NCBI GenBank assembly: GCA_049997875.1 | Contig: JBEKRC010000002.1 | Span: 66,755 to 130,754, forward strand | Length of the DNA: 64,000 nucleotides | Origin: Minisyncoccia bacterium | GTDB taxonomy: Bacteria > Patescibacteriota > Minisyncoccia > UBA6257 > 2-01-FULL-56-20 | Direction of reading: 5' to 3' | Shown here: one piece after another, positions 1 through 64,000 of the stretch | Position numbering within the stretch: position 1 is the first letter of the stretch | Layout: each line of letters opens with the position of its first letter | The notes under the pieces: model-generated | Databases searched by the model: none | Seen by the model: the letters and a program-made list of their open reading frames with translations, nothing else | Told to the model about the DNA's origin: nothing | Position numbers and translations under genes: made by a program

Positions 1-258
1 AACCTCCCGCAAAGGAGTGCCATCGGAAGCCTTCTGCCGGATGGTTTCGTCGTAGAGAATTACGCCGCCAAGGCCTTTCTCAATTTCCGGCGCGGTAAAG
101 AGGAGCTCGCGCCATCGCCGGCGCATATCTTCGTTTTGCGGGATGTTGCGCGCGGCGAAGCGCTTGCCCACGGTGCCCGTGCTCTCGTCCGCCGCAAGGA
201 TGCCCTTCCCGGGTGCAAGGAGGTGCGACACGGTCTCTTGAAGCAGGTGAGCGTCCAT
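1..258 (-). CDS. fba: Fructose-bisphosphate aldolase class I, N-terminal 86 aa (gene runs past window start)
   Basis: Minus-strand translation from ATG at 258: MDAHLLQETVSHLLAPGKGILAADESTGTVGKRF...ELLFTAPEIEKGLGGVILYDETIRQ; the GKGILAADES motif and LLFT..ISGVILFDET pattern are class I FBA hallmarks; not in ORF track because it has no stop inside the window. Confidence 0.8.
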   Translation of the reverse strand, partial: MDAHLLQETVSHLLAPGKGILAADESTGTVGKRFAARNIPQNEDMRRRWRELLFTAPEIEKGLGGVILYDETIRQKASDGTPLREV

Positions 259-403
259 GTACTTCCAAGTATAGCGGATGCAGATAGAATTTGCTAAACG
301 CCTGGTGCCGAGGGCGTACGAAGCGCATCAGTTGGCATTCCAGGATAAAATACTATAATAACAAGAGCGGACGGAACAGGTGCGTGACGAAAGGAGGTTC
401 CCG

Positions 404-685
404 GTGATTAGGTTGTTGAAGATTTGGGCGGTAGAAACGGCAGTGGGATATCTTTGGATCAAGGTGGCCGAGATTTTCGTTTTGAGTACCTTGATCATTT
501 GTTGCCGATGGTTCGCACCGTGGTTTTGGGGCGCGTGGCTTTATCCACGCCTCCAGGCATTGATGTGGTGTGCCTGGAGACATCGGGTGATTGTCATCGT
601 TTCCTATCTCCTTTTGGTCGTTTTTTCCAAAGGGGTCGGGTACGTGATGATGCGCTGGTGGAAATCCACCAGAGGCAAGACTTAG
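404..685 (+). CDS. Doubtful small hydrophobic Trp/Cys-rich ORF (GTG start) preceded by TATAAT and AGGAGG
   Basis: TATAAT at 354-359, AGGAGG at 392-397, GTG at 404; protein composition odd (W/C-rich); no recognisable family. Confidence 0.15.
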   Translation: MIRLLKIWAVETAVGYLWIKVAEIFVLSTLIICCRWFAPWFWGAWLYPRLQALMWCAWRHRVIVIVSYLLLVVFSKGVGYVMMRWWKSTRGKT

Positions 686-781
686 GTGCCGCCGGAAACA
701 TCGGGTTACCGGCGGCTTTCTTATTCGGCTATTTGCTTGGTTACCAGAACACAACAAAAGGAGGTCAAAAAAATGCTGGCT

Positions 782-815
782 GCGTGGGACGCTGTGGGAA
801 CCTTCTTGATAAGGA
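782..815. repeat. Copy 1 of 33-bp direct repeat containing tandem TGGGAC / TGTGGGAAC half-sites
   Basis: gcgTGGGACGCTGTGGGAACcTtcTTGATAAGgA; near-identical to 1463-1494. Confidence 0.7.
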
Positions 816-841
816 CCAAAACAGAAGTCCCCACCGGCTAA

Positions 842-1390
842 TCAAAGCAGATGGGGACGGATTACGACGAAAACGACCATGGCCGTCTCAATCGTCGTGA
901 ACACAAGGGGTTGAAGCGCGTTCGCCAAGTTCCATTTCTTAATGGCGAAAAGCGCACAAACGCATGAGAGGAACCAGATTGACCATGCAATCGGGTCTTC
1001 CTGTTTGGGATTGCGATAGCCATCGACGATGGTGGGAACCCCGCCGACGAGCGTCGCGATTTGTGCACAGACAAGGCCGAGGAGCGCATCATTTTTCACT
1101 TGCCAGAGAATAATGCCCAAGGCAGCGATTGCGATTGTGATCCATTCGACGGAACCCATGCTTGGTTTCCCAAAGACGAGCGCGAGAATCGCGACAGCTG
1201 ATGCTCCTACAACAGCTCCCGTGAGCTGCCCGATTGCTGCCTTCTCCTTCCTCATCGCGATGAGCGAAAGTGCATCAATGCTTGCCCAGATCGCCCATGA
1301 GACAGGGGATGGCACCGTTTGGTGGTGGAGGATCGCCCAGATGTAGGGCAGAAACGCGACGAAGAACAGAATACCTGAAAGGGTGTTCAT
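842..1390 (-). CDS. Integral membrane protein (182 aa, multiple TM helices), unknown function
   Basis: Hydrophobic ORF with AGGAGG (plus 1395-1400 as cctcct) 4 nt before ATG at 1390; sigma70-like promoter upstream. Confidence 0.6.
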   Translation of the reverse strand: MNTLSGILFFVAFLPYIWAILHHQTVPSPVSWAIWASIDALSLIAMRKEKAAIGQLTGAVVGASAVAILALVFGKPSMGSVEWITIAIAALGIILWQVKNDALLGLVCAQIATLVGGVPTIVDGYRNPKQEDPIAWSIWFLSCVCALFAIKKWNLANALQPLVFTTIETAMVVFVVIRPHLL

Positions 1391-1426
1391 GCAGCCTCCT
1401 TCATAATGGAAATGAACTACAGAAAC

Positions 1427-1455
1427 ATGATAGCATATTATTCGCTACCTGTCAA
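1427..1455 (-). promoter_or_regulatory. Sigma70-like promoter for the 842-1390 gene: -35 TTGACA, 17-nt spacer, -10 TATCAT
   Basis: Minus strand reads TTGACAggtagcgaataatatgcTATCAT; -35 = plus 1450-1455, -10 = plus 1427-1432. Confidence 0.55.
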
Positions 1456-1462
1456 GCTGAAC

Positions 1463-1494
1463 GTGTGGGACGCTGTGGGAACTTATTTGATAAG
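1463..1494. repeat. Copy 2 of 33-bp direct repeat, immediately upstream of the -35 of the 842-1390 promoter
   Basis: gtgTGGGACGCTGTGGGAACtTatTTGATAAGaA; identical 17-nt core TGGGACGCTGTGGGAAC plus TTGATAAG. Confidence 0.7.
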
Positions 1495-1526
1495 AATGTA
1501 ATTACTGGTTCATCACCTGCCGAGCC

Positions 1527-1793
1527 TTGTTAGATAAAATTTCATCTTCGTGGTGTGGCACCCCTGCTTTTTTCCTCTCAAGGATTTTTCCTACGAGGTA
1601 TTTCTGGTGGGGCCTTATCTTCACGATCATCGGCGCGGCAGGAACTATCATCTTCGGCGTCCTCAGAATCGGAGCTTATGAGGCGCATGGCCCCATAACC
1701 TTGCTTTATACCACCATGCCGGTGAACATCTTTATGATTCTGCTCTTCGCGAGCCTTCCAATAGCTGCGGGGCCTGGATTCGGACCAGGATAA
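1527..1793 (+). CDS. Possible small membrane protein (TTG start), weak
   Basis: 88-aa hydrophobic ORF; non-ATG start, no clear RBS. Confidence 0.2.
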   Translation: MLDKISSSWCGTPAFFLSRIFPTRYFWWGLIFTIIGAAGTIIFGVLRIGAYEAHGPITLLYTTMPVNIFMILLFASLPIAAGPGFGPG

Positions 1794-1838
1794 ACGGCTC
1801 CAAAGGCCGCTGTCCTACCATTAGACGACCCCGCAATA

Positions 1839-1872
1839 GTGCACAAGTGCACCTGTATAATGTATTATAAAA
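1839..1872 (+). promoter_or_regulatory. SOD promoter region: palindrome GTGCACaaGTGCAC, extended -10 TGTATAAT, and AT palindrome TATAAT-GT-ATTATA
   Basis: GTGCACAAGTGCAC at 1839-1852; TGtATAAT at 1854-1861; TATAATGTATTATA 1856-1869, about 55 nt upstream of the ATG at 1919. Confidence 0.45.
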
Positions 1873-1918
1873 TGGAAAGGGTCGCAAGAAAAAAATAAAC
1901 TTATTAAATACCAACCTT

Positions 1919-2527
1919 ATGAAATACGAACTGCCAAAACTGCCGTACGCCTACGACGCGTTGGAACCGTACCTTGACGCGAAGACGATGGAGATTCACC
2001 ACGCGAAGCATCATCAGGCGTACGTGAACAATCTGAATGCGGCATTGGAAAAGCATCCGGAGATCGCGGACCGGTCGCTTGAGGAACTTTTGCGGTCGCT
2101 GGATTCCGTGCCGGAGGACATCCGCACGGCGGTGCACAACCACGGCGGGGGGCACGCGAACCACTCGTTTTTTTGGGTCACCATGGCAGGGCCGGACAAT
2201 GGCGGAGGTGGCGAACCGAGCGGGAAAATAGGGGATGCGATTGCGCAGGCATTCGGCGGATTTCCGAAATTCAAAGAGGAGTTTACGAAAGCGGCTGGGG
2301 GCGTTTTTGGAAGCGGTTGGGCGTGGCTCGTGCGTGACGCAAACGGCAAACTGACCGTCACAACGACGCCGAACCAGGACAGCCCGCTCACAAAAGGGCA
2401 GACGCCGATTCTTTGCTTGGACGTATGGGAGCACGCGTACTATATTTTGTACACCTCAAATCGAGGAGAATATGTAAAAAACTGGTGGAACGTGGTGAAT
2501 TGGGAAGAGGCGGAGAAGAGGTTATAA
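1919..2527 (+). CDS. Superoxide dismutase, Fe/Mn family
   Basis: [40 protein letters not shown] ... [28 protein letters not shown]; canonical Fe/Mn-SOD metal-ligand and C-terminal motifs. Confidence 0.95.
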
Positions 2528-2653
2528 ACAACAGTTTTTCTGCGGATTTTCTGTTTTTGATGGTAAATGATGGTAAAATGATGGGGAATGACTCCCGCGA
2601 GAAACGATGACAAAACGAGGAGCGTGTTTGATGTGCATACGGAGAAAGCCCGC

Positions 2654-5600
2654 ATGTCAAGACACTCGCTCAAAGAAATTATCTATGGCAGGAACGTTCT
2701 CAATTTGCGGCCTGGATTCGGGAAGCGCCACCCGTGGTGGTCGCTTGTAATCCTTCTTGTTCTGATCGGCGGCATTTTCTGGAGTATTCGGAAGCTTTCC
2801 ACTCGCGCAGAGGTGAGCGATTTTTTCCCGCTTACGTGTTTGGGCAGTTGGCAGAACCCGGCGAATGCCCAAGGGAAGCCCGAGAGCCTGGATGCTTCGT
2901 CCACGGCGATTACGGCAGACAATGCGAGCGTATATGACCCAATCTCGCCCTTGTCGCAGATCTTTTGCGGCGCGTTTGTGCCGCCCGATTATAAAACGGA
3001 AGGCGACATGAAAGGCGTCGGCTTGACGCTCGTATGGAATATCCCGGGATTCACGACGGCGACAGCGACAGCAGCAGAGGAGGGAACTGCCACGAGCACT
3101 GCCACTGGCACCGTTCCCACTGCGCCAACCACTACTACGCCAACCACCACCGCACCCGAAGCGACGAGCACTTCGTGGCTCTTTAATGCGCAACTCCTTA
3201 ATGTCGCGTTTGCGGATACAACGGACACAGTGAGCACGGTTCCGGCCTCAAGCGACACAGACATTGCGCCGCCCACTCCTCCGCCCGCGCCCACTCCTCC
3301 TCCGCCGCCATCCGAACCGACGACAACCGAGGCCACCGCCTCTACGACGCCGAGCGGCACCGTGATCATGGCACCGCCGGTCACGGCAACGCTCACTGCG
3401 ACCGGATCCGATGTTACTGCACCGCCCGCGGCGAGCGCCGCCACCTCCTCTGTGCCGGTCTTCGCTCCGCCGCCCCCGCCTGACGACAACTTCCTGAAAG
3501 TAAGTTACAGCTTGGATGGTCAGACGTGGATTGATCTTGCGACAGTGAATCAGGACAACTGGCAGAACTTCACAGCGACCCTTCCCGTGACGAGCTGGGA
3601 CGATCTCAAAAAGCTTCAGGTGAGGATTGAAGGGATTCCGACCGCGCTCACGCAGATCCCCAAAGTATATTTGGACGGGATGTTTGTTGAGGTGCACTAT
3701 GAGATCCCACCGGCATCGCCAATTTCGCTCGGCGGAAGTACTGCCGCAACGCCGTCCGCGGCGACCACCTCGGAAGTCATCGTCCTCCCGCCGACCCAAC
3801 AGCCAGTCCCTGTCAATCAGAATAGCGATTTCAAGGCAAACGAGTCGCCGACATTTGATTTCAACTTGAACGCGCTTCCCGGGCCGACTTCCACTACCGA
3901 GCCAGCACCGGCGCCCGCAGCTCCGGAAGTGGCTCCAACTTCCTCTCCTCCGGCTACGACCACGCCCTCCAGTACGAGCCTTTCTCGTCCACCTTCTCCA
4001 TTGTCTTTTTTTTTCCGGGCTGCGGATTTTTTCCGGACCGTAGGGAAAGCGGCAGCGCACGCCATTGGGCTTGATCGTTGGTTCACTGCCTACGCGCAGT
4101 TATCTCCGAACCAGAGCCAGCTTCCCGACGCGAATAATCCGATCATCGCGCAAATCTTCGGACCCGACGGGAAACTGACAAACCTCCAGCCCGTGATCCT
4201 CGTCACGGGCGGCAACCTCCGCGTGATACTGCCAAACCAGGGCCGCGCATTCATGCCAGGCGGGTATCTTATGAAACTTTTGATTTGGCAGAATGGCGTG
4301 GCGTACCAGACGCAGAGCGATTTCAGCTGGGGCGTGCTCGCGGTGAATTTCAACAAGTCAATTTATAAGAAGGGGGATACCGCGAAGATCGGATTAGGAT
4401 TCCTTAATCCCACGGGGCATACGATCTGCGACGGCAATATTGCGATGGATATCTCCTCGCCGTCGGGAAAGATTTATCATTTTTCGACCGGCAACAAGAC
4501 AATCCTGCGGGGACCGCACTGCGCCATGCAATCATTTACGAATGATCCGGATTATTCAGCCACGCTCATTGCCGCCGAAACCGGAACCTACAACGTGGCT
4601 ATCGCGGCGCAGGATCCCTCAACGGGAGACGCGATGAAGGCGAGCGACAGTTTTGAGGCGCAAACCGATCCGCAGTTTGACGTGGAGCGCGCGGAGGCGA
4701 CCAGGATCTATCCGCCGATGACCTATCGGGCGACGATCAAAATCATTCCGAACGCGGATTACGCGGGGCCGGTGACCGAAACCGTGCCGAGCGGATTCAC
4801 GGTGACAACCGATGTTCCCACGGATATGACGACGAGCGGCGACGATCAGACGATCACCTGGCAGGTTGTTTTTAAGAAGGGCATAGAATCGGATTTCGGA
4901 TATTCTTTCAAGGCGCCGGATGCAAGCCCGGAACTTTATAAATTGGGGCCGCTTACGATCGGCAGCTGGCAGGAGTCGCGGCAGTGGCAGATCGCGGCCG
5001 ACGCGATAGCGAAGACGAAAGTTTTTATCATCAGTACCGCTTCCACGACGTGGAAGGTGCCGAATGATTGGGACAATGCGAGCAATACGATTGAGGCCAT
5101 AGGAGCGGGAGGAGGAGGAACGGCGGGTACCAATTCAAACAGAGGAGGCGCAGGAGGAGGCGGAGGTGCGTATGCAGAAATAATCAACAAAACACTCACT
5201 ATCGGTGCCAGCACCACCATTCAAGTCGGTTTAGGGGCTACGGCGGCAAGCGGAACGGACACCTTTTTCGGAAGCTCAACCTGCGCAACGTCTTTCGTTT
5301 GTGCTAAAGGTGGGCAGGCAACAACTACGAAAACGAGTTATGGTCTTGGCGGGGCGAGTTCTACGAGCGTAGGAAGCACCACCTATCCGGGTGGCAACGG
5401 TGGCCCGGGCAACTCAAGTTATGGAAGCTACGGTGGTGGCGGTGGTGGTGCGGGAGGGAAGAGCGGGGCGGGAAGCGCAGGACTCGGGACTGCCACAAGC
5501 ACGGGCGGAAATGCTGACCTCAACAACGTGACAGGAGGGGCCATCAACACTGCCGGGAATACCGGCACGGAATGGGATTCAACTCACGGTTCGGGAAGTG

Positions 5601-7294
5601 GGTCGGGAGGGCGGAACACTAGCGCCGCGGGAATTGCGGGAGTGGTCTATGGCGGAGGCGGAGGCGGCGGGTATGGAACGACGGGAGGCAGCGCGGGAGG
5701 AAACGGTATAATCGTCATCACCTATCTCCCGCGCTATATCATCCTTGGTACTACTACCCAGCCATCGAACATTACGATAGGGCCGGGCGCGGCGGCGACG
5801 ACGAGCAATGCATTTACCTTTGCGACCGACGACGGCACAAGCACCATAACCAGCGTGAACGTCGGCCTTTCTACGACGACGGGCATTTTTCAAGTTCAGA
5901 TTACGAATAGTTCGGGGACCACGGTATACGGCTCAAGCACGAATCCCGGGTCTACTTCTTTGACCGTCACGACGACCGCCATGGGCGTTTCCACGACCGC
6001 CACCACGTTCCGCACGCTCATTCAGCCCTTGAGTTATCCGAATATGCCGGCACCGCCCGGTGGAACCTACGTGGTCACCTCCACCATTACGGGCTGGACG
6101 GACGTTAATACGCTGGATCAGACCAGTACGCCGATCACATCAAACACCCTTACGATAGACAATCAGCAGCCGGCGAACGTGACGAATGCGTCCGGCACGG
6201 CGACCAGCTCGCAAGTGACGTTTAGTTGGACAAATTCAACAAGCTCCGATTTCGCGACGACGACCGTTCTGCGGGCAACATCTTCCGTTGCCGTCGCGCC
6301 GACCAACGGGACAACCACCTACGTCAGCGAGGCCATCAATGCGACGACCACCGTCGCCTGCGTCGTCGCCTCAAGCACCGCGGGTTGCACGGATACGAGT
6401 CTCTCCACCACCACATATTATTATTACGAAATTTTTGCGGCAAATACCTATGCGAACTATTCTACGGGAGTCGTGCCGGCGGGGAATCCATTCCTACCGA
6501 GCGGGAATCGACCGCCGACCGTTTCAAAAGTCGTTCTCAACGGAAATGCGGCGATTGTTTTAAATCCTGGTGGCACGCAGACGGTTACGGCAGTCGCGTC
6601 GACAACCGACCCGGACGGAGCGGGTGATATCCGGTATGCCACATCAACCATTTATCTGTCGAGTGTTGGATCAAATTGCACGGCCAACAACCTGAACTGC
6701 TACCAGGTCCCGAGTTCGAGTTGCAGCTTCAGCAATTCCACGAGCACCGTGAGCTGTTCGGCAAACATCTATTACTTCGCGGACGCCACGGATGCGTCTT
6801 CAAGCTTCAATGGTCAGACGTGGAATGCCGCTATCACCGTTACTGACAGCGCGAGCAACACAAACACTTCCTCAACCGCAAGCGGGGTAACGCTGCAAAC
6901 GCTGCTCGCGATGAGCGTCGCGCCGACCAGCATCACTTACGGGACCTTGGCGCCGGCAGGGACGAGCGCGACGAACCTCACGACCACGGTTCAGAACGCA
7001 GGCAACTGCTCAACCACGCTCCAGTTGTCCGTGCTCGCGTCCCTTATGGGCGGCCATCCGACGACCACGCTTGTGACGAGTTCCCAGCAGTACGCGACGT
7101 CATCGGGCTTTACCTACGGCACGGGCTATGCCTTGAGCAGCACACCGGTCACGTTGAACGGCTTCACCCTTGCGGCGCCCGTCTCAACGACATCCGTGTC
7201 GGGTAATATTTTTTGGGGGCTGCGAGTTCCGACGGGTACTCCTACCGGTACCTACCTGGGCACAACTACCTTTTCTGCCCTTTATCATCTGTAA
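2654..7294 (+). CDS. Giant cell-surface protein (about 1547 aa): N-terminal signal-anchor, Thr/Pro-rich linkers, Gly-rich block, Thr/Ser-rich beta-rich C-terminal domains
   Basis: Start ATG 2654 (RBS GGAGAAAG); TM WWSLVILLVLIGGIFWSI; PTPPPAPTPPPPPSEP linkers; Gly-rich 5100-5720 (GAGGGGTAGTNSNRGGAGGGGGAYAE...YGGGGGGGYGTTGGSAGGNG); C-terminal 300 aa paralogous to next gene. Confidence 0.8.
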   Translation: MSRHSLKEIIYGRNVLNLRPGFGKRHPWWSLVILLVLIGGIFWSIRKLSTRAEVSDFFPLTCLGSWQNPANAQGKPESLDASSTAITADNASVYDPISPLSQIFCGAFVPPDYKTEGDMKGVGLTLVWNIPGFTTATATAAEEGTATSTATGTVPTAPTTTTPTTTAPEATSTSWLFNAQLLNVAFADTTDTVSTVPASSDTDIAPPTPPPAPTPPPPPSEPTTTEATASTTPSGTVIMAPPVTATLTATGSDVTAPPAASAATSSVPVFAPPPPPDDNFLKVSYSLDGQTWIDLATVNQDNWQNFTATLPVTSWDDLKKLQVRIEGIPTALTQIPKVYLDGMFVEVHYEIPPASPISLGGSTAATPSAATTSEVIVLPPTQQPVPVNQNSDFKANESPTFDFNLNALPGPTSTTEPAPAPAAPEVAPTSSPPATTTPSSTSLSRPPSPLSFFFRAADFFRTVGKAAAHAIGLDRWFTAYAQLSPNQSQLPDANNPIIAQIFGPDGKLTNLQPVILVTGGNLRVILPNQGRAFMPGGYLMKLLIWQNGVAYQTQSDFSWGVLAVNFNKSIYKKGDTAKIGLGFLNPTGHTICDGNIAMDISSPSGKIYHFSTGNKTILRGPHCAMQSFTNDPDYSATLIAAETGTYNVAIAAQDPSTGDAMKASDSFEAQTDPQFDVERAEATRIYPPMTYRATIKIIPNADYAGPVTETVPSGFTVTTDVPTDMTTSGDDQTITWQVVFKKGIESDFGYSFKAPDASPELYKLGPLTIGSWQESRQWQIAADAIAKTKVFIISTASTTWKVPNDWDNASNTIEAIGAGGGGTAGTNSNRGGAGGGGGAYAEIINKTLTIGASTTIQVGLGATAASGTDTFFGSSTCATSFVCAKGGQATTTKTSYGLGGASSTSVGSTTYPGGNGGPGNSSYGSYGGGGGGAGGKSGAGSAGLGTATSTGGNADLNNVTGGAINTAGNTGTEWDSTHGSGSGSGGRNTSAAGIAGVVYGGGGGGGYGTTGGSAGGNGIIVITYLPRYIILGTTTQPSNITIGPGAAATTSNAFTFATDDGTSTITSVNVGLSTTTGIFQVQITNSSGTTVYGSSTNPGSTSLTVTTTAMGVSTTATTFRTLIQPLSYPNMPAPPGGTYVVTSTITGWTDVNTLDQTSTPITSNTLTIDNQQPANVTNASGTATSSQVTFSWTNSTSSDFATTTVLRATSSVAVAPTNGTTTYVSEAINATTTVACVVASSTAGCTDTSLSTTTYYYYEIFAANTYANYSTGVVPAGNPFLPSGNRPPTVSKVVLNGNAAIVLNPGGTQTVTAVASTTDPDGAGDIRYATSTIYLSSVGSNCTANNLNCYQVPSSSCSFSNSTSTVSCSANIYYFADATDASSSFNGQTWNAAITVTDSASNTNTSSTASGVTLQTLLAMSVAPTSITYGTLAPAGTSATNLTTTVQNAGNCSTTLQLSVLASLMGGHPTTTLVTSSQQYATSSGFTYGTGYALSSTPVTLNGFTLAAPVSTTSVSGNIFWGLRVPTGTPTGTYLGTTTFSALYHL
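7064..7162. repeat. 99-bp segment nearly identical (1 mismatch) to 8061-8159, shared by the two tandem paralogs
   Basis: accacgcttgtgacgagttcccagcagtacgcgacgtcatcgggctttacctacggcacgggctatgccttgagcagcac[a/g]ccggtcacgttgaacggc. Confidence 0.85.
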
Positions 7295-7346
7295 TAGTTA
7301 TCCACAGGTAAGAAACATCCATTTTGCTATAATAATACTAAGCTGG

Positions 7347-8291
7347 ATGGATAAAAAGCTTATACAGATTTTGGTCGTTACTGCCCTTGCCACAGCCGCT
7401 TTTTTGTTGGTCGCCCAAACCGTTTTCGGTACTGCGACGACTACCAGTGTTACGAGTAGTGCGACCGTGACGACCACGGCGCCCATTGTTTCCTTCGTTT
7501 CAGGCCCGAATGGAGGTACGGCTATCAGCCTTAACGCCAATACGACAACGCCGATCTCCGTCGCCGTCACGGTCACCGATTATAACGGCTGCACGGATTT
7601 TAATAACAGCACCGAGACCATAGCGTTGTTCCGCGGCGATATCGCATCCTCGTCGTGCCTCACGAGCAGCACGCCGAACCCGCTCTTTTGCTATGTGGCC
7701 AGCGCATTTTCAACATCGACTTGCCCCGGCGGCTTTACCGCAAACGCCACCACAACGTTCTCCATGTACTATTTCGCCTCGCCGACCGACAACGCCTCCT
7801 ATACCTATAATGGAAAGGGTTGGCAAGGGGCTATAACAGTCACAAATCCCGCCAAACTCAGCGTCAGCACCACCTCTGCGACGACTACGCTGAACAGTCT
7901 TGAGGCGATCAGCTCAACGCCAAGCTCCATAGCCTATGGAACGCTCGCGCCGGCACAAGTCAACAGTCCTTCCGTAACCACGACGATTTCAGACGTCGGC
8001 AACACTTCAACGACGTTCCAGTTTTCGGCTACGCAATCTCTCACGGGCGGCGTGCCGACAACCACGCTTGTGACGAGTTCCCAGCAGTACGCGACGTCAT
8101 CGGGCTTTACCTACGGCACGGGCTATGCCTTGAGCAGCACGCCGGTCACGTTGAACGGCGTGTCAATCGCCGCTCCCATAAGTACCACTACGGTTTCCAC
8201 CAATATATTTTGGCTGTTGCAGGTCCCTACCGGAACGCCGACGGGAACATACAACGGCACCAACCTTTTCACGGGCCAATCGGTAAACTAG
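7347..8291 (+). CDS. Secreted Thr/Ser-rich surface protein, paralog of the C-terminal region of the giant protein
   Basis: Start MDKKLIQILVVTALATAAFLLVA (signal peptide) at ATG 7347; C-terminus TTTLVTSSQQYATSSGFTYGTGYALSSTPVTLNG... matches the giant protein C-terminus. Confidence 0.75.
   Translation: MDKKLIQILVVTALATAAFLLVAQTVFGTATTTSVTSSATVTTTAPIVSFVSGPNGGTAISLNANTTTPISVAVTVTDYNGCTDFNNSTETIALFRGDIASSSCLTSSTPNPLFCYVASAFSTSTCPGGFTANATTTFSMYYFASPTDNASYTYNGKGWQGAITVTNPAKLSVSTTSATTTLNSLEAISSTPSSIAYGTLAPAQVNSPSVTTTISDVGNTSTTFQFSATQSLTGGVPTTTLVTSSQQYATSSGFTYGTGYALSSTPVTLNGVSIAAPISTTTVSTNIFWLLQVPTGTPTGTYNGTNLFTGQSVN
8061..8159. repeat. Second copy of the 99-bp inter-paralog identical segment
   Basis: See 7064-7162. 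Confidence 0.85.
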
Positions 8292-8357
8292 GGACTTAGC
8301 GGTTTTTTTCTCTCGCTCGGCCATTCCTCCGAACGTCTTTCGTTTTGCGCGCAGGGG

Positions 8358-9320
8358 ATGAATATGCTACCATATACCCATAACGGTATGAAGCATTCTT
8401 TCCGAAAGTTTAGCCGTTTGTTTTTCATTGCCTTCGCATTCGCCGCAATATTGTTGCTGGGAAGCGCAGAAAGGAGCCTTGCGGCGTTCGGCATTTCGCC
8501 TCCCTTCATCAACGCTGACCACCTTGTGCCCGGCGTCACCTATTCGCAGACGGTCTACCTCGTGCAAGATCAGCCCGATCAAAATCTTGAAATCAGAGCG
8601 GCGTTAAGCGTGCCCGACCACATCAAGCCATGGATAAGTTTCGATACGGGAAATGATTTTATCATACCGCAGGGCACGCGCCAGTTCCCGGTACAGATCA
8701 CCATCACGGTACCGAAGGGGGAATCGCTCGGAAAGTACACGGGGAACGTGAGTTTCCAAAGCGTTCCAGGAAAAACGGGGCAAGTGACGATAGCCCTTGG
8801 GGTGAACGTATCCCTCAGCCTTACGGTTGGCAACGATATTTATGAAAAATATTCCGTCCCCCTGATCGCATTTCCGGATATTGAGGAAGGATGGAATCCG
8901 AAGGTGGCGGTGCGTTTTGAGAATGATGGCAACATACCCGAATCGTTTGACGCTGCGACGTTCGATCTTTACGATGAGTATGATGCTGTCCGCCTTGCGT
9001 TTGCGGAAAAGCAAAGCGGATTTCCAATAACACCGCCGTTCGTGACGAGCAATTACGTCATTGAATTCCCTACAAGCTTTCATTTGGGAGTAGGCGATTA
9101 CTGGGCAGTGGTGAATTTTTATAAAGATAACCAGGCGGTCGCCAGCCAGAAAACCGTGTTCCATGTCCTCCCTGCGGGATCGCTTTCGCCCACTGGATTG
9201 CTCCTCTCTTCTTTAAAAACCTACTGGTACTACTACCTCGTCGGCCTCATTGTACTTTTGCTCATCGGACGTCGGTTGTGGATATTCCGGCTGCGTAAAA
9301 AAAGAGCGGTGGTTGAGTAA
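8358..9320 (+). CDS. Secreted protein with N-terminal signal peptide and C-terminal TM anchor plus basic tail (Ig-like/beta-sandwich surface protein)
   Basis: FFIAFAFAAILLLGSAERSLAAFGISPP signal; C-terminus YWYYYLVGLIVLLLIGRRLWIFRLRKKR. Confidence 0.6.
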   Translation: MNMLPYTHNGMKHSFRKFSRLFFIAFAFAAILLLGSAERSLAAFGISPPFINADHLVPGVTYSQTVYLVQDQPDQNLEIRAALSVPDHIKPWISFDTGNDFIIPQGTRQFPVQITITVPKGESLGKYTGNVSFQSVPGKTGQVTIALGVNVSLSLTVGNDIYEKYSVPLIAFPDIEEGWNPKVAVRFENDGNIPESFDAATFDLYDEYDAVRLAFAEKQSGFPITPPFVTSNYVIEFPTSFHLGVGDYWAVVNFYKDNQAVASQKTVFHVLPAGSLSPTGLLLSSLKTYWYYYLVGLIVLLLIGRRLWIFRLRKKRAVVE

Positions 9321-9338
9321 TGCCATACCATCGCGATC

Positions 9339-10532
9339 ATGACGCCGCGCCGCGACTATTATATCCTTGCGATCGTCGGCGTATGTTTCATAATCCTACC
9401 CGCATCTGCGGCCGTGCTCCCAACCTCGGTGTCCGTCGTGATAGTAGTGGTGCCCAATGCGCCTTCTGATCTCACCGCCGTTTCAACTGCCCCGACCCAA
9501 GTGGCGCTTACGTGGACCGATAACTCCGGTAATGAGGATGGATTTAGCGTTGAACGCAAAACGGGAGCGGGTGGAACCTATGCGCAAATCGGAATAACGG
9601 GGACTGGCATAGCGACCTATGCGGATAACTCCGTAACTCCGGCAACCACCTATTTTTACCGCACAAGGGCCTTTGCCGGATCCAATTATTCCCCCTATAG
9701 CAATGAGGCGAGCGTGACTACCGCCTACGGTGTCAGCGGTAGTGGCGGGGGGGGAGGAGGCGGCGGCGGCGGTGGAGGGGGAGGATATTATTCTCCTCCG
9801 CCGGTATTTCAGACGTCAGCGATTTTTCGGGGAATAGCATATCCATTGAGCAGCATTAAGCTTCTTGAAAATGGACAGACGGTTGCCGTGACGCAATCGG
9901 GGCCTGACGCAAAGTTTGAAATTGACCTCTCAAACATCACTCCGGGAACCTACAATTTCGGTGTCTTGGCAAAGGATCCGCAAGGCGGCCACTCGATCGT
10001 TCAGACGTTCTCTGTCACCCTTACGTACGGCGCGTCGACCATCGTGAGCGGCATTTTTTTCCCACCTACCATCAGCGCGGATAAAGTACAGGTGAAGCGC
10101 GGCGACGTGCTTACGCTTCTGGGTTATACCGCGCCTACAGCGACTGTCGCCGTCGTTATTCATTCTGCGAATGAGATTATGAAAAACGTCACTTCCGCCG
10201 ACAGTGGGGCGTGGGTATACGCCGTGAATACCGATCCATTGGATTACGGCAATCACACGGCGCACGCTTGGGCGGCGGCGGGCGGCGCCGTGACCCCGGA
10301 CTCGGACATTCTTGCGTTTACGGTAGGCGATACTAATATTGCCGCGCCGCCGACGCAAACTTGCGCGTTCGTGGGGGATTTGAACGGGGATTGCAAGGTC
10401 AACCTCATTGATTTTTCGATTATGGCGTATTGGTATGGCAGGCCGAATCCGCCGGCAGGCGTTGACTTGAACCACGACGGGACCATCACTCTCGTTGACT
10501 TCAGTATTCTCATGTATTATTGGACCGGCTAA
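9339..10532 (+). CDS. Secreted FN3-domain protein with poly-Gly linker and C-terminal dockerin module
   Basis: FN3: PSDLTAVSTAPTQVALTWTDNSGNEDGFSVERK...TTYFYRTRAF; dockerin duplicated Ca-binding segments GDLNGDCKVNLIDFSIMAYWYG and VDLNHDGTITLVDFSILMYYW at the C-terminus. Confidence 0.8.
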   Translation: MTPRRDYYILAIVGVCFIILPASAAVLPTSVSVVIVVVPNAPSDLTAVSTAPTQVALTWTDNSGNEDGFSVERKTGAGGTYAQIGITGTGIATYADNSVTPATTYFYRTRAFAGSNYSPYSNEASVTTAYGVSGSGGGGGGGGGGGGGGYYSPPPVFQTSAIFRGIAYPLSSIKLLENGQTVAVTQSGPDAKFEIDLSNITPGTYNFGVLAKDPQGGHSIVQTFSVTLTYGASTIVSGIFFPPTISADKVQVKRGDVLTLLGYTAPTATVAVVIHSANEIMKNVTSADSGAWVYAVNTDPLDYGNHTAHAWAAAGGAVTPDSDILAFTVGDTNIAAPPTQTCAFVGDLNGDCKVNLIDFSIMAYWYGRPNPPAGVDLNHDGTITLVDFSILMYYWTG

Positions 10533-10533
10533 T

Positions 10534-11433
10534 ATGAAGCGATCTCTTTTCATCCTCGGATTCGTCGGTATGCTTTTTCTCCCTTGGCGGTCGTTTGCTT
10601 CGGTTATGACCGTGCGGCCATCTCCGGGGAATCCCTTGGCGATCATGGTCCACCTTAATACGGAAGGGGAAAATGTGAATGCCTTGGAAGCCCATTTCAC
10701 ATTTGATACCAATGCCTTTTCGGTGAGCAGCATAAGCGATGGCGGCTCCATCGTGAACCTTTGGGTAGAGACGCCAATCTTCTCAAACACTTCTGGTACC
10801 GTAGACTTTGCCGGCATCATTCCGGGAGGGGAAAGCACGGCGGACGGGACCATTATTACCATCATGATTGTTCCCAAAGAAGCCAACGCGACTACGAGCT
10901 TCACGCTCGTTTCGGCGCAGGCCCTTTTGAATGACGGACAAGGGACGCGGGCGTTGCTTTCCGTCATTAGTAATCCGTTCCCGCTGCTTACAGGAACCGC
11001 CGTATCGTCAACCATCGATACGCAAGCGCCGGACCCGTTCACGCCGGAGATCGGCCAAGAGCAAAATATTTTCAACGGGCAATATTTTTTGGCGTTCTCT
11101 ACGACCGATCAACGGTCGGGCATCGATCATTATGAAGTTCTTGAAATGCAAGCGGGCATGAAGATCGGGGCATCGTCCTCCTGGCAGGTTGCCGCTTCGC
11201 CGTACCTTTTGAAGGATCAGACGCTCTCAAGCGATATCTATGTTCGCGCCGTTGATAGGGCCGGAAATTTTCGAATAGCTGAAGTCCCGGCTGAGCATCC
11301 GGAATTGAAGGCCCGGGTCGCGCGGGGCGGCGCCGAAACACTCTTTGGGTCCATAGTGTTATTATTAGTCATAGGAATCATATTTTGGATTTGGAAATGG
11401 AGAAGAAAAAAACTATCGCGAGATTCCGGATAA
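10534..11433 (+). CDS. Cohesin-domain protein with Ig-like domain and C-terminal TM anchor (scaffoldin-like anchor protein 1)
   Basis: Signal peptide MKRSLFILGFVGMLFLPWRSFA; cohesin-like segment VMTVRPSPGNPLAIMVHLNTEGENVNALEAHFTFDTNAFSVSSISDGGSIVNLW...DGTIITIMIVPKEANATTSFTLVSAQALLNDGQGT; SGIDHYE...RAVDRAGNF Ig-like motif; C-terminal TM IVLLLVIGIIFWIWKWRRKK. Confidence 0.75.
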   Translation: MKRSLFILGFVGMLFLPWRSFASVMTVRPSPGNPLAIMVHLNTEGENVNALEAHFTFDTNAFSVSSISDGGSIVNLWVETPIFSNTSGTVDFAGIIPGGESTADGTIITIMIVPKEANATTSFTLVSAQALLNDGQGTRALLSVISNPFPLLTGTAVSSTIDTQAPDPFTPEIGQEQNIFNGQYFLAFSTTDQRSGIDHYEVLEMQAGMKIGASSSWQVAASPYLLKDQTLSSDIYVRAVDRAGNFRIAEVPAEHPELKARVARGGAETLFGSIVLLLVIGIIFWIWKWRRKKLSRDSG

Positions 11434-12839
11434 TCGTGAGCGCGCTTGCGGCGCTTGCAGGGCTTTTTGGCGCCCGAAACGCACATGCCGCAACGCTTTT
11501 CTTTTCGCCGCAATCGGGAACATATTTTACGGGACGCAGTTTTACCGTTGCCGTCAAGGTTTCCTCGCCCGACCAGGCGATGAGTGCCGCGCAAGGTGAA
11601 ATTTCCTTTCCGACAAAAAATCTTGCGGTACTTTCGGTATCAAAGACAGATTCCATTATGAATCTTTGGGTCCAGGACCCTACGTTCTCAAATCATGACG
11701 GCGTAATTAATTTCGGAGGCGTGGCGGTGAACCCCGGTTTCAAGGGAACCGATGGGACGATCTTCACGGTGACTTTTGAGGCGGAAAGTCCTGGTAGCGC
11801 CCCGTTATCATTTATCTCGGGGTCAGTTCTTGCGAACGACGGGAAAGGAACCAATATTTTGAGCGGCATGCAGAGCGCAAATTTCAGCGTCATTCCTCTT
11901 GCCGCCATGCCCGCGAATGCTTCAGCGCCGGCCGTTCTCATCATCTCCAATCCGCCCCTTGCCGACGGGAATTGGTATAACCTTGATCACATTACGTTCG
12001 ACTGGAGCGTTCCCTCGAATGCCGAAGGGGTCGATTATACGATATCGACCAATGCCAACTTCCAACTTCCCGATGTAAATCTGGGTTTTGTTTCACAGGT
12101 GACCTATGATCTCTCGAATTTTTCAGATGGTACGTGGTATTTCTTTGTAAGTTTCAAAAGCGGCAATTCCTGGTCGCCGCCAGCCGTGAAAATAATCATG
12201 CTTGACCGGACGCCGCCTCGCCCGTTCGTCATTACGCGCGAGGATACGGACGAAACGGACGCGCAGCCCGTTTTCCAATGGGTAGCGGCCGACGACGTGT
12301 CTGGCATTGATCATTATGAAGCTAGGATCGGCAATGGCGATTGGTTCAACCCCGCCAGCCTCGAAAGCACTGCCGCTTCTTACGTTTTGCCGCCGCAGTC
12401 GCCGACCGACGTGCGGACGTTCACCGTCCGCGCGTTTGATAGGGCAGGGAATTTCACTGACTCCTCAATTGACTTCCGCGTGTTTCCTCCGGCCGTGCTT
12501 TGTAAGGGTGATGGTCTCTCATGCAGGCTTTTGGCGCTCGCCGTGCGATGGGAATGGCTGATCATTCTCATCTTTATTCTTCTTGTTTTCGGCACGTATG
12601 GATTTATTTATCGTCTCCTGCGGTGGAGGAAGCAATCAAGGAAAGAGTTACAAGAATTCAAAGATGAATTGCAGCGCGATCTGAAGCGGGTAGAAGAAAA
12701 GGCCCGAGAGGCCGGCGGCGGCGAGACCGATCTCAGGCAATCCCATCTTCTGGAAGAGAAGCGTTCGCTCGAAAGGCAAATTCGCCACATTGTGGAGGAC
12801 GTGAAGGAAGAACTCAAGCGCCTTACGGACAAAAAATGA
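11397..12839 (+). CDS. Cohesin-domain protein 2 with two Ig-like domains, TM helix and cytoplasmic coiled-coil tail (scaffoldin-like anchor protein 2)
   Basis: Signal peptide; cohesin-like ATLFFSPQSGTYFTGRSFTVAVKVSSPDQAMSAAQGEISFPTKNLAVLSVSKTDSIMNLWV...DGTIFTVTFEAESPGSAPLSFISGSVLANDGKGT; SGIDHYEARI...RAFDRAGNF; TM WLIILIFILLVFGTYGFIY then KQSRKELQEFKDELQRDLKRVEEK. Confidence 0.75.
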   Translation: MEKKKTIARFRIIVSALAALAGLFGARNAHAATLFFSPQSGTYFTGRSFTVAVKVSSPDQAMSAAQGEISFPTKNLAVLSVSKTDSIMNLWVQDPTFSNHDGVINFGGVAVNPGFKGTDGTIFTVTFEAESPGSAPLSFISGSVLANDGKGTNILSGMQSANFSVIPLAAMPANASAPAVLIISNPPLADGNWYNLDHITFDWSVPSNAEGVDYTISTNANFQLPDVNLGFVSQVTYDLSNFSDGTWYFFVSFKSGNSWSPPAVKIIMLDRTPPRPFVITREDTDETDAQPVFQWVAADDVSGIDHYEARIGNGDWFNPASLESTAASYVLPPQSPTDVRTFTVRAFDRAGNFTDSSIDFRVFPPAVLCKGDGLSCRLLALAVRWEWLIILIFILLVFGTYGFIYRLLRWRKQSRKELQEFKDELQRDLKRVEEKAREAGGGETDLRQSHLLEEKRSLERQIRHIVEDVKEELKRLTDKK

Positions 12840-12861
12840 GCCGTCAGGTATAATAATACGT

Positions 12862-13356
12862 ATGGCATTCATTTCGACGACTTTCCTTATTACGGTTGCG
12901 CTGTCGGTGATTGCCCTTCTGCTCGTGTTCATTACCTATGAGCTTTGGAAAAATAATCGTCTCAATGCGAAAAGGATAGATAGCGCGATGAAAGAAGGAC
13001 CGGGTGGCCCGATCGATCTTCGTAAGAAAGAGCTCGGCGTGCTTGATAGCAAGGGAACATATTCTTACGATTCCGTCGTAATGGACGAGGTCTTGGGGGG
13101 AAAGATCATTGAAGGGTTGAAGGAGGCGCTCCGTATAACCGAGGGAACGTATAAAAAGCTTTCCGAAAAATTCAAAGACGATCGCGAAAAGCGCATAGAG
13201 CTTGCGAACGACTGGCTAAATTATTTGGAAGCGCTGGACAACATCAAACAATCCCGGATCGATTACCGCATGAGCAGCAGCGAGATAGAGGGGGAAAGCG
13301 AAAGAATTAAGCTCGAGGTAGAGAATAAATTCAAGAACCTGCTTGAAGCGCCCTAG
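12862..13356 (+). CDS. Membrane-anchored hypothetical protein (164 aa)
   Basis: N-terminal TM FLITVALSVIALLLVFITY, charged helical remainder. Confidence 0.5.
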   Translation: MAFISTTFLITVALSVIALLLVFITYELWKNNRLNAKRIDSAMKEGPGGPIDLRKKELGVLDSKGTYSYDSVVMDEVLGGKIIEGLKEALRITEGTYKKLSEKFKDDREKRIELANDWLNYLEALDNIKQSRIDYRMSSSEIEGESERIKLEVENKFKNLLEAP

Positions 13357-14197
13357 CTCGCTCGCCTTCGTTCTGGATTTTCGCAAGCACGAGATGCGTT
13401 CCGGACAGTTTTGCTTCAAGCAGTTTTGTCCGTTTGGCGTTCTTCATCGTCCAGCACCCTGGCTCGGGATTAAGCGCGCGGATTTTCCGTATGATTATTT
13501 CGGCTTGCTCCGCGTCGCCCGCGAGCGCTTTATCGAGATTTGCTCCGTCCACAAAGCCATCCTGCGTTGTGAATTTTTTAGTGTAGGTCGCTTGCGCCTC
13601 GTCCTGCGCATGCGGTTTCAATTTTCCCGCCATAAGGCCTGGCAGCGTTTCGAGAAGAAGTTCCGCGGAGCGCTGCGCCAATCGCTCCTCAAGTTCCGGA
13701 TAGTTTATTTCCAAACTATCTATAGGTATCTTTGCACTTGCAAGAACCGACCCGCGGTCCATCTTCTCGTCCATTTGGTAAATCGTGACGCCGGTTTCGC
13801 GCTCGCCGTTCAAAATGGCCGACTGGATGGGGGTGGCGCCGCGGTATTTGGGCAGGAGCGAGGGATGGACGCCGATCGTGCCAAGACGGGGAAGGTCAAG
13901 CACGGATTTTGGAATGATCTTCGCGTAAGCCGCGACCACAAAACAATCTGCGCCCAACGCCGTGAGTTCCCTGATAGAATATTCATCCAGGTTTTCGGGC
14001 TGGAAAATTTTTATGCGGGGAGCTTCCGCGCCGCGCGAGAGCACAAGCCGCTTTGTCAGCGGGGGAGTGACGATCTTTTTCCGTCCGGTCGGCCGGTCAG
14101 GATTGCATACGAGGGCCGCGGGCGGCATGTCCGCGCGGAGGAGGCGCTCAAGAATGATTTCCGCAAAGCGCGGCGTTCCGAAGAAAATGTATTTCAT
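13331..14197 (-). CDS. fmt: Methionyl-tRNA formyltransferase
   Basis: MKYIFFGTPRFAEIILERLL...GTIGVHPSLLPKYRGATPIQSAILNGERETGVTIYQMDEKMDRG. Confidence 0.9.
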   Translation of the reverse strand: MKYIFFGTPRFAEIILERLLRADMPPAALVCNPDRPTGRKKIVTPPLTKRLVLSRGAEAPRIKIFQPENLDEYSIRELTALGADCFVVAAYAKIIPKSVLDLPRLGTIGVHPSLLPKYRGATPIQSAILNGERETGVTIYQMDEKMDRGSVLASAKIPIDSLEINYPELEERLAQRSAELLLETLPGLMAGKLKPHAQDEAQATYTKKFTTQDGFVDGANLDKALAGDAEQAEIIIRKIRALNPEPGCWTMKNAKRTKLLEAKLSGTHLVLAKIQNEGERARALQAGS

Positions 14198-14212
14198 CGG
14201 ATGCCGGAGGCG

Positions 14213-14728
14213 TTAACCATTGGCGCCTTTTTTCTCCACATGCGCATGGCGGAGCTTCTTTGTCCGGTCAACGAAAAGTTTTCCGTTCAGATGGTCCACC
14301 TCGTGCTGGAACACTCGCGCGAGGAGCCCCCACGCTTTCACTTTTGTGGGCTTCCCGTTCTTATCAAAACCGCTCACCACGATCCTCGCTGGGCGCGTGA
14401 CGTCGCCCCAGACGCCGGGCACGCTCAAACATCCTTCCTCGTATGGCACGGTTTCCTCGCTTGCCTTTTCAATCTTCGGATTGAACACGGCGTAAAATTT
14501 CATTCCGCCCTGCGCATCCGGAACTTCGGCGACGAACATCCGGTAGGGCAGGCCGATCTGGTTCGCGGAAAGACCGATGCCGTTCGCCGCTTTCATGACG
14601 CGCCGCATTGCGGCGACGAGTTCGTTCACTTCTTTCCTCGTAAATTTCTTGAAATCAAAATCAACCGCTTTTTTGCGCAGGAATTTTTCATTGCTTTTAC
14701 TGCCTATTGCAACGATTTCATCTGCCAT
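14213..14728 (-). CDS. def: Peptide deformylase
   Basis: GIGLSANQIG, EGCLSVPG, QHEVDHLNG motifs. Confidence 0.95.
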   Translation of the reverse strand: MADEIVAIGSKSNEKFLRKKAVDFDFKKFTRKEVNELVAAMRRVMKAANGIGLSANQIGLPYRMFVAEVPDAQGGMKFYAVFNPKIEKASEETVPYEEGCLSVPGVWGDVTRPARIVVSGFDKNGKPTKVKAWGLLARVFQHEVDHLNGKLFVDRTKKLRHAHVEKKGANG

Positions 14729-14990
14729 GGCGGGAATTTCCCTTAAGGAGCGCCATGAAGTACGCTCCCCGGTTTTTCACGTTTCTTTTTTCCGCGACTT
14801 CTTTCGCAAGCGTGAGGAGGCGTTCGCCGTCCCTTTCTTTCGCGAGCTTGATGTAGAGCGATTTGTGCCCCTCGTCTTTCAAGGTTTGCGCGATCAAAAG
14901 CCCCAGAAGCTGGTGCTTCCGATACACGTGCGACGTGGCAGCTCTCCGCGTTAATTCCTTTATATATGACGATTGCGATTTGGAACCCAT
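14718..14990 (-). CDS. Small hypothetical protein (90 aa) upstream of def
   Basis: Balanced composition, 11-nt overlap with def start; no family recognised. Confidence 0.35.
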   Translation of the reverse strand: MGSKSQSSYIKELTRRAATSHVYRKHQLLGLLIAQTLKDEGHKSLYIKLAKERDGERLLTLAKEVAEKRNVKNRGAYFMALLKGNSRHGR

Positions 14991-15019
14991 TTCATTCCAT
15001 TTTAATGTATCCTGTAATT

Positions 15020-15604
15020 ATGCGCCACCGGCTTTTCATTGCCGTAAATATCACCGACGCTGCGCGGCGAGAGGTAAGAAAACTATCCGAAGAGGCGGAG
15101 AAGAAATTCGCGCCCGACCTTCTTCGCCAGATCCGGCTTGTACCGTCTGCGAACTGGCATCTCACCATGTCATTTTTGGGCTACGAGGACGACGCCGAAT
15201 TCCCCAAAATCATGCGCGCCGCGGGAGCCGCCGCAAAGCGATTTCCGGCACAGGAAATTATCTTTGATACCGTAACGTACGGCCCGCCGCGCGGGAGCGC
15301 AAAGAGGATGTTGTGGCTCGGCGCGGCAGAGGAGAGCTCACAAAAACTTTCCACCATAAAGGAGTTTCTTGAAGACCGGTTGGTCGCGGAACAGGTGCCG
15401 TTTATGAGGGAAACGAGACCGTTCGGCGGCCACATCACTCTCGCGCGATTTAACGGCGAGATGCGTGGCGCAACGCTCCCGCCCCTAGGGCGTTCACCCC
15501 GCATTTGCGTTCCCGTGGAAAGCTTGGACCTTATGGAATCCACGCTTCGCCGCGAGGGCGCCGAATATGCCATCCTCCAGAAATTTCCGTTTTCAAAAAT
15601 GTGA
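15020..15604 (+). CDS. thpR: RNA 2',3'-cyclic phosphodiesterase / 2'-5' RNA ligase (2H phosphoesterase)
   Basis: Two H-x-T-x motifs: NWHLTMSFLG and GGHITLARF; start at MRHRLFIAVNI. Confidence 0.8.
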   Translation: MRHRLFIAVNITDAARREVRKLSEEAEKKFAPDLLRQIRLVPSANWHLTMSFLGYEDDAEFPKIMRAAGAAAKRFPAQEIIFDTVTYGPPRGSAKRMLWLGAAEESSQKLSTIKEFLEDRLVAEQVPFMRETRPFGGHITLARFNGEMRGATLPPLGRSPRICVPVESLDLMESTLRREGAEYAILQKFPFSKM

Positions 15605-15620
15605 TATAATCCAGGGTACT

Positions 15621-16874
15621 ATGCGTGTCATCGGTAAAAAAGCATTGGAAATAGGGATTACCGTCATCGTAGGCCTTGCGCTCCTTGGGAGCGGTTTTTT
15701 CCTCGGCTGGAGTGCGGAGAAAAGAATTCCGCAGCCGGCCGTCGTCACGACCGGCGCGAGCGATCTCACGCCGCCGTCATCCACGGGCATGAGCGCTGCC
15801 GACTTCAGCTTGTTCTGGCAGGCGTGGCAGACCATCAATGATAATTATCTTCGGAACGGGAGCACAACCAACGAGGACAAACTGTACGGCGCGGTGAACG
15901 GTCTCGTGAATTCGCTGAACGATCCATATTCGGAATTTTTCACGCCGCAAAGCAACCAGCAGTTCCAGGAGAACATCACGGGCGACTTTGGGGGCATCGG
16001 CGCGCAGCTCGGCACGGACACAGACGGCCACATCGTGGTGGTGGCGCCGCTCAAGGGCACGCCGGCGGAGAAGGCGGGGCTGAAACCGAAGGATTGGATC
16101 GTCGCAGTTGACGCGACGTCCACGAGCGGCATGACGGTGGATGATGCCGTGAACTTGATCCGCGGGCCGGAAGGAACCACCGTCACCTTAAGCATATTGC
16201 GGGCGGACTGGAGCGCGCCGAAAGATTTCAAGATAACGCGGACGAACATTCAGGTTCCGAACGTGGAATTTGAAATGAAAGGCAATATCGCTCACGTCAC
16301 GTTGAGCGAGTTCACCGAGGACGCCGACTTCCTTTTTTACCAAGCGCTTGTTGAAGCGCTCGCCAAGAACGCAAAGGGGATCGTACTTGATCTCCGCGAC
16401 GATCCTGGCGGGTATCTTGAGGTCGCGGTTGACATCGCGGGATATTTCCTGAAGCCCGGTTCGCTCGTGGTGAAAGAAGTGGGCCGCGCGGTGCCGGAGC
16501 AGGATTACACGGCGCAGGGCGACGGCACGCTCTCAAATTTCCCGATCGCCGTGCTTATCAATGACGGTTCGGCGTCCGCGGCGGAGATCCTTGCAGGCGC
16601 GCTTCACGACGACCGGCATGTGCCGCTCGTGGGAGAAACGAGCTTCGGGAAGGGAACCGTACAGGAACTTGAGCCGCTCCCCGACGGTTCCGCGATCAAG
16701 CTCACGGTGGCCCATTGGGTGCTGCCTTCGGGAAAGATCATTGACCACGAGGGCATCGCGCCGGATTACGCCGTAGCGCGTTCCGACGACGATATCGCGA
16801 ACGGCCGCGATCCCCAGCTTGATAAAGCCGTGCAGATACTCCAGGCAGAGACCGCAAATCAAAATCCCCAATGA
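15621..16874 (+). CDS. Carboxyl-terminal processing protease (S41, PDZ domain)
   Basis: [30 protein letters not shown], catalytic [20 protein letters not shown]. Confidence 0.85.
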
Positions 16875-17323
16875 AGGTTATTCTTTTGGAAGATATTCGT
16901 AACGTTGGCAAGAAGTATGAAGTGAAAGAAGTGAGCGGCGGCTACGCCAGGAATTTTCTTTTCGTGAACAAGCTTGCGGAGCCCGCCACGCCCGCCGCGC
17001 TCAAAAAACTTGAGGCGCAAAAGGCGGAGCATGAGAAAGATGACCGCGAACTCCGCGCGCATCGTGCGGAAATCGCGCGGAAGATCGCGGATACGAAATT
17101 GGAATTTGAACTTGCCGCCGACAAATCCGGCGCCATCTTCGGCTCTGTCAACAAAGAGTCCATCCTCAAGGCGCTCCGCGAACACGGGCTGATCGGGAAG
17201 GAGCGCGTGGACATTAATCTCGCGCACCCTCTCAAAGAAGCAGGGGAATATGCGATCACGATTGATTTCAAAAAAGGCATCACGGCGGACATGACAATAG
17301 TGGTAAAAAAGGCCGCGCGCTAA
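16871..17323 (+). CDS. rplI: 50S ribosomal protein L9
   Basis: [30 protein letters not shown]...; overlaps Ctp stop (coupling). Confidence 0.9.
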
Positions 17324-17365
17324 GCGGGCTTTGCGCTGCGGCACGTTACCGAGCGTTACGGTACG

Positions 17366-17638
17366 TTACTGCACCGCGACGAATGTCGCTTTTTTCCGCG
17401 AGCCGTCAAAGTTCGTTTTCGTCTTTGTAAAGAATTTCACGATGCCGTTCTTTACGGCATAGAGCGTGTCGTCCCCCGCGCGAAGGACGTTCGCGCCTGG
17501 CACGTACTTTGTGCCGCGCTGACGGACAATAATCTGCCCGACTGCTGCTTTTTGGCCGTTCGCGATCTTCACGCCGAGCCGCTTCGCGACGGAATCGCGG
17601 CCCAATTTGGTTGAACCGAGGGCTTTTGTATGCGCCAT
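17366..17638 (-). CDS. rpmA: 50S ribosomal protein L27
   Basis: [51 protein letters not shown]. Confidence 0.95.
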
Positions 17639-17680
17639 AGTGGTTTTTATTTTATGTTAGAATGAAGGCGAAGTCAAATC

Positions 17681-18400
17681 ATGACGTCAACAAACAAGCT
17701 GGTCTTGGACATAGAAACGATAGGGGAGGAGTTTGAAAAACTTGACCGCGCGACGCAGGAAAATCTGACCCGTTGGATCAAAAAGGACTCCGAAAACGAG
17801 GAAGAGTACAAACGCGCGCTCACGGAGCTGAAGAATGGCCTCGGATTTTCGCCCCTGACGGGAGAGATTGTCGCCGTCGGCCTTTTGGATTATCACAAGA
17901 ACGAAGGCGGGGTGTATTATCAGGCGCCGGGCGAGCGCAACGAGGAGATAAAAGAGGGCGGCGTCTCGTTCAAGCAGATGGAGGAGGAGGAAATGCTCCG
18001 GAAATTCTGGGAACTCGCCACGCGCTATCAAGTGTTCATTACGTTCAACGGTCGCGCGTTTGACATACCGTTTTTGATGATCCGTTCCGCGATCAAGGGG
18101 GTGAAACCGACGAAGGATCTCATGCGCGGGCGATATCTCTACCAAAACAATCCCGAGGCGTTGCATATTGACCTTGCAGAACAGCTTTCATTCTATGGCG
18201 CGACGCGGCGAAAGGGGAGTTTGCATTTGTGGTCGCGCGCGTTCGGCATTCCGAGTCCGAAGTCCGGAGGCGTGACGGGCGACGACGTAGGGCCGCTTTT
18301 CAAAAAGAAAAAGTTTTTGGAAATCGCGCGGTACAATGTGGGGGATCTCCGCGCGACCCGCGAGCTCTACGCAAAGTGGGAACAGTATTTGAGTTTTTAG
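17681..18400 (+). CDS. Predicted 3'-5' exonuclease, RNase H-like/PolB-exonuclease-like (YprB-type)
   Basis: LVLDIETIG (Exo I), FNGRAFDIPFL, YNVGDLRATRELY (Exo III-like). Confidence 0.6.
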   Translation: MTSTNKLVLDIETIGEEFEKLDRATQENLTRWIKKDSENEEEYKRALTELKNGLGFSPLTGEIVAVGLLDYHKNEGGVYYQAPGERNEEIKEGGVSFKQMEEEEMLRKFWELATRYQVFITFNGRAFDIPFLMIRSAIKGVKPTKDLMRGRYLYQNNPEALHIDLAEQLSFYGATRRKGSLHLWSRAFGIPSPKSGGVTGDDVGPLFKKKKFLEIARYNVGDLRATRELYAKWEQYLSF

Positions 18401-18618
18401 AATGTTTTAATGGGCGGCGTGGTATCATTGCCCCGTGCAAAAATTGAAACGCTGGCTTGGGCTTCGCAAAAAGGAAGCCGTGTTCGGCGCGATCATTTTT
18501 CTCGCGTCTTCTTTGAGTTTCGGGCTTGGGTATCTCGCGAACCGGGAGTTCAATCATGCGTCTATCGTCATTGAAGCATGCGCCCATCCCGCGTCTTCCA
18601 GCACATCCTCAAAATAAA

Positions 18619-18644
18619 GGAAAACCCGCGTTATGCGGGTTTCC
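18619..18644 (-). terminator. Rho-independent terminator hairpin overlapping stop codon of 18631-19527 gene
   Basis: AAACCCGC-gttat-GCGGGTTT; minus strand followed by UUUAUUUUGAGG. Confidence 0.6.
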
Positions 18645-19527
18645 TTTGCTGATGCTGCTGTTGCGAGGGTTGCGGTTGTTGCGGGGGTTGGGGTGGTTTT
18701 CCGGTGGATACGCCGAGGGGTGTCGCTATGGCACTGGTTGCGATTGGCGCCGACGGTGATCCCACTGGCTTTGCGATGCTCGTAAGCGTGATGGCGGGTG
18801 CGGGGAGAGGCATGCTTTTCTCTTTCGTTTCTTCCTCTTCGTTTTCACCACTTGGCCAAAAAAGCCACGCAAGCACTGCGACGACCACAAGTGCGATTAC
18901 GCCGATGAGCGGCCAGTTTAAGTTCCAAAGCGACCAGGTCGTTCCCACCTGTGCGGTCTGCGGTGCCGCGCTTTCGGGATTCGTAGCCCCCGACGTTTGC
19001 GGCATCACTTGGGTGGACGTTTCCGGTGCGGGAACGGATGCTTGTACCTGTACTTGCGGAACAGGCGCGGCGGCTACGGCGGATGGTGACGAAACCGCGA
19101 GTGGAGCGGCGCTCGGATTCCCCGCGAGCGTTGCCCCAATCATTGCGAGCGTGGTGCCCACATCCTTCAACGTGGAGATGATGGCCCCTTCATGGCCTGC
19201 GATGATTTGTGGATTGCTCGCCAGGCTTGATTGAAGGCCCGTGAGCGCCGTAGAGAGCACGGAAAGCACATTCACAAGCGATGCAGCGTCTTCCGGCGTA
19301 AGCGACGATCCGAGGACGGCAGGCACCGGAGTTGGTGCGCCCGTCTGCGCGGCGGCCTGGGCCTGGAGCTCAAGCAATTCCGCCTTCATCGTAGTAAGCG
19401 ATTGTTGCAGTACGGCCGCCTGCGTTGGTGTGAGCGTATCATCGGCATGTGCGGCAACCGGACGCAATATTCCTCCAAAGCTCGCGATTGCAACCACGAA
19501 AAACAAAGTAATAAATAATTTTTTCAT
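18631..19527 (-). CDS. Secreted Ala/Pro/Gln-rich protein with C-terminal TM helix
   Basis: Signal MKKLFITLFFVVAIASFGG; TM WPLIGVIALVVVAVLAWLFW; PQPPQQPQPSQQQHQQ tail. Confidence 0.5.
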   Translation of the reverse strand: MKKLFITLFFVVAIASFGGILRPVAAHADDTLTPTQAAVLQQSLTTMKAELLELQAQAAAQTGAPTPVPAVLGSSLTPEDAASLVNVLSVLSTALTGLQSSLASNPQIIAGHEGAIISTLKDVGTTLAMIGATLAGNPSAAPLAVSSPSAVAAAPVPQVQVQASVPAPETSTQVMPQTSGATNPESAAPQTAQVGTTWSLWNLNWPLIGVIALVVVAVLAWLFWPSGENEEEETKEKSMPLPAPAITLTSIAKPVGSPSAPIATSAIATPLGVSTGKPPQPPQQPQPSQQQHQQRKPA

Positions 19528-19662
19528 GAGATTTATGCAATTTGACGGCCTTTGAAAACAAAACAGATTCGGCTATCAAGGAGCGTATGGAGAATGTCTC
19601 AAACGGCTACCGACATTATACAACCTTTCTAAAAATATAGAAAGCGCCTATAATAAGTCGTC

Positions 19663-21489
19663 ATGGAGCTGAGAAATATAGCTATCATCGCCCATGTGGA
19701 CCATGGGAAAACGACGCTCGTTGACGCGCTCTTGAAGCAGTCGGCGAACTTTAAGTTGAAGAGCGGCGCGGAAACGACGCTCATCATGGATACGAACGAA
19801 CTTGAACGCGAGCGGGGGATCACCATCTTTTCCAAGAATGCCGCGGTGATGTACAAGGGCGTAAAGATCAATATCGTGGATACGCCGGGCCACGCGGACT
19901 TCGGCGGCGAGGTGGAGCGCATCATGCGGATGGTGGACGGCGTACTGCTCCTTGTGGACGCAAAAGAAGGACCAATGCCGCAGACGAAGTTTGTTTTGAG
20001 GAAGGCGATACAGGCGGGACACAAAGTGATTGTCGTTATCAATAAGATTGACAAGCCGGATGCGCGGCCGGAGTGGGCGCTCAATGCCGCCTACGACCTC
20101 TTTTTTGAACTGGATGCGACGGAAGAGCAGATCGAATTTCCGGTTATCTACGCAGCCGCGCGTGAAGGAAAAGCGGGTTTTACGAAAGATCTTGCCGCGA
20201 TGAAAAATATTAAGCCGGTATTTGAGACGATCGTGAAATATATTCCCGCACCAAAAAAGAGCGGGATAGATGTTTTGCAGATGCTCACCGTGAACCTCGC
20301 GCACGACAATTATAAAGGCAAGATCGCCGTCGGGCGGCTTTATTCCGGTACGCTCAAAAAGGGAACGACCATCGCGCACGTGACGCGCTCGGGCGAGGTC
20401 AAAAAAGAAACGCTCACATCAGTCATGGTCTTTGACGGATTGAACCGTGTGGATGTGGACAAAGCTGAGGCGGGGGACGTCGTGGCGATCGCGGGGATTC
20501 CCGACATCACGATCGGCGAGACGATCACTGACCCCGATAATCCGATGCCCCTGCCCACGATTGCAATTGACGAGCCGACGATCAAAATGACCTTTGGCGT
20601 GAACACGTCGCCCTTCCGCGGCAAGGAAGGGAAATATACGACCTCGCGCAACCTCAAAGAGCGCTTGGAGAAAGAACTGGAAACCGATGTGGCGCTCAAA
20701 GTGAAGCCGCTCACGGCCGACGCCCGGAGCGGCGTCGGCCAATGGGAAGTCGCCGGGCGTGGCGAGCTCCACCTCGCGATCCTCATTGAAAAGATGCGGC
20801 GCGAAGGGTTTGAGTTGGAGGTTTCCAAGCCGCAGGTGATCTTCAAAGAGAAAGGCGGCAAAAAATTGGAGCCGATGGAACTTGTCTCCATTGAAGTGCC
20901 CGAACAATATTCCGGCATCGTGATTGAAATGATGGGCAAGCGCCTCGGCACGATGAAGAACATGCGCATGGACGATAAAAAGAATTCGTTTATGGATTTT
21001 GAGATCCCCACGCGGGGTCTCATCGGTATCCGCAACAAGTTCCTCACCGCGACAAAGGGCACCGGCATTATGAACAGCATTTTCTTGGGCTACAAACCTT
21101 ATAAGGGTGACATCACGTCCATCCCGCACGGTTCCATCGTTGCCACCCAAGCAGGTCAGTCAAACAATTACGGGCTCGTCACGGCACAGGGGAGGGGAAC
21201 GCTTTTTATCGGCCCCGGCGTCGCGGTCTACGAAGGTATGGTGGTGGGGGAGAACGCAAAAGACGGCGACGTACACGTCCATGTGGCGCGCGAGAAGCAA
21301 CTCACGAACTTCCGCGCAAAGAACGAGGGACTCGCCACGCAGCTTGAAGTCCCTCTCACGCTATCGTTGGAGGATGCGCTGGACTACATCGGCGACGACG
21401 AACTCGTGGAAGTGACGCCGGCGAGCATCCGCATCCGGAAACAATATCTCACGGAAAACGAACGGAAAAAAGCAGAGAGGGGCGGATAG
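19663..21489 (+). CDS. typA: Translational GTPase TypA/BipA
   Basis: NIAIIAHVDHGKTTLVDALLKQS...DTPGHADFGGEVER; 608 aa. Confidence 0.95.
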   Translation: MELRNIAIIAHVDHGKTTLVDALLKQSANFKLKSGAETTLIMDTNELERERGITIFSKNAAVMYKGVKINIVDTPGHADFGGEVERIMRMVDGVLLLVDAKEGPMPQTKFVLRKAIQAGHKVIVVINKIDKPDARPEWALNAAYDLFFELDATEEQIEFPVIYAAAREGKAGFTKDLAAMKNIKPVFETIVKYIPAPKKSGIDVLQMLTVNLAHDNYKGKIAVGRLYSGTLKKGTTIAHVTRSGEVKKETLTSVMVFDGLNRVDVDKAEAGDVVAIAGIPDITIGETITDPDNPMPLPTIAIDEPTIKMTFGVNTSPFRGKEGKYTTSRNLKERLEKELETDVALKVKPLTADARSGVGQWEVAGRGELHLAILIEKMRREGFELEVSKPQVIFKEKGGKKLEPMELVSIEVPEQYSGIVIEMMGKRLGTMKNMRMDDKKNSFMDFEIPTRGLIGIRNKFLTATKGTGIMNSIFLGYKPYKGDITSIPHGSIVATQAGQSNNYGLVTAQGRGTLFIGPGVAVYEGMVVGENAKDGDVHVHVAREKQLTNFRAKNEGLATQLEVPLTLSLEDALDYIGDDELVEVTPASIRIRKQYLTENERKKAERGG

Positions 21490-21810
21490 TCTCCCGACAT
21501 CGCGCCCGGGTGGCACGCCGAAACTTCTCGGCGGCCGTATCGTTTCGTTAGTCCGGAGTCATCAAAATGTTCAAGGAAATCACGAAACGATCGTCGCCGA
21601 TTTTTGCCTCAATATGTAGCGCGCATGGGGCTCACGGAAGGGATTGAGATCGTGCGTTCAAGCTCGGAGAGCGTTCGCAAGCAGGCTATTCCCAATGGCC
21701 CAAACATATCGCGCGGACCATGCTTGAGTACGAGCATTTCACGCGGGAGCCCGTCGGATAGGCGTGGCCTCCACGTCGTCGTTTTGGTTCTGAGGGGAAA
21801 GAAAAAGGCA

Positions 21811-21836
21811 GCCCGATGGAGAACAAACCATCGGGC
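21811..21836 (-). terminator. Terminator hairpin downstream of 21856-22560 gene
   Basis: GCCCGATGG-agaacaaa-CCATCGGGC; minus strand followed by CCUUUUUCUUUCC. Confidence 0.55.
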
Positions 21837-21855
21837 TCAAAATCGTTAGCTCGTG

Positions 21856-22560
21856 TTAGCGGAGGAGCTTGCCCGGTATCTTGATAACGTGGGCAAATTT
21901 CGGCTCCGCCGCAATGTCTTTGATCAAAAACTCAGCCACATCGCCGTCAATCTGGCGCAGCTTCGTGAGTTCCACAATAAGCAGCTTCTCAGTGGTGTAA
22001 GCTTCGTCTTCTGAAGCCCCCACGAGATGCAGCCATTCATGTTGAAACCACAGCCAGATCACAGGCTTCACCTGCCTCCCTTTTCCGACTCTCTGGAGCG
22101 GGTAGATTACGCTCTCGAGTAGTCGTTGCTCGTTAGCGTAAATCGGCAAGACAGTCCCGAAAGTGAACATAATCGGCCTTTCGAGCTTCCTTGTCTCACC
22201 CTTATCAAGGAAAGTGAAGTCACGCTTAGCCTCTACTAGCACCACGCCATCGTAAGCCCATGCCTCCTGATTCTTTGCGATCAGTTCGCGCACGACGGCG
22301 TGCGACGGGCTTACATTTTTGGGAACGGGATCATAGGCAGCCGCCCCCTCAATTATCTCGGCGGTTTCCTTATGGCCCTTAAGCTGTTTGAGTTGAGAAC
22401 GATCACAGCCAAAGGTTCCCCGCCGGCAGGTTTCGAACGGCCCCAGCACTTCCCCAATCGAGAGTCCACTCCCATACCGCTGAAAGCGTGGCCGCATCTG
22501 GGCGCGCAAAAAAGAAGAAATTCCAACAAGAATAATGATGACAACAACCCATATCCGCAT
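21856..22560 (-). CDS. Membrane-anchored protein with possible NERD/PD-(D/E)xK nuclease fold
   Basis: N-terminal TM IWVVVIIILVGISSFL; D-x5-E-A-K (YDGVVLVEAKRD) resembling NERD/restriction-endonuclease-like core. Confidence 0.4.
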   Translation of the reverse strand: MRIWVVVIIILVGISSFLRAQMRPRFQRYGSGLSIGEVLGPFETCRRGTFGCDRSQLKQLKGHKETAEIIEGAAAYDPVPKNVSPSHAVVRELIAKNQEAWAYDGVVLVEAKRDFTFLDKGETRKLERPIMFTFGTVLPIYANEQRLLESVIYPLQRVGKGRQVKPVIWLWFQHEWLHLVGASEDEAYTTEKLLIVELTKLRQIDGDVAEFLIKDIAAEPKFAHVIKIPGKLLR

Positions 22561-22673
22561 AAGTCCTCCTCCGATAGATTCTGAGCTTCAGAATACCTGA
22601 TTAAATTATAAAGTAAACACTTACAGAAGTGGTGGCCATCTGGTACGAAGTTGGAACCGCTTTGGCAACGCAA

Positions 22674-22693
22674 AAGGGGACCATTGCTGGTCC
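22674..22693 (-). terminator. Terminator hairpin after 22720-23253 gene
   Basis: GGGGACCA-ttgc-TGGTCCCC; minus strand followed by UUUUGCG. Confidence 0.55.
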
Positions 22694-22719
22694 CCTTGGC
22701 TGATTTCCGATGAAACGTC

Positions 22720-23253
22720 TTAGCGAACCTTAAATCCAAGTCGATGGAGAAGGCGCGGCAGCCGATTCTGCGCCTCGAGAACCTTCTTGGGAATGTCGTC
22801 CCTGAATTGGCCCTGTGAAGCCCAGAGGGCAATCTGGACGTTGGGGTAGAGCCTGATCCATATGCGTCGCACAAGAGCGCACTTCTCCTCGATGACTTTC
22901 GTTGGACTTATGAAACTCTCTGGAAGCTTCGCGCAGAGTGTTTCGTCCGTAAGGGTGAATTCCCTGCGGCTGCTCATTGTCCCGATGTGCTCGTCGAAGT
23001 ACATACAGCCGAATTCGAGTCGGTTCTCGCGCTCGCAGAACCGACGAGCGTCGCTGGGAGGAAGGGGAAGGAGTCCGTCCAAAAGTTCTTGGAGGTCCTC
23101 GGCCGATCGTGTTCCAGACTTCGGGGCGATGTAAATGTTGACTTCTTGGCAACCCCCCTCTTCAACGGGATCCCAATAAGGTTCGAAGATGTCGACAACC
23201 ACGATCTTTCGGTCGTCGAACAGAGTTTCTTTGATGTCCAGGTATATGCTCAT
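22720..23253 (-). CDS. Hypothetical protein, unknown family (paralog of 37313-37882)
   Basis: TATAAT + AGGAGG upstream; REFTLTDETLCAKLP, IWIRLYPNVQIALWASQGQF, RLPRLLHRLGF shared with 37313-37882 product. Confidence 0.55.
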   Translation of the reverse strand: MSIYLDIKETLFDDRKIVVVDIFEPYWDPVEEGGCQEVNIYIAPKSGTRSAEDLQELLDGLLPLPPSDARRFCERENRLEFGCMYFDEHIGTMSSRREFTLTDETLCAKLPESFISPTKVIEEKCALVRRIWIRLYPNVQIALWASQGQFRDDIPKKVLEAQNRLPRLLHRLGFKVR

Positions 23254-23376
23254 ATACGACCTCCTAATGTCGTAATCGAAATCGATTTGTAATCAAACTG
23301 AGATTCGCTCAGCTGAATACATTATAGCATTACTTACAGAGAGCGTCAAGTGCTGGCAGTCTTGGATTCGAACTGT

Positions 23377-24159
23377 TTATAAATATCCCACTTTCTTCAG
23401 CCAGAAATCGTTCTCCCATTCCCAAAGTTTTTTCGCGCCCAGGAATGCTTCAAAGTCGTTCTGCCAGTAGGGGAATTCCTTGAGTTCTATCTCGCCCATG
23501 AGTGGGCCCCAATCGTGGTCGCAGTTCCGCTGGGCCGCCGCGCGGCCGTTGCCGTTCTTCCAATCAACGCGCACTTTTTCTCGGCCGCCCTTCACGCGCC
23601 GCACGGCGCCGCACCGCTCACACTTCTGGATCTGATCAATACGCAGGATCCACCGCGTCTGCAGATTTCTGAATTGCGATTTCAGGGCATCCATGTACGC
23701 GGAGGTCTGCAGGCAATAGTCCCTATAGATTGCCTGCGAGGTCTTGATGTCCAGGACGCCAAGCCGACCGCCGATCAAGGCGATCGCATCCACCGTGCCC
23801 GCGTAGCGGTGGTCGTAGTTTACGATGCGGCGTTCCACAAGCTCGGGCGACACCTCTATGTTGTTGGTGGCGAAGAATTCCTGGAACGACTTCACCGCCG
23901 GCGCGATCTCGGCCGGGATCTCCGGATTTTTCCCAAGAAGTAATCCTTCCACCGCCTCGTGGATCATCGTGCCTTCCTTTGCCGACTGCTCCGTGATATC
24001 CTGCGCGGCTTTGTAGCTCGCCGCCTCGCCGTAATACCGGTAAAGCGCGGGCTTGGACTTAATCGTCACAATTTTCGTCACGCGCGGGTACCAAACGCCG
24101 TCAATCGTGTAGCCCGACTTCTCCTTGAAATCGTTAACGTCCTTATAGTCGCCGAACAT
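23377..24159 (-). CDS. RecB-family PD-(D/E)xK nuclease (Cas4/phage-exonuclease-like) with C-terminal Cys cluster
   Basis: GTVDAIALIGGRLGVLDIKTSQAIY (D...DxK followed by QxxxY); Cys at CERCG...NCDHDWG. Confidence 0.55.
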   Translation of the reverse strand: MFGDYKDVNDFKEKSGYTIDGVWYPRVTKIVTIKSKPALYRYYGEAASYKAAQDITEQSAKEGTMIHEAVEGLLLGKNPEIPAEIAPAVKSFQEFFATNNIEVSPELVERRIVNYDHRYAGTVDAIALIGGRLGVLDIKTSQAIYRDYCLQTSAYMDALKSQFRNLQTRWILRIDQIQKCERCGAVRRVKGGREKVRVDWKNGNGRAAAQRNCDHDWGPLMGEIELKEFPYWQNDFEAFLGAKKLWEWENDFWLKKVGYL

Positions 24160-24226
24160 GGTGAAATCATAACAAGAAACGTTGTAAAAAGCAGTAGCTT
24201 GACGAAGTTCTCATAGGCGTGCTAGA

Positions 24227-24267
24227 GGCCCCTCGTCCGTTGGAGACACATGCACGCGGACGAGGGG
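24227..24267. terminator. Strong hairpin between nuclease gene and murC; T-run on plus side
   Basis: GCCCCTCGTCCG-17nt-CGGACGAGGGGC then gattaatttttta. Confidence 0.35.
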
Positions 24268-24278
24268 CGATTAATTTT

Positions 24279-25655
24279 TTAGAAACTGGTTTTCACCAAA
24301 GAGTCAGTGAGACTCACGATGTCGCCGGCGCCCATCATGATGATGACGTATCGCGAGAGGGGAGTGGCGAGCGTGCGGATGGCATTTTTGAGATTGCGCG
24401 GGTTCGCAAGATAGAAAAATGGTTTCTGAGACTCGCGTTTTTGGATCGCGCGGGCGAGCGCTGCCGAATCAAAACGGCTGGACCGTTGATCGCGGCCAGT
24501 TACCTTATAAATAGGGAGAAGAATGGCTTTGTCCGCGCCGGCAAAGCAGGTTGTGAATTCCTTAAAGAGCGCGGCCAAGCGCTTTGCCTGATGGGGTTGG
24601 AAAATACAGAGGATCTTCTTTTGCGGATATTTTTCATGGAATGCTTGGAGGGTCGCCTTAATCTCCGTCGGGTGGTGCGCATAATCGTCGTAGACGGGCG
24701 CGCCGCGCCGGGCGCCTTTGCCGCCGGCGTCGTTGAATTGGCCGCGATATTCCATTCGCCGCCATGCGCCGCGGTACGCGCCGATCGCGGCGAGGACTTT
24801 CTTTTCTGAGACACCCAGCACTTTCCCAAGTTTATAAACAGCAACCGCATTTGAAACGTTGTGCACGCCGGGAATCTGGATAGCGTGTTTTATTTTTGGA
24901 ACCTCCGAATCGAGGAGTGAATACCAAATGACATGTATATTTTTTCTACGGGCGATTGCCGCAACCGACATGCGTAGCGAAAAAAGATTTTTGTCGTCAC
25001 GATTCAAAATGAACGTTCCGCCCACCCGAGCGCTTTCAAGGAATTGTAAAAATGCCTTTTTCAGATTGGAAAATGTTTTATAAAAATCAAGGTGTTCGCG
25101 GTCTATGTTCGTCACGATGGCGATCATAGGGGAGTAGTGCGTAAATGCCGCGCCAAAATCGTCGGCTTCAAGCACCAAGTACTCGCCGCGCCCCACGCGA
25201 ATGTTTTTGCCCCCGAGTTCTTTTAGGTTCGTGCCAACCAAAATGGTGGGGTCAAGGCCGCCCTTCACGAGCGCGAGTCCCGCAAGCGAGGTCGTCGTGC
25301 TCTTGCCGTGCGAGCCGGTGATCGCGATTGTTACGTATTTTTTCGTGATCTCGCCCAGCACTTCGGCATAGGGGAGCACGAGGAGTCCCAAAGCCCTGGC
25401 CGCCGCGATTTCAGGATTATCTTTGGAAATGGCTCTATTATAGACCACCAAGTCCGTGTTGGCCGGCAAATAGCCCTTTTTATGCCCAATTTTGACATTT
25501 ACGCCGTCTTTTATGAGGGAATCGGTAATCTGGCTTCTTGCCGCATCCGACCCCGAAACAGCCCATTTTTCAGAAATGAAATAGCGGGCCAAGGCACTCA
25601 TTCCAATGCCGCCGATGCCTATAAAATGAACTTTATTTTGCGACAGATGCGCCAT
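24279..25655 (-). CDS. murC: UDP-N-acetylmuramate--L-alanine ligase
   Basis: HFIGIGGIGMSALARYF...ITGSHGKSTTTSL. Confidence 0.95.
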   Translation of the reverse strand: MAHLSQNKVHFIGIGGIGMSALARYFISEKWAVSGSDAARSQITDSLIKDGVNVKIGHKKGYLPANTDLVVYNRAISKDNPEIAAARALGLLVLPYAEVLGEITKKYVTIAITGSHGKSTTTSLAGLALVKGGLDPTILVGTNLKELGGKNIRVGRGEYLVLEADDFGAAFTHYSPMIAIVTNIDREHLDFYKTFSNLKKAFLQFLESARVGGTFILNRDDKNLFSLRMSVAAIARRKNIHVIWYSLLDSEVPKIKHAIQIPGVHNVSNAVAVYKLGKVLGVSEKKVLAAIGAYRGAWRRMEYRGQFNDAGGKGARRGAPVYDDYAHHPTEIKATLQAFHEKYPQKKILCIFQPHQAKRLAALFKEFTTCFAGADKAILLPIYKVTGRDQRSSRFDSAALARAIQKRESQKPFFYLANPRNLKNAIRTLATPLSRYVIIMMGAGDIVSLTDSLVKTSF

Positions 25656-25671
25656 CTTTTTTTATTTACCC

Positions 25672-26289
25672 CTACTTGTAGGTAGTCCCCAAATATGACA
25701 GGGGATCAAGGTCATGGCCGGTCGGATCCGGACCGCAGCCGTTGCGCGGGGTCATGGAAAATCCATTCTCGTCAAAAATGGAGAAGTGAAGATGAGTGCC
25801 GGTTTCAAAGCCAGTTGCGCCCACAGAGCCGATCAGAGTGCCTTTTTTGACCACGCTACCGGGCGAGACGGAGATCGTACCGAGGTGCGCGAACCAGAGT
25901 ATAAGGTGGTTCACCGCGTCGTCTACGGCCACATATTTTCCAAAGCCGCGCTGCGGACAGTAATCGTCCTGGTTGCCGGTCGCGAGCACCGTTCCTCCGC
26001 CAGGGGAGTAGATCGGCGCACCGTAGGCGGCTGCGATATCAATGCCATCGTGCCATCCGTTCGGATACTCGTACGAAAACGACGTATGACCGTATCCCTG
26101 CGTAATATAACTTCTGCCACTACCGTTCTTGTCAAACAAACCGAAATCGATGGAGGTAAGCTGGTTTGCGCTGCTACCGGATTGATACGCGCGCACCAAC
26201 CCGCCCGAGGCAAAAAAATTTCCTATCGCGACGATGACCGTGAGCGCACAAAATATTGCGAGCGCCCCAACAATGATTTTCCCCGTCAT
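25672..26289 (-). CDS. Peptidase M23 (LytM domain) with N-terminal TM
   Basis: GWHDGIDIAAAYGAPIYSPGGGTV...GTHLHFSIF. Confidence 0.85.
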   Translation of the reverse strand: MTGKIIVGALAIFCALTVIVAIGNFFASGGLVRAYQSGSSANQLTSIDFGLFDKNGSGRSYITQGYGHTSFSYEYPNGWHDGIDIAAAYGAPIYSPGGGTVLATGNQDDYCPQRGFGKYVAVDDAVNHLILWFAHLGTISVSPGSVVKKGTLIGSVGATGFETGTHLHFSIFDENGFSMTPRNGCGPDPTGHDLDPLSYLGTTYK

Positions 26290-26721
26290 GGCTTCTTTAT
26301 CTTATAGTAACGCCGGCCCGGCAGGGAAGGATACCTGCGCCAGATGCTACATGTCGCACAATATACCTTTCCAGACGGATAAACCGCTCAAGCTAATTTA
26401 TCTCCTGCATTTAACCATTTCCAATCAGCTTTTCTCTTACTCTTGATGGGCTTCATCTCCTCGTGAATTTCACACAACCGGCGTCGATCGGTTTCATTCA
26501 TATTAATTTTTGAAAATCCTATCTGTTGCTTTGTCCTCAAAATGTTGATTTGTTGATTTTTGTACAGAATCATTAATGCCTCTTTCCACAATAAAAAATC
26601 CTTCCGCTTTTGGGCACGCAAGGGATATTTTTCAAAAAATATAATCCCCCGGCAACATTTCCATGCTGCCACTATACAAAAAAGATATTAAAAAGTCCTA
26701 AAGTTTTGATTAAAACAACTC

Positions 26722-27135
26722 CTACCGAAGGAACCCCAAAAGCCACCTGACTATGCTCTCTGCGATGCCGAGTACCCAAAGAAGAATATTCAAAATGAAG
26801 ACAAGGAATCCGGAGATGCGGAATCCGGCGACACCGTAAAACCAGTCATCAAATTGCTGAAAAACGTTTTGAGCGCTCGTCGTGAGGAATTGCGTTTGTG
26901 GAGCGGATAGATTGAGCTGCGGTATTGCTCCTTTCCCCACTGAGCCGATGCTGTTCAAGAAATTCTGGATTGGCGAGAGTAAGCTGCCAAAGTTCAAGCC
27001 CGATTGGCTTTGTGGAGTTCCTTGAAGCGAATACGCTCCCACGGTTTGTGCGGTTTCTAAGGAAGTCATCGTGGCAACACAAACGGCGATAACCGCCATT
27101 ATCACAAGCGCACGCGCTCTTCGCCGCCACAACAT
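26722..27135 (-). CDS. Small membrane protein (signal/TM at N-terminus and C-terminal TM), unknown
   Basis: ALVIMAVIAVCVATMTS and GFLVFILNILLWVLGIAESI. Confidence 0.45.
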   Translation of the reverse strand: MLWRRRARALVIMAVIAVCVATMTSLETAQTVGAYSLQGTPQSQSGLNFGSLLSPIQNFLNSIGSVGKGAIPQLNLSAPQTQFLTTSAQNVFQQFDDWFYGVAGFRISGFLVFILNILLWVLGIAESIVRWLLGFLR

Positions 27136-27153
27136 GGTTTCATTATACCATAT

Positions 27154-28455
27154 TTAGAACAAATATCCAATAGGGTTCAGATCGCCGCCGTAGGGCATCG
27201 GCCCGCAAACCTTTGATGGTCCCATGTAGAACGTCGCTTGAGCATAGACCGTGAAGTGCAGGTGCGGGCCGGTTGCATAACCCGTCTGGCCGGAATAGCC
27301 GATTATCTGTCCCCTCTTTACCGTGTCGCCCTTTGCGGCGATGATCCGCGAGAGGTGGCCGTAGAGTGTCGTGAGGTTGTTCGTGTGGTTGATAACCACA
27401 AATTTTCCGTATGCCCCTTTGTAGCAGTAAGTATCCTGGTTGCCGGTGGCGGCCACAACGCCATCCTCGGCCGCGAGGACCGGCGTTCCGATGGATGCGG
27501 CAAGGTCAATGCCGTTGTGCCAGTGCCCCGCGTAGCCGTTTTTGGCGAATGCGGTCGCGCCGTATCCTTGCGTGATGTCCGATTCGTCGTCGCCCTGGAT
27601 CGGCACGAGGAGCACCCCTGGCGCGAGCGCGGGCAGCGTGGAGGGGTCAATCTTTGTGCGCAGCACCGCGGCGATCGCCTCCATGTCGCTTGCGATCGCC
27701 GCCTGTTCTTTTTGAAGCGCCGTCACTTGCTCCTGGAACACGCTCTCCTGATTCTTGGTTGATTTCAAGAGGGTTTGCTTTTGCGTTTGTTGGTCCTGGA
27801 CGATCACTTTCTTGTTCTGGAGGTCTTCTTGGTGCGCCGTGACCTGGTCGGATTTCGCCGTACTGTCCCCAATCTTCGCAGCATATTCCGTGTTGAGTTC
27901 CTTGAGCGCATCAATGTCGGTCGCGAGCTCCGCACGGAGATTCAAAAGCGAATTCGCTTCCAGGACGCCGTCCGCAAGCGTCCCGCTTTTGAGAAATAGC
28001 GCGAGAAGGTTTCCATTCTCGGAATCATTTCGCTCAACTTCTTGCAAGATGCTCGCGATAGCGTTTTGTTTCGTCGTCACGGATGCCTGAATGTCCTTCA
28101 TGTCGCTTTGGAGCTGGTCAATTTCCAAGGTGAGTTGTTGTGAGGTCAGCGCGTCGGCCTGGATGCCCAAATTCAGCGAATTAACGTTGCCGTTGATCAG
28201 GTTGAGCTGCTGCTGGAGCGTCACGCGCTGCGATTGTATCTGTTTCAGGCTCGCGGTGGTGGACGCAAGCTGGGCGTTCACGTCGTTCAATTGTTGCTGC
28301 TTTTGCTGGATCTGCGTCTGCAGGGTGGTCGCCGTCATCGGCGTAGTCGTGGAGGTTGGGGAAACGCTCTGGGCACGGGCTGTGATTGCTACGATTGCAC
28401 ATCCCGTGACGACCGCCGCGACGATTTGCGCGTAAAAATAAAAAAACGTTTTCAT
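27154..28455 (-). CDS. Peptidase M23 with N-terminal TM and long coiled coil (EnvC-like)
   Basis: Start MKTFFYFYAQIV at 28455 (1 nt after gltX stop); HWHNGIDLAASIGTPVLAAEDGVV...GPHLHFTVY; Gln-rich coiled coil. Confidence 0.85.
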   Translation of the reverse strand: MKTFFYFYAQIVAAVVTGCAIVAITARAQSVSPTSTTTPMTATTLQTQIQQKQQQLNDVNAQLASTTASLKQIQSQRVTLQQQLNLINGNVNSLNLGIQADALTSQQLTLEIDQLQSDMKDIQASVTTKQNAIASILQEVERNDSENGNLLALFLKSGTLADGVLEANSLLNLRAELATDIDALKELNTEYAAKIGDSTAKSDQVTAHQEDLQNKKVIVQDQQTQKQTLLKSTKNQESVFQEQVTALQKEQAAIASDMEAIAAVLRTKIDPSTLPALAPGVLLVPIQGDDESDITQGYGATAFAKNGYAGHWHNGIDLAASIGTPVLAAEDGVVAATGNQDTYCYKGAYGKFVVINHTNNLTTLYGHLSRIIAAKGDTVKRGQIIGYSGQTGYATGPHLHFTVYAQATFYMGPSKVCGPMPYGGDLNPIGYLF

Positions 28456-28456
28456 A

Positions 28457-29953
28457 TTAAGAAGCAAGTTTCTTGCGTGCGAGGGCGATCCGGCGAAGCG
28501 ATTCTTGCTTTCCCAACACCTCCATGATTTCCAAGGGATCAGGCGAGGCTCTCTGTCCGGAAACTGCCACGCGGAGAGGCCACAGCACCGCTCCCCTCTT
28601 CTCATCAATCGTCGTAATGGTGTTCGTGACGGCCGCCGATAACGTTTCGCGGTTGAATTCCTGCGCATTGATCTTTAAAAGCGCGTCGTCCATCGCCGCG
28701 AGTGCGGCATCTGTTTCCCTGACGGAGCTTTCTTTCCAGATCAAGAGTTCCTTTTCGTACTCCGGCAGGACAAGGAAAAAGCGGCCGAGCGTTACGAAGT
28801 CGCGGAGCGTGCTCGCGCGGTTGCGCTCCACATCAATGATTTTCATAAGGACATCTTCCTCGGGTTCGGAAAGGTCCTCGGATGCAAATGGCTTCAATGC
28901 ACGTATCTCGGCCGCGATCTTTTTATTGCTCATTTTCTTCAGGTGTTCGCGGTTCAGCCATTCCAGCTTTTCCGGATTGAACGCGGCGCCGGCTTGCTGC
29001 ACCCGCGCGAGGTCAAACTCCTTTATCAATTCCTTTCTTGAAAGCACTTCGCGGTTGTCTTTGGGATGCCAGCCGAGAAGGGCTAAAAAGTTGAAGAGTG
29101 CGTCCGGCAGGTACCCCTTCTCTCGATATTGCAAAAGCGCAGTGTCGGCGAAACGCTTTGACATCTTGCTGCGATCGGGATTCAGGATAAGCGGAATATG
29201 GGCATAGACGGGCTCCGCGAATCCGAGCGCGCGCTGCATGAGAATCTGCTTCGGGGTGTTTGACAGATGATCCTCCCCGCGGATCACATGACTGATCTTC
29301 ATAAGTTCGTCGTCCACCACGACCGCGAAATTATAGAGCGGATTCAGAAGATCCTTCGCGATCACGATGTCGCCGAAGAGCGAGGTATCAAATGCAACTT
29401 TTCCGCGGATAAGATCATTAAATTCCACGTTCGTTTCGGGAATTCTGAAACGGATCACCTCCGGGCTTTTTCCGGGCGGCGGCGCCTTCAGATTTCTGCA
29501 CCGCCCGTTGTATTTCGGCGGGAGTCCCTGCGCGAGCATCGCTTCGCGTTGCGCATCAAGCTCTTCTTTGGTGCAATAGCAGTAGTATGCTTCATCCTTG
29601 CCCAAAAGTTCCTGCAGATACTTTTTATAGATCGCGGTCCGCTCGCTTTGCCGGTAGGGACCGTACGGTCCTTTTTCGTCCGCCACCGGCAGCCGACCGC
29701 CGTCCGCAAGCGGTCCCTCATCCCAATCCAAGCCGAGCCACGCAAGGCCTTCCAGGATCTCGTCTTCGTATTTTTTCTCCGAGCGCTCCTTGTCCGTGTC
29801 TTCCACGCGCATCACGAACACTCCCCCGTGCCTGCGGGCGAAAAGCCAATTGAAAAGCGCCGTCCGCGCGGTCCCAATATGCAAAGGCCCCGTGGGGCTT
29901 GGCGCCATCCTCACGCGGACCGGCATGTCCTTTTCCTCCTTTGTTCCCGCCAT
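28457..29953 (-). CDS. gltX: Glutamyl-tRNA synthetase
   Basis: RMAPSPTGPLHIGTARTALFNWLFARRHGGVFVMRVEDTD; KMSKR. Confidence 0.95.
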   Translation of the reverse strand: MAGTKEEKDMPVRVRMAPSPTGPLHIGTARTALFNWLFARRHGGVFVMRVEDTDKERSEKKYEDEILEGLAWLGLDWDEGPLADGGRLPVADEKGPYGPYRQSERTAIYKKYLQELLGKDEAYYCYCTKEELDAQREAMLAQGLPPKYNGRCRNLKAPPPGKSPEVIRFRIPETNVEFNDLIRGKVAFDTSLFGDIVIAKDLLNPLYNFAVVVDDELMKISHVIRGEDHLSNTPKQILMQRALGFAEPVYAHIPLILNPDRSKMSKRFADTALLQYREKGYLPDALFNFLALLGWHPKDNREVLSRKELIKEFDLARVQQAGAAFNPEKLEWLNREHLKKMSNKKIAAEIRALKPFASEDLSEPEEDVLMKIIDVERNRASTLRDFVTLGRFFLVLPEYEKELLIWKESSVRETDAALAAMDDALLKINAQEFNRETLSAAVTNTITTIDEKRGAVLWPLRVAVSGQRASPDPLEIMEVLGKQESLRRIALARKKLAS

Positions 29954-30155
29954 GTCTCCCCTATTTTACCGCAAATTCTGGAGGACGACCACGATGCCTT
30001 TTCGGAACCCGCTCCAGCTCGGGCGCTCTCCTCGCTCGCTTACGAAAATTTGACACCCTCCGCGGCGAGCACGGGGGTCCCGTCAAATTTTCTGCTCACT
30101 CGGAGAACGCTAATTCCTCGCCTCCGCTCGGTTCCTCAAAGGCATCGTGGTCATC

Positions 30156-31880
30156 TTAAACGATCTCTGCTTGGTAGCACTGCTCGCAATAGACGATCTC
30201 AGGGCGGTCAGGAGCGTAGGAGGTTTCAAATTCGTTGGGGCACTTGCCTTTGTGAGTATGATTCTGTTTGTCGCACATGCAGGAACGATGCCACAGTTTG
30301 AGCGGATTCCTCTGTCTGATCCGGGCGTAATGGCGGCAGTTCGGACAAAGGGCGGGGACCGCAACGTCGAGCCGTTTGTACAGCTCAAGTTCCTCCCACG
30401 TCATGCGAAAAGCCTCCGTGCATTGCTCGTGGCATTGGCCCCCGTGAGCACACGCAAAAATTTCATTCAACAAGGAATTGTTCAGCTCCTTCACTCCGGC
30501 AGCTCTTTTGGTTGCGACGTAGTTCTTCTCTTCCGGCTCCCGCCAATCAAAGCCGAGCTTGGCGGCCCCACTTTTATCAAGCGTGAAATATTCCTGTGCC
30601 ACAGTCTCGTTATAGGCGAACGGAGAATGCTCTATCGGGAAGAACTCACCGTATTTATACTCACGCCCCACTCTGTCCCGAAATGAGACCTGCCCCATTT
30701 GTTTTTTGATCTTTCCGAGGAGAGCTTCGTATTCCTCTTTGGCGTACTGCTTGTTGAAGATGCAACAGTGCTTGTCCCGCAGCGCGATGCAACCAAACAG
30801 GTCGCTTGAGCCATGGCACATCTCGCAATATTCGAGGTGATGGTTGTCGTAGGAAATACTGGAAAACTTTGAGTAGCTCAGGCGGTTTCCCGCATGGCAT
30901 TCGTACTGCCGCTCGCAGTTGAACGCGGGCTCGTAGGCGTCGTAGCAGTCCTTCAGATTCGCTGCATCCGCACTGTAAGCGCTGTTCTCTGATTCGTATA
31001 CATGAAAGCCGTGCTTCACGTTCCTGCACTCGAACAGATAGTCACCGGTGGAGTCCACGATTTTGTTGAAGGTAGCGTACTTGCGGATGCTTTTCGCCAG
31101 CACTTCGCTCTCGAACTGTTTCTTCAGACGCTCGAGGGATTGGGAATCTTTGGTTTTGATGCCAGTAATCCTTTTCTCATACTCCTCCCTTGAAAGCTGC
31201 TGGCCCATAAAGACGCAGTTCTGGTTCCGCAAGTTGGCCGACATGAAGCAGTGCTGGCAGCCACGGCAGTCATAGAGAAAGGCGCAATCAATGCAGTCCG
31301 AGCAGAGGAATAGGAACTTGCTGCGCGAGCACTTGTCGCATTCGTTCAGTTCGTAGCAGAGCTCCGATTCAAATGCTCCGTAGCAATCCATCACGTCGCG
31401 ACACTTGATGACCCATTTACTGTAGAGCACGTTTTCGCTGAAGCCCGTGTCAACACACAGATAGCAGTCCTTTGGATGGTCGGTATGGTTGGTATACGGA
31501 CTGTTCACGGGATTCTTCTGGTACAGGGCGACTCGCGGGATTGCCAAACTTAGCTCATAAAACTGCTGGAAGAACGGTTTTGAAAAGTCGTACTCCTTGC
31601 CGTATTCAAAAGGGTCCCATTTATCGCTCCACCAACATGCGTTGCAGTACACCTTGAATTTGCTCCCTTTTGGGTACATGGAAATGATGTCTGCGTGGCA
31701 GAAGTCGCAGGAACGTTTGTAAAGGGTGCGCTCGTTGCGGCGGGCCATTTTGCGTTGTAGGCGGCAATCGGGACAAAACGTCGGCGGCGGGACATCTATT
31801 TCCTTGTAGAATGCGGAATCCTCCGGCTCAATTGTGAACTGGTTCTTGCAATTCTGACAAACGCGGATTTCTGGTCCCAT
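30156..31880 (-). CDS. Large cysteine-rich protein (574 aa, about 50 Cys) with N- and C-terminal zinc-ribbon CxxC pairs; unknown function
   Basis: CQNC-x20-CPDC, CDFCH-x15-CNAC at N-terminus; many CxxC/CxC pairs centrally (LCSDCIDCAFLYDCRGCQHCF); C-terminal CPNC...CMC...CEQC; lower GC than flanks. Confidence 0.7.
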   Translation of the reverse strand: MGPEIRVCQNCKNQFTIEPEDSAFYKEIDVPPPTFCPDCRLQRKMARRNERTLYKRSCDFCHADIISMYPKGSKFKVYCNACWWSDKWDPFEYGKEYDFSKPFFQQFYELSLAIPRVALYQKNPVNSPYTNHTDHPKDCYLCVDTGFSENVLYSKWVIKCRDVMDCYGAFESELCYELNECDKCSRSKFLFLCSDCIDCAFLYDCRGCQHCFMSANLRNQNCVFMGQQLSREEYEKRITGIKTKDSQSLERLKKQFESEVLAKSIRKYATFNKIVDSTGDYLFECRNVKHGFHVYESENSAYSADAANLKDCYDAYEPAFNCERQYECHAGNRLSYSKFSSISYDNHHLEYCEMCHGSSDLFGCIALRDKHCCIFNKQYAKEEYEALLGKIKKQMGQVSFRDRVGREYKYGEFFPIEHSPFAYNETVAQEYFTLDKSGAAKLGFDWREPEEKNYVATKRAAGVKELNNSLLNEIFACAHGGQCHEQCTEAFRMTWEELELYKRLDVAVPALCPNCRHYARIRQRNPLKLWHRSCMCDKQNHTHKGKCPNEFETSYAPDRPEIVYCEQCYQAEIV

Positions 31881-32050
31881 AGATCTTATTCTACCTCATT
31901 CGCCCAGATGCGACATTCACAACGCGCACGTGTTCATTTTGGTTACAAGGCGAATGACGCTGAACCCGTTGTCAGATGGTTCGTGACCGTGTATTATGAT
32001 GCTAGCGGTAAGTTAGTTGTCCCGCTATAGATGCCTGAAGGAGGTTACCG

Positions 32051-32242
32051 ATGGGAGACGTTAATCTAGAAGTACCTGACTTTACAAAACTCATGGAGGG
32101 CATACCCCCGGATGACTATGTGGTAGTTTCTGATGATAGCACGAGCGTGCTCGCTCACGGACCTATCTTTGAAGAGGTCATCGAGAAAGCCCCCAAGGGT
32201 TTCGTTATCCGCAACACGAGGCTACCTCTGGTTCTCGCGTGA
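32051..32242 (+). CDS. Small protein (63 aa) with strong RBS and own terminator
   Basis: AGGAGG at 32038-32043, ATG 32051; terminator 32264-32315; sequence VVVSDDSTSVLAHGPIFEEVIEKAPKGFVIRNTRLP. Confidence 0.55.
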   Translation: MGDVNLEVPDFTKLMEGIPPDDYVVVSDDSTSVLAHGPIFEEVIEKAPKGFVIRNTRLPLVLA

Positions 32243-32263
32243 ATGCGGGACGAGCAGGAAACT

Positions 32264-32315
32264 GGCGCGCAGGAGGTCAGCAATGATCGTTCTCCCTGCG
32301 CGCCTTTTCGTTTTG
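32264..32315 (+). terminator. Rho-independent terminator after the 63-aa gene
   Basis: GGCGCGCAGG-21nt-CCTGCGCGCC followed by TTTTCGTTTTG. Confidence 0.65.
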
Positions 32316-32384
32316 ATAATGTCTGCTCTGGCAGCTGGAGGATGTGAGAACCTACCTAAAAAAGTCTACTTTGGGCAACTCTCC

Positions 32385-33290
32385 TCACAAGCCCTCATCT
32401 GGATTGTCGGTTTCTGCTTTTAGGGCATCAGCAATATATGATTTATACCTAGACAAAACCTCCCTGACTTTCTGATTATTATCTTGATCGTCTCCTTGAG
32501 ATATTTTTATAAAATCAGGTAGCGTGGCCAACGCAACCATTTCTTCAACCGGTTTTCCATTAATCTCCTTAATTCCCGATTTTTGTAACTCTACCATCAA
32601 TTGAACCAGGGCCTCTTCCGTGCCGCAGACGATTTTCTTCACTTTTTCTATAGGGATACCAATCTTAAACATCTGCTCATTACCGTAGTTCCAAGATTTC
32701 TTTTGCGTTTCAAACAATTCTTCGGGGCTTACCCTGCCTCTAAAAGTGGTCGGGTCGGCGCCGCCATGTCGGTCCTCATTGAAAGAATACCAATCAAGCC
32801 TATCAACAATGTCCGGTTCAAACACCAAAGACACAACGCCGGGATCAACCTTCGTCTTAGAGTTAGCTAATCCTTCCGGTGTCACAATACGAGTGAAAGC
32901 GAATTCGGCGGCCCCTGTCTGTAAATCAATGTCAGAAGACAAACCCTTTGTCGTTAATTTTCTTCGCAGGCGTTCCTTGGTGGACAACAGACCTCCTTCT
33001 TTAATCATCTGCGATACGTCTTTCGGCTCATAGGTATGATGATAAATTGCAAAAGGGGTAATCTTTTGATACTCTCGGTACTTTCCCGGCTCTACAAAGG
33101 TGGAGTACCCAGGAAAGATTTCTTTTTTGTCTAAGCGCTTTTCAATACTCTCTGGCGCTTTGCTCATATAATGCCATCCATAGAGTGCTCTTTTTTCTTC
33201 CTCTTCCTTTTCTCGTCGTTCGCTCATCGCCCTTTGTTCGTCGGTCATCATCTCTTCAGCTTTTGTGATTTCCTCCTGCGATGGTTCCAT
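32385..33290 (-). CDS. Hypothetical protein (301 aa), low-GC gene, acidic N-terminus
   Basis: About 42% GC versus about 60% flanks; no family recognised. Confidence 0.5.
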   Translation of the reverse strand: MEPSQEEITKAEEMMTDEQRAMSERREKEEEEKRALYGWHYMSKAPESIEKRLDKKEIFPGYSTFVEPGKYREYQKITPFAIYHHTYEPKDVSQMIKEGGLLSTKERLRRKLTTKGLSSDIDLQTGAAEFAFTRIVTPEGLANSKTKVDPGVVSLVFEPDIVDRLDWYSFNEDRHGGADPTTFRGRVSPEELFETQKKSWNYGNEQMFKIGIPIEKVKKIVCGTEEALVQLMVELQKSGIKEINGKPVEEMVALATLPDFIKISQGDDQDNNQKVREVLSRYKSYIADALKAETDNPDEGL

Positions 33291-33304
33291 TGTATGTTGT
33301 GCTG

Positions 33305-34438
33305 TTATATCGCAAGCCGAAGCAATTCCTCCGCGATTTTTTCCGCTGCGTTGGGGAGGAAGAACTCACGTGCGGCGACACTCATCTTGGCGCGTAACTC
33401 CTGGTTGCCCAGAATCGCCTTCAGTTGCCCGAGAAAGATGCCTTCAAAGAGATTGGCTTCTTCTATCACGACCGCGCCGCCGCCCTTTGCGAATTCGTAC
33501 GCGTTTATTTTCTGATGGTCGTTGGCCGCATCGGCAAGCGGGATAAGGATCATGGGGATACCGAACGAGGCGACCTCGGCAATGGTATTGCTGCCGGCGC
33601 GCGAGACCACGAGATCGGCGGCGGCAAGCGCGAGCGAAAGGTCTTTCTCAAAATACCCCACGGCCTTGTAGCGATTTTGGAACGATTCGTCAATGAGCGC
33701 GGCGCGGGAGAGCCGCGCAACCTCCGGCAAATTCGCCGCGCCGGTTTGGTGAAACACCTGGGTCTCCTTTATAAGCGCGGCGATGCCTTCAAGAATGAAT
33801 TGATTGATCCGTTGTGAGCCCTGCGAACCGCCAAGAATGAGCGTAAGCGGACTCTGGGAATCAAAGCCAAGCGTTTCTTTTGTGGGTTCTTTCGCGGTTC
33901 TTCCTACGAGGAGTCCCTCCCGGATCGGCGTCCCCGTCACCTGCGTTTTCTGCGGATTGAAGTAAACGGCCGCGCTTGTGAAGCTCACGAACACTCTCCT
34001 CGCGAAACGCGCGGAAAAAAGATTGGTGAGACCCGGCTTCGCGTCGGATTCATGGATGGCGATGGGGATGCGATAAAACCAGCCGGCGACGACCACGGGC
34101 AAGGCACCTGTGCCGCCTTTTGAAAAAATGACGTCGGGCATAAGGAGGTACAGCTTGAAAAGCGCGTGGAGGAATCCGATAAAGAATTTGGGGATGTCAA
34201 CGAAGTTCGCTAATGATGCATACCGTCGGACCTTGCCGGCCACGATCGGCGAAAGCGTGACACCGCAGTCGGCGAAGAGCGGTTCGTATCCGTCCCGCGG
34301 ACCCACGCGGATCACCTCAAACGGCGCTCCGAGCTCGACGCACCGCTTTTTGAGCGCTTCAATCACCGCGATCGTGGGGTATACGTGTCCCCCGCTTCCC
34401 CCGCCCGCCACCACTACGCGAAAAGTTTCTTGCCTCAT
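33305..34438 (-). CDS. murG: Undecaprenyl-PP-MurNAc-pentapeptide-UDPGlcNAc GlcNAc transferase
   Basis: VVVAGGGSGGHVYPTIAVIEAL. Confidence 0.9.
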   Translation of the reverse strand: MRQETFRVVVAGGGSGGHVYPTIAVIEALKKRCVELGAPFEVIRVGPRDGYEPLFADCGVTLSPIVAGKVRRYASLANFVDIPKFFIGFLHALFKLYLLMPDVIFSKGGTGALPVVVAGWFYRIPIAIHESDAKPGLTNLFSARFARRVFVSFTSAAVYFNPQKTQVTGTPIREGLLVGRTAKEPTKETLGFDSQSPLTLILGGSQGSQRINQFILEGIAALIKETQVFHQTGAANLPEVARLSRAALIDESFQNRYKAVGYFEKDLSLALAAADLVVSRAGSNTIAEVASFGIPMILIPLADAANDHQKINAYEFAKGGGAVVIEEANLFEGIFLGQLKAILGNQELRAKMSVAAREFFLPNAAEKIAEELLRLAI

Positions 34439-34450
34439 TGTCTTCGTATG

Positions 34451-35560
34451 TTACGTATATTTTGACACATTGAGCGCGATCCCGCTCATGGTGAGAAAAA
34501 CCGCAAGTGCCGTGCCGCCGTAGCTTACGAATGGCAACGGAACCCCCGTGAGAGGAATGAGTCCGGAGGTCGCCGCCATATTCACGAATGCCTGGAGCGC
34601 GATCGCCGTTCCAAAGCCGATGAGGAGCAGTCGGCCGAAGCGATCGTTCGTCTTCTTCGCAAGCCAATAGAGGCGGGCGGCAAAGAGCGCAAAAAGCGCC
34701 ACAAGCGCGCCCGCGCCCACGAAACCGAGTTCCTCCGCCACCACGGCAAAAATGGAATCGTCAATCGGCGTTGGAAGATAGCTTGTTTTAGTTGCTGACT
34801 GCCCATAGCCCGCCCCCGTGAGCCCGCCCGAGCCAATGGCAATAAGCGATTGGTTCAGTTGATAATTCGCCCCTTGCGTATTCGCACTTTGGTCAAGGAA
34901 GCTAAGAATCCTCGTGCGGCGATACGGAGTGATATAGATCACGAGTCCGATAGCGACGACGGCGCAGAGTGCGATGAGAAGGATGTAACGTAGCGGCGCA
35001 CCGCTCATGAAGTACACCGCGAGTCCCGAGAAGAGAAGGATGGCGACCGTACTTGTCGCCGGTTGCAGGATGAGAAGTCCCGCGATAATGCCGGAGATGA
35101 TAAGAAACGGCAGAAGGCCCGCCTGAAAGTCGGTGGCACGCTTCAGTTTCGGATTAGAAAGCCAGGCCGCAAGGTAAATGATGAACGTAAGTTTCATGAG
35201 TTCCGCCGGTTGGAAGCTCAAAGGGCCGAGCCGGAGCCAACGGCTTGTATTGTTCGCTTGAAGGCCGAACGGCGTAAAGACGAGAACCAGCGCCGCCAAG
35301 CTCATGAGCAGTAAAATGAACGCCACTTTTTTCCAGTGCCCATAATATACGTAATACCCAACAAGAAATCCGACGATCCCGACCGATATGCCGTAGAGAA
35401 TCTGGTGCTTCAGGTAATAATAGGTGTCGTTGAACTGGGTTTTCCCGAGGTTGGACGAAGCGGACGCAAGCATGGCGAGTCCGAACACTACGAGGATGAC
35501 GATGATCGCGAAAAAAAAGTAATCCGGATTATGACCGCGCTTGCCGGAGCCGAGGATCAT
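34451..35560 (-). CDS. ftsW: SEDS-family peptidoglycan glycosyltransferase FtsW/RodA
   Basis: GQSATKTSYLPTPIDDSIFAVVAEELGFVGA...PLPFVSYGGTALAVFLTMSGIALNV; ATGA overlap with upstream gene stop. Confidence 0.85.
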   Translation of the reverse strand: MILGSGKRGHNPDYFFFAIIVILVVFGLAMLASASSNLGKTQFNDTYYYLKHQILYGISVGIVGFLVGYYVYYGHWKKVAFILLLMSLAALVLVFTPFGLQANNTSRWLRLGPLSFQPAELMKLTFIIYLAAWLSNPKLKRATDFQAGLLPFLIISGIIAGLLILQPATSTVAILLFSGLAVYFMSGAPLRYILLIALCAVVAIGLVIYITPYRRTRILSFLDQSANTQGANYQLNQSLIAIGSGGLTGAGYGQSATKTSYLPTPIDDSIFAVVAEELGFVGAGALVALFALFAARLYWLAKKTNDRFGRLLLIGFGTAIALQAFVNMAATSGLIPLTGVPLPFVSYGGTALAVFLTMSGIALNVSKYT

Positions 35561-37068
35561 GGTTTGTGGCGGAGCACTTTGCCCGCGAACATCTGCGCAC
35601 ATGCGCCATTATGCATCGCCACTTTGCCGTTCACTATGGTGAATTTGATCTCATCACTCTTGAAACACACAAGATCCGCAAAATTACCCTCCGTGACAGT
35701 TCCCCGGAGCGCAAGATCAAACTTTTTCGCCGGCGCCGCGGTAATCTTCGTGATTGCTTCTTCAAGCGGCATCAAATGTTCCTGTTCCACCATGGCCAAA
35801 AACTTGGTGAACGTGCTTGTGGTCCGCTCCGATTTCAACTGTCTGCCGGGCGCGGCGCTGTCGGTGAAGCTCGGGGCGTTGGAGGCGATAAAACTCCGCT
35901 TGGAGGCCATCGCGCGCTTTGTGAGATGGCTTGCAAGATTCCGGTAGAGCACGCCGCCCCGCATATTCATCGTCACCATGAGCCGGATGAGCGCGTCCCG
36001 CCCGTCGGTGAATCCATACATATGTTTCACTTCCTTTAACGATTTTCCCACCAAAAAGTCGTTGCCGGGCGCCTGCGCGATCACAAAATGCTCTTCGTCA
36101 AGGTGCGGCATGTCTTTGCGGATGCGCGCCGCGAGCCATTCGTCCTTTACGTTTGCGAGCATGACGTCCACGCCGCCGTTCTGCGCCCAAAGTGGAAGGA
36201 ACGTATAGATAGGCAAGAGTGAACTTGAAGAAGGATAAATATCAAAATGAAAGTCCATATCGTCCGGCAGGGCTTCTATCGCCGCGAGTGCGGTTTCATA
36301 CTCTTCTTCCGAACCGACGACGGGAACAAAATGGCTGACGAGGGTTTTTACGCCGGTTTCCTTTGCGAGGTTGATGGTTTCTTCTACCGAAGCTGCGATG
36401 CCTTTGCTCGGATTTCGCAAGTGCGTCGCATACACGCCATGAAATTTTTTTGCGATGCCTACAAGGGATTTAAGTTCCGCATAGGAGGTATTCCTCACAT
36501 GTACGTACGCAAGGCCGGTGGAAACCCCGAACGCGCCCTCCTCCAATGCCGCCGTGAGGGTCTGCGAAAAAACGTCCAATTCGTTTTTGGTGAGATCGCG
36601 CAAATCCTCTCCAAGGATCGCGCGACGGATCGTGGCGTGGCCTACGAGCGTCCCGAAATTTACACCAAGAGGTCGACGATCCAGTACCCTAAGAAACTCT
36701 CCCATTGCATGCCAATTGACGTTCACGCGGTTCGGATCGCCCCACTTGCTCACGGATTCCAGCGTGCCATAAAGGAGCGGCGCAAGCGATGAACCGCACA
36801 TGCCGCCCAGAATGGTCGTCACGCCCTGCTTCAAAAAATCCTCCTGCCCGGGATGCTCAAACAGCGTGAGATAATGGTCCGAATCGGTATTTACGTCAAT
36901 GAACCCGGGGCTCAAATACGCATCCTGGCCGTCCATGACTACATCAGCTTTTTTATTCGGAAAGTTGCCGATCGCCGAAATCTTGTCACCGCTTACGAAT
37001 ACATCGGATGAATCAGGAAACGGCCGGCTTCCACCCAAAATCCGCACGTTCTTGATGAGAAGCGTCAT
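35557..37068 (-). CDS. Amidohydrolase-family protein (D-aminoacylase-like)
   Basis: LIKNVRILGG...VSGDKISAIG...DAYLSPGFIDVNTDSDHY; canonical HxH replaced by NTD. Confidence 0.7.
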   Translation of the reverse strand: MTLLIKNVRILGGSRPFPDSSDVFVSGDKISAIGNFPNKKADVVMDGQDAYLSPGFIDVNTDSDHYLTLFEHPGQEDFLKQGVTTILGGMCGSSLAPLLYGTLESVSKWGDPNRVNVNWHAMGEFLRVLDRRPLGVNFGTLVGHATIRRAILGEDLRDLTKNELDVFSQTLTAALEEGAFGVSTGLAYVHVRNTSYAELKSLVGIAKKFHGVYATHLRNPSKGIAASVEETINLAKETGVKTLVSHFVPVVGSEEEYETALAAIEALPDDMDFHFDIYPSSSSLLPIYTFLPLWAQNGGVDVMLANVKDEWLAARIRKDMPHLDEEHFVIAQAPGNDFLVGKSLKEVKHMYGFTDGRDALIRLMVTMNMRGGVLYRNLASHLTKRAMASKRSFIASNAPSFTDSAAPGRQLKSERTTSTFTKFLAMVEQEHLMPLEEAITKITAAPAKKFDLALRGTVTEGNFADLVCFKSDEIKFTIVNGKVAMHNGACAQMFAGKVLRHKP

Positions 37069-37312
37069 TCCCCTTCATTATACAACAAAATTCTCATGGC
37101 CCGCGCCGGACGTTGGTGAGATGCATGTAAGGTCCGAGTCCGGCCGCCGGAGCACCTAGTAAAAGTATCGGACAGATCGAGGAGGGTTCAGCTTCCCAAT
37201 ATGGGAGTAAGGTAAGGTTGACGATGGTTTTCCAATATAGTATGCTATTGTCGGAATCGGGTCGTCCCGGATCTTGTAACCAAAATACGGAAGACACCAA
37301 TAAGGAGGGTGT

Positions 37313-37882
37313 ATGAGTAAGCTTCTCGAAATAAGAAAGGTCTTGTTTAACAACCCGAAGGTAGAGACGGTTGACATTCAAATTAACACAGAAATCCCCA
37401 CCAAAATGGCTTGCTGCACCGAACGGGTCGACAGTGAAAGCATCAGGATCTTTGTTGCTCCAAAAGTCGGCATCCGCGACGCCGATAAGCTGCAAGAATT
37501 CATGATGCAGTTGGTCCCAAACATGGCGGCGGCTCGCAGCGATCCTTTTCGTGAACTCGAGCATAAACTCCTCGTCGGAGTACTCTGGTTCGAGGAAGAA
37601 ATCGGGCGCGAGCATGTTCGTCGGGAGATTACGCTTACCGACGAGAGCCTGCTCACAAAACTTCCGGCAGGATTCGATGACGCCACAAGAGTCATCGAAA
37701 CAGAAAGCGCGCTTTTCCGTATCATATTTGTACGCGTGTATCCGAATGTCGCGGTTGCTTTGCTTGCCTCACAGGGCCAATTCCCAGACTACCCGCCCAG
37801 CGTCCCCAAAGGGGCGCTGGACGGGCAAAAGCGCATGCCGCGAATCCTCCATCGCCTCGGATTCACGATAGGAAAGCAGTGA
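37313..37882 (+). CDS. Hypothetical protein, unknown family (paralog of 22720-23253)
   Basis: TTGACG-17-TATGCT promoter, AAGGAGGG RBS; REITLTDESLLTKLP, IFVRVYPNVAVALLASQGQF, RMPRILHRLGF. Confidence 0.55.
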   Translation: MSKLLEIRKVLFNNPKVETVDIQINTEIPTKMACCTERVDSESIRIFVAPKVGIRDADKLQEFMMQLVPNMAAARSDPFRELEHKLLVGVLWFEEEIGREHVRREITLTDESLLTKLPAGFDDATRVIETESALFRIIFVRVYPNVAVALLASQGQFPDYPPSVPKGALDGQKRMPRILHRLGFTIGKQ

Positions 37883-37894
37883 TAATGTCCTCCA

Positions 37895-37927
37895 GGCAGA
37901 GGCAGCGCTCCCAACGCTGTCTCTGCC
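37895..37927. terminator. Hairpin between convergent 37313-37882 and eno genes (no U-tract)
   Basis: GGCAGAGGCAGCG-ctcccaa-CGCTGTCTCTGCC. Confidence 0.35.
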
Positions 37928-38014
37928 TCCCACTTAAGCTCAGCAACGAAAGTTGATGATTTTAGGTGAGTGGACAGGCTCTAACGCCGTCCAGCCGCCA
38001 GAGCGTTAACTTAA

Positions 38015-39289
38015 TTACGGGCGCGCTTCCTTAGCTTCAATTTCCAACAAGCGGTTGTATTTCGCAATTCTCTCGCCGCGGGCGGGAGCACCAAGCTTCA
38101 GGCCGTCGGCACCCACGCCGTAGGCAAAATCGGCAATAAAGTCATCATCGGTTTCGCCGCTCCGGTGCGAGGCGATGACCGCCCAGTTGTATTTGCGAGC
38201 CATGCGCACGGCATCCAATGCTTCGCTTACCGTGCCGATCTGATTCGGCTTTATGATAACTGCGTTTATACTCCCCTCTGCGTGCGCCCGTTCCATGCGA
38301 TGGATGTTCGTTGTCGTAAGGTCGTCCCCTGCGATCCATACGGGTTCGCCATCATTCCCGCCGCTGCTTTTTTTGCCGTTCTTCTCACCGCTCGCGCCGT
38401 AGCGCATCGTGAGTGCCGCAAAGCTCAAGAAATCCCTGTCGGCGAACGGATCTTCAAGGTAAATAAAGTTGTTTTGGCGGAGCAGCTTCACATACATAGT
38501 TTCCAATTCTTTGTGTTTTAACTTTTTGATGTCGGTCGCGGCGGCATCTATGCCGAAATCAATCTGCTTCGCGAGCTTCAGTTTTTGGACGACGGTGCGG
38601 AGGATGTACAACGGCTCCTTGTCATCCCTGAAATCCGGCGCGTATCCCCCTTCGTCGCCGAGGTTCGTTGCGGTCTTGCCTTTTGCGCGCGCGAGCGCCT
38701 CGCCCAATGCACGATATACCTGTGTGCCGATCTCAACCGACTCGCGGATCGTCCGGCACTTCGGAATGATGAGGTATTCCTGGAAATGTAAATTATTCCC
38801 TGCGTGCAATCCCCCATTGATGACATTGATGAAAAGACGGGGACGTGCAAGGCCGCGGCTGACGGCAAGTTTGGATGGAAATGCAGCCGGGCCGAGGAGT
38901 CCGCGGACGTGTCCCCAAAGCGGAATTTTGTTTGCCGTTGCGGACGCTCGCGCGAACGCAATGGAGGTTGCAAGGATGGCGTTCGCACCCAAATTGGACT
39001 TCGTGCCCGTGCCATCCAGCCGGATCAGGAGGGCGTCAAGCGCGGCTTGTTCGTTCTGGCCGCGTCCGGCACGGATGTCGGCGCGTTTTAGCTTCGGCGC
39101 GACGATGCTGTTTATCTTCCGCACGGCCACGGGTGCCGGCAACGCCCGCGCTTCGGTCGCTCCCGTGCTCTTCCCTTGCGGCACCGAAGCGGTCGCACAC
39201 GCGCCGTTTCTGAGTTCAAGCGTTACTTCCACCGTCCATGCGCCGCGCGAATCAAGGATTGGCCTTGCTACAAGCGATCGTATCCGCAT
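38015..39289 (-). CDS. eno: Enolase
   Basis: ILDSRGAWTVEV...SHRSGETDDDFIADFAYG. Confidence 0.9.
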   Translation of the reverse strand: MRIRSLVARPILDSRGAWTVEVTLELRNGACATASVPQGKSTGATEARALPAPVAVRKINSIVAPKLKRADIRAGRGQNEQAALDALLIRLDGTGTKSNLGANAILATSIAFARASATANKIPLWGHVRGLLGPAAFPSKLAVSRGLARPRLFINVINGGLHAGNNLHFQEYLIIPKCRTIRESVEIGTQVYRALGEALARAKGKTATNLGDEGGYAPDFRDDKEPLYILRTVVQKLKLAKQIDFGIDAAATDIKKLKHKELETMYVKLLRQNNFIYLEDPFADRDFLSFAALTMRYGASGEKNGKKSSGGNDGEPVWIAGDDLTTTNIHRMERAHAEGSINAVIIKPNQIGTVSEALDAVRMARKYNWAVIASHRSGETDDDFIADFAYGVGADGLKLGAPARGERIAKYNRLLEIEAKEARP

Positions 39290-39327
39290 GGTTTTATTCT
39301 ATCACAAAAGTTTGATAAAATATCCCT

Positions 39328-40281
39328 ATGGAGAAAAGAACGTTCTGGTATGCGACGTTTCTCGCGCTTTTGACGATGGTTGTCTCCGGCACGAACAATT
39401 TCCTTACGAAGATCGCCGTAACGGCCGTAAAGGATCCGGTTCTCTACACGACGCTCAAGAACAGCATCGTGGCAGTTTTTCTCTTCGGCCTTGTCGTTCT
39501 TTTCAAGAAATGGCCGGAGATACGGGGTGCTTCAAAAAAACAACTCCTCCAACTCACGGCCATTGGGATCGTGGGCGGTTCAGTACCGTTTGCGCTCTAT
39601 TTCAGCGGCCTTGCGCAGACGACTGCCGTCAACGCCTCGCTCATTCATGCAACGCTTCTCATATGGGTGTTCCTTTTTGCGATCCCCATGTTCAAAGAAC
39701 GCATGGGGTGCGTCCAGTGGCTCGGGGTCGGGGCAATCTTCGCCGCAAATCTTTTTGTCGGGGGCTTTACCGGATTCAAATACAATACCGGTGAGTTGAT
39801 GATCCTCATTGCAACGGTGTTGTGGGGAGCTGAAAATATCATCGCCAAAAGTGCCCTGCGCGGCTTTTCAAGCACGACCGTGGTAGCGGCAAGAATGGTC
39901 CTCGGCTCGTTCATTCTCCTTTTGATCTCGCTTCCCCGCGGCGGCGCGACCGTCGTCCTCACGCTCAACGCAGCGCAGTGGGGCTGGACGCTGCTCACGA
40001 GTGCGCTCCTTTTGGGCTATGTGCTTTCGTGGTACGCCGCGCTCAAATATGCCCCAGCGACTTACGTTGCGACGCTGCTCGTCCCTGCACCGCTCATCAC
40101 CAATGCCTTGTCCGCCGTGTTCGTCACGCACTCCTTGCAATGGACGGATGCCGCAAGTTCGCTCCTCTACGCCGTGGGGGTCGTTTTGGTAATTGTTTTT
40201 TCGGACAAGATCGCGAAAGAGATATTGCCGCGGAAAGCACTTGCTTCCCAAACCGCCTCTTTCAGCGGGAAAAAACCATGA
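39328..40281 (+). CDS. EamA/DMT-family transporter
   Basis: 10 TM helices, duplicated EamA-like halves. Confidence 0.75.
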   Translation: MEKRTFWYATFLALLTMVVSGTNNFLTKIAVTAVKDPVLYTTLKNSIVAVFLFGLVVLFKKWPEIRGASKKQLLQLTAIGIVGGSVPFALYFSGLAQTTAVNASLIHATLLIWVFLFAIPMFKERMGCVQWLGVGAIFAANLFVGGFTGFKYNTGELMILIATVLWGAENIIAKSALRGFSSTTVVAARMVLGSFILLLISLPRGGATVVLTLNAAQWGWTLLTSALLLGYVLSWYAALKYAPATYVATLLVPAPLITNALSAVFVTHSLQWTDAASSLLYAVGVVLVIVFSDKIAKEILPRKALASQTASFSGKKP

Positions 40282-41009
40282 ACGGTATTCTACGTTGCAG
40301 CCGCTATGCGTTTGGGCCGAACCGTCTTCATTATTGCGGACCCGATGCGAATAGCGAGATCCGTTCCTATATTGACGAGGACGCAACCGACCCCGGACTT
40401 GAAAAGTTAATGAGCCAGTTCCAGACGATGTTCCCCTATCTCCGCCATATCGCGGAGGCGAACGGCATAAGAGATCCCTTTGACAATCGCGTGGTGGAGG
40501 CCTATTGGATCGGCAATGAACTTTTGGAAAATATCGGCCAGCGGAAATTCTACCGCCATCTTATTGAGGACCAAAAGATCAAAAAACGGATTGGCGCAAA
40601 ATCCTTCGCGTCGGTGGAGGCCAAGATCGGACAGGGAGCGGTGCCGCACCACTCGTTCCATGTTTTGGCCATTTGGCGGCGGACCGGCCATCTTGATCGC
40701 GAACATACGCTGGAAAGTATGGACGAGTGTCGCGTGAGCTGGGGTGCGGTGAAAAGCGTAAGCGGTTCTTCCATCATCGTACTTACCGAGCCGCTCCTTT
40801 ATGCGGAAGGGAAATTGTTTCTCGGTAAACCGATAGAGAAGAAGCTCGCGCGGCAGCTGGAAGCGGAGTACGACATTGAACAGATAAGACCGGGCGACAT
40901 CGTCTCTATCCATTGGGGCGTCCCCTGTGAAGTCATCACTGCGCATCAGGCGGCGATGCTCAGCAAATACACACTGCGCGACATTGCCCTGGCAAACCAG
41001 ACGATCTAG
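40278..41009 (+). CDS. Hypothetical protein translationally coupled to hydrogenase maturation protease
   Basis: ATGA overlap with upstream stop; stop TAG immediately followed by protease ATG at 41010; no family recognised. Confidence 0.5.
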   Translation: MNGILRCSRYAFGPNRLHYCGPDANSEIRSYIDEDATDPGLEKLMSQFQTMFPYLRHIAEANGIRDPFDNRVVEAYWIGNELLENIGQRKFYRHLIEDQKIKKRIGAKSFASVEAKIGQGAVPHHSFHVLAIWRRTGHLDREHTLESMDECRVSWGAVKSVSGSSIIVLTEPLLYAEGKLFLGKPIEKKLARQLEAEYDIEQIRPGDIVSIHWGVPCEVITAHQAAMLSKYTLRDIALANQTI

Positions 41010-41387
41010 ATGCCTCTCGCCTCCGCGGTCGTCTACGTTTTTGGCAATCCTGACCTCCCGGCAGACTCCCTGCCGCTCCGCATCCTTCCGGAACTCCGTA
41101 GGCGGTTTCCGGAAGCACGGTTTGAGGTGAAAGACCCGAACGAAGAATGGGACATGCCGGAGTATCTTGTTGTCATTGATACCGTGGAAGGCGTTGCGGG
41201 GGTCACCGTTTTTGACGATCTCGCGAAGTTCGCCGCCGCGCCGCGCGTGACGACCCATGATTTTGACGCGCTTGCGAATCTCCGCTATCTTCAAAAACTC
41301 GGCAAGCTCAAGAAAATAAAAATCATCGGGATACCGCCGACGATCACCGAAATGCAAGCGCTCCAAGCCGTGAGTGCTCTCCTTTAG
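41010..41387 (+). CDS. Hydrogenase maturation protease (HycI/FrhD-like)
   Basis: VVYVFGNPDLPADSLPLRILPEL...EYLVVIDTVEG pattern of [NiFe] large-subunit C-terminal endopeptidases. Confidence 0.75.
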   Translation: MPLASAVVYVFGNPDLPADSLPLRILPELRRRFPEARFEVKDPNEEWDMPEYLVVIDTVEGVAGVTVFDDLAKFAAAPRVTTHDFDALANLRYLQKLGKLKKIKIIGIPPTITEMQALQAVSALL

Positions 41388-41421
41388 AGGGCTGGTCCGC
41401 CGGAGGCGGCGTTACGTTCCC

Positions 41422-42717
41422 CTACGCGCTATCCCAATCCACCTTCAAAAAGTGCGCCGCGCAGCTCATGCATGGGTCGTAGGCGCGGATAAGTTTTTCT
41501 ATTTCAAGCTCAATTTTCTCTTTCGGCGTGTCGGGCAGAAGTCCCTGCACGAGCGTCGCGATATCGCGTTCAATATTTACCTGGTTCTGTCCCGTGGGCA
41601 CAACCACCTCGCCCTCCTTCACCAATCCGTCAGCGCCCACGGATATCTTATGATACAGCGTGCCCCGCGGCGCTTCCACGACGCCTACGCCCGTTGCTTC
41701 GCGGTTCGGCGCCTTTACGACGGGCTCCGGAACGAATTTGCTGGTGCGCAAAATATCCATTGATTCGTCAATAGAGTGCAGGATCTCCACCGCCTGCGCG
41801 AGGTTGTTGTAGAAGATGTCCGTGGACGGGAAAAGCGTGAGAAGTTCGCCAAGCGATTCCCTTGTCTTCGGATGCAATTTATCCTTCGCGAGGTTAAGCC
41901 GCGCCAAGGCGCCCACCATGTAGCCCTCGTTGCCATAGACGTAGGCAGACGCTTGCGAATACGGGAGAACGACGTGCTCAAGGTGCGTGCGAAACTCCGC
42001 TTTTTGATAATGTTCTCCCCTGCTCGTCATGATCGTCCCGTTCAGGTAGCCATAGTTGCCGTTGGGCACAAGCGCCATGAACTGCGTTTTCCGGTCAAAA
42101 TGGAACGGTGCATTCCTGAAAATATCTATGAGCCGGAGCGCTGCGGGGCGGACGGATTCCAATTTTTTGATCGCCTCCGCGATCCCCTGCGCGTCCGGAA
42201 ATTTGAGAAACCCGCCGATCGTAGGATACATCGCATGGACGCTTCTCCCGGCCACGAGCGTCGCCAAAAAGTTGCCGGCGGCCTTCATGTCAAAGCCGTC
42301 GTGCAATAATTGATGCTCCGCCTCCACGTTTTCGTCAAAATCCAAAAATGCGTCTTTTCCATAAATGTCCGGCAACGAGAAAAGATACAGATGGAGGGCG
42401 TGGTCGCGGATCATGAGGCCGTGCATCGTGAGCGCGCGGAGCGCCTTCGTTTGCGCCGTGGGTTCAATGCCCAACGCATCCTCGCATGCCTCAATGCTGC
42501 ACATGAGGTGCGCATTGGAGCAGGTGCCGCAGATCCTCGCCAGATGCTGCGGGATGGCCACGATTGCCTTCCCTTTCATCGCCTCGGTGAAGAAGCGCTT
42601 GTATTCCAGCGTTTTGAATTTCACGTCGGTCACCTTCCCCTCTTCCACGTGCAACGAAAGCCCGGCGTTGCCTTCTATCTTCGTGATGCCGTCCATCGTA
42701 AGGTCAAAAGTATGCAT
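41422..42717 (-). CDS. [NiFe]-hydrogenase large subunit (group 3/4-like)
   Basis: N-terminal RICGTCSNAH (RxCGxCxxxH) and C-terminal DPCMSCAAH (DPCxxCxxH) followed by short cleavable tail FLKVDWDSA. Confidence 0.9.
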   Translation of the reverse strand: MHTFDLTMDGITKIEGNAGLSLHVEEGKVTDVKFKTLEYKRFFTEAMKGKAIVAIPQHLARICGTCSNAHLMCSIEACEDALGIEPTAQTKALRALTMHGLMIRDHALHLYLFSLPDIYGKDAFLDFDENVEAEHQLLHDGFDMKAAGNFLATLVAGRSVHAMYPTIGGFLKFPDAQGIAEAIKKLESVRPAALRLIDIFRNAPFHFDRKTQFMALVPNGNYGYLNGTIMTSRGEHYQKAEFRTHLEHVVLPYSQASAYVYGNEGYMVGALARLNLAKDKLHPKTRESLGELLTLFPSTDIFYNNLAQAVEILHSIDESMDILRTSKFVPEPVVKAPNREATGVGVVEAPRGTLYHKISVGADGLVKEGEVVVPTGQNQVNIERDIATLVQGLLPDTPKEKIELEIEKLIRAYDPCMSCAAHFLKVDWDSA

Positions 42718-42729
42718 GGGATTATGAGA

Positions 42730-43215
42730 TCATTTTACGCCCAGTTCGGCTGCGACACTACCCAGTACTTTAAGGAAGTTTGCCGGATCCATCGGGCAGC
42801 CGGGCACCTCGGCATCAACCGTGACCACGTCGGCAACCTTGAGCACTTTGGGCAGCGCCCCGAACCGCGCAACCAAGAATTCAATCGCCTCCTTTTGCGC
42901 ATCGGTGAAAGCGTTGCGCTGACCCGCAGGCAGGCCTATGACGGCGCAGGCGCCCACCGCGACGAGCTTCTTTGAACGGCTGCGGATGTCCTTCAGTTTT
43001 TCTTCCTGCTCCGGCGAGGCGATCGCGCCCTCAATGAAAGAGATGTCAAACTCGTCCATGGAGTTTTTGGATTGCAGGACGCGCGCGTGCCGAAAATCAA
43101 ATTTCTTCTTCCAGTCGGCCCAGTGGTCGTTCATGATCTCCGTCATCACAATCGTATTGTCCTCGCAGCAGGAGAAAGAGAACCAGCCGATTTTCAACTT
43201 TTCCCCGTCCGTCAT
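42730..43215 (-). CDS. [NiFe]-hydrogenase small subunit, minimal NuoB-like (161 aa)
   Basis: WFSFSCCEDN, GACAVIGLPAG, VPGCPMDP Cys motifs; only proximal cluster ligands. Confidence 0.8.
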   Translation of the reverse strand: MTDGEKLKIGWFSFSCCEDNTIVMTEIMNDHWADWKKKFDFRHARVLQSKNSMDEFDISFIEGAIASPEQEEKLKDIRSRSKKLVAVGACAVIGLPAGQRNAFTDAQKEAIEFLVARFGALPKVLKVADVVTVDAEVPGCPMDPANFLKVLGSVAAELGVK

Positions 43216-43251
43216 GCCTTCATTGTATCATGAACGTGTTATAATTTTCGT

Positions 43252-44973
43252 ATGTCAGCACCTTCTCATGAGGACGTTTTCTCGGTTGGCATTGGCGGCG
43301 CGGCGGGCGAGGGAGTACGGGAGGCAGGGGCAAGCTTGGCGCAGCTTCTTACCGACCTTGGCTTTGAGGTTTTCGTCGGTTTTGATTATCCGTCGCTCAT
43401 CCGCGGCGGGCACAATTTCAGCCGCGTGAGCTTCTCCGGTGAAAAGGTACACTGCGATCATTCGCCGCTCACCATACTTATTGCGCTTGATGAGGAAACC
43501 TTGCGGATCCACAAAGACGAACTGAACAAAGACGCCGTCATTCTTGCCGACACGTTTGAAAAGGAATACGCGGAGCGCTTCGGCGCGAACGCCGTCACGT
43601 TGCCCATGAAGGAATTTGCCCAAAAGCTCGGCGCGCCGCCAATCACCCGCACCTCCGTCGCGCTTGGGGCCGCTTGCTATCTCCTCGGTGTCGCGCCGGA
43701 TGTCATGGCCGCGATCTTGAAAAAGATTTTTCAGGGAAGAAGTTTGGATGCCAATCTGGAACTTGCCACGGCCGGATACGAACACCTTGCGAAGCTTGGC
43801 TTCCGGCAGCAGGAAAGATTGGCGCCGCATGGCGCCGCAGGCGCAACGGAACTTCTTGACGGAAACACGGCGCTCGGCAGGGGCTTTGTGGCGGCGGGAA
43901 TGGATATTTATTTCAGCTACCCAATGACGCCTTCATCCAGCATTCTCCACTTTCTCGCCAAGCAGCAGAAGGAATACAAGATAAAAGTGATCCAGCCGGA
44001 GAACGAGCTTGCGGTGGTGCACATGGCGCTCGGTGCCGCGTATGCCGGCAAGCGCGCCGCCGTGGGCACCGCGACCGGCGGCTTCGCGCTGATGCAGGAG
44101 GCGTTCAGCTTGGCGGGCATGGCCGAACTGCCGATCGCTTTTGTCGTTTCACAACGCTACGCTCCCGCAACCGGCGGCCCCACGTACACGAGCCAGGGCG
44201 ATCTCACGTTCATACTTCACTCGGGTCATGGCGAGTTTCCACGGATCGTGCTCGCGCCCGGCGATCCGCAAGAAGCCTTCGCCTGCGGCGCGGATGCGCT
44301 CAACCTCGCATGGAAATATCAAGTGCCGACTATCGTCGTTCTTGACCGTGAGCTTTCGGAAAGCTTGGAGACCGTTCCCGCGCTTGATCCCCAATCAATC
44401 AAAATTGAACGGGGCAAAATTCTGGAAAAGCCGTCGGAGAATTACGGCCGATATCAAATCACCGATGACGGCGTTTCACCGATGGTCTTCCCTGGCGCAC
44501 CGGGTGCGGTCGTAAAAGCGAGCAGTTATGAACATGGCGAGGGGGGCATGACAACCGAGGAGGCCGGAGCGATCAAAAAGATGAATGACAAGCGCTTTGC
44601 GAAGGCGCAAGGAATCGCGAACGAATTGAAAAGCCATGAGGCCGCCAAAGTGTACGGCGACAAGGATAGCTCCAATGTGATCGTGTTCTGGGGCTCCACG
44701 AAGGGTGCTGTGCTTGAGGCGGCGAAATATCTTACAGAGCCGGCGAAGCTTTTGCAGATCGTTTGGATGGACCCATTTGACGCCGAGAAGGTCGCGGTGG
44801 AACTCGCCGGCGCAAAAACGATCGTTGACGTAGAAGCCAATCGCACGGCGCAGCTCGCCTCGCTTATCCGCGAAAAGACCGGCCTCACGATAGACAAAAA
44901 GATTTTGCGGTATGACGCGCGGCCATTTGATCCGCTGGAATTGACAGAAAAAATAAACGCACTACTCACATAA
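43252..44973 (+). CDS. 2-oxoacid:ferredoxin oxidoreductase alpha subunit with fused gamma domain
   Basis: N-terminal GIGGAAGEG gamma-like domain, then POR/KOR alpha domains; 573 aa. Confidence 0.9.
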   Translation: MSAPSHEDVFSVGIGGAAGEGVREAGASLAQLLTDLGFEVFVGFDYPSLIRGGHNFSRVSFSGEKVHCDHSPLTILIALDEETLRIHKDELNKDAVILADTFEKEYAERFGANAVTLPMKEFAQKLGAPPITRTSVALGAACYLLGVAPDVMAAILKKIFQGRSLDANLELATAGYEHLAKLGFRQQERLAPHGAAGATELLDGNTALGRGFVAAGMDIYFSYPMTPSSSILHFLAKQQKEYKIKVIQPENELAVVHMALGAAYAGKRAAVGTATGGFALMQEAFSLAGMAELPIAFVVSQRYAPATGGPTYTSQGDLTFILHSGHGEFPRIVLAPGDPQEAFACGADALNLAWKYQVPTIVVLDRELSESLETVPALDPQSIKIERGKILEKPSENYGRYQITDDGVSPMVFPGAPGAVVKASSYEHGEGGMTTEEAGAIKKMNDKRFAKAQGIANELKSHEAAKVYGDKDSSNVIVFWGSTKGAVLEAAKYLTEPAKLLQIVWMDPFDAEKVAVELAGAKTIVDVEANRTAQLASLIREKTGLTIDKKILRYDARPFDPLELTEKINALLT

Positions 44974-45761
44974 TGGAATTTGCCACAAAAGCAAAAATCA
45001 CTTGGTGCCCGGGATGCCCGAACGCGGCGATCCTCGTCGCCTTCCGGCAGGCGGTGACCGAACTCGTAAACGATGGCAAACTGAAGCCGGAGAATCTGGT
45101 CGCGGCCTCAGGGATCGGCTGCCATGGCAAGATCACCGACTATCTAAATACGAACACGTTCACGTCGCTTCACGGCCGTGTGATCGCGAGCATGGAAGGA
45201 ATAAAGGTTGCGAACCCCGCGCTCACGATCGTGGGGTTCAGCGGTGACGGCGATTCGTATTCGGAGGGCGTGGAGCATCTTGTGCATGCGGCACGCAGGA
45301 ACTCCGACATCAACCTTTTCATTCACGACAATCAGGTGTTTGCTTTGACGACCGGCCAGGCGACGCCCACGACGCCCGTCGGCTTCAAGGGGAAATCCAC
45401 GCCCTACGGCAGCATTGAATTGCCATTCAATCCTCTCCTCTTCATGCTTGCCTCGGGCGCCACGTTCGTCGCGCGCTCATATGCACTGGATATCCCGAAG
45501 ACCAAAGAGATCATGAAGGCCGCGATCGCGCACAAAGGGTTTTCCTTCGTAGATATCATTCAGCCGTGCATTACGTTCTATGACACGCGCGACTACTACA
45601 AGGAGCGCCTGTATTGGATTGATGAGAATGCGCCGAAGAATAATCTCTCTGACGCGATGGAGGCAGTGCGGGTCGCAGGCGGCAGGAGCAGTGGCGCGGG
45701 CAGCGACAAGGTTCCGCTTGGCATTTTCTACCGCGTGGAGCAGCCGACATTTGAGGAATAA
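44973..45761 (+). CDS. 2-oxoacid:ferredoxin oxidoreductase beta (TPP-binding) subunit
   Basis: TWCPGCPNAAIL...GIGCHGK...GDGDSYSEG. Confidence 0.9.
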   Translation: MEFATKAKITWCPGCPNAAILVAFRQAVTELVNDGKLKPENLVAASGIGCHGKITDYLNTNTFTSLHGRVIASMEGIKVANPALTIVGFSGDGDSYSEGVEHLVHAARRNSDINLFIHDNQVFALTTGQATPTTPVGFKGKSTPYGSIELPFNPLLFMLASGATFVARSYALDIPKTKEIMKAAIAHKGFSFVDIIQPCITFYDTRDYYKERLYWIDENAPKNNLSDAMEAVRVAGGRSSGAGSDKVPLGIFYRVEQPTFEE

Positions 45762-45864
45762 TTAAAATAGCCGGGCCGGTTTTATCCGGCGCAAGCAGAT
45801 AACGAAAAAGCCCAACCTTGATGTAATGTAGTGGTTGGGCTGTCCCAGAGGGGATCGAATTATA

Positions 45865-64000: not shown

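Follow-up and report, generated by a model that had tools for sequence, protein, structure and literature searches.

A conserved six-gene cluster of predicted secreted and membrane-anchored surface proteins in a Minisyncoccia bacterium

Patescibacteria account for a large part of bacterial diversity, and most of them are believed to spend their lives attached to other cells, an attached lifestyle being typical of the Minisyncoccia and of the phylum; to our knowledge, almost nothing is known about how they attach apart from type IV pili. A stretch of 64,000 nucleotides from a Minisyncoccia bacterium (the window) contains six neighbouring genes for predicted surface proteins, and the question that this locus raises is whether they encode one device and, if so, of what kind. 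A preliminary description made from the DNA alone had seen in them a dedicated appendage or adhesion locus. We propose, with a probability of roughly 55%, that the six products form one non-covalently assembled surface complex with two anchoring subsystems, displaying a giant Gly-rich adhesin.

The genes, here called g1 to g6, lie consecutively at positions 2588-12839 of the window with all six open reading frames on the plus strand, and the public gene calls agree exactly on all of them across three independent assemblies of this genome, with products of 1568, 314, 310, 397, 299 and 480 aa, respectively. Signal peptides and transmembrane (TM) helices were predicted with a Kyte-Doolittle scan, which showed a hydrophobic N-terminal segment in all six products, with a plausible cleavage site of the A-x-A type behind it, and a C-terminal TM helix with a basic tail in g3, g5 and g6. 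The open reading frames and public calls agree with the preliminary description of six consecutive plus-strand genes with signal-peptide-like starts, but the gaps of 1-66 nt given there had to be corrected, as g5 and g6 overlap by 37 nt and the g2-g3 gap is 96 nt instead of 66 nt. The latter follows from the annotated g3 start at 8388; an exact look-up of g3 from the earlier start at 8358 gave no match. The start of g1 may be the ATG at 2588 (1568 aa) instead of the ATG at 2654 (1546 aa). Public annotation of the six products is essentially 'hypothetical protein'.

Upstream of g2 we found an extended -10-like element, TATAATAATAC (7328..7338, plus strand), 8 nt before the ATG. It has two matches in the window against 0.23 expected, the other copy being 2 nt upstream of the next gene, g7, and judging from its sequence and position the copy before g2 is a possible internal promoter. 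The element was not conserved in relatives, and promoter and terminator scans of the locus did no better than shuffled sequence, which leaves the one or two transcription units of the preliminary description putative.

The module common to g1 and g2, and the tandem-Ig protein g3

The giant secreted protein g1 (2588..7294, plus strand) runs from a cytoplasmic N-tail and a TM/signal segment through an N-domain that is conserved and contains Cys, linkers rich in Thr and Pro, a mid region that is likewise conserved, a Gly_rich_2 domain and an FN3-like T-rich region to a C-terminal module that it has in common with g2. Gly_rich_2 (PF21722; 5042..5725, plus strand, residues 797-1024 of the 1546-aa form) is its sole solid Pfam domain, scoring 37.5 bits with whole g1 and 43.8 bits as a segment and covering profile positions 5-225 of 226. 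The domain also gave weak PHROG matches to phage minor tail proteins.

The C-terminal module of g1 (6503..7291, plus strand) consists of an Ig-like N-domain with conserved Cys residues, followed by a C-domain ending FWxLxVPxGTPTGTYxGT, and is paralogous to mature g2. The small secreted protein g2 (7347..8291, plus strand; 314 aa, with database entry P0121 100% identical) is 52% identical to residues 1296-1541 of g1 (E=8e-62), so the earlier view of g2 as a short paralog of g1 is borne out, as is that of g1 as Thr/Pro/Gly-rich. After its predicted signal peptide, g2 has a short conserved N-terminal strand and then the two-domain module seen at the g1 C-terminus. This strand, N(V/L)TSxV(I/V)VGN(A/S)xP, directly follows the predicted cleavage site in the small module proteins, and g1 lacks it at the equivalent position. 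An AF2 model of g2, built from a 12-sequence alignment, gave an Ig-like N-domain with a pLDDT of ~75 and a C-domain with a pLDDT of ~33, and Foldseek with this model returned generic Ig matches only, with E above 1e-3. The g2 homolog search was swamped by Thr-rich words and gave only 13 matches. Scans with Pfam WxL found no match in g1 and g2 (E up to 0.1) or among 58 homologs of the module (E up to 1). Nothing meaningful came from searching PDB sequences with g1 or with g2 or module profiles, and the module carries a single conserved W-x-[LI] motif.

The third product, g3 (8388..9320, plus strand; 310 aa), is predicted to start with a signal peptide, to continue with two PapD-like/E-set (CARDB-like) beta-sandwiches in tandem and to end in a TM helix at ~9231-9293 followed by a basic tail. 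Its AF2 model shows two beta-sandwiches and the TM helix with a pLDDT of 87 and, together with the hydropathy scan, supports what had been described as an Ig-like protein with a C-terminal TM anchor. LPXTG/sortase anchoring, by which NCBI names one homolog, was rejected for g3, as its LPAGS is unconserved and lies ~20 residues before the TM helix. The g3 model resembles solved WxLIP structures, though no more closely than it does many generic tandem Ig/PapD-like proteins, with TM-scores of 0.30-0.37. The g3 of the window had no Pfam DUF916/PGBD or WxLIP_HBD match, DUF916 was likewise absent from the g3 relatives scanned, and a PDB sequence search with a g3 profile gave nothing meaningful. WxLIP_HBD was found below threshold in 5 of 70 diverse g3 relatives, covering domain 2 (best E=3.5e-5), and reached 21.7 bits across domain 2 of the g3 relative P0228 against a cutoff of 28.9; all Pfam matches of the g3 family are under gathering thresholds.

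In the complex that we propose, g1, g2 and g3 would make up a WxL-cluster-like triad, with g3 as a membrane-tethered tandem Ig (PapD-like/WxLIP-like) protein that captures the module common to g2 and g1, probably via beta-strand insertion or complementation. The giant g1 would thus be retained at the cell surface, its N-terminal and Gly-rich domains facing outward, as an adhesin for a host cell or substrate. The arrangement of genes in relatives is consistent with such a triad, the module gene adjoining g3 in 34 of 35 loci and one locus (L010) having a tandem co-duplication of the module gene together with g3. Also in its favour are the module common to g1 and g2, the WxLIP_HBD matches below threshold in g3 relatives, which form a weak sequence link, and the published WxL clusters, in which a small, a large and a tandem-Ig-TM protein are combined in the same way. 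Against it stand the module, with no Pfam WxL match in its 58 homologs and no PDB sequence match, the likeness of g3 to WxLIP, which is no greater than to generic tandem Ig/PapD-like proteins, and the low pLDDT of the g2 C-domain.

The alternative that survives best, though we consider it unlikely, is a donor-strand-type fibre, a new monoderm appendage in which g2 would polymerize head-to-tail via its mature N-terminal strand. The tip would be capped by g1, with adhesin domains in place of the g2 strand, g3 would be a membrane-tethered PapD-like chaperone or base, and the cohesin-dockerin proteins would tie this base to the membrane. The conserved post-cleavage strand that is missing from g1 fits such a fibre but is perhaps no more than the strand with which the Ig domain begins, and the low confidence of this strand and the whole C-domain in the monomer AF2 model is as expected of an incomplete fold, but the 12-sequence alignment is a simpler reason for a poor model. 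The consensus -10 element in front of g2 and the 1-3 small module paralogs per relative also agree with a fibre, whereas an usher or secretin-like partner is absent and the PapD-like fold is very common among non-chaperone proteins. We hold it slightly less probable still that a g2 fibre formed by strand complementation, with g1 as tip, g3 as chaperone/base and g4-g6 as clamp, constitutes a new appendage of Patescibacteria (Minisyncoccia/Paceibacteria); if it does, these episymbionts would use it as their organelle for holding on to hosts.

Just as improbable, in our judgement, is an S-layer-type scaffold, in which g2, probably glycosylated on its Thr-rich stretches, would form a lattice held by g3, g5 and g6, and the cluster would be housekeeping envelope architecture and not an adhesin. 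The proteins are Thr-rich, as S-layer glycoproteins are, the cluster is located among housekeeping genes, and the g3 family is large, with 1262 representatives at 50% identity. In addition, g3 is the most conserved cluster protein and about as conserved as the housekeeping gene fmt from the same loci (median identity 50.8% vs 53.5%), but this conservation is biased upward because the loci were retrieved through g3 motifs. In domain scans of the cluster proteins SLH and other known S-layer domains were absent, g2 is a small protein by S-layer standards, and both the Gly-rich domain of g1, with its weak phage-minor-tail likeness, and the variable cargo of g4 suit an interaction device.

Dockerin and cohesin proteins encoded by g4, g5 and g6

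The secreted protein g4 (9339..10532, plus strand; 397 aa) begins with a predicted signal peptide and an FN3 domain (9459-9716), from which a poly-Gly linker leads to a pair of Ig-like domains (Big_6/Big_13-like); a dockerin forms the C-terminus. This type I dockerin (10374-10517, plus strand) scored 28.6 bits with Dockerin_1 against a cutoff of 22.9 and has two intact DxNxDxxxxxxD calcium loops, DLNGDCKVNLID and DLNHDGTITLVD, each in the form of a loop plus helix. Relatives scored 28.3 and 29.1 bits, with one at 19.5 bits, and both loops are kept in at least 25 relatives, always at the extreme C-terminus.

Next to it are g5 (10534..11433, plus strand; 299 aa), with a predicted signal peptide, a cohesin at ~10603-10953, an Ig-like domain (SGIDHYE...DRAGN), a TM helix at ~11323-11403 and a short basic tail, and g6 (11397..12839, plus strand; 480 aa), with a predicted signal peptide, a cohesin at ~11529-11837, Ig-like domains, a TM helix at ~12549-12623 and a ~70-aa cytoplasmic coiled-coil tail. 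The g5 cohesin scored 28.8 bits against a cutoff of 24.1, and that of g6, at 23.6 bits, is slightly under the same threshold. However, g6 and g5 are paralogs (E=7e-17) with the same cohesin, Ig and TM architecture, and orthologs of g6 score 38.9 bits (L032) and 36.0 bits (L005). The domain searches thus uphold the preliminary assignment of g5 and g6 as cohesin proteins with predicted C-terminal TM anchors; of the FN3 and dockerin seen earlier in g4, the dockerin is firm and the FN3 is marginal, at 23.2 bits against a cutoff of 25.

In the proposed complex these three products would form a membrane-anchored cohesin-dockerin triad. Both g5 and g6 would be type I membrane proteins with a C-terminal TM helix and one exposed cohesin each, and secreted g4 would plug into them via its C-terminal calcium-type dockerin. 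The part of g4 upstream of the dockerin would be cargo that varies among relatives: FN3 and Ig occupy this part in the window, L032 has an unrelated beta-domain there, and L034 an Ig domain like the g2 N-domain (E=1e-7). That the cargo varies while the dockerin stays constant points to the dockerin and the C-domain of g1/g2 as interchangeable anchoring devices. One dockerin gene beside at least two cohesin genes in relatives argues for this triad, and two cohesin proteins per single dockerin argue against it.

Since cohesin and dockerin are the defining modules of cellulosomes, a miniature cellulosome-like system could be considered, in which membrane cohesins would recruit dockerin enzymes for polysaccharide binding or degradation, and the dockerin and FN3 proteins of a Saccharibacterium have been speculated to target host glycans (PMC10633639). 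We rejected this very unlikely reading because enzymes are absent from the cluster: Pfam and NCBIfam profile scans found no glycoside hydrolase (GH), CBM or other catalytic domain in g1-g6, and none was found in the relatives tested. There is also a single cohesin per anchor protein with no multi-cohesin scaffoldin, and g4 is the only dockerin gene in the 64-kb window.

Gene order in relatives and the proposed complex

All 37 related species-representative genomes that were retrieved, their loci having been found through g3 motifs, have the genes in this order. The preliminary view of a dedicated locus held up: the six genes were contiguous in essentially every relative, and neither of the outcomes named beforehand as refuting it, a failure of the domain assignments or a scattering of the genes, was observed. 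The dockerin gene comes after g3 in 35 of 36 loci, at least two cohesin/TM genes follow in 32 of 33, and the synteny persists down to 37-43% g3 identity. Even in L005, L007, L010 and L017, where SOD, their neighbour, is in another place, the six genes stay together. Because no homolog of g7 (12862-13356) was found in any of the 37 loci, we kept it out of the cluster. Since the same order is present in 37 genomes, the clustering of g1-g6 is far beyond chance, although small genomes are generally collinear, which inflates the synteny signal, and fmt and SOD are also often conserved neighbours of the cluster. That these are unrelated surface proteins, neighbours merely through such collinearity as the conservation of fmt and SOD might imply, is the least credible explanation, given their contiguity at g3 identities as low as 37% and in loci where SOD has entered or left the cluster, the matched partner domains (dockerin/cohesin), the module common to g1 and g2, and the complete lack of conservation of g7.

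The two-subsystem complex has in its favour that Dockerin_1, Cohesin and Gly_rich_2 are all above Pfam cutoffs. It would be carried by a monoderm, peptidoglycan-making Patescibacterium, and the window encodes a MurC-like ligase, MurG, FtsW and M23 peptidases, which indicates that a cell wall exists. The data show the gene set, its domains and paralogy, the predicted membrane topology, the g3 fold and the synteny; from these we infer all contacts between the proteins, the outward orientation of g1 and its adhesive role.

No account of this cluster turned up in our search of the literature on cohesin or dockerin in Patescibacteria, Parcubacteria or CPR. Many species-level lineages within one major class retain the cluster, and it supplies concrete candidate partner pairs, namely dockerin with cohesin and the common module with g3. 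If the proposed complex is true, the candidate phyla radiation would possess a deep counterpart, divergent in sequence, of the display logic of Firmicutes WxL clusters, cohesin-dockerin pairs there would be membrane anchors of a surface complex and not an enzyme assembly, and g1 would be nominated as a candidate host-recognition protein.

Comparison with known systems

Like chaperone-usher pili, the cluster has a PapD-like tandem Ig protein (g3) beside genes for small beta-rich subunits, and a large g1 with a subunit-like C-terminal domain follows tip-adhesin logic. Unlike their soluble periplasmic chaperones, g3 is membrane-tethered, and no usher-like gene was found in or near the cluster, so it does not qualify as a chaperone-usher pilus. 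Donor-strand fibres of monoderms and archaea include TasA and archaeal bundling pili or threads, and the cluster proteins have no sequence similarity with pilins or TasA. The ends of g1, g2 and g4 have neither an LPXTG motif nor a C-terminal TM segment, which sets them apart from sortase pili and LPXTG proteins.

Cohesin and dockerin modules are reportedly widespread outside cellulolytic bacteria, a finding attributed to Peer et al. (2009, FEMS Microbiol Lett). As in cellulosomes and non-cellulosomal cohesin/dockerin pairs, a type I dockerin with two Ca-binding repeats stands at the C-terminus of a secreted protein (g4), cohesin anchor proteins (g5 and g6) are encoded beside the dockerin gene, and variable cargo is carried on a constant dockerin. 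Cellulosomal scaffoldins, however, are multi-cohesin and SLH- or sortase-anchored, whereas g5 and g6 have a single cohesin each and are TM-held, and the cluster has one dockerin to two cohesins and no enzymes or CBMs; it is therefore no cellulosome in the sense of a multi-cohesin scaffoldin with dockerin enzymes or CBMs. Another parallel to g4 is SEML1_0315 of the Saccharibacterium Southlakia epibionticum, a dockerin-domain envelope protein that was essential by Tn-seq and important for epibiotic growth (PMC10633639). Both are Patescibacterial secreted proteins with Ig/FN3/PapD-like domains and a dockerin, but SEML1_0315 belongs to a different class and is an isolated gene between a hydrolase gene and a tRNA gene, with no six-gene cluster.

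The WxL (Csc) clusters of Lactobacillales, Listeria and Enterococcus consist of a small WxL protein, a large WxL protein and WxLIP, the latter being built of DUF916, DUF3324 and a TM helix, with strand insertion operating in these clusters (PMC9772566, PMC10599100; PDB 9i1y, 9i25). The module of g1 and g2 differs in being no WxL domain by any sequence test, with two sub-domains and one W-x-L motif, so the cluster lacks the small and large proteins with a Pfam WxL domain and two WxL motifs that define WxL systems. There is also no DUF916 match and no LPxTG protein at g1-g6, the host is a Patescibacterium and not a Firmicute, and g1-g3 are always joined to a cohesin-dockerin set, which WxL clusters lack. 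In both cases, however, a small secreted protein (here g2) is essentially just the common domain, a large protein (here g1) ends in that same domain after N-terminal domains of adhesin-like character, and a protein of ~300 aa (here g3, as predicted) combines two Ig-like sandwiches with a signal peptide in front and a C-terminal TM helix and basic tail behind. The three genes lie side by side in one direction, the number of small paralogs varies, and anchoring would likewise be non-covalent. The g1-g6 locus is real and conserved and is related to familiar surface-display logic, with g1-g3 following the gene logic of WxL clusters around a different common domain.

Gene order of the cluster and its recurrence in relatives

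Six genes follow one another on the + strand between 2588 and 12839 and encode the giant protein g1 (2588–7294, 1568 aa), its small paralog g2 (7347–8291, 314 aa), the tandem-Ig protein g3 (8388–9320, 310 aa), the dockerin protein g4 (9339–10532, 397 aa) and the cohesin proteins g5 (10534–11433, 299 aa) and g6 (11397–12839, 480 aa). An Fe/Mn superoxide dismutase gene (SOD, 1919–2527) lies upstream and the convergent methionyl-tRNA formyltransferase gene fmt (13331–14197, − strand) downstream. The consecutive arrangement given in the preliminary description was confirmed, with gene models identical to public calls from three independent assemblies of the same genome. The only annotations in those records are Gly_rich_2 and a weak Cohesin match, and NCBI names g2 and g3 'hypothetical protein [Minisyncoccia bacterium]', which makes the organism one of the Patescibacteria (CPR). 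Short gaps of 1–66 nt had also been described, and this holds for g1–g2 (52 nt), g3–g4 (18 nt) and g4–g5 (1 nt), but not for g2–g3, which is 96 nt (66 nt if the earlier g3 start is used), or for g5 and g6, which overlap by 37 nt. A simple hydropathy scan, rather than SignalP, bore out the signal segments and membrane anchors described earlier, with an N-terminal hydrophobic segment and A-x-A-like site in all six products and a C-terminal TM helix with basic tail in g3, g5 and g6.

An element of the extended consensus −10 type, the 11-mer TATAATAATAC, occurs exactly twice in the 64 kb (0.23 expected), both times on the + strand: at 7328–7338, 8 nt upstream of the g2 start codon, and at 12849–12859, 2 nt upstream of the start codon of g7, the next ORF (12862–13356). 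It is absent from the 37 related loci discussed below. Judged by position, the copies suggest very short-leader or leaderless transcripts and a promoter internal to the cluster.

Two peptide motifs from g3, searched in a single genome for each GTDB species, returned 37 loci. All are in MAGs of Patescibacteria, with Liptonbacteria, Jorgensenbacteria, Paceibacterota and Parcubacteria among them; several TPA MAGs bear the record label 'Candidatus Saccharibacteria'. Gene order was followed by tblastn, blastp and ORF mapping in loci with enough sequence. Among these loci, which were chosen via g3 and come from small, broadly collinear genomes where fmt is also frequently kept as a neighbour, a gene with the C-terminal two-domain module shared by g1 and g2 lies directly upstream of g3 in 34/35 and a dockerin-ending gene directly downstream in 35/36, the sole exception (L003) having a frameshifted dockerin. 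At least two cohesin/TM genes follow further downstream in 32 of 33, and a module-bearing protein of at least 900 aa is encoded upstream in 21 of 28. The synteny anticipated earlier therefore held, down to 37–43% g3 identity (L033–L036). No homolog of g7 was found in any of the 37 loci, and g7 is outside the conserved gene set. The most conserved member is g3, with a median identity of 50.8% compared to 53.5% for fmt at the same loci.

In many genomes the gene for the cytoplasmic-type SOD accompanies the cluster, lying either directly upstream of g1 or, in L005, L007, L010 and L017, between the two cohesin genes with the cluster order surviving; this could reflect conserved collinearity or co-expression. 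In L010 (1547–4803), the module gene and g3 are duplicated in tandem as a pair inside one cluster, which is consistent with the two proteins working as a pair.

Domains of the cluster proteins

Pfam searches supported the dockerin of g4 (Dockerin_1, 28.6 bits, cutoff 22.9) and the cohesin of g5 (28.8 bits, cutoff 24.1), while the other two domains of the preliminary description, the g6 cohesin (23.6 bits) and the g4 fn3 (23.2 bits, cutoff 25), fell slightly short. g6 is nevertheless clearly paralogous to g5, its cohesin and its membrane-proximal Ig-like domain both matching (E=7e-17 and 3e-6), and its orthologs elsewhere reach 36–39 bits for Cohesin. Each of g5 and g6 has one cohesin, and g6 also carries a conserved cytoplasmic coiled-coil tail, with DUF6377-like matches in the window and in L032. 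The g4 dockerin, the only one within the 64 kb, contains a pair of canonical Ca loops (DLNGDCKVNLID and DLNHDGTITLVD). Across relatives the dockerin is the fixed element, without exception at the C-terminus, and the cargo upstream of it differs: FN3 together with Big_6/Big_13-like Ig domains in g4, an unrelated beta-rich domain in L032 and, in a Liptonbacteria MAG (L034:10977–11849), an Ig domain like the g2 N-domain, with its conserved Cys residues, joined to the dockerin by a poly-Gly linker. This last cargo matches g1 residues 1319–1419 (E=1e-7) and hints at a natural domain swap joining both halves of the cluster. Since one Ig module is carried either by the g1/g2 C-domain or by a dockerin, both are suggested to be anchoring devices of one system.

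A segment scan of g1 gave Gly_rich_2 at 43.8 bits across the full profile, and against PHROG this domain weakly matches phage minor tail proteins. g2 shares 52% identity with the last ~250 residues of g1 (E=8e-62), the final ~80 being almost identical, and neither g2 nor g3 has a Pfam match. At the g1 N-terminus (2654–3060), all orthologs have a cytoplasmic V-x-N-L-[RK]-P motif and a TM segment, followed by a near-invariant TRAEVxDFYPxTCLGxWQNPxNAQGxPE ... IFCGxF domain. The TM segment may either be cut off after TRA or stay as an anchor, with consequences for the topology of g1.

A putative surface-display complex

Our preferred reading, at a probability of roughly 55%, is that g1–g6 assemble non-covalently into a surface-display complex that has two anchors and in which every contact is predicted. 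The cohesins of g5 and g6 would receive the dockerin of g4, and g3 would hold the C-modules of g1 and g2 by strand insertion. The complex would present g1 as an adhesin, exposing its Cys-containing conserved N-domain and Gly-rich domain. Genes for a Mur ligase, MurG and FtsW are present in the window, so the cell has a wall, which the complex could cross or bind to.

A donor-strand fibre, in which g2 would be the polymer, g1 the tip and g3 the chaperone or base, is unlikely, though the PapD-like fold of g3 and a conserved strand, N(V/L)TSxV(I/V)VGN, that the small proteins share at their mature N-terminus speak for it. An S-layer-like structural scaffold is slightly less probable again, and a mini-cellulosome highly improbable; Pfam and domain scans of all six proteins gave no catalytic, SLH, LysM or LPXTG domain. 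Least credible, set beside the recurring gene order, is a chance neighbourhood.

Wall-remodelling or processing enzymes are also encoded near the cluster, namely a CtpA-like S41 C-terminal processing protease with a PDZ domain (15567–16874, +, ~3 kb away) and two M23 peptidases (25672–26289 and 27154–28668, both −, ~13–16 kb away). Elsewhere in the window, this small-genome Patescibacterium has a NiFe-hydrogenase large-subunit-like gene (41422–42717, −; Pfam NiFeSe_Hases, E=2.6e-28), and four − strand ORFs of 298–574 aa (18631–19527, 30156–31880, 32385–33290 and 40407–41366) had no Pfam match at E<=1e-4.

Comparison with WxL clusters and other known systems

The minimal Firmicutes WxL cluster has three components: a small WxL protein (signal peptide plus WxL domain), a large one that combines adhesin domains with a C-terminal copy of this domain, and WxLIP, with two Ig-like domains and a C-terminal TM helix, whose beta-hairpin is predicted to insert into WxL and keep it at the surface (Hassan & Williamson PMC9772566; Hassan et al. 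PMC10599100). At every point, g2, g1 and g3 match this small/large/WxLIP logic. The AF2 model of g3 (26 sequences, pLDDT 87) has two beta-sandwiches and then a long C-terminal helix. Foldseek matched it to 9i25_C ('WxLIP ... bound to long WxL', E=2e-8), from the entry listed as the WxLIP–WxL complex, and to 9i1y (6e-8), with TM-scores of just 0.30–0.37 and among matches to other tandem-Ig proteins. A g3 profile search reached 1262 representatives (50% clustering) at E<=1e-3 and 183 at E<=1e-30. Sub-threshold WxLIP_HBD (formerly DUF3324) matches occurred in 5 of 70 diverse family members (best E=3.5e-5), with P0228 residues 143–252 aligning to profile positions 14–120 of 138 (21.7 bits, cutoff 28.9), and the g3 of the window had no sequence-level match. 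Taken together, these results make homology between g3 and WxLIP plausible. Among family members, domain 1 gives GH123_N_2/ASH-type and domain 2 CARDB-type matches. In the proteins P0250, P0262 and P0267, a g3-type N-terminal tandem Ig unit, which starts with (A/G)FGISPP immediately behind the signal peptide, is fused to long FG-GAP/VCBS-like repeats or FN3-containing regions (800–900 aa), and is thus a reusable module beyond this cluster.

The two systems differ in the g1/g2 module, which is not a WxL domain: Pfam WxL had no match in g1, g2 or 58 module homologs, the module had no PDB sequence match, and its two sub-domains contain one conserved W-x-[LI] motif only. For this reason, we describe the cluster as working like a WxL cluster rather than being one. 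No account of this cluster in Patescibacteria turned up in full-text searches. The nearest published case is a dockerin-domain envelope protein essential in the Saccharibacterium Southlakia (PMC10633639), whose gene stands isolated, unlike the six-gene cluster. The components themselves are of known kinds (cohesin, dockerin, Ig-like folds, WxL-like logic); what appears to be new is their combination, the anchoring by TM helices, the unclassified g1/g2 module and the taxon.

Follow-up and report, generated by a model that had tools for sequence, protein, structure and literature searches.

What role could a dockerin and two cohesins have in the envelope of an ultra-small, uncultured bacterium of the Minisyncoccia (Parcubacteria/CPR)? 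Cohesin and dockerin form a very strong protein-protein joint. Few bacteria are as abundant, or as poorly understood, as the Parcubacteria, nearly all of which are uncultured. In the stretch of 64,000 nucleotides analysed here (the window), three consecutive plus-strand genes, which we call DOC, COHA and COHB, encode one dockerin-bearing protein and two membrane-anchored cohesin proteins. A preliminary description of this DNA had proposed that they constitute a cohesin-dockerin system without a cellulosome. Our analysis supports that proposal, and DOC, COHA and COHB are likely to form a non-cellulosomal anchoring module of the Parcubacteria (Minisyncoccia) cell envelope. We infer the binding of the dockerin to the cohesins from the observed domain identities, membrane topology features, operon structure and conservation. 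The trio probably fastens a surface protein to the cell, in a role unrelated to cellulose degradation.

Domain structure of the dockerin protein and of the two membrane-anchored cohesin proteins

DOC (9339..10532, plus strand) encodes 397 amino acids, with a signal peptide, an FN3 head, a Gly hinge, two Ig-like domains and a C-terminal dockerin. The Gly run spans residues 134-149. The dockerin module extends over positions 10359..10529 (residues 341-397). Its first repeat occupies 10374-10442 and its second 10461-10529; the 22-residue repeats were placed at residues 346-368 and 375-397. Pfam recognizes Dockerin_1 (PF00404) between residues 346 and 393 with 28.6 bits (E 1.7e-6), against a gathering cut-off of 22.9 bits, and the DOC family profile matches the solved dockerin 2y3n_B with an E value of 3.3e-6. 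The calcium-ligand positions of repeat 1 are near-invariant among 64 DOC family members (D1 in 63, N3 in 56, D5 in 62, N9 in 59 and D12 in 63). In repeat 2 the same positions carry D (48), N (46), D (52), one of D, N or T, and D (64), and the second loop is degenerate in 19/64 dockerins. Over positions 8-20, the two repeats share 60% identity in their helices. Judged by its sequence, the C-terminus of DOC is thus a canonical duplicated dockerin, made of two calcium-loop and helix segments of about 22 residues each. A Cys pair co-varies, both residues being present in 27 sequences and the loop Cys alone in none, pointing to a disulfide within a folded module outside the cell. In the alignment of the DOC family, the N-terminal head is variable and carries lineage-specific inserts, while the stalk and the dockerin are conserved, the dockerin being the most conserved segment of all. 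The FN3 assignment of the head comes from the family profile, which matches titin FN3 domains with an E value of 8e-32; the Pfam fn3 model itself scores 23.2 bits, slightly below its cut-off of 25.

The ATG of COHA falls 1 nt past the DOC stop codon. This ATG, at position 10534, is the true start, not the TTG at 10495. The gene (10534..11433, plus strand) encodes 299 amino acids: a signal peptide, a cohesin (about 10600-10989), an FN3-like domain (about 11026-11289) and a membrane helix (about 11341-11394) followed by a 12-aa tail. The Pfam Cohesin model (PF00963, gathering cut-off 24.1 bits) matches COHA with 28.6 bits, and most COHA homologues have no precomputed Pfam match. When the profile of the cohesin family was compared with PDB sequences, cohesins appeared only at E values of 0.4-0.85, and the top match, a sulfite oxidase, was dismissed as a chance match. 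Because this sequence search was weak, fold comparison was needed to establish the cohesin identity. The AlphaFold2 (AF2) model of COHA has an overall pLDDT of 89.8, rising to about 95 across residues 23-152, and contains nine strands. Its best Foldseek matches in the PDB are nearly all cohesins, with TM-scores of 0.65-0.74 normalised to the target. The best structural match is 2w1n, the Coh-FN3 of Clostridium perfringens GH84C (E 6.7e-9); 2vn5, 1g1k and 6kgc are matched with TM-scores of about 0.7 on the target, and the Archaeoglobus fulgidus cohesin 2xdh is also among the matches. As modelled, the domain has the nine-stranded flattened β-sandwich (jelly-roll) fold of cohesins. At the level of sequence, the COHA and COHB cohesins are remote from characterised cohesins.

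COHB (11397..12839, plus strand), whose true start is the ATG at 11397, encodes 480 amino acids. Its signal peptide is followed by a cohesin (about 11490-11906), two β-sandwich domains, a membrane helix (12549-12611) and a charged cytoplasmic tail of about 75 aa (12612-12836). The Pfam Cohesin score of COHB, 23.6 bits, is 0.5 bit short of the cut-off, and the COHB orthologue at locus L003 has a precomputed Pfam cohesin match. The cohesin domains of COHA and COHB are 33% identical (E 7e-17) and their FN3-like domains are also related (E 3e-6), so that COHB is, from these alignments, clearly a paralogue of COHA. The length and charge of the COHB tail are kept among orthologues. Across related loci, the first anchor has a median spacer of about 116 aa and a median tail of about 4.5 aa, and the second anchor has a median spacer of about 233 aa and a median tail of about 74 aa, with second-anchor tails of at least 40 aa in 62/80. 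The division of labour between a short-tailed COHA and a long-tailed COHB therefore recurs across species.

These results agree with the preliminary description on most points. It had recognized the duplicated 22-residue dockerin and an FN3 domain in the product of 9339-10532. To the next two genes it had assigned a signal peptide, a cohesin, Ig-like domains and a C-terminal membrane helix, all of which we find, together with the SGIDHYE and RAxDRAGNF motifs that it had noted in the two cohesin proteins. The cohesin and dockerin profile searches that it had set as a test detect the dockerin and both cohesins, that of COHB just under threshold as given above. The cytoplasmic tail of COHB, which it had called unusual, is present and proves to be a conserved trait of second anchors.

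Gene order, conservation and the surrounding cluster

The three genes are tightly arranged. COHA and COHB overlap by 37 nt here, by 34 nt in locus L001 and by 29 nt in locus L003, and independent public gene calls gave identical protein lengths (397/299/480 aa). The DOC family comprises 692 matches, every one from CPR; 549 DOC matches were confirmed by a pattern scan (one genome per species, 185,579 species). Among the 77 fetched related loci with sufficient downstream sequence, a cohesin gene adjoins the dockerin gene in 76, and at least two cohesin genes are present in 73. The trio is also retained in small CPR genomes. A scan of positions 1800-13600 for promoters and terminators gave counts equal to those of shuffled sequence. 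The neighbourhood of the cluster is of housekeeping character, with sod upstream and fmt, def, a ctpB-like protease and rplI downstream, and is kept in L001.

The preliminary description had expected further dockerin-bearing proteins as displayed cargo. This expectation was not borne out: the 64-kb window contains a single dockerin and only two cohesins, those of the neighbouring genes. Among 1.84 billion representative proteins, the closest dockerins lie nearly all at the extreme C-terminus of proteins of 200-510 aa, the size range of the DOC family. Since this dockerin subtype is nearly confined to the C-terminus of one family, DOC looks like a dedicated ligand with two anchors rather than part of a platform for many cargos.

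The system extends further upstream than had been described. The trio sits within a larger cluster of surface proteins on the plus strand. Directly upstream of DOC lies p8 (8388..9320), with a signal peptide, two PapD-like Ig domains and a C-terminal membrane helix; it holds this position in 53/73 testable loci. It is preceded by p7 (7347..8291), a small secreted protein, and by the gene of a giant surface protein of 1568 aa (2588..7294), with an N-terminal membrane anchor, Pro/Thr-rich linkers and a Gly_rich_2 domain (Pfam, E 3.5e-9). The C-terminal domain of p7 is shared with the giant protein, at 57% identity to the C-terminus of the latter. A giant protein occupies the equivalent position in L001, L003 and other loci, and p7 is present among closer relatives; neither was detected at more distant loci. 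Downstream, the plus-strand run closes with p12 (12862..13356), a small protein whose charged helical body follows an N-terminal membrane helix. It is weakly conserved and was found again in L008 only. In searches of Pfam, NCBIfam and PDB sequences with p7, p8, the giant protein and p12, the only family matches were Gly_rich_2 for the giant protein and weak ones to Alph_Pro_TM for p8 (11/49 homologues). Membership of p7, p8 and the giant protein in the WxL/WxLIP families was considered and rejected. No WxL, WxLIP_PGBD or DUF3324 match was found by Pfam in 49 p8 homologues, 16 p7 and giant sequences gave a lone WxLIP_PGBD match with an E value of 0.21, and neither p7 nor p8 matched a PDB sequence. 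The likeness lies in fold and gene layout. The p8 fold comparison gave low TM-scores, because domain orientations differ, and tandem Ig folds are common.

Proposed pairing of the dockerin with the cohesins

The conserved cohesin motifs NA, S-x-V-x-LW, G-I-I-P-G-G and L-N-D-G-x-G-T are common to both anchors and map to strands 3, 5, 6 and 8 of the COHA model. These strands belong to the cohesin sheet that we take to be the dockerin-binding one in published complexes. The putative partners are moreover encoded by neighbouring genes at nearly all loci. Covariation between dockerin and cohesin columns was at background in 64 triplets (APC-corrected mutual information; maximum z of about 3.9-4.5 over some 4,000 column pairs), and no cohesin column stood out when compared with the degenerate second calcium loop in the same triplets. 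A joint profile of the COHA cohesin, the COHB cohesin and the dockerin retrieved only Gly-Ser-linker artefacts from PDB sequences, such as scFv constructs, and these were discarded.

The following mechanism may be proposed. DOC would be exported by Sec and its signal peptide then removed. Its dockerin would bind Ca2+ via two F-hand loops, and the two nearly identical dockerin helices would dock onto the cohesins of COHA and COHB. The latter would each cross the membrane once and raise their cohesins above it, COHA by one Ig-like domain and COHB by two. The stalk, formed by the two Ig domains and the Gly hinge, would thereby be pinned to the cell surface and would bear the lineage-variable head, an FN3 domain in this organism. 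We speculate that the head most likely serves in adhesion or contact as part of a host-dependent lifestyle, acting alongside the giant protein, p7 and p8. As speculatively, the conserved charged helical tail of COHB might tie the complex to a cytoplasmic partner or cluster the anchors. As the two halves of the dockerin are almost symmetric, either a dual-binding mode, with one cohesin at a time (that of COHA or of COHB), or simultaneous bridging of both appears possible from the repeat sequences. A stronger form of the latter, which we regard as very unlikely, would have the dockerin bind COHA and COHB simultaneously, one per helix face. The obligatory 1:1:1 complex would couple outer host contact through the variable DOC head, mechanically or informationally, to the interior of the CPR cell via the COHB tail, and would form with the WxL-like giant, p7 and p8 genes a previously undescribed host-attachment organelle of Parcubacteria.

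Many non-cellulosomal dockerins have no known cohesin partner (Peer et al. 2009, as cited in PMC6030884). The dockerin and cohesins described here could be real but unpaired. The dockerin-like module would then be a Ca2+-stabilised end-piece with another target (a glycan or other molecule of the host surface, say, or a cohesin from another locus). In that case COHA and COHB would have generic β-sandwich ectodomains with another ligand, and synteny would reflect a shared pathway. The background level of covariation and the great sequence distance from validated cohesins are in line with this, as is a Saccharibacterium dockerin-domain protein for which its authors propose host-glycan targeting (PMC10633639). 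However, the order of the genes hardly ever varies, they are tightly coupled or overlap, and the cohesin sheets of both anchors carry one and the same set of conserved motifs. Moreover, no part of DOC is better conserved than its dockerin, and the one dockerin of the window is accompanied by exactly two cohesins, those of the neighbouring genes. We therefore judge an unpaired function improbable. It is similarly unlikely that DOC is a structural component of the envelope, an S-layer-like element or wall-spanning strut that the cohesins would secure at the membrane, serving envelope integrity rather than host contact. The housekeeping neighbourhood kept in L001 and the retention of the trio in small CPR genomes would suit such a role, and the Saccharibacterium protein, likened to DOC by domain type alone, is essential (PMC10633639). 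Yet the variability of the DOC head between lineages fits recognition better than a lattice role, and Pfam detected no SLH or S-layer family in the cluster proteins.

The trio may also be one joint of a larger, six-gene surface organelle, a reading that extends the anchoring module and does not exclude it. Membrane-anchored, PapD-like p8 would hold the giant protein and p7 as WxLIP holds WxL proteins in Firmicutes, and DOC, COHA and COHB would provide a second non-covalent anchor within a single adhesion structure or fibre. We advance this tentatively and with some doubt: p7 and p8 are devoid of Pfam matches to WxL, WxLIP_PGBD or DUF3324 and of PDB sequence matches, the TM-scores are low for a tandem Ig fold that is common anyway, and the giant protein and p7 escape detection at more distant loci. 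Compared with the WxL/WxLIP surface clusters of Firmicutes (PMC10599100), the giant, p7 and p8 genes show no sequence-level membership, and no WxL domain can be recognised in the domain that the giant protein shares with p7.

Relation to known cohesin-dockerin systems

The anchoring module is not a cellulosome. Each anchor has one cohesin, the window has one dockerin, and Pfam finds neither a CBM nor a GH family among the seven cluster proteins, in keeping with the lack of glycoside hydrolases reported initially. The closest dockerins, nearly all of them from the DOC family, likewise belong to proteins that are non-enzymatic. A close parallel is with the surface anchors of cellulosomes (Ruminococcus flavefaciens ScaE and C. 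thermocellum OlpA, OlpC and SdbA), in which a single cohesin near the cell surface captures a dockerin-bearing partner, as we propose here. The COHA model superposes on the cohesins of OlpC and OlpA (4dh2, 3ul4) and on ScaE (2zf9). However, the anchors described here end in a C-terminal membrane helix, in place of SLH repeats or a sortase signal. They have no scaffoldin, CBM or enzymes, belong to a CPR host without cellulolytic context, and comprise two paralogues of differing height, one with a conserved cytoplasmic tail.

We found no paper on cohesin or dockerin in Parcubacteria, Paceibacteria or Minisyncoccia, nor one describing the DOC/COHA/COHB operon; papers on dockerins and Patescibacteria/CPR concern other organisms or a single Saccharibacteria protein. 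A conserved operon with membrane anchors and a cytoplasmic tail provides a testable handle on the surface biology of Parcubacteria. It would extend the cohesin-dockerin principle to dedicated membrane tethering, with one ligand, two anchors and no polysaccharide breakdown, and could supply new orthogonal cohesin-dockerin pairs for protein engineering.

Among systems outside cellulose degradation, the glycoside hydrolase toxins of C. perfringens have non-cellulosomal cohesin-dockerin pairs, and GH84C (2w1n) shares the order of cohesin then FN3, but the modules there link secreted enzymes to one another, whereas here catalytic domains are absent and the cohesins are membrane proteins. The architecture of COHB is paralleled by TMEM132 and the choanoflagellate 'coherin', in which an extracellular cohesin is followed by Ig-like domains, a single membrane helix and a cytoplasmic tail for which a connection to intracellular structures has been proposed (PMC6030884). 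These proteins are eukaryotic and lack a dockerin partner, and the likeness to COHB is one of architecture only. All three domains of life are represented in a catalogue of cohesin- and dockerin-like modules (Peer et al. 2009, as cited in PMC6030884), and the A. fulgidus non-cellulosomal cohesin 2xdh likewise shows the cohesin fold in a non-cellulolytic organism. Unlike 2xdh and the catalogued modules, the CPR system consists of three genes in a conserved operon, found at 76/77 testable loci, and the membrane topology of its products is defined.

The gene run and its domain composition

Seven closely spaced or overlapping genes occupy positions 2588-13356 on the plus strand of the window. They encode products of 1568, 314, 310, 397, 299, 480 and 164 aa, lengths matched by independent public gene calls from the same organism. 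Housekeeping genes lie on both sides: a superoxide dismutase gene precedes the run, and fmt, def, a CtpB-like protease gene and rplI follow it. The dockerin protein DOC (9339-10532, plus strand, 397 aa) is followed by two membrane-anchored cohesin proteins, COHA (10534-11433, plus strand, 299 aa) and COHB (11397-12839, plus strand, 480 aa); COHA starts at an ATG, not at the TTG upstream of it. The run is closed by p12 (12862-13356, plus strand, 164 aa), whose N-terminus forms a membrane helix and whose body is helical and charged. The end of its gene overlaps the convergent fmt by 26 nt, and the protein was recovered elsewhere only in locus L008.

Residues 346-393 of DOC match Pfam Dockerin_1 with 28.6 bits, above the cut-off of 22.9. 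A profile built from 42 members of the DOC family picks up titin-type FN3 domains (E 8e-32) as well as 2y3n_B, a solved dockerin from Cel48 (E 3.3e-6). Among 64 members, the two 22-residue dockerin repeats carry the canonical Ca-ligand pattern D1, N3, D5, N/D9, D12 and share a near-identical helix, (V/I)-DFSI-x-AY, the repeats being 60% identical at positions 8-20. DOC is conserved from the Gly hinge through to the dockerin; the N-terminal head is variable, with inserts that differ by lineage. Position 6 of the first Ca loop can be a Cys, which is then always accompanied by another Cys 9-11 residues upstream (DOC residues about 341-352, window 10359-10400, plus strand): 27 dockerins have both, none has the loop Cys alone, 4 have the upstream Cys alone and 33 have neither. 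This co-occurrence points to a disulfide bond within an extracellular module that is folded, probably a lineage-specific clasp on the dockerin. The second Ca loop lacks canonical ligands in 19 of the 64 dockerins (L006-L008, L012, L013, L015, L017, L018, L020, L021, L026, L028, L038, L050, L052, L053, L058, L060 and L081), one such altered sequence being YLLDGxxTVDL; the helix is kept in these dockerins, and neither cohesin showed a corresponding change.

With 28.6 bits, COHA clears the Pfam cohesin threshold of 24.1. Its AlphaFold model, built from a 56-sequence alignment (pLDDT 89.8), comprises a nine-strand sandwich (residues 23-152), a second sandwich (172-251) and a helix (265-296). The best 40 Foldseek matches of the model in the PDB are almost all cohesins, headed by 2w1n, the paired cohesin and FN3 modules from C. 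perfringens GH84C (E 6.7e-9). Type I cohesins have TM-scores of 0.65-0.74 on the target, and the search also recovered the A. fulgidus cohesin 2xdh. COHB falls 0.5 bit short of the Pfam cut-off; its cohesin is a paralogue of that of COHA (33% identity, E 7e-17), as is its membrane-proximal domain. Some family members are already labelled 'cohesin domain-containing protein' in databases. COHB continues with a membrane helix (residues 385-405) and a 75-aa charged cytoplasmic tail (window 12612-12836, plus strand). The preliminary description of 9339-12839 as a non-cellulosomal set of one dockerin-bearing FN3 protein and two cohesin anchors, each with a membrane helix and the second also with a cytoplasmic tail, was thus correct.

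Conserved motifs of both cohesins fall on strands 3, 5, 6 and 8 of the model. The sheet formed by these strands is the one that binds the dockerin in published complexes, and the placement of the motifs gives indirect support to the proposed docking of DOC on the two anchors. In 64 dockerin-cohesin triplets, covariation between the partners stayed at background level.

Conservation of two unequal anchors

A pattern scan with one genome per species gave 549 confirmed DOC matches, and the best 80 loci were fetched. Exact-protein look-ups added four loci, two of them duplicates, for a total of 82 distinct loci. All homologues come from Patescibacteria/CPR, mostly from Paceibacterota/Parcubacteria lineages; one protein of the cluster has a 100% identical counterpart in a 'Minisyncoccia bacterium' metagenome-assembled genome. 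Synteny was counted in 77 loci, those whose sequence extends 1.2 kb or more beyond the dockerin gene. A cohesin gene adjoins the dockerin gene in 76 of these; at least two cohesin genes are present in 73, and three in 10. L044 (CAZMYO010000005.1) is the sole locus with ample sequence downstream but no cohesin gene after the dockerin gene; it carries a p8-like gene upstream.

The difference between the two anchor positions has the same direction everywhere. The spacer from cohesin to membrane helix has a median of about 116 aa in the first anchor and about 233 aa in the later one, and the tails have medians of 4.5 and 74 aa, respectively. Later-anchor tails reach at least 40 aa in 62 of 80 cases, with 30-58% of residues charged. 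The tail is conserved in both length and charge among COHB orthologues, where the motifs ELxxFKxELxxDL beside the membrane and E(I/V)xKE(I/L) near the C-terminus recur, and it matched no known domain.

A single nucleotide separates the DOC stop from the COHA start. COHA and COHB overlap in three distant genomes, by 37 nt in the window (11397-11433), 34 nt in L001 (10021-10054) and 29 nt in L003 (9962-9990). The tight spacing of the three genes suggests translational coupling, and the overlaps suggest that for COHA and COHB it is conserved.

Ligand range and proposed mode of action

Within its 64 kb, the window contains a single dockerin and two cohesins of this type. When 1.84 billion representative proteins were searched with the dockerin (63 residues), 536 matched at E ≤ 1e-10. 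In nearly every case the closest of them (55-72% identical) form the extreme C-terminus of proteins of 200-510 aa, lengths typical of the DOC family. The system therefore appears to consist of a single dedicated ligand and two anchors, and a general display platform is probably not what DOC, COHA and COHB form. A separate, more distant set of proteins carries 5-14 tandem dockerin-like stretches each; P0361, P0363, P0366, P0391, P0463 and P0471 (680-1100 aa, 7-14 stretches) are 34-39% identical to the query.

The domain assignments of the three proteins, their topology features, their conservation and the structure of the operon are direct observations. For their mode of action we consider the following scheme rather likely. 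After secretion, DOC would stay tethered to the cell through its dockerin, which would dock in a Ca2+-dependent manner on the cohesins of COHA and/or COHB. Docked DOC would present its variable head on a hinged stalk, and the COHB tail would link or cluster the complex on the cytoplasmic side. Here we infer the binding and its stoichiometry, the function of the head and the role of the tail.

Known systems and upstream genes

Closest among known systems are the cellulosomal anchoring proteins with one cohesin each (ScaE, OlpA/C, SdbA) and the cohesin-dockerin pairs of C. perfringens toxins, which are non-cellulosomal; eukaryotic TMEM132 is alike in architecture only. The DOC/COHA/COHB set departs from these systems in the following respects: it is anchored by membrane helices, its two anchors are paralogues with a fixed difference in height, COHB has a conserved cytoplasmic tail, enzymes and carbohydrate modules are absent, and the host is a CPR bacterium. 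Our literature search found no paper describing this operon; an essential dockerin-domain protein has been noted in a Saccharibacterium (PMC10633639).

Three genes precede DOC. The giant protein (2588-7294) and p7 (7347-8291) share a C-terminal domain of ~190 aa. Their layout with p8 (8388-9320, 310 aa) resembles Firmicutes WxL clusters, in which one large and one small WxL protein occur together with a WxLIP anchored in the membrane (PMC10599100). Family and sequence searches found no sequence-level membership of such clusters for the upstream genes, and the likeness is therefore an analogy only. In 53 of 73 testable loci p8 is the immediate upstream neighbour of DOC, and its model (pLDDT 91) contains two PapD-like Ig domains besides a signal peptide and a membrane helix. 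In the alignment of p8 homologues, 11 of 49 match Pfam Alph_Pro_TM (PF09608) weakly (best E 6.8e-6).

What the first reader, a model, noticed from the sequence alone, without database searches (positions are those of the whole stretch)
30156..33300. Lower-GC islet encoding a 574-aa, about 50-cysteine zinc-ribbon protein, a 63-aa protein with its own RBS and terminator, and a 42%-GC 301-aa unknown protein
The 574-aa protein has about 8-9% Cys. These are arranged as terminal zinc ribbons (CQNC...CPDC; CPNC...CMC...CEQC) and a central forest of CxxC/CxC pairs (DCYLC, CRDVMDC, CYELNECDKC, CSDCIDCAFLYDCRGCQHC, CEMCHG...CIALRDKHCC). It is also aromatic-rich, which is very atypical for a bacterial cytoplasmic protein and unlike radical-SAM or ferredoxin spacing. 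GC of the three genes (about 50%, about 45%, about 42%) is below the flanking about 60%, arguing for horizontal acquisition. The small protein (VVVSDDSTSVLAHGPIFEEVIEKAPKGFVIRNTRLP) resembles small archaeal/bacterial DUF-type proteins of antitoxin-like size. The module could be a novel metal-binding or redox, or a toxin-immunity-like accessory system.
Basis: partly seen in the sequence, partly recalled or inferred. Interest (0 to 1): 0.6.

Follow-up and report, generated by a model that had tools for sequence, protein, structure and literature searches.

The report
Uncharacterised multi-zinc protein family of Patescibacteria
The cysteine-rich gene is not a foreign islet but a native copy of a very large, undescribed protein family confined to the tiny-celled Patescibacteria, often found in rows of up to 16 old copies. 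The low-GC 301-aa gene beside it is an unrelated stripped-down piece of a probable ADP-ribosylation effector module.

Summary
The three ORFs exist as described, but the numbers are off and they are not one module.

**574-aa protein**
- It has 41 Cys (7.1%), not about 50.
- Its GC3 of 0.68 equals its neighbours', so it is compositionally native.
- It belongs to a family of more than 7,400 sequence clusters, all named as Patescibacteria, with no match above threshold in Pfam, NCBIfam or PADLOC and none in PDB.
- Architecture: a double zinc-ribbon module at each end (the two are homologous), two homologous beta-solenoid-like central modules, and a conserved aromatic segment.
- About 25 Cys are conserved. 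Most of the "central forest" is Cys/Ser-interchangeable.
- Paralogs are ancient (about 44% identity) and form same-strand arrays of up to at least 16 genes.
- Family members often sit directly after a soluble VirD4-like ATPase, though none is present in this window.
- This genome has at least three copies.

**301-aa protein**
- It is compositionally foreign (GC3 z = −2.6).
- It is a bare copy of a domain that normally sits inside 500-1,100-aa proteins.
- Those proteins are followed by a conserved ~120-aa partner (67 of 75 loci) and often an ADP-ribosylglycohydrolase (31 of 83 loci).
- The same domain ends a phage Mu F-like head protein, so it is probably an ADP-ribosyltransferase-type effector.

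**63-aa ORF**
- It has a promoter-like site, a Shine-Dalgarno sequence and a strong terminator, but no relatives.

The function of the Cys-rich family remains inferred.

The parts
30156..31880 (-). Cys-rich 574-aa gene, a member of a large Patescibacteria-only family
   Evidence: ORF. 41 Cys. More than 7,492 homolog clusters, full length, 45-81% identity, none with a Pfam domain. At least 582 genomic hits, the 80 listed all in Patescibacteria. AF2 pLDDT 81, pTM 0.85. No TM segment.
31596..31880 (-). N-terminal double zinc-ribbon module (residues 1-95): C8/C11/C36/C39 and C58/C61/C79/C82
   Evidence: Cys 82-100% conserved. Sub-threshold zf_Tbcl PF13451 match, E 2e-4, 21.7 bits against a cut-off of 24. 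Homologous to the C-terminal module, hhalign probability 98.9%, E 2.6e-17. BFVD Foldseek hits only phage 'zinc-ribbon domain' proteins.
31155..31514 (-). Central module A (residues 123-242), beta-solenoid-like repeats ending in conserved C196/C205/C208/C211
   Evidence: hhalign A against B: probability 99.8%, E 7.6e-28. Variable among paralogs. All 40 Foldseek PDB hits are statistically insignificant but are left-handed beta-helix proteins. Weak phrog_15341 match on residues 137-222.
30705..31064 (-). Central module B (residues 273-392), duplicate of module A, with conserved C355/C364/C373
   Evidence: (runs of short strands in the model)
30471..30686 (-). Conserved aromatic/acidic segment (residues 399-470), motif YGEFFPxExSPFAYNETxAQEYFP. 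Residues 361-435 are among the best-conserved stretches of the family.
   Evidence: Invariant G411 F413 F414 P415 Y423 N424 E425. Low entropy.
30159..30470 (-). C-terminal zinc module (residues 471-574): C477/H479/C483/C487, C512/C515, C534/C547/C565/C568
   Evidence: 97-100% conserved. Homologous to the N-terminal module.
29985..30155 (-). Long near-perfect hairpin directly after the stop codon of the Cys-rich gene and before gltX
   Evidence: MFE -108.7 kcal/mol, z -10.15. Inverted-repeat arms. Unique in the window and fetched loci.
32051..32242 (+). 63-aa ORF with no relatives
   Evidence: ORF. Only itself among 5.8 billion proteins. Called by gene finders on all contigs. SD GGAGG at 32040-32044.
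31969..31997 (+). Promoter-like site upstream of the 63-aa ORF (TTGTCA-17-TATTAT)
   Evidence: consensus match only
32264..32314 (+). Intrinsic-terminator-like hairpin plus U-run after the 63-aa ORF
   Evidence: dG -27.5 kcal/mol, z -3.17
32385..33290 (-). Low-GC 301-aa gene, a bare copy of a candidate ADP-ribosyltransferase-type effector domain (domain is roughly residues 26-280, nt 32451-33215)
   Evidence: GC3 0.449, z -2.63. 850 HMMER relatives, mostly 500-1,100 aa. Partner gene follows in 67 of 75 loci and an ARH is present in 31 of 83. Homologous to the C-terminus of the phage Pan1 Mu F-like protein, E 4.5e-20. Weak DarT hits.
63962..64000 (-). Last 13 codons of a second family paralog that runs off the window
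   Evidence: tblastn 84.6% identity to residues 562-574. Two tandem 592-aa paralogs lie just beyond the window end.

Best explanation
The interval holds three unrelated things.

**(1) The 574-aa gene**
- Shown: it is a vertically inherited member of a very large protein family that was found only in Patescibacteria.
- Shown: its build is a double CxxC zinc-ribbon module at each end (the two are homologs), two homologous central modules of about 120 residues, and a highly conserved aromatic/acidic segment before the C-terminal module.
- Inferred: the central modules are beta-solenoid-like.
- Inferred: about 25 conserved Cys/His form roughly 5-7 structural zinc sites. The remaining central Cys sit at small-residue positions where relatives mostly have Ser, consistent with a packing rather than a metal or redox role.
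- Inferred: the protein is a soluble cytoplasmic binding or adaptor protein. The conserved zinc-ribbon ends and the aromatic segment would provide a common function.
- Inferred: the more variable central surfaces would give each ancient paralog its own target.
- Shown for the family, not for this copy: members are often encoded directly after a TM-less VirD4/TraG-like ATPase.
- Inferred: family members may therefore work with that ATPase.

**(2) The 301-aa gene**
- Shown: it is a compositionally foreign, domain-only copy of a domain normally embedded in large proteins. Those proteins are followed by a fixed ~120-aa partner and often by an ADP-ribosylglycohydrolase.
- Shown: the same domain forms the C-terminus of a phage Mu F-like head protein.
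- Inferred: it is an NAD-using ADP-ribosyltransferase-type effector domain, present here without its usual partners.

**(3) The 63-aa ORF**
- Shown: it has expression signals but no relatives.
- Its status as a gene is open.
For: **Family size and range**
-.

**No membership in any curated family or solved structure**
-.

**Internal duplications**
- E 2.6e-17 for the terminal modules and E 7.6e-28 for the central modules.

**Conserved against non-conserved Cys**
-.

**Structure models**
-.
- Every weak Foldseek hit of the central model is a left-handed beta-helix protein.

**Native composition**
-.

**Same-genome paralogs with equally lowish GC**
- 48-52% GC.

**Shared ftsW-murG-gltX neighbourhood in L083, without the 301-aa and 63-aa genes**
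-.

**Arrays and ancient paralogy**
- Arrays of 9-12 genes per 22-kb locus.
- Median identity to the best same-locus paralog is 44%, against 60% to the best member in another locus. For 94% of members the closest relative is in another genome.
- The termini are conserved and the centre is variable.

**ATPase adjacency**
- 20 of 44 ATPases are immediately followed by a family member, against 70 of 796 other genes. Odds ratio 8.6, P 1e-9.
- ATPase identity.
- PMC12102498 reports 5,713 VirD4-like homologues in Patescibacteria, of which only 148 lie near virB4.

**301-aa gene**
-.
- Literature on Mu F-fused effectors and ADP-ribosyltransferases (PMC9503650).
Against: **Cys-rich family**
- No direct evidence of metal binding.
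- The beta-solenoid reading rests on repeat patterns, a medium-confidence model (pLDDT 60-73 in module A) and non-significant Foldseek hits.
- The ATPase link is statistical, is not corrected for phylogeny, and comes from loci chosen to contain family members.
- The ATPase link is weak for the subgroup of this very gene: 1 of 35 members.
- No such ATPase occurs in the roughly 84 kb of this genome that I examined.

**301-aa gene**
- Similarity to DarT is below threshold everywhere. The best is E 2.3e-4, in 5 of 32 members.
- A profile search of PDB found no ADP-ribosyltransferase.
- This copy differs from the family at several near-invariant positions (K111 for G, A127 for G, L165 for T). It may be decaying.
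Confidence: 0.6

Rival explanations
1. One reading: the three genes form one horizontally acquired accessory islet, either a metal/redox system or a toxin-immunity system.
For: The three genes are adjacent. GC is somewhat below the flanks. The 301-aa gene is truly low in GC. Its family lies in conflict-type contexts.
Against: - The Cys-rich gene has native GC3.
- It has paralogs in the same genome.
- Family members lie in the same neighbourhood in L083 without the other two genes.
- Contexts of the closest homologs share nothing with this one.
- There is no tRNA, integrase or flanking direct repeat.
- The 63-aa protein is not homologous to the family's partner.
Confidence: 0.04
2. The Cys-rich family are enzymes, not adaptors. 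An active site would be built from invariant polar residues (D165, N376, N424-E425, H479) on a beta-helix scaffold, as in hexapeptide-repeat transferases. The paralogs would differ in substrate.
For: Strictly invariant polar and aromatic residues in the 361-435 region. Only beta-helix enzymes appear among the weak fold hits. Ancient, individually conserved paralogs suit substrate-specialised enzymes.
Against: There is no hexapeptide motif. No Pfam or PDB sequence similarity was found. Foldseek E-values are at least 0.7 with TM-scores of at most 0.14.
Confidence: 0.15
3. The family are nucleic-acid-binding proteins, for example handling incoming or transferred DNA or RNA. They would use the basic helices that follow each zinc knuckle, together with FtsK/VirD4-type translocases and the competence machinery.
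For: - Conserved Arg-rich stretch after the second CxxC in both modules: CRxQRRMxxRNER and CRHYxRLxQRNP.
- The N-terminal module has pI 8.4.
- The VirD4-like ATPase is a neighbour.
- The two other paralogs of this genome sit directly before comEC.
Against: Overall pI is 6.4 and the central modules are acidic. ComEC adjacency was seen in this genome only (in L083 comEC lies three genes upstream of the array). There is no similarity to known DNA-binding zinc fingers beyond generic ribbons.
Confidence: 0.2
4. The family act in protein quality control, as zinc-dependent holdases or co-chaperones, together with DnaK, DnaJ and GrpE.
For: In about 10 Nomurabacteria-type loci, family genes are interleaved with grpE, dnaK and dnaJ.
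Against: The arrangement is confined to one lineage and so may be inherited synteny. No DnaJ-type CxxCxGxG motif is present. It is not the context in this window.
Confidence: 0.08
5. The 301-aa gene is a non-functional remnant of a mobile-element effector gene, and the 63-aa ORF is not a real gene.
For: - The gene lacks the N-terminal region, the partner and the ARH that accompany the domain elsewhere.
- It carries substitutions at near-invariant positions.
- The 63-aa ORF has no relatives.
Against: The ORF is intact, and the nine columns invariant across the 32-sequence family alignment (E106, G126, F132, R164, D166, G176, R186, E205, G211) are all retained. It lies 14 nt after murG and so is probably co-transcribed. 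The 63-aa ORF has an SD, a promoter-like site and a strong terminator.
Confidence: 0.3

Closest known systems
Pfam zf_Tbcl (PF13451) and zf_Tbcl_2 (PF23477), probable treble-clef zinc domains
   Same: Both terminal modules start with CxxC ... F.I..E..FY ... P..CPxCR. 22 of 40 family members give weak zf_Tbcl hits and 5 of 40 give zf_Tbcl_2 hits. Foldseek aligns the module to phage 'zinc-ribbon domain' proteins at rmsd 0.4 A over 44 columns.
   Different: All hits are below Pfam's gathering score. These models cover about 45 of 574 residues. The second ribbon, the central modules and the aromatic segment have no model.
Left-handed beta-helix (hexapeptide-repeat) proteins such as GlmU, LpxA, LpxD and gamma-carbonic anhydrase
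   Same: They are the only class among the 40 Foldseek PDB hits of the central model. The central modules show a repeat pattern with small residues (Cys, Ser) at recurring positions.
   Different: No hit is significant (E at least 0.7, TM at most 0.14). There is no hexapeptide motif and no Pfam Hexapep hit. Zinc-ribbon caps are absent from those enzymes.
Type IV coupling proteins (VirD4/TraG) and their substrates or adaptors
   Same: Family genes lie directly downstream of a VirD4/TraG-like P-loop ATPase far more often than other genes do.
   Different: The ATPase lacks the N-terminal membrane anchor. Most such ATPases in Patescibacteria are not next to a T4SS (PMC12102498). No interaction has been shown, and there is no ATPase in this window.
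DarT and other ADP-ribosyltransferase effectors, including those fused to phage Mu F head proteins ('polyvalent proteins')
   Same: For the 301-aa gene only.
- Recurrent weak DarT hits over the region holding N204-E205.
- An ARH is a neighbour in 31 of 83 loci.
- The domain forms the C-terminus of a Mu F-like protein in phage Pan1.
- ADP-ribosyltransferases are the commonest modifying enzymes in such proteins (PMC9503650).
   Different: No hit reaches a family threshold. No macrodomain antitoxin (DarG) is present. The conserved partner is an unrelated ~120-aa protein with no Pfam match. The window copy has neither partner nor ARH.

Membership tests
zf_Tbcl treble-clef zinc domain (PF13451) | Two CxxC pairs about 25 residues apart, with the conserved F/Y and P-x-x-C-x-x-C-R context | tested here: met
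   C8xxC11 and C36xxC39 are 100% conserved. The C-terminal counterpart is C483xxxC487 and C512xxC515.
zf_Tbcl treble-clef zinc domain (PF13451) | Score at or above Pfam's gathering threshold | tested here: not met
   21.7 bits against a cut-off of 24. The best E among 40 members is 2e-4.
Left-handed beta-helix hexapeptide transferases | Tandem [LIV]-[GAED]-x2-[STAV]-x hexapeptides and significant fold or sequence similarity | tested here: not met
   No hexapeptide run. No Pfam hit. Foldseek E at least 0.7.
Radical SAM or ferredoxin-type Fe-S proteins | CxxxCxxC or CxxCxxCxxxC cluster motifs | tested here: not met
   No such motif. No Pfam hit.
DnaJ-type zinc finger | Repeated CxxCxGxG | tested here: not met
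   No match.
Horizontally acquired genomic islet (as a three-gene unit) | Composition deviating from the host genome | tested here: not met
   The Cys-rich gene has GC3 z +0.59. Only the 301-aa gene deviates (z -2.63). The 63-aa ORF is at z -1.46.
Horizontally acquired genomic islet (as a three-gene unit) | Absent from related genomes, with mobility hallmarks (tRNA, integrase, flanking repeats) | tested here: not met
   Family genes are present in the same neighbourhood in L083, whereas the 301-aa and 63-aa genes are absent there. No tRNA or direct repeats flank the interval.
DarT / ADP-ribosyltransferase superfamily (301-aa gene) | Significant match to an ADP-ribosyltransferase family model, or an ADP-ribosyltransferase fold | tested here: inconclusive
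   DarT PF14487 hits are only sub-threshold: 5 of 32 members, best E 2.3e-4, plus P0129. PADLOC DarT matches 1 of 32. The PDB profile search found nothing.
DarT / ADP-ribosyltransferase superfamily (301-aa gene) | Genomic coupling to an enzyme that removes ADP-ribose | tested here: inconclusive
   Met for the family: ARH PF03747 (226 bits) in 31 of 83 loci. Not met in this window.
Two-gene effector-partner module of the 301-aa family | Homologous ~120-aa gene immediately downstream on the same strand | tested here: not met
   Present in 67 of 75 family loci and in 2 of 2 viral contigs. Absent from the window. The 63-aa ORF scores 0.0 bits, and 80 of 2,000 shuffles score as well.

The most novel reading that the evidence does not exclude
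The Cys-rich proteins could be the missing partners of the thousands of 'orphan', membrane-anchor-less VirD4-like ATPases of Patescibacteria. Together they would form a previously unrecognised ATPase-driven cytoplasmic system. A set of ancient zinc-ribbon-capped beta-solenoid paralogs would each present a different cargo or target (protein or nucleic acid) to the motor. Such a system could be central to the symbiotic lifestyle of these bacteria.
Probability: 0.2. Interest if true: 0.8.

Novelty: categorically new. Interest (0 to 1): 0.6.

Why it matters
Patescibacteria make up a large share of bacterial diversity, yet most of their lineage-specific genes have no assigned function. Here is a family of thousands of members that can fill about 29 kb with at least 16 tandem genes in one assembled genome of a phylum known for very small genomes. 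Its fold combination has no counterpart in the PDB sequence and Foldseek searches run here. Its genomic link to VirD4-like ATPases gives an experimental handle on those ATPases, whose role in these bacteria is itself unexplained.

Separately, the 301-aa gene exposes an undescribed three-gene ADP-ribosylation-type module: an effector domain, a ~120-aa partner and an ARH. This module is shared between these bacteria and phages.

For genome annotation, the result also shows that a lowish-GC, Cys-rich gene need not be foreign. Its amino-acid composition explains the GC.

Tried and rejected
- **Curated family and structure searches of all three proteins** gave nothing above threshold: Pfam, NCBIfam, PHROGs, PADLOC and PDB sequences. 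The only faint signal was phrog_15341 on residues 137-222.
- **Foldseek** of the full model against PDB and BFVD gave only local zinc-ribbon hits.
- **Rfam** on 29900-33400 gave nothing.
- **Phage (INPHARED) and IMG/VR searches** for the Cys-rich family gave nothing.
- **The 63-aa protein as a diverged copy of the ~120-aa partner** was rejected. An apparent YVVVSDDSTSVL / YYVSSPEDDTVL resemblance fell to 0.0 bits against a 70-sequence profile, and 80 of 2,000 shuffles scored as well.
- **The 301-aa protein as an orphan** was suggested by the word-indexed search and overturned by the exhaustive HMMER search.
- **Population variation to test coding constraint** was not usable, because the ten contigs aligned (of 22 carrying the gene) are at least 99.98% identical.
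- **Specific pairing between ATPase and family subgroups** was not seen.
- **Literature searches** for this family found no description.
- **Orthology of this gene with the L083 copy** was not supported. Identity is only 43%, so my 'subfamily 1' grouping is coarse.


Full report
**1. What is in the sequence**

They lie between gltX (28457-29953, -) and murG-ftsW (33305-35602, -).

The numbers need correcting.
- The 574-aa protein has 41 Cys (7.1%) and 13.6% F+W+Y.
- GC is 51.7%, 50.5% and 43.7% for the three genes. The window mean is 54.3% and the flanking genes are at 55-57%.
- At third codon positions the Cys-rich gene (0.676) cannot be told apart from gltX, murG and ftsW. It lies at z +0.59 among 49 window genes.
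- The 301-aa gene is the second most deviant gene of the window (GC3 0.449, z -2.63). The 63-aa ORF is marginal (z -1.46).
- No tRNA, flanking direct repeat or integrase marks an island.

**2. The Cys-rich protein belongs to a huge, unannotated family found only in Patescibacteria**

A search of 5.8 billion proteins returned more than 7,492 clusters with E at most 1e-3, capped by the candidate limit.
- The 120 clusters listed cover 88-100% of the query at 44-81% identity.
- Every one is 'hypothetical' and none has a precomputed Pfam domain.
- The names given by the sources are Jorgensen-, Brenner-, Lipton- and Pacebacteria, Paceibacterota and Patescibacteria group.

A scan of one genome per GTDB species gave at least 582 confirmed hits. 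The 80 listed are all Patescibacteria.

Other libraries gave nothing.
- Pfam, NCBIfam and PADLOC give nothing above threshold, and PDB sequence searches with a single sequence or a profile return nothing.
- The only recurring signal is a sub-threshold match of residues 6-47 to the 'probable treble clef' model zf_Tbcl.
- No member was found in 50,697 phage genomes or in IMG/VR.
- I found no paper describing the family.
- Méheust et al. (bioRxiv 10.1101/335083) note only that Parcubacteria-enriched families are 'primarily hypothetical proteins'.

**3. Architecture**

Alignment of 40 members and profile-profile comparison of parts of it show two internal duplications.
- Residues 9-85 are homologous to residues 485-571 (probability 98.9%, E 2.6e-17).
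- Residues 123-242 are homologous to residues 273-392 (probability 99.8%, E 7.6e-28).

Each terminal module carries two Cys4-type sites.
- N-terminal module: C8/C11/C36/C39, and C58/C61/C79/C82.
- C-terminal module: C483/C487/C512/C515, and C534/C547/C565/C568, with C477/H479 in addition.
- These residues are 82-100% conserved.
- An Arg-rich helix follows the second CxxC in both modules.

The central modules differ in how their Cys are conserved.
- Only C196/C205/C208/C211 and C355/C364/C373 are conserved (90-97%).
- The other twelve central Cys of this protein are under 45% conserved, and the commonest substitute is Ser.
- The 'forest of CxxC' is therefore mostly a set of small-residue positions, not a metal cluster.
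- No radical-SAM, ferredoxin, DnaJ or hexapeptide motif is present.

Structure prediction and fold searches:
- AlphaFold2 gives pLDDT 81 and pTM 0.85 for the whole chain, with 64-73 in the centre.
- It gives pLDDT 79 for the centre alone with a 119-sequence alignment. That model shows runs of 4-5-residue strands.
- Foldseek finds no PDB relative of the whole model.
- For the central model, all 40 hits are non-significant (E 0.7-10, TM at most 0.14), yet every one is a left-handed beta-helix protein.
- I take this as support for 'solenoid-like' and not for homology.

The segment YGEFFPxExSPFAYNETxAQEYFP (within residues 361-435) is the best conserved part apart from the extreme C-terminus (residues 556-574). 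There is no TM segment or signal peptide. I could not inspect zinc-site geometry because model coordinates are not exposed.

**4. Genomic behaviour of the family**

In the 94 fetched loci, 56 hold two or more members, always on one strand and often overlapping by a few bases.
- Copy numbers reach 9 (L012, L015), 10 (L030) and 12 (L060) per roughly 22 kb.
- Two overlapping loci of one contig add up to at least 16 genes in 29 kb.

The paralogs are old.
- The median best identity within a locus is 44% (maximum 58%), against 60% to a member in another locus.
- For 94% of members the closest relative is in another genome.
- At least seven recurrent subgroups exist.
- The termini and residues 361-435 are conserved, and the central modules vary most.

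The genome of the window has at least three copies.
- Its last 39 bases encode the C-terminus of a second member.
- Two tandem 592-aa genes lie just beyond the window, between trmD and comEC.
- They are 43-45% identical to the 574-aa protein and to each other, with GC of 51.8% and 48.2%.
- The slightly low GC is therefore a property of the family's K/N/Y/F/C-rich composition, not a sign of transfer.

A Liptonbacteria contig (L083) shows the same gene order: trmD-comEC-lactamase_B-amidohydrolase-ftsW-[four family genes]-241 aa-murG-gltX-M23 peptidase-murC.
- Family genes are thus long-term residents of this neighbourhood.
- murG and gltX there are 128 nt apart, with no counterpart of the 301-aa or 63-aa genes.
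- The L083 copies are only 36-43% identical to this gene, so I do not claim one-to-one orthology.

**5. Neighbours of the family**

Contexts of the three closest homologs differ completely, so there is no fixed operon partner.

Across loci, the commonest neighbour is a ~511-aa P-loop ATPase. It is present in 30 of 84 loci and matches T4SS-DNA_transf and HerA/DUF87 above threshold (TrwB_AAD_bind falls just below its cut-off).
- It lacks an N-terminal hydrophobic anchor.
- 20 of 44 such ATPases are immediately followed on the same strand by a family gene, against 70 of 796 other genes. The odds ratio is 8.6 and P is 1e-9, not corrected for phylogeny.
- A published survey counted 5,713 VirD4-like homologues in 2,918 Patescibacteria genomes, of which only 148 are near virB4 (PMC12102498). 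The role of these ATPases is open.

Other neighbours:
- CutA1 recurs in 8 loci.
- In Nomurabacteria-type loci the family is interleaved with grpE, dnaK, dnaJ and a PaaX-like gene.

Caveats on the ATPase link:
- No ATPase subgroup pairs with a particular family subgroup.
- The coarse subgroup containing this gene is rarely next to the ATPase: 1 of 35.
- No such ATPase lies in the roughly 84 kb of this genome that I could read.

**6. Most likely mechanism of the family (inferred)**

I read it as a soluble, multi-zinc, pseudo-symmetric binding protein.
- The two homologous zinc-ribbon modules and the aromatic segment provide a function common to all members.
- The more variable solenoid-like modules give each ancient paralog its own specificity.
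- A working relationship with the soluble VirD4-like ATPase is the best lead. I give it about 0.2.
- Enzyme, nucleic-acid-binding and chaperone readings are not excluded.

**7. The 301-aa gene**

The word-indexed search found only the protein itself. An exhaustive HMMER search of 1.84 billion representatives found 850 relatives, 94 of them with E at most 1e-30.
- Residues ~26-280 align at 30-46% identity to an internal or C-terminal domain of proteins mostly 500-1,100 aa long.
- The named members are hypothetical proteins, e.g. of Terrybacteria.

In 83 loci with relatives:
- The domain protein has a median ORF length of 698 aa. All examples under 350 aa are cut by contig ends.
- In 67 of 75 loci with enough downstream sequence, a homologous ~120-aa protein without any Pfam match follows on the same strand.
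- An ADP-ribosylglycohydrolase (PF03747, 226 bits) lies nearby in 31 of 83 loci, usually next after the partner on the opposite strand.
- A CdiA_C-like small protein recurs in 7 loci.
- Two IMG/VR viral contigs carry the domain protein together with the partner.

Links to phage and to ADP-ribosyltransferases:
- The family profile matches residues 759-918 of the 927-aa Mu F-like head protein of Pseudanabaena phage Pan1 (E 4.5e-20).
- Mu F is a known carrier of head-packaged effector domains, among which ADP-ribosyltransferases are the most common modifying enzymes (PMC9503650).
- Weak DarT matches recur in 5 of 32 aligned members plus P0129, best E 2.3e-4; the one with reported coordinates (P0129) covers the stretch with the invariant N204-E205.
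- The motif IYH...L..II..GGLLS near H84 resembles the N-terminal NAD-binding motif of DarT-like enzymes. That resemblance is from my memory and is a lead only.

I conclude the domain is probably an ADP-ribosyltransferase-type effector (about 0.55).

The window copy is atypical.
- It is domain-only and starts 14 nt after murG.
- It has no partner and no ARH anywhere in the window.
- It is low in GC.
- It carries substitutions at several near-invariant positions while keeping the invariant ones.
- It is identical in 22 contigs from several samples.

**8. The 63-aa ORF**

- It has no relative.
- It has no match above threshold in any of the four protein-family libraries.
- There is no significant Rfam match in the region (one sub-threshold hit at E 0.16).
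- It does have a promoter-like site, an SD and a strong terminator.
- It is not a homolog of the ~120-aa partner.
- Whether it is a real gene remains open.

**9. Verdict**

The 'islet/module' interpretation is wrong for the Cys-rich gene and plausible only for the 301-aa gene. The Cys-rich gene is an ordinary, native instance of a family that is itself remarkable and, as far as I could find, undescribed.

Noticed in passing
window 29985-30155 (- strand): The spacer between the stop codon of the Cys-rich gene and gltX folds into one ~170-nt near-perfect hairpin (MFE -108.7 kcal/mol, z -10.15). No U-run follows it and it has no Rfam match. It is unique in the window and in all fetched loci. It could be a processing or stability element or a gltX leader.
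   Followed up: partly
window 63962-64000 (-), and L095 5606-9172: A second family member runs off the window end. Just beyond lie two tandem 592-aa paralogs between trmD and comEC.
   Followed up: yes
window 49592-50446 (+): This is the lowest-GC gene of the window (284 aa, GC 0.40, GC3 0.43) and another candidate foreign gene.
   Followed up: no
L025, L027, L047, L051, L052, L075, L077, L084, L086, L092: In Nomurabacteria-type genomes, family genes and VirD4-like ATPase genes are interleaved with grpE, dnaK, dnaJ and a divergent PaaX-like gene.
   Followed up: partly
L019 + L060 (contig JALLOO010000001.1, bases 1-28967): At least 16 same-strand family paralogs fill the first 29 kb of a contig of Patescibacteria bacterium AH-259-L05.
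   Followed up: partly
L097-L181 (loci of the 301-aa family): An undescribed recurrent gene trio: a large protein with the 301-aa-type domain, a ~120-aa partner without a Pfam match, and a convergent ADP-ribosylglycohydrolase. A CdiA_C-like small protein is present in 7 loci, and a protein combining a sub-threshold sigma-70 region 4 match with an RNAP alpha-CTD domain lies upstream in 12.
   Followed up: partly
L083 (Liptonbacteria, MHLB01000057.1): This contig conserves the gene order trmD-comEC-lactamase_B-amidohydrolase-ftsW-[family x4]-murG-gltX-M23-murC. The window's genome has the same genes split over two loci.
   Followed up: yes
window about 41400-43300 (from L001 76-1869): NiFe-hydrogenase small and large subunit genes lie next to a pyruvate:ferredoxin oxidoreductase gene, about 8 kb from the finding.
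   Followed up: no

Follow-up and report, generated by a model that had tools for sequence, protein, structure and literature searches.

A two-subunit hyd2-type nickel-iron hydrogenase and its conserved gene neighbours in a Minisyncoccia bacterium

The closest characterised large subunits are those of the SHI/SHII sulfhydrogenases of Pyrococcus and Thermococcus (ShyA/HydA; PDB 5yxy, 9nez, 9e15). These are cytosolic alpha-beta-gamma-delta tetramers, with a delta subunit of 240–261 aa that carries three clusters and a beta/gamma diaphorase that binds NADPH. Small subunits cut to the proximal-cluster domain are found in HoxY (group 3d; 5xf9_C, 189 aa), in the NiFe HydS of Acetomicrobium (7t2r_E, 179 aa) and in NuoB and the group 4 small subunits, all of which are permanently built into multi-subunit complexes, where the next Fe-S cluster is provided. 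A clade related to group 3b and specific to the Candidate Phyla Radiation (CPR) was named "hyd2" by Jaffe et al. (2020, BMC Biol 18:69, PMC7304191). The published hyd2 small subunit is truncated (mean 164 aa), proximal beta/gamma genes are lacking, and some hyd2 contexts contain a PF07992 flavoprotein and an Fe-S protein. A HypC-related family is common to hyd2 and hyd1, and the function of hyd2 was called 'uncertain' (PMC7304191).

The window analysed here is a stretch of 64,000 nt from a Minisyncoccia bacterium (GTDB lineage Patescibacteriota; Minisyncoccia; UBA6257; 2-01-FULL-56-20), taken from assembly GCA_049997875.1, contig JBEKRC010000002.1, positions 66,755–130,754 of the forward strand. 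It contains a real two-subunit nickel-iron hydrogenase locus of a tiny-genome Patescibacteria (CPR) bacterium. All genes placed there by a first-pass annotation were present, including the acetyl-CoA synthetase, ferredoxin and PEP synthase named as neighbours (Table 1). Synteny was kept across dozens of related loci (51–89% identity), so the arrangement is not due to chance. The EamA-DUF6390-protease operon starts with EamA, and there is a 4-bp overlap between the EamA stop and the DUF6390 ATG. The protease ORF begins one base past the DUF6390 stop, in line with the coupling described earlier for these two genes. The divergent position of the OFOR genes was confirmed as well, with 36 bp between the start codons of HydS and OFOR-alpha on opposite strands. 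This region, read directly, contains TGnTATAAT 6 nt 5′ of the OFOR ATG and, on the other strand, TGnTACAAT 6 nt 5′ of the HydS ATG. A promoter consensus scan, which requires a −35 box, gave no report for the 36 bp.

Table 1. Features of the hyd2 locus and its surroundings (positions in the window).
Feature	Position	Strand	Evidence
EamA/DMT-family permease	39328-40281	+	PF00892 E 2.1e-31
DUF6390 protein, 243 aa	40278-41009	+	PF19927 E 2.5e-62
Putative HybD/HycI-type maturation endopeptidase, minimal, 125 aa	41010-41387	+	HycI E 3.4e-4 (below cutoff), AlphaFold/Foldseek
[NiFe]-hydrogenase large subunit (HydL), 431 aa, 'hyd2' type	41422-42717	-	PF00374 E 2.6e-28
Hydrogenase small subunit (HydS), 161 aa, truncated	42730-43215	-	PF01058 only
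Divergent intergenic region between HydS and OFOR, 36 bp	43216-43251		Sequence read directly
OFOR fused alpha-gamma subunit	43252-44973	+	TIGR03710 552.5 bits (cutoff 482.75); POR + POR_N domains
OFOR beta subunit	44973-45761	+	TIGR02177 286.7 bits (cutoff 261.9); TPP_enzyme_C + PFO_beta_C
ADP-forming acetyl-CoA synthetase (ACD), fused alpha/beta	47396-49519	+	CoA_binding_2, Succ_CoA_lig, ATP-grasp_5; TIGR02717 E 1.7e-135
FAD-dependent ferredoxin-NAD(P)+ reductase (FdR)	50703-51992	-	Pyr_redox_2 + Reductase_C
Ferredoxin (Fd), 89 aa, single-cluster	51995-52264	-	Fer4_13 E 3.7e-10; Fer4_15 E 1.5e-8
Fe-S assembly genes NifS, NifU, small Nfu-like ORF (context)	52295-54546	-	Pfam
NifU	52437-53210	-	NifU_N + Fer2_BFD
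NifS	53245-54546	-	Aminotran_5
PEP synthase / pyruvate-water dikinase (context)	56187-58664	-	PPDK_N, PEP-utilizers, PEP-utilizers_C

We propose, with a probability of roughly 0.6, that the locus encodes a hyd2 hydrogenase with a ferredoxin-based electron hub, a minimal protease and an EamA-DUF6390 maturation pair. The enzyme would be a soluble heterodimer of a CPR-specific clade derived from group 3b, with a standard Ni-Fe site in the large subunit. The large subunit has the L1 motif RICGTCSNAH at residue 61 and the L2 motif DPCMSCAAH at residue 414, directly followed by a 9-aa C-terminal tail (FLKVDWDSA). The full Ni-Fe ligand motifs and cleavable-type tail read earlier from the sequence were thus both found. 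The best matches of the hydrogenase were the group 3b alpha subunits ShyA/HydA and PDB 5yxy/9nez, with ShyA first in NCBIfam and 5yxy_A first in PDB (E 3.5e-61); the scores of 246 and 219 bits fall far short of the equivalog cutoffs (700 and 880, respectively). Hundreds of homologues with 70–100% identity occur in Patescibacteria, carrying the names Patescibacteria, Paceibacterota or Minisyncoccia. Similarity places the large subunit in group 3b, within a CPR-specific long-branch clade. The enzyme type is not new. It belongs to the hyd2 type published in 2020, as indicated by the small subunit of about 164 aa (161 aa here), the lack of beta/gamma and the nearby PF07992 and Fe-S proteins. The Patescibacteria origin is the same, and nothing in the present locus contradicts membership. 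The locus shares the cytosolic nature and the L1 and L2 motifs with SHI/SHII, but it has two subunits and one cluster only. New beyond Jaffe et al. (2020) are the Fd-FdR operon statistics, the tail-protease link, the tandem Cys-Cys at the proximal site and, for DUF6390, the domain composition and the gene contexts across phyla. Likely redox partners and an unstudied accessory protein of hyd2 (DUF6390) can now be named.

The small subunit aligns with the first ~150 residues of the 240–261-aa group 3b delta subunits (ShyD/HydD). Its HMM similarity was 2e-12 to group 3 small subunits versus 4e-4 to NuoB. Four Cys are conserved in it (C16, C17, C90 and C140), whereas the hyd1 delta has 12–17. The hyd1 delta contains a CxxC plus eight more Cys, and in hyd2 a tandem Cys-Cys stands in place of the CxxC. 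The four Cys, together with the single Pfam domain, agree with the earlier description of a 161-aa protein with the proximal cluster only, and they are the predicted ligands of the one [4Fe-4S] site kept. Such a tandem-Cys proximal site is unusual among group 3 enzymes. The same ligand pattern is known for cluster N2 in NuoB/Nqo6. Unlike HoxY, Acetomicrobium HydS and NuoB, the hyd2 small subunit has no next-cluster partner subunit encoded nearby.

The first-pass annotation had seen no adjacent diaphorase or membrane subunits, and the wider search agreed. No homologous beta/gamma or membrane subunits were found in the 64-kb window, in ~19 kb of flank or in 49 related hyd2 loci. Within the window, tblastn searches with the beta and gamma subunits of CPR hyd1 gave no match, and Pfam scans gave no membrane hydrogenase subunit among ~45 ORFs. 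The beta/gamma genes were present in 0/49 hyd2 loci, versus 15/15 (beta) and 14/15 (gamma) hyd1 loci. Because both the medial/distal-cluster domain and beta/gamma are absent, the proximal cluster would have to trade electrons with a diffusible carrier, without an intermediate cluster.

The small ferredoxin is the strongest candidate for this carrier; it is a mono-cluster Fer4_13/15 protein with three Cys (Cx2Ax2C...CP) encoded immediately upstream of FdR. The best NCBIfam matches of FdR were PadH (217 bits), then the ferredoxin-NAD+ reductases HcaD/AndAa, with scores well under the equivalog cutoffs. In the phenylglyoxylate:NAD+ oxidoreductase PadEFGHI, PadH is the FAD subunit; through a ferredoxin-like subunit, it connects an OFOR-type core with NAD+. 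Pairs of a ferredoxin and a ferredoxin-NAD+ reductase are also known from dioxygenase and P450 systems. The known systems tie such proteins genetically to an oxygenase or the Pad complex, whereas Fd-FdR is tied here to a hydrogenase. Against this candidate, a three-Cys ferredoxin probably holds a [3Fe-4S] cluster, the potential of which may be too positive for efficient H2 evolution.

FdR was present in 24/49 hyd2 loci and in 0/15 hyd1 loci (p = 4e-4), and no other gene pair shows so specific a link to hyd2 as Fd-FdR. Three arrangements were found, all of them beside hydrogenase genes. The first is Fd-FdR-HydS-HydL on one strand (L008, L030, L034, L035, L040, L047 and L079), and FdR is often the gene just upstream of HydS. 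The second is Fd-FdR-EamA-DUF6390-protease. In the third, as in the window, OFOR-ACD is inserted between the pair and HydS; ACD also follows OFOR in related loci. The pair lies 7.5 kb from the hyd2 genes in the window and is not co-transcribed with the hydrogenase. Among the loci whose flank was long enough, about a third lacked it within ~7 kb of HydS (16 'other' of 34).

We infer that Fd acts as a hub. It would be reduced by the two-subunit OFOR, whose acetyl-CoA would give ATP via ACD, and reoxidised by the hydrogenase to form H2, with FdR linking it to NAD(P)(H). Fd and FdR, as detachable proteins without homology to the group 3b beta/gamma diaphorase, could take its place. Ferredoxin coupling is plausible, since a mono-cluster Fd gene lies in or beside the hydrogenase operon of relatives. 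The first-pass annotation had suggested a stripped-down, directly ferredoxin-coupled, H2-evolving module. The two-subunit, proximal-cluster enzyme stands and ferredoxin coupling is plausible, but the proposal missed FdR and is too narrow, because FdR could replace the diaphorase. It had also counted OFOR as part of the module; OFOR is divergent beside the hydrogenase here, but adjoins it in only ~11/49 related loci and is therefore an add-on rather than the core.

The gene order offers another role for the pair. NifS, NifU, the Nfu-like ORF, Fd and FdR follow each other on the minus strand of the window (an Nfu-like ORF in locus L089 matched PF01106), the NifS-NifU-Fd-FdR order recurs in L008, L030 and L031, and the pair is also next to NifS-NifU in L037, L039, L042 and L057. 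Fd and FdR might then serve Fe-S assembly, as Fdx does in ISC systems, and the hydrogenase would use another ferredoxin or dock directly with the single-cluster OFOR, which is divergently beside HydS in ~8 loci. We consider this unlikely. Gene strings read by eye showed ~10 loci with Fd-FdR directly beside HydS or EamA-DUF6390 and no NifS/NifU nearby (L010, L022, L034, L035, L040, L047, L056, L079 and others), and NifU and NifS, unlike FdR, were not significantly enriched in hyd2 loci.

The Fd hub could in principle run in either direction. Group 3b enzymes are considered bidirectional, the FdR-Fd pair is similar to NADH-Fd systems and could itself work either way, and the hydrogenase does not adjoin OFOR in most loci. 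A mainly uptake enzyme would scavenge H2 from the host or community and deliver reduced Fd and, via FdR, NAD(P)H, instead of disposing of fermentation electrons. Sequence alone cannot fix the direction of H2 flux, but the fermentative neighbours in the window (OFOR, ADP-forming ACD, PEP synthase and enolase) and the general description of CPR bacteria as fermenters make uptake quite improbable.

The 125-aa protein, called a matching endopeptidase before, gave a weak HMM match to HycI (20.9 bits, cutoff 23); 12/20 members of the family matched HycI. Its AlphaFold model (pLDDT 83) had HybD/HycI endopeptidases as its nine best PDB matches in Foldseek (e.g. 1cfz_A, E 1.6e-5), and D19, D57 and H83 are invariant. 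On the modelled fold, it is a minimal HybD-fold maturation endopeptidase, which would cut the 9-residue tail off the large subunit. Of the hyd2 loci, 39/49 encode the protease, as against 0/15 hyd1 loci. The hyd2 tails are mostly 7–9 aa and the hyd1 tail is 0 in 13/13, so the protease co-occurs only with tailed large subunits, a link added by the present analysis.

The first-pass annotation had also proposed a search for hypA-F in the rest of the genome. No hypD/E/F/B motif occurred in the window or in 85 related loci (~20 kb each), no Pfam Hyp family among the genes called in 19 kb of flank, and no stand-alone HypC near main-type hyd2. These negative results count against the proposal; hydrogenase activity, for which an Fe(CN)2CO centre would have to be made, is predicted. 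If the HypCDEF machinery for Ni-Fe(CN)2CO were lacking in these reduced genomes, the hydrogenase might be inactive or repurposed, e.g. as a sensor or scaffold. This is very improbable, as the search covered only a small part of each genome, and the four Ni-Fe Cys, the proximal-cluster Cys, the tail and the dedicated protease are strictly conserved. Identity of 70–89% across hundreds of lineages points to a functional active site kept by strong purifying selection.

In the proposed hyd2 module, the EamA permease and DUF6390 would also take part in maturation. In most CPR loci, whichever the hydrogenase class, the gene just before DUF6390 is EamA (58/85 by tblastn; 15/15 hyd1 loci), and the two are fused in a Kerfeldbacteria protein (P0361). 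DUF6390 adjoins a hydrogenase in 65/85 loci, and in hyd1 loci, some hyd2 loci and actinobacterial-type loci it comes directly after true HypC. The AlphaFold model has a helical N-domain (150 residues, uncharacterised, without known relative) and a HypC-like C-domain, an OB-type barrel plus helix, whose best PDB fold match is HypC (2z1c_B; HypC/HupF, PF01455). With a CPR HypC HMM, DUF6390 ORFs rank next after true HypC; sequence significance is marginal (hhalign probability 52%, Pfam E 0.14). C20, H125, C151 and H212 are invariant. A Cys and a His among them may correspond to Cys2 and His51 of HypC; hhalign aligns the His region only, and the Cys is internal, whereas HypC needs an N-terminal Cys. 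We infer that these residues let DUF6390 bind a metal, most probably nickel, and that its HypC-like domain may dock on the large subunit.

In CPR bacteria and in Pseudonocardiales-type Actinobacteria, DUF6390 has [NiFe]-hydrogenase and transporter genes as neighbours. It is often fused to DNA-binding HTH domains (MarR, PadR, XRE, GntR and ArsR), and these fusions are next to Ni-type transporters, as in nickel-responsive one-component regulators. These neighbourhoods and fusions suggest a role in nickel handling or nickel sensing. The 243-aa protein was first read as a novel maturation or accessory factor. Synteny across phyla supports an accessory role, and judged by its transporter neighbours and HTH fusions, DUF6390 is at least as likely to sense or handle metal as to be a classical maturation chaperone.

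The ORF map and family scans showed that the locus contains every element described in the first-pass annotation, including the ADP-forming acetyl-CoA synthetase (ACD), the ferredoxin and the PEP synthase in its neighbourhood. The small and large subunits of the [NiFe]-hydrogenase, HydS and HydL, converge from the minus strand on a plus-strand unit of EamA permease, DUF6390 protein and putative protease. The Ni-Fe ligands and C-terminal tail reported earlier for HydL were confirmed: the L1 motif (RICGTCSNAH) is at residue 61 and the L2 motif (DPCMSCAAH) at residue 414, and the tail behind L2 is nine residues long (FLKVDWDSA). The best NCBIfam matches of HydL were the group 3b alpha subunits ShyA (246 bits) and HydA (219 bits), all far below the equivalog cutoffs. 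The best PDB matches were 5yxy_A (E 3.5e-61) and 9nez_D, at 198–211 bits, with P. furiosus SHI at ~1e-57. Matches to groups 3c (151 bits), 3d (114 bits) and 3a (107 bits) were weaker. By sequence similarity, HydL is nearest to the group 3b alpha subunits among characterised types.

Features of the window and of related loci (L handles; coordinates after a handle are positions within that locus)
Feature	Location	Strand	Details
1568-aa glycine-rich giant protein, then further proteins	2588-12839	+	PF21722 Gly_rich_2 (on the source contig)
EamA/DMT permease	39328-40281	+	first gene of a tight three-gene unit
DUF6390, 243 aa	40278-41009	+	PF19927 E 2.5e-62, full length; ATG overlaps EamA stop by 4 bp
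125-aa HybD/HycI-type putative endopeptidase	41010-41387	+	first base directly follows the DUF6390 stop
HydL, [NiFe]-hydrogenase large subunit	41422-42717	-	431 aa; ORF map and family scans
HydS, small subunit	42730-43215	-	161 aa; ORF map and family scans
2-oxoacid:ferredoxin oxidoreductase (OFOR), two subunits	43252-45761	+	start 36 bp upstream of HydS start codon, opposite strand
392-aa ORF between OFOR and ACD	45865-47043	-	signal-peptide-like N-terminus
ACD	47396-49519		family scan
Mrr-type restriction endonuclease	49592-50446	+	PF04471 E 1.8e-28; N-terminal membrane segment
FdR, Pyr_redox_2/Reductase_C flavoprotein	50703-51992	-	Pfam scan
Fd, 89-aa mono-cluster ferredoxin, three Cys	51995-52264	-	Fer4_13/15
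NifU, NifS, PEP synthase	further along beyond Fd		family scans
~140-155-aa ORF	L025:7780-8232, L029:11253-11687, L030:11149-11598, L031:11135-11581, L059:7810-8280, L072:19802-20218	-	
Cupin_2 protein	L008:11115-11432, L035:9299-9667	-	
Cupin_2 protein	L001:19040-19444		
84-aa HypA-half protein	L066-L068, L070, L071, L075, L077, L081, L083, L084; e.g. L067:14447-14701		
HypC directly followed by DUF6390	L076:9741-10717, L080:9423-10717		MAGs labelled Chloroflexi
DUF6390-MarR context	L086		small subunit, large subunit, HycI, NifU-Rieske, NHL, HypC, DUF6390-MarR
PadR-DUF6390 context	L091		PadR-DUF6390, unannotated 394-aa gene, SBP_bac_5/BPD_transp ABC system, hydrogenase genes
GntR-DUF6390 context	L092		GntR-DUF6390, ABC importer; hydrogenase small subunit nearby
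ArsR-DUF6390 context	L093		hydrogenase, NicO, ArsR-DUF6390, MFS transporter; HycI, HypA, HypB-like gene nearby

Database relatives of HydL number in the thousands; for the top 120, identity is 70–100% and the labels are Patescibacteria, Paceibacterota, Minisyncoccia or Vogelbacteria. A database entry identical to the 125-aa protein carries the annotation 'Minisyncoccia bacterium'. The related loci were sampled by a DUF6390-alignment scan with one genome per GTDB species. The best 80 loci were fetched and split into two classes by tblastn and ORF labelling. The 49 non-redundant loci of class A share the layout of the window, in which the EamA-DUF6390-protease unit and the HydS-HydL pair are transcribed towards each other. 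In class B (15 loci), the layout is that of a classical four-subunit enzyme, with genes for beta, gamma, HypC, EamA, DUF6390, delta and alpha and for a truncated HypA-like protein. These classes correspond to 'hyd1' (class B) and 'hyd2' (class A), two group-3b-related clades specific to CPR (Patescibacteria) that were described by Jaffe et al. 2020 (PMC7304191). In the large-subunit tree of that study, hyd2 was a long-branched clade inside or beside group 3b; its small subunits were consistently truncated, averaging 164 aa vs 250 aa, and proximal beta or gamma genes were lacking. Some hyd2 contexts held a flavoprotein family (PF07992) and a family of Fe-S proteins, and one protein family with some HypC-like members was common to hyd1 and hyd2 (PMC7304191). 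Since both classes were described there, the core of the finding is already known, and the window adds a further hyd2 member to a published enzyme type.

The window has the published hyd2 traits, namely CPR-type homologues, a 161-aa HydS, no beta or gamma, and nearby genes for a flavoprotein (PF07992) and an Fe-S protein. Its HydL is 29–36% identical to hyd1 alpha subunits vs 51–89% to the large subunits of loci with the hyd2 gene order. The window gene order is kept in relatives, and the median HydS length across related loci was 168 aa by a crude ORF call. The type is widespread, with hundreds of HydL homologues at ≥70% identity, and DUF6390 was found in the genomes of 593 or more GTDB species. 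Other CPR papers name such enzymes simply 'group 3b', and the only paper describing hyd2 left its partners and function open, stating that the function 'remains uncertain' (PMC7304191).

The classical group 3b enzyme is a heterotetramer with a beta (Fe-S) and gamma (FAD/NAD(P)) diaphorase, whereas hyd2 loci encode neither. As noted at first pass, diaphorase and membrane subunits are absent beside the hydrogenase: no beta or gamma homologue was found in the window or in any of the 49 related hyd2 loci, vs 15/15 (beta) and 14/15 (gamma) of the hyd1 loci. The classical delta subunit is ~250 aa long with proximal, medial and distal clusters, whereas HydS has only four conserved Cys (C16, C17, C90 and C140). 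HydS could be aligned only with the first ~150 residues of the 240–261-aa group 3b delta subunits. The delta subunits of CPR hyd1 also differ from HydS, being 242–280 aa long with 12–17 Cys; besides a CxxC pair, eight other Cys are conserved and serve two additional clusters. C16 and C17 form a tandem Cys-Cys, which is the known ligand pattern of cluster N2 in NuoB. The earlier description of HydS as 'NuoB-like' is apt for these ligands, but the HMM similarity was higher to group 3 small subunits (2e-12) than to NuoB (4e-4). Two other enzyme types were considered and rejected. A membrane-bound (group 4) enzyme does not fit because membrane subunits are lacking and HydL is far closer to group 3. 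Regulatory (sensor) hydrogenases keep three-cluster small subunits and typically lack the cleavable tail and protease, in contrast to this locus.

The best named relatives of FdR, a ferredoxin-NAD(P)+ reductase, were PadH and then the ferredoxin-NAD+ reductases of dioxygenase systems. PadH is an NAD+-reducing subunit attached to an OFOR-type enzyme. The NCBIfam search of Fd gave no match. Fd and FdR occur in three arrangements, always beside hydrogenase genes. The first is Fd-FdR-HydS-HydL on one strand (L008, L030, L034, L035, L040, L047, L079 and others), and the second is Fd-FdR-EamA-DUF6390-protease (L037, L039, L056, L057). In the third, OFOR-ACD is inserted between HydS and Fd-FdR (L011, L015, L017, L020, L029, L031, L059 and the window). 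In about a third of the loci with enough flank, Fd-FdR was not within ~7 kb. OFOR was next to the hydrogenase in only about 11/49 class A loci. The first-pass annotation had proposed direct coupling to ferredoxin; Fd is indeed present in the window, but it was treated as a distant neighbour and FdR went unmentioned. FdR was found in 24/49 hyd2 loci vs 0/15 hyd1 loci (Fisher p = 4e-4).

Fd and FdR often follow NifS-NifU, as in the window, and a genuine rival explanation is that the pair serves Fe-S assembly together with these proteins; however, in ~10 loci, read from gene strings, Fd-FdR is beside hydrogenase genes and NifSU is not nearby. The simplest reading of the gene orders is that Fd and FdR are probably partners of the hydrogenase, and the partner question is now narrowed to this specific pair. 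In this reading, the exposed proximal cluster of the truncated HydS would exchange electrons with Fd, OFOR would reduce Fd, and FdR would link Fd with NAD(P)(H). Fd and FdR would thereby take the place of the beta/gamma diaphorase as a detachable pair of non-homologous proteins. If a small ferredoxin is the direct electron partner of the single-cluster heterodimer, no soluble [NiFe]-hydrogenase would have a simpler architecture. Such an enzyme would be a useful chassis in engineering and would help to explain how CPR symbionts and their hosts exchange H2.

The alpha-gamma and beta subunits of OFOR scored above the curated thresholds (TIGR03710 552.5 vs 482.75; TIGR02177 286.7 vs 261.9). In the 36-bp gap between HydS and OFOR-alpha (43216–43251), TGTTATAAT ends 6 nt before the OFOR ATG, and on the opposite strand TGATACAAT ends 6 nt before the HydS ATG. 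A Shine-Dalgarno sequence at its normal distance would not fit here, and the two genes may therefore be transcribed as leaderless mRNAs from back-to-back extended -10 promoters. In a sigma-70 consensus scan, sites were no commoner than in shuffled controls. The putative shared divergent promoter proposed earlier is thus supported by the geometry of the gap and the two extended -10-like motifs, and not by the scan.

The 125-aa protein scored below the curated cutoffs for hydrogenase endopeptidases (HycI Pfam PF01750, 20.9 vs 23 bits; TIGR00072, 20.4 vs 47.45), and its family profile gave only chance-level matches to PDB sequences. HycI was matched at E < 0.1 by 12/20 family members, the best at 3.8e-5. 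The nine best Foldseek PDB matches of its AlphaFold model (pLDDT 83) were all hydrogenase endopeptidases, including 1cfz_A (E 1.6e-5, TMq 0.65), 5ija, 2kml, 2e85, 5ttx and 2i8l. D19, D57 and H83, in the motifs GN..D, IDT and HDFD, were invariant in 32 homologues. The metal-binding triad of E. coli HybD is Glu16, Asp62 and His93, and the order and spacing of the three residues, judged along the sequence, are as expected for such a triad. The protein was assigned as an endopeptidase on the basis of the HycI matches, the HybD/HycI-fold model and the invariant residues. The hyd2 HydL tails are mostly 7–9 residues long and the protease is present in 39/49 hyd2 loci, whereas hyd1 alpha ends exactly at the DPCxxCxxH His in 13/13 cases and the protease is present in 0/15 hyd1 loci. 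This co-occurrence of tail and protease is an internal control that supports a processing role, in agreement with the earlier report of a matching endopeptidase near HydL.

The literature search on DUF6390 (PF19927) found nothing relevant, the NCBIfam search gave no match, and the DUF6390 profile gave only chance-level matches to PDB sequences. The AlphaFold model (pLDDT 70) has a helical N-domain, a low-confidence loop with an HHxFH motif, and a C-domain with an OB-fold barrel (strands 154–220) and a C-terminal helix (222–242). The best PDB fold match of the C-domain was HypC 2z1c_B (E 3.1e-3, probability 1.00, TM 0.68 by target length), and the only non-self Pfam match of DUF6390 was HupF_HypC (E 0.14). 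With an HMM built from 18 CPR HypC proteins, the true HypC genes were followed by ten DUF6390 ORFs (E 3e-4 to 0.7) and by no other ORF type. The hhalign comparison of DUF6390 with HypC gave a probability of 52% (E 1.4e-4) over the GDxVxxHW-helix segment. C20, H125, C151 and H212 were invariant across very divergent DUF6390 members. The essential Cys of HypC is the first residue after Met, at a free N-terminus, whereas the invariant C151 of DUF6390 is internal, which places DUF6390 outside the HypC family.

When 1.84 billion representatives were searched with the DUF6390 profile, 1317 clusters were found. The longer proteins include an EamA-DUF6390 fusion from Kerfeldbacteria and fusions to five kinds of DNA-binding domain (MarR, PadR, XRE, GntR and ArsR). 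The MarR-fusion cluster includes members annotated as Pseudonocardiales, and the other HTH fusions are on contigs without a taxon label. All four HTH-fusion contexts examined were in [NiFe]-hydrogenase loci, and three were directly beside transporter genes; the ABC system of L091 belongs to the NikA family. Promiscuous HTH fusion is typical of a ligand-sensing domain. Together, the HTH fusions, transporter adjacency, conserved Cys/His and hydrogenase linkage suggest that DUF6390 binds nickel. The 243-aa protein had been put forward as a novel accessory factor, which is consistent with its HypC-like C-domain and its presence in hydrogenase loci, but a role in sensing or handling metal is also suggested.

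The motifs of HypD, HypE, HypF and HypB were searched for in six frames in the window and 85 loci, and none was found in a recognisable Hyp gene; the four isolated matches (L012, L054 twice, L080) were chance-like. Pfam scans of the genes called on either side of the window (9 kb + 10 kb of the 139.9-kb source contig) gave no Hyp family; SecDF, a sigma factor and pyrimidine genes are encoded there. No stand-alone HypC was found by HMM in the main-type hyd2 loci. The absence of Hyp genes holds for the window, its 19 kb flank and the 85 loci, a small part of any genome. The literature search on CPR hypD, hypE and hypF found nothing relevant. All ligands are strongly conserved, which speaks for a functional hyd2 enzyme.

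The earlier interpretation of the locus was partly supported, and our fuller reading is tentative, with a probability of roughly three in ten. It holds that DUF6390 is an unrecognised Ni-binding domain dedicated to [NiFe]-hydrogenases, with the invariant Cys20, His125, Cys151 and His212 as ligands, acting as a regulator in the fusions and in nickel delivery in CPR, and that hyd2 with Fd-FdR is the smallest self-contained [NiFe]-hydrogenase system known. The HTH-fused forms (Pseudonocardiales-type and unassigned metagenome contigs) would be nickel-responsive regulators of nickel import and hydrogenase genes. The CPR form, stand-alone and translationally coupled to the DMT permease or fused to it, would accept nickel from the permease and pass it on to HydL by means of a HypC-like docking domain. 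It would thereby replace the HypA/HypB (perhaps HypC) steps missing from these minimal genomes. The DUF6390 lead is independent of the CPR question. The domain is present in [NiFe]-hydrogenase loci of the unrelated lineages sampled, namely CPR, Pseudonocardiales-type Actinobacteria and unassigned metagenome contigs. Judged from sequence and predicted structure, DUF6390 is a putative, apparently undescribed metal-handling or metal-sensing domain linked to hydrogenases; its pairing with transporters and its HTH fusions make it a testable missing piece of nickel supply or regulation.

Several smaller observations were made in the related loci. In a divergent hyd2 subset (L060, L063, L069, L074, L085), HydL is 51–55% identical to that of the window, and a true HypC is directly upstream of EamA-DUF6390, as in hyd1. 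HypC has been lost from this position in the main hyd2 type, including the window. The CPR hyd1 loci encode an 84-aa 'MHD...' protein whose match to HypA (PF01155, E 1.3e-5) covers the N-terminal half alone; the zinc-finger half is lacking. In two loci labelled Chloroflexi, no hydrogenase genes were found within 10 kb of HypC-DUF6390; either the pair can sit away from hydrogenase or the contigs are mis-binned. In some hyd2 loci, HydL is immediately followed on its own strand by an ORF of ~140–155 aa; this ORF is absent from the window and had no Pfam match, and its motifs (RYAxxCAE, CFP, YWxHHxGxGDCAV, GDxVxxH..IE) look like a miniature DUF6390/HypC. A small Cupin_2 protein is downstream of HydL in some relatives. 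In L008 and L035, it has a His-rich C-terminal tail (e.g. ...DGDIPHDHHH) and could be another nickel-binding accessory protein.

The Mrr gene of the window sits between ACD and the FdR-Fd pair; as ACD and FdR are directly convergent in relatives, it looks like an insertion. The 392-aa ORF is Gly/Trp/Tyr-rich and of low complexity, with no convincing Pfam match. Several proteins after the 1568-aa giant protein have weak fn3, dockerin and cohesin matches, and the genes of this region may form a cluster for the cell surface or for attachment.
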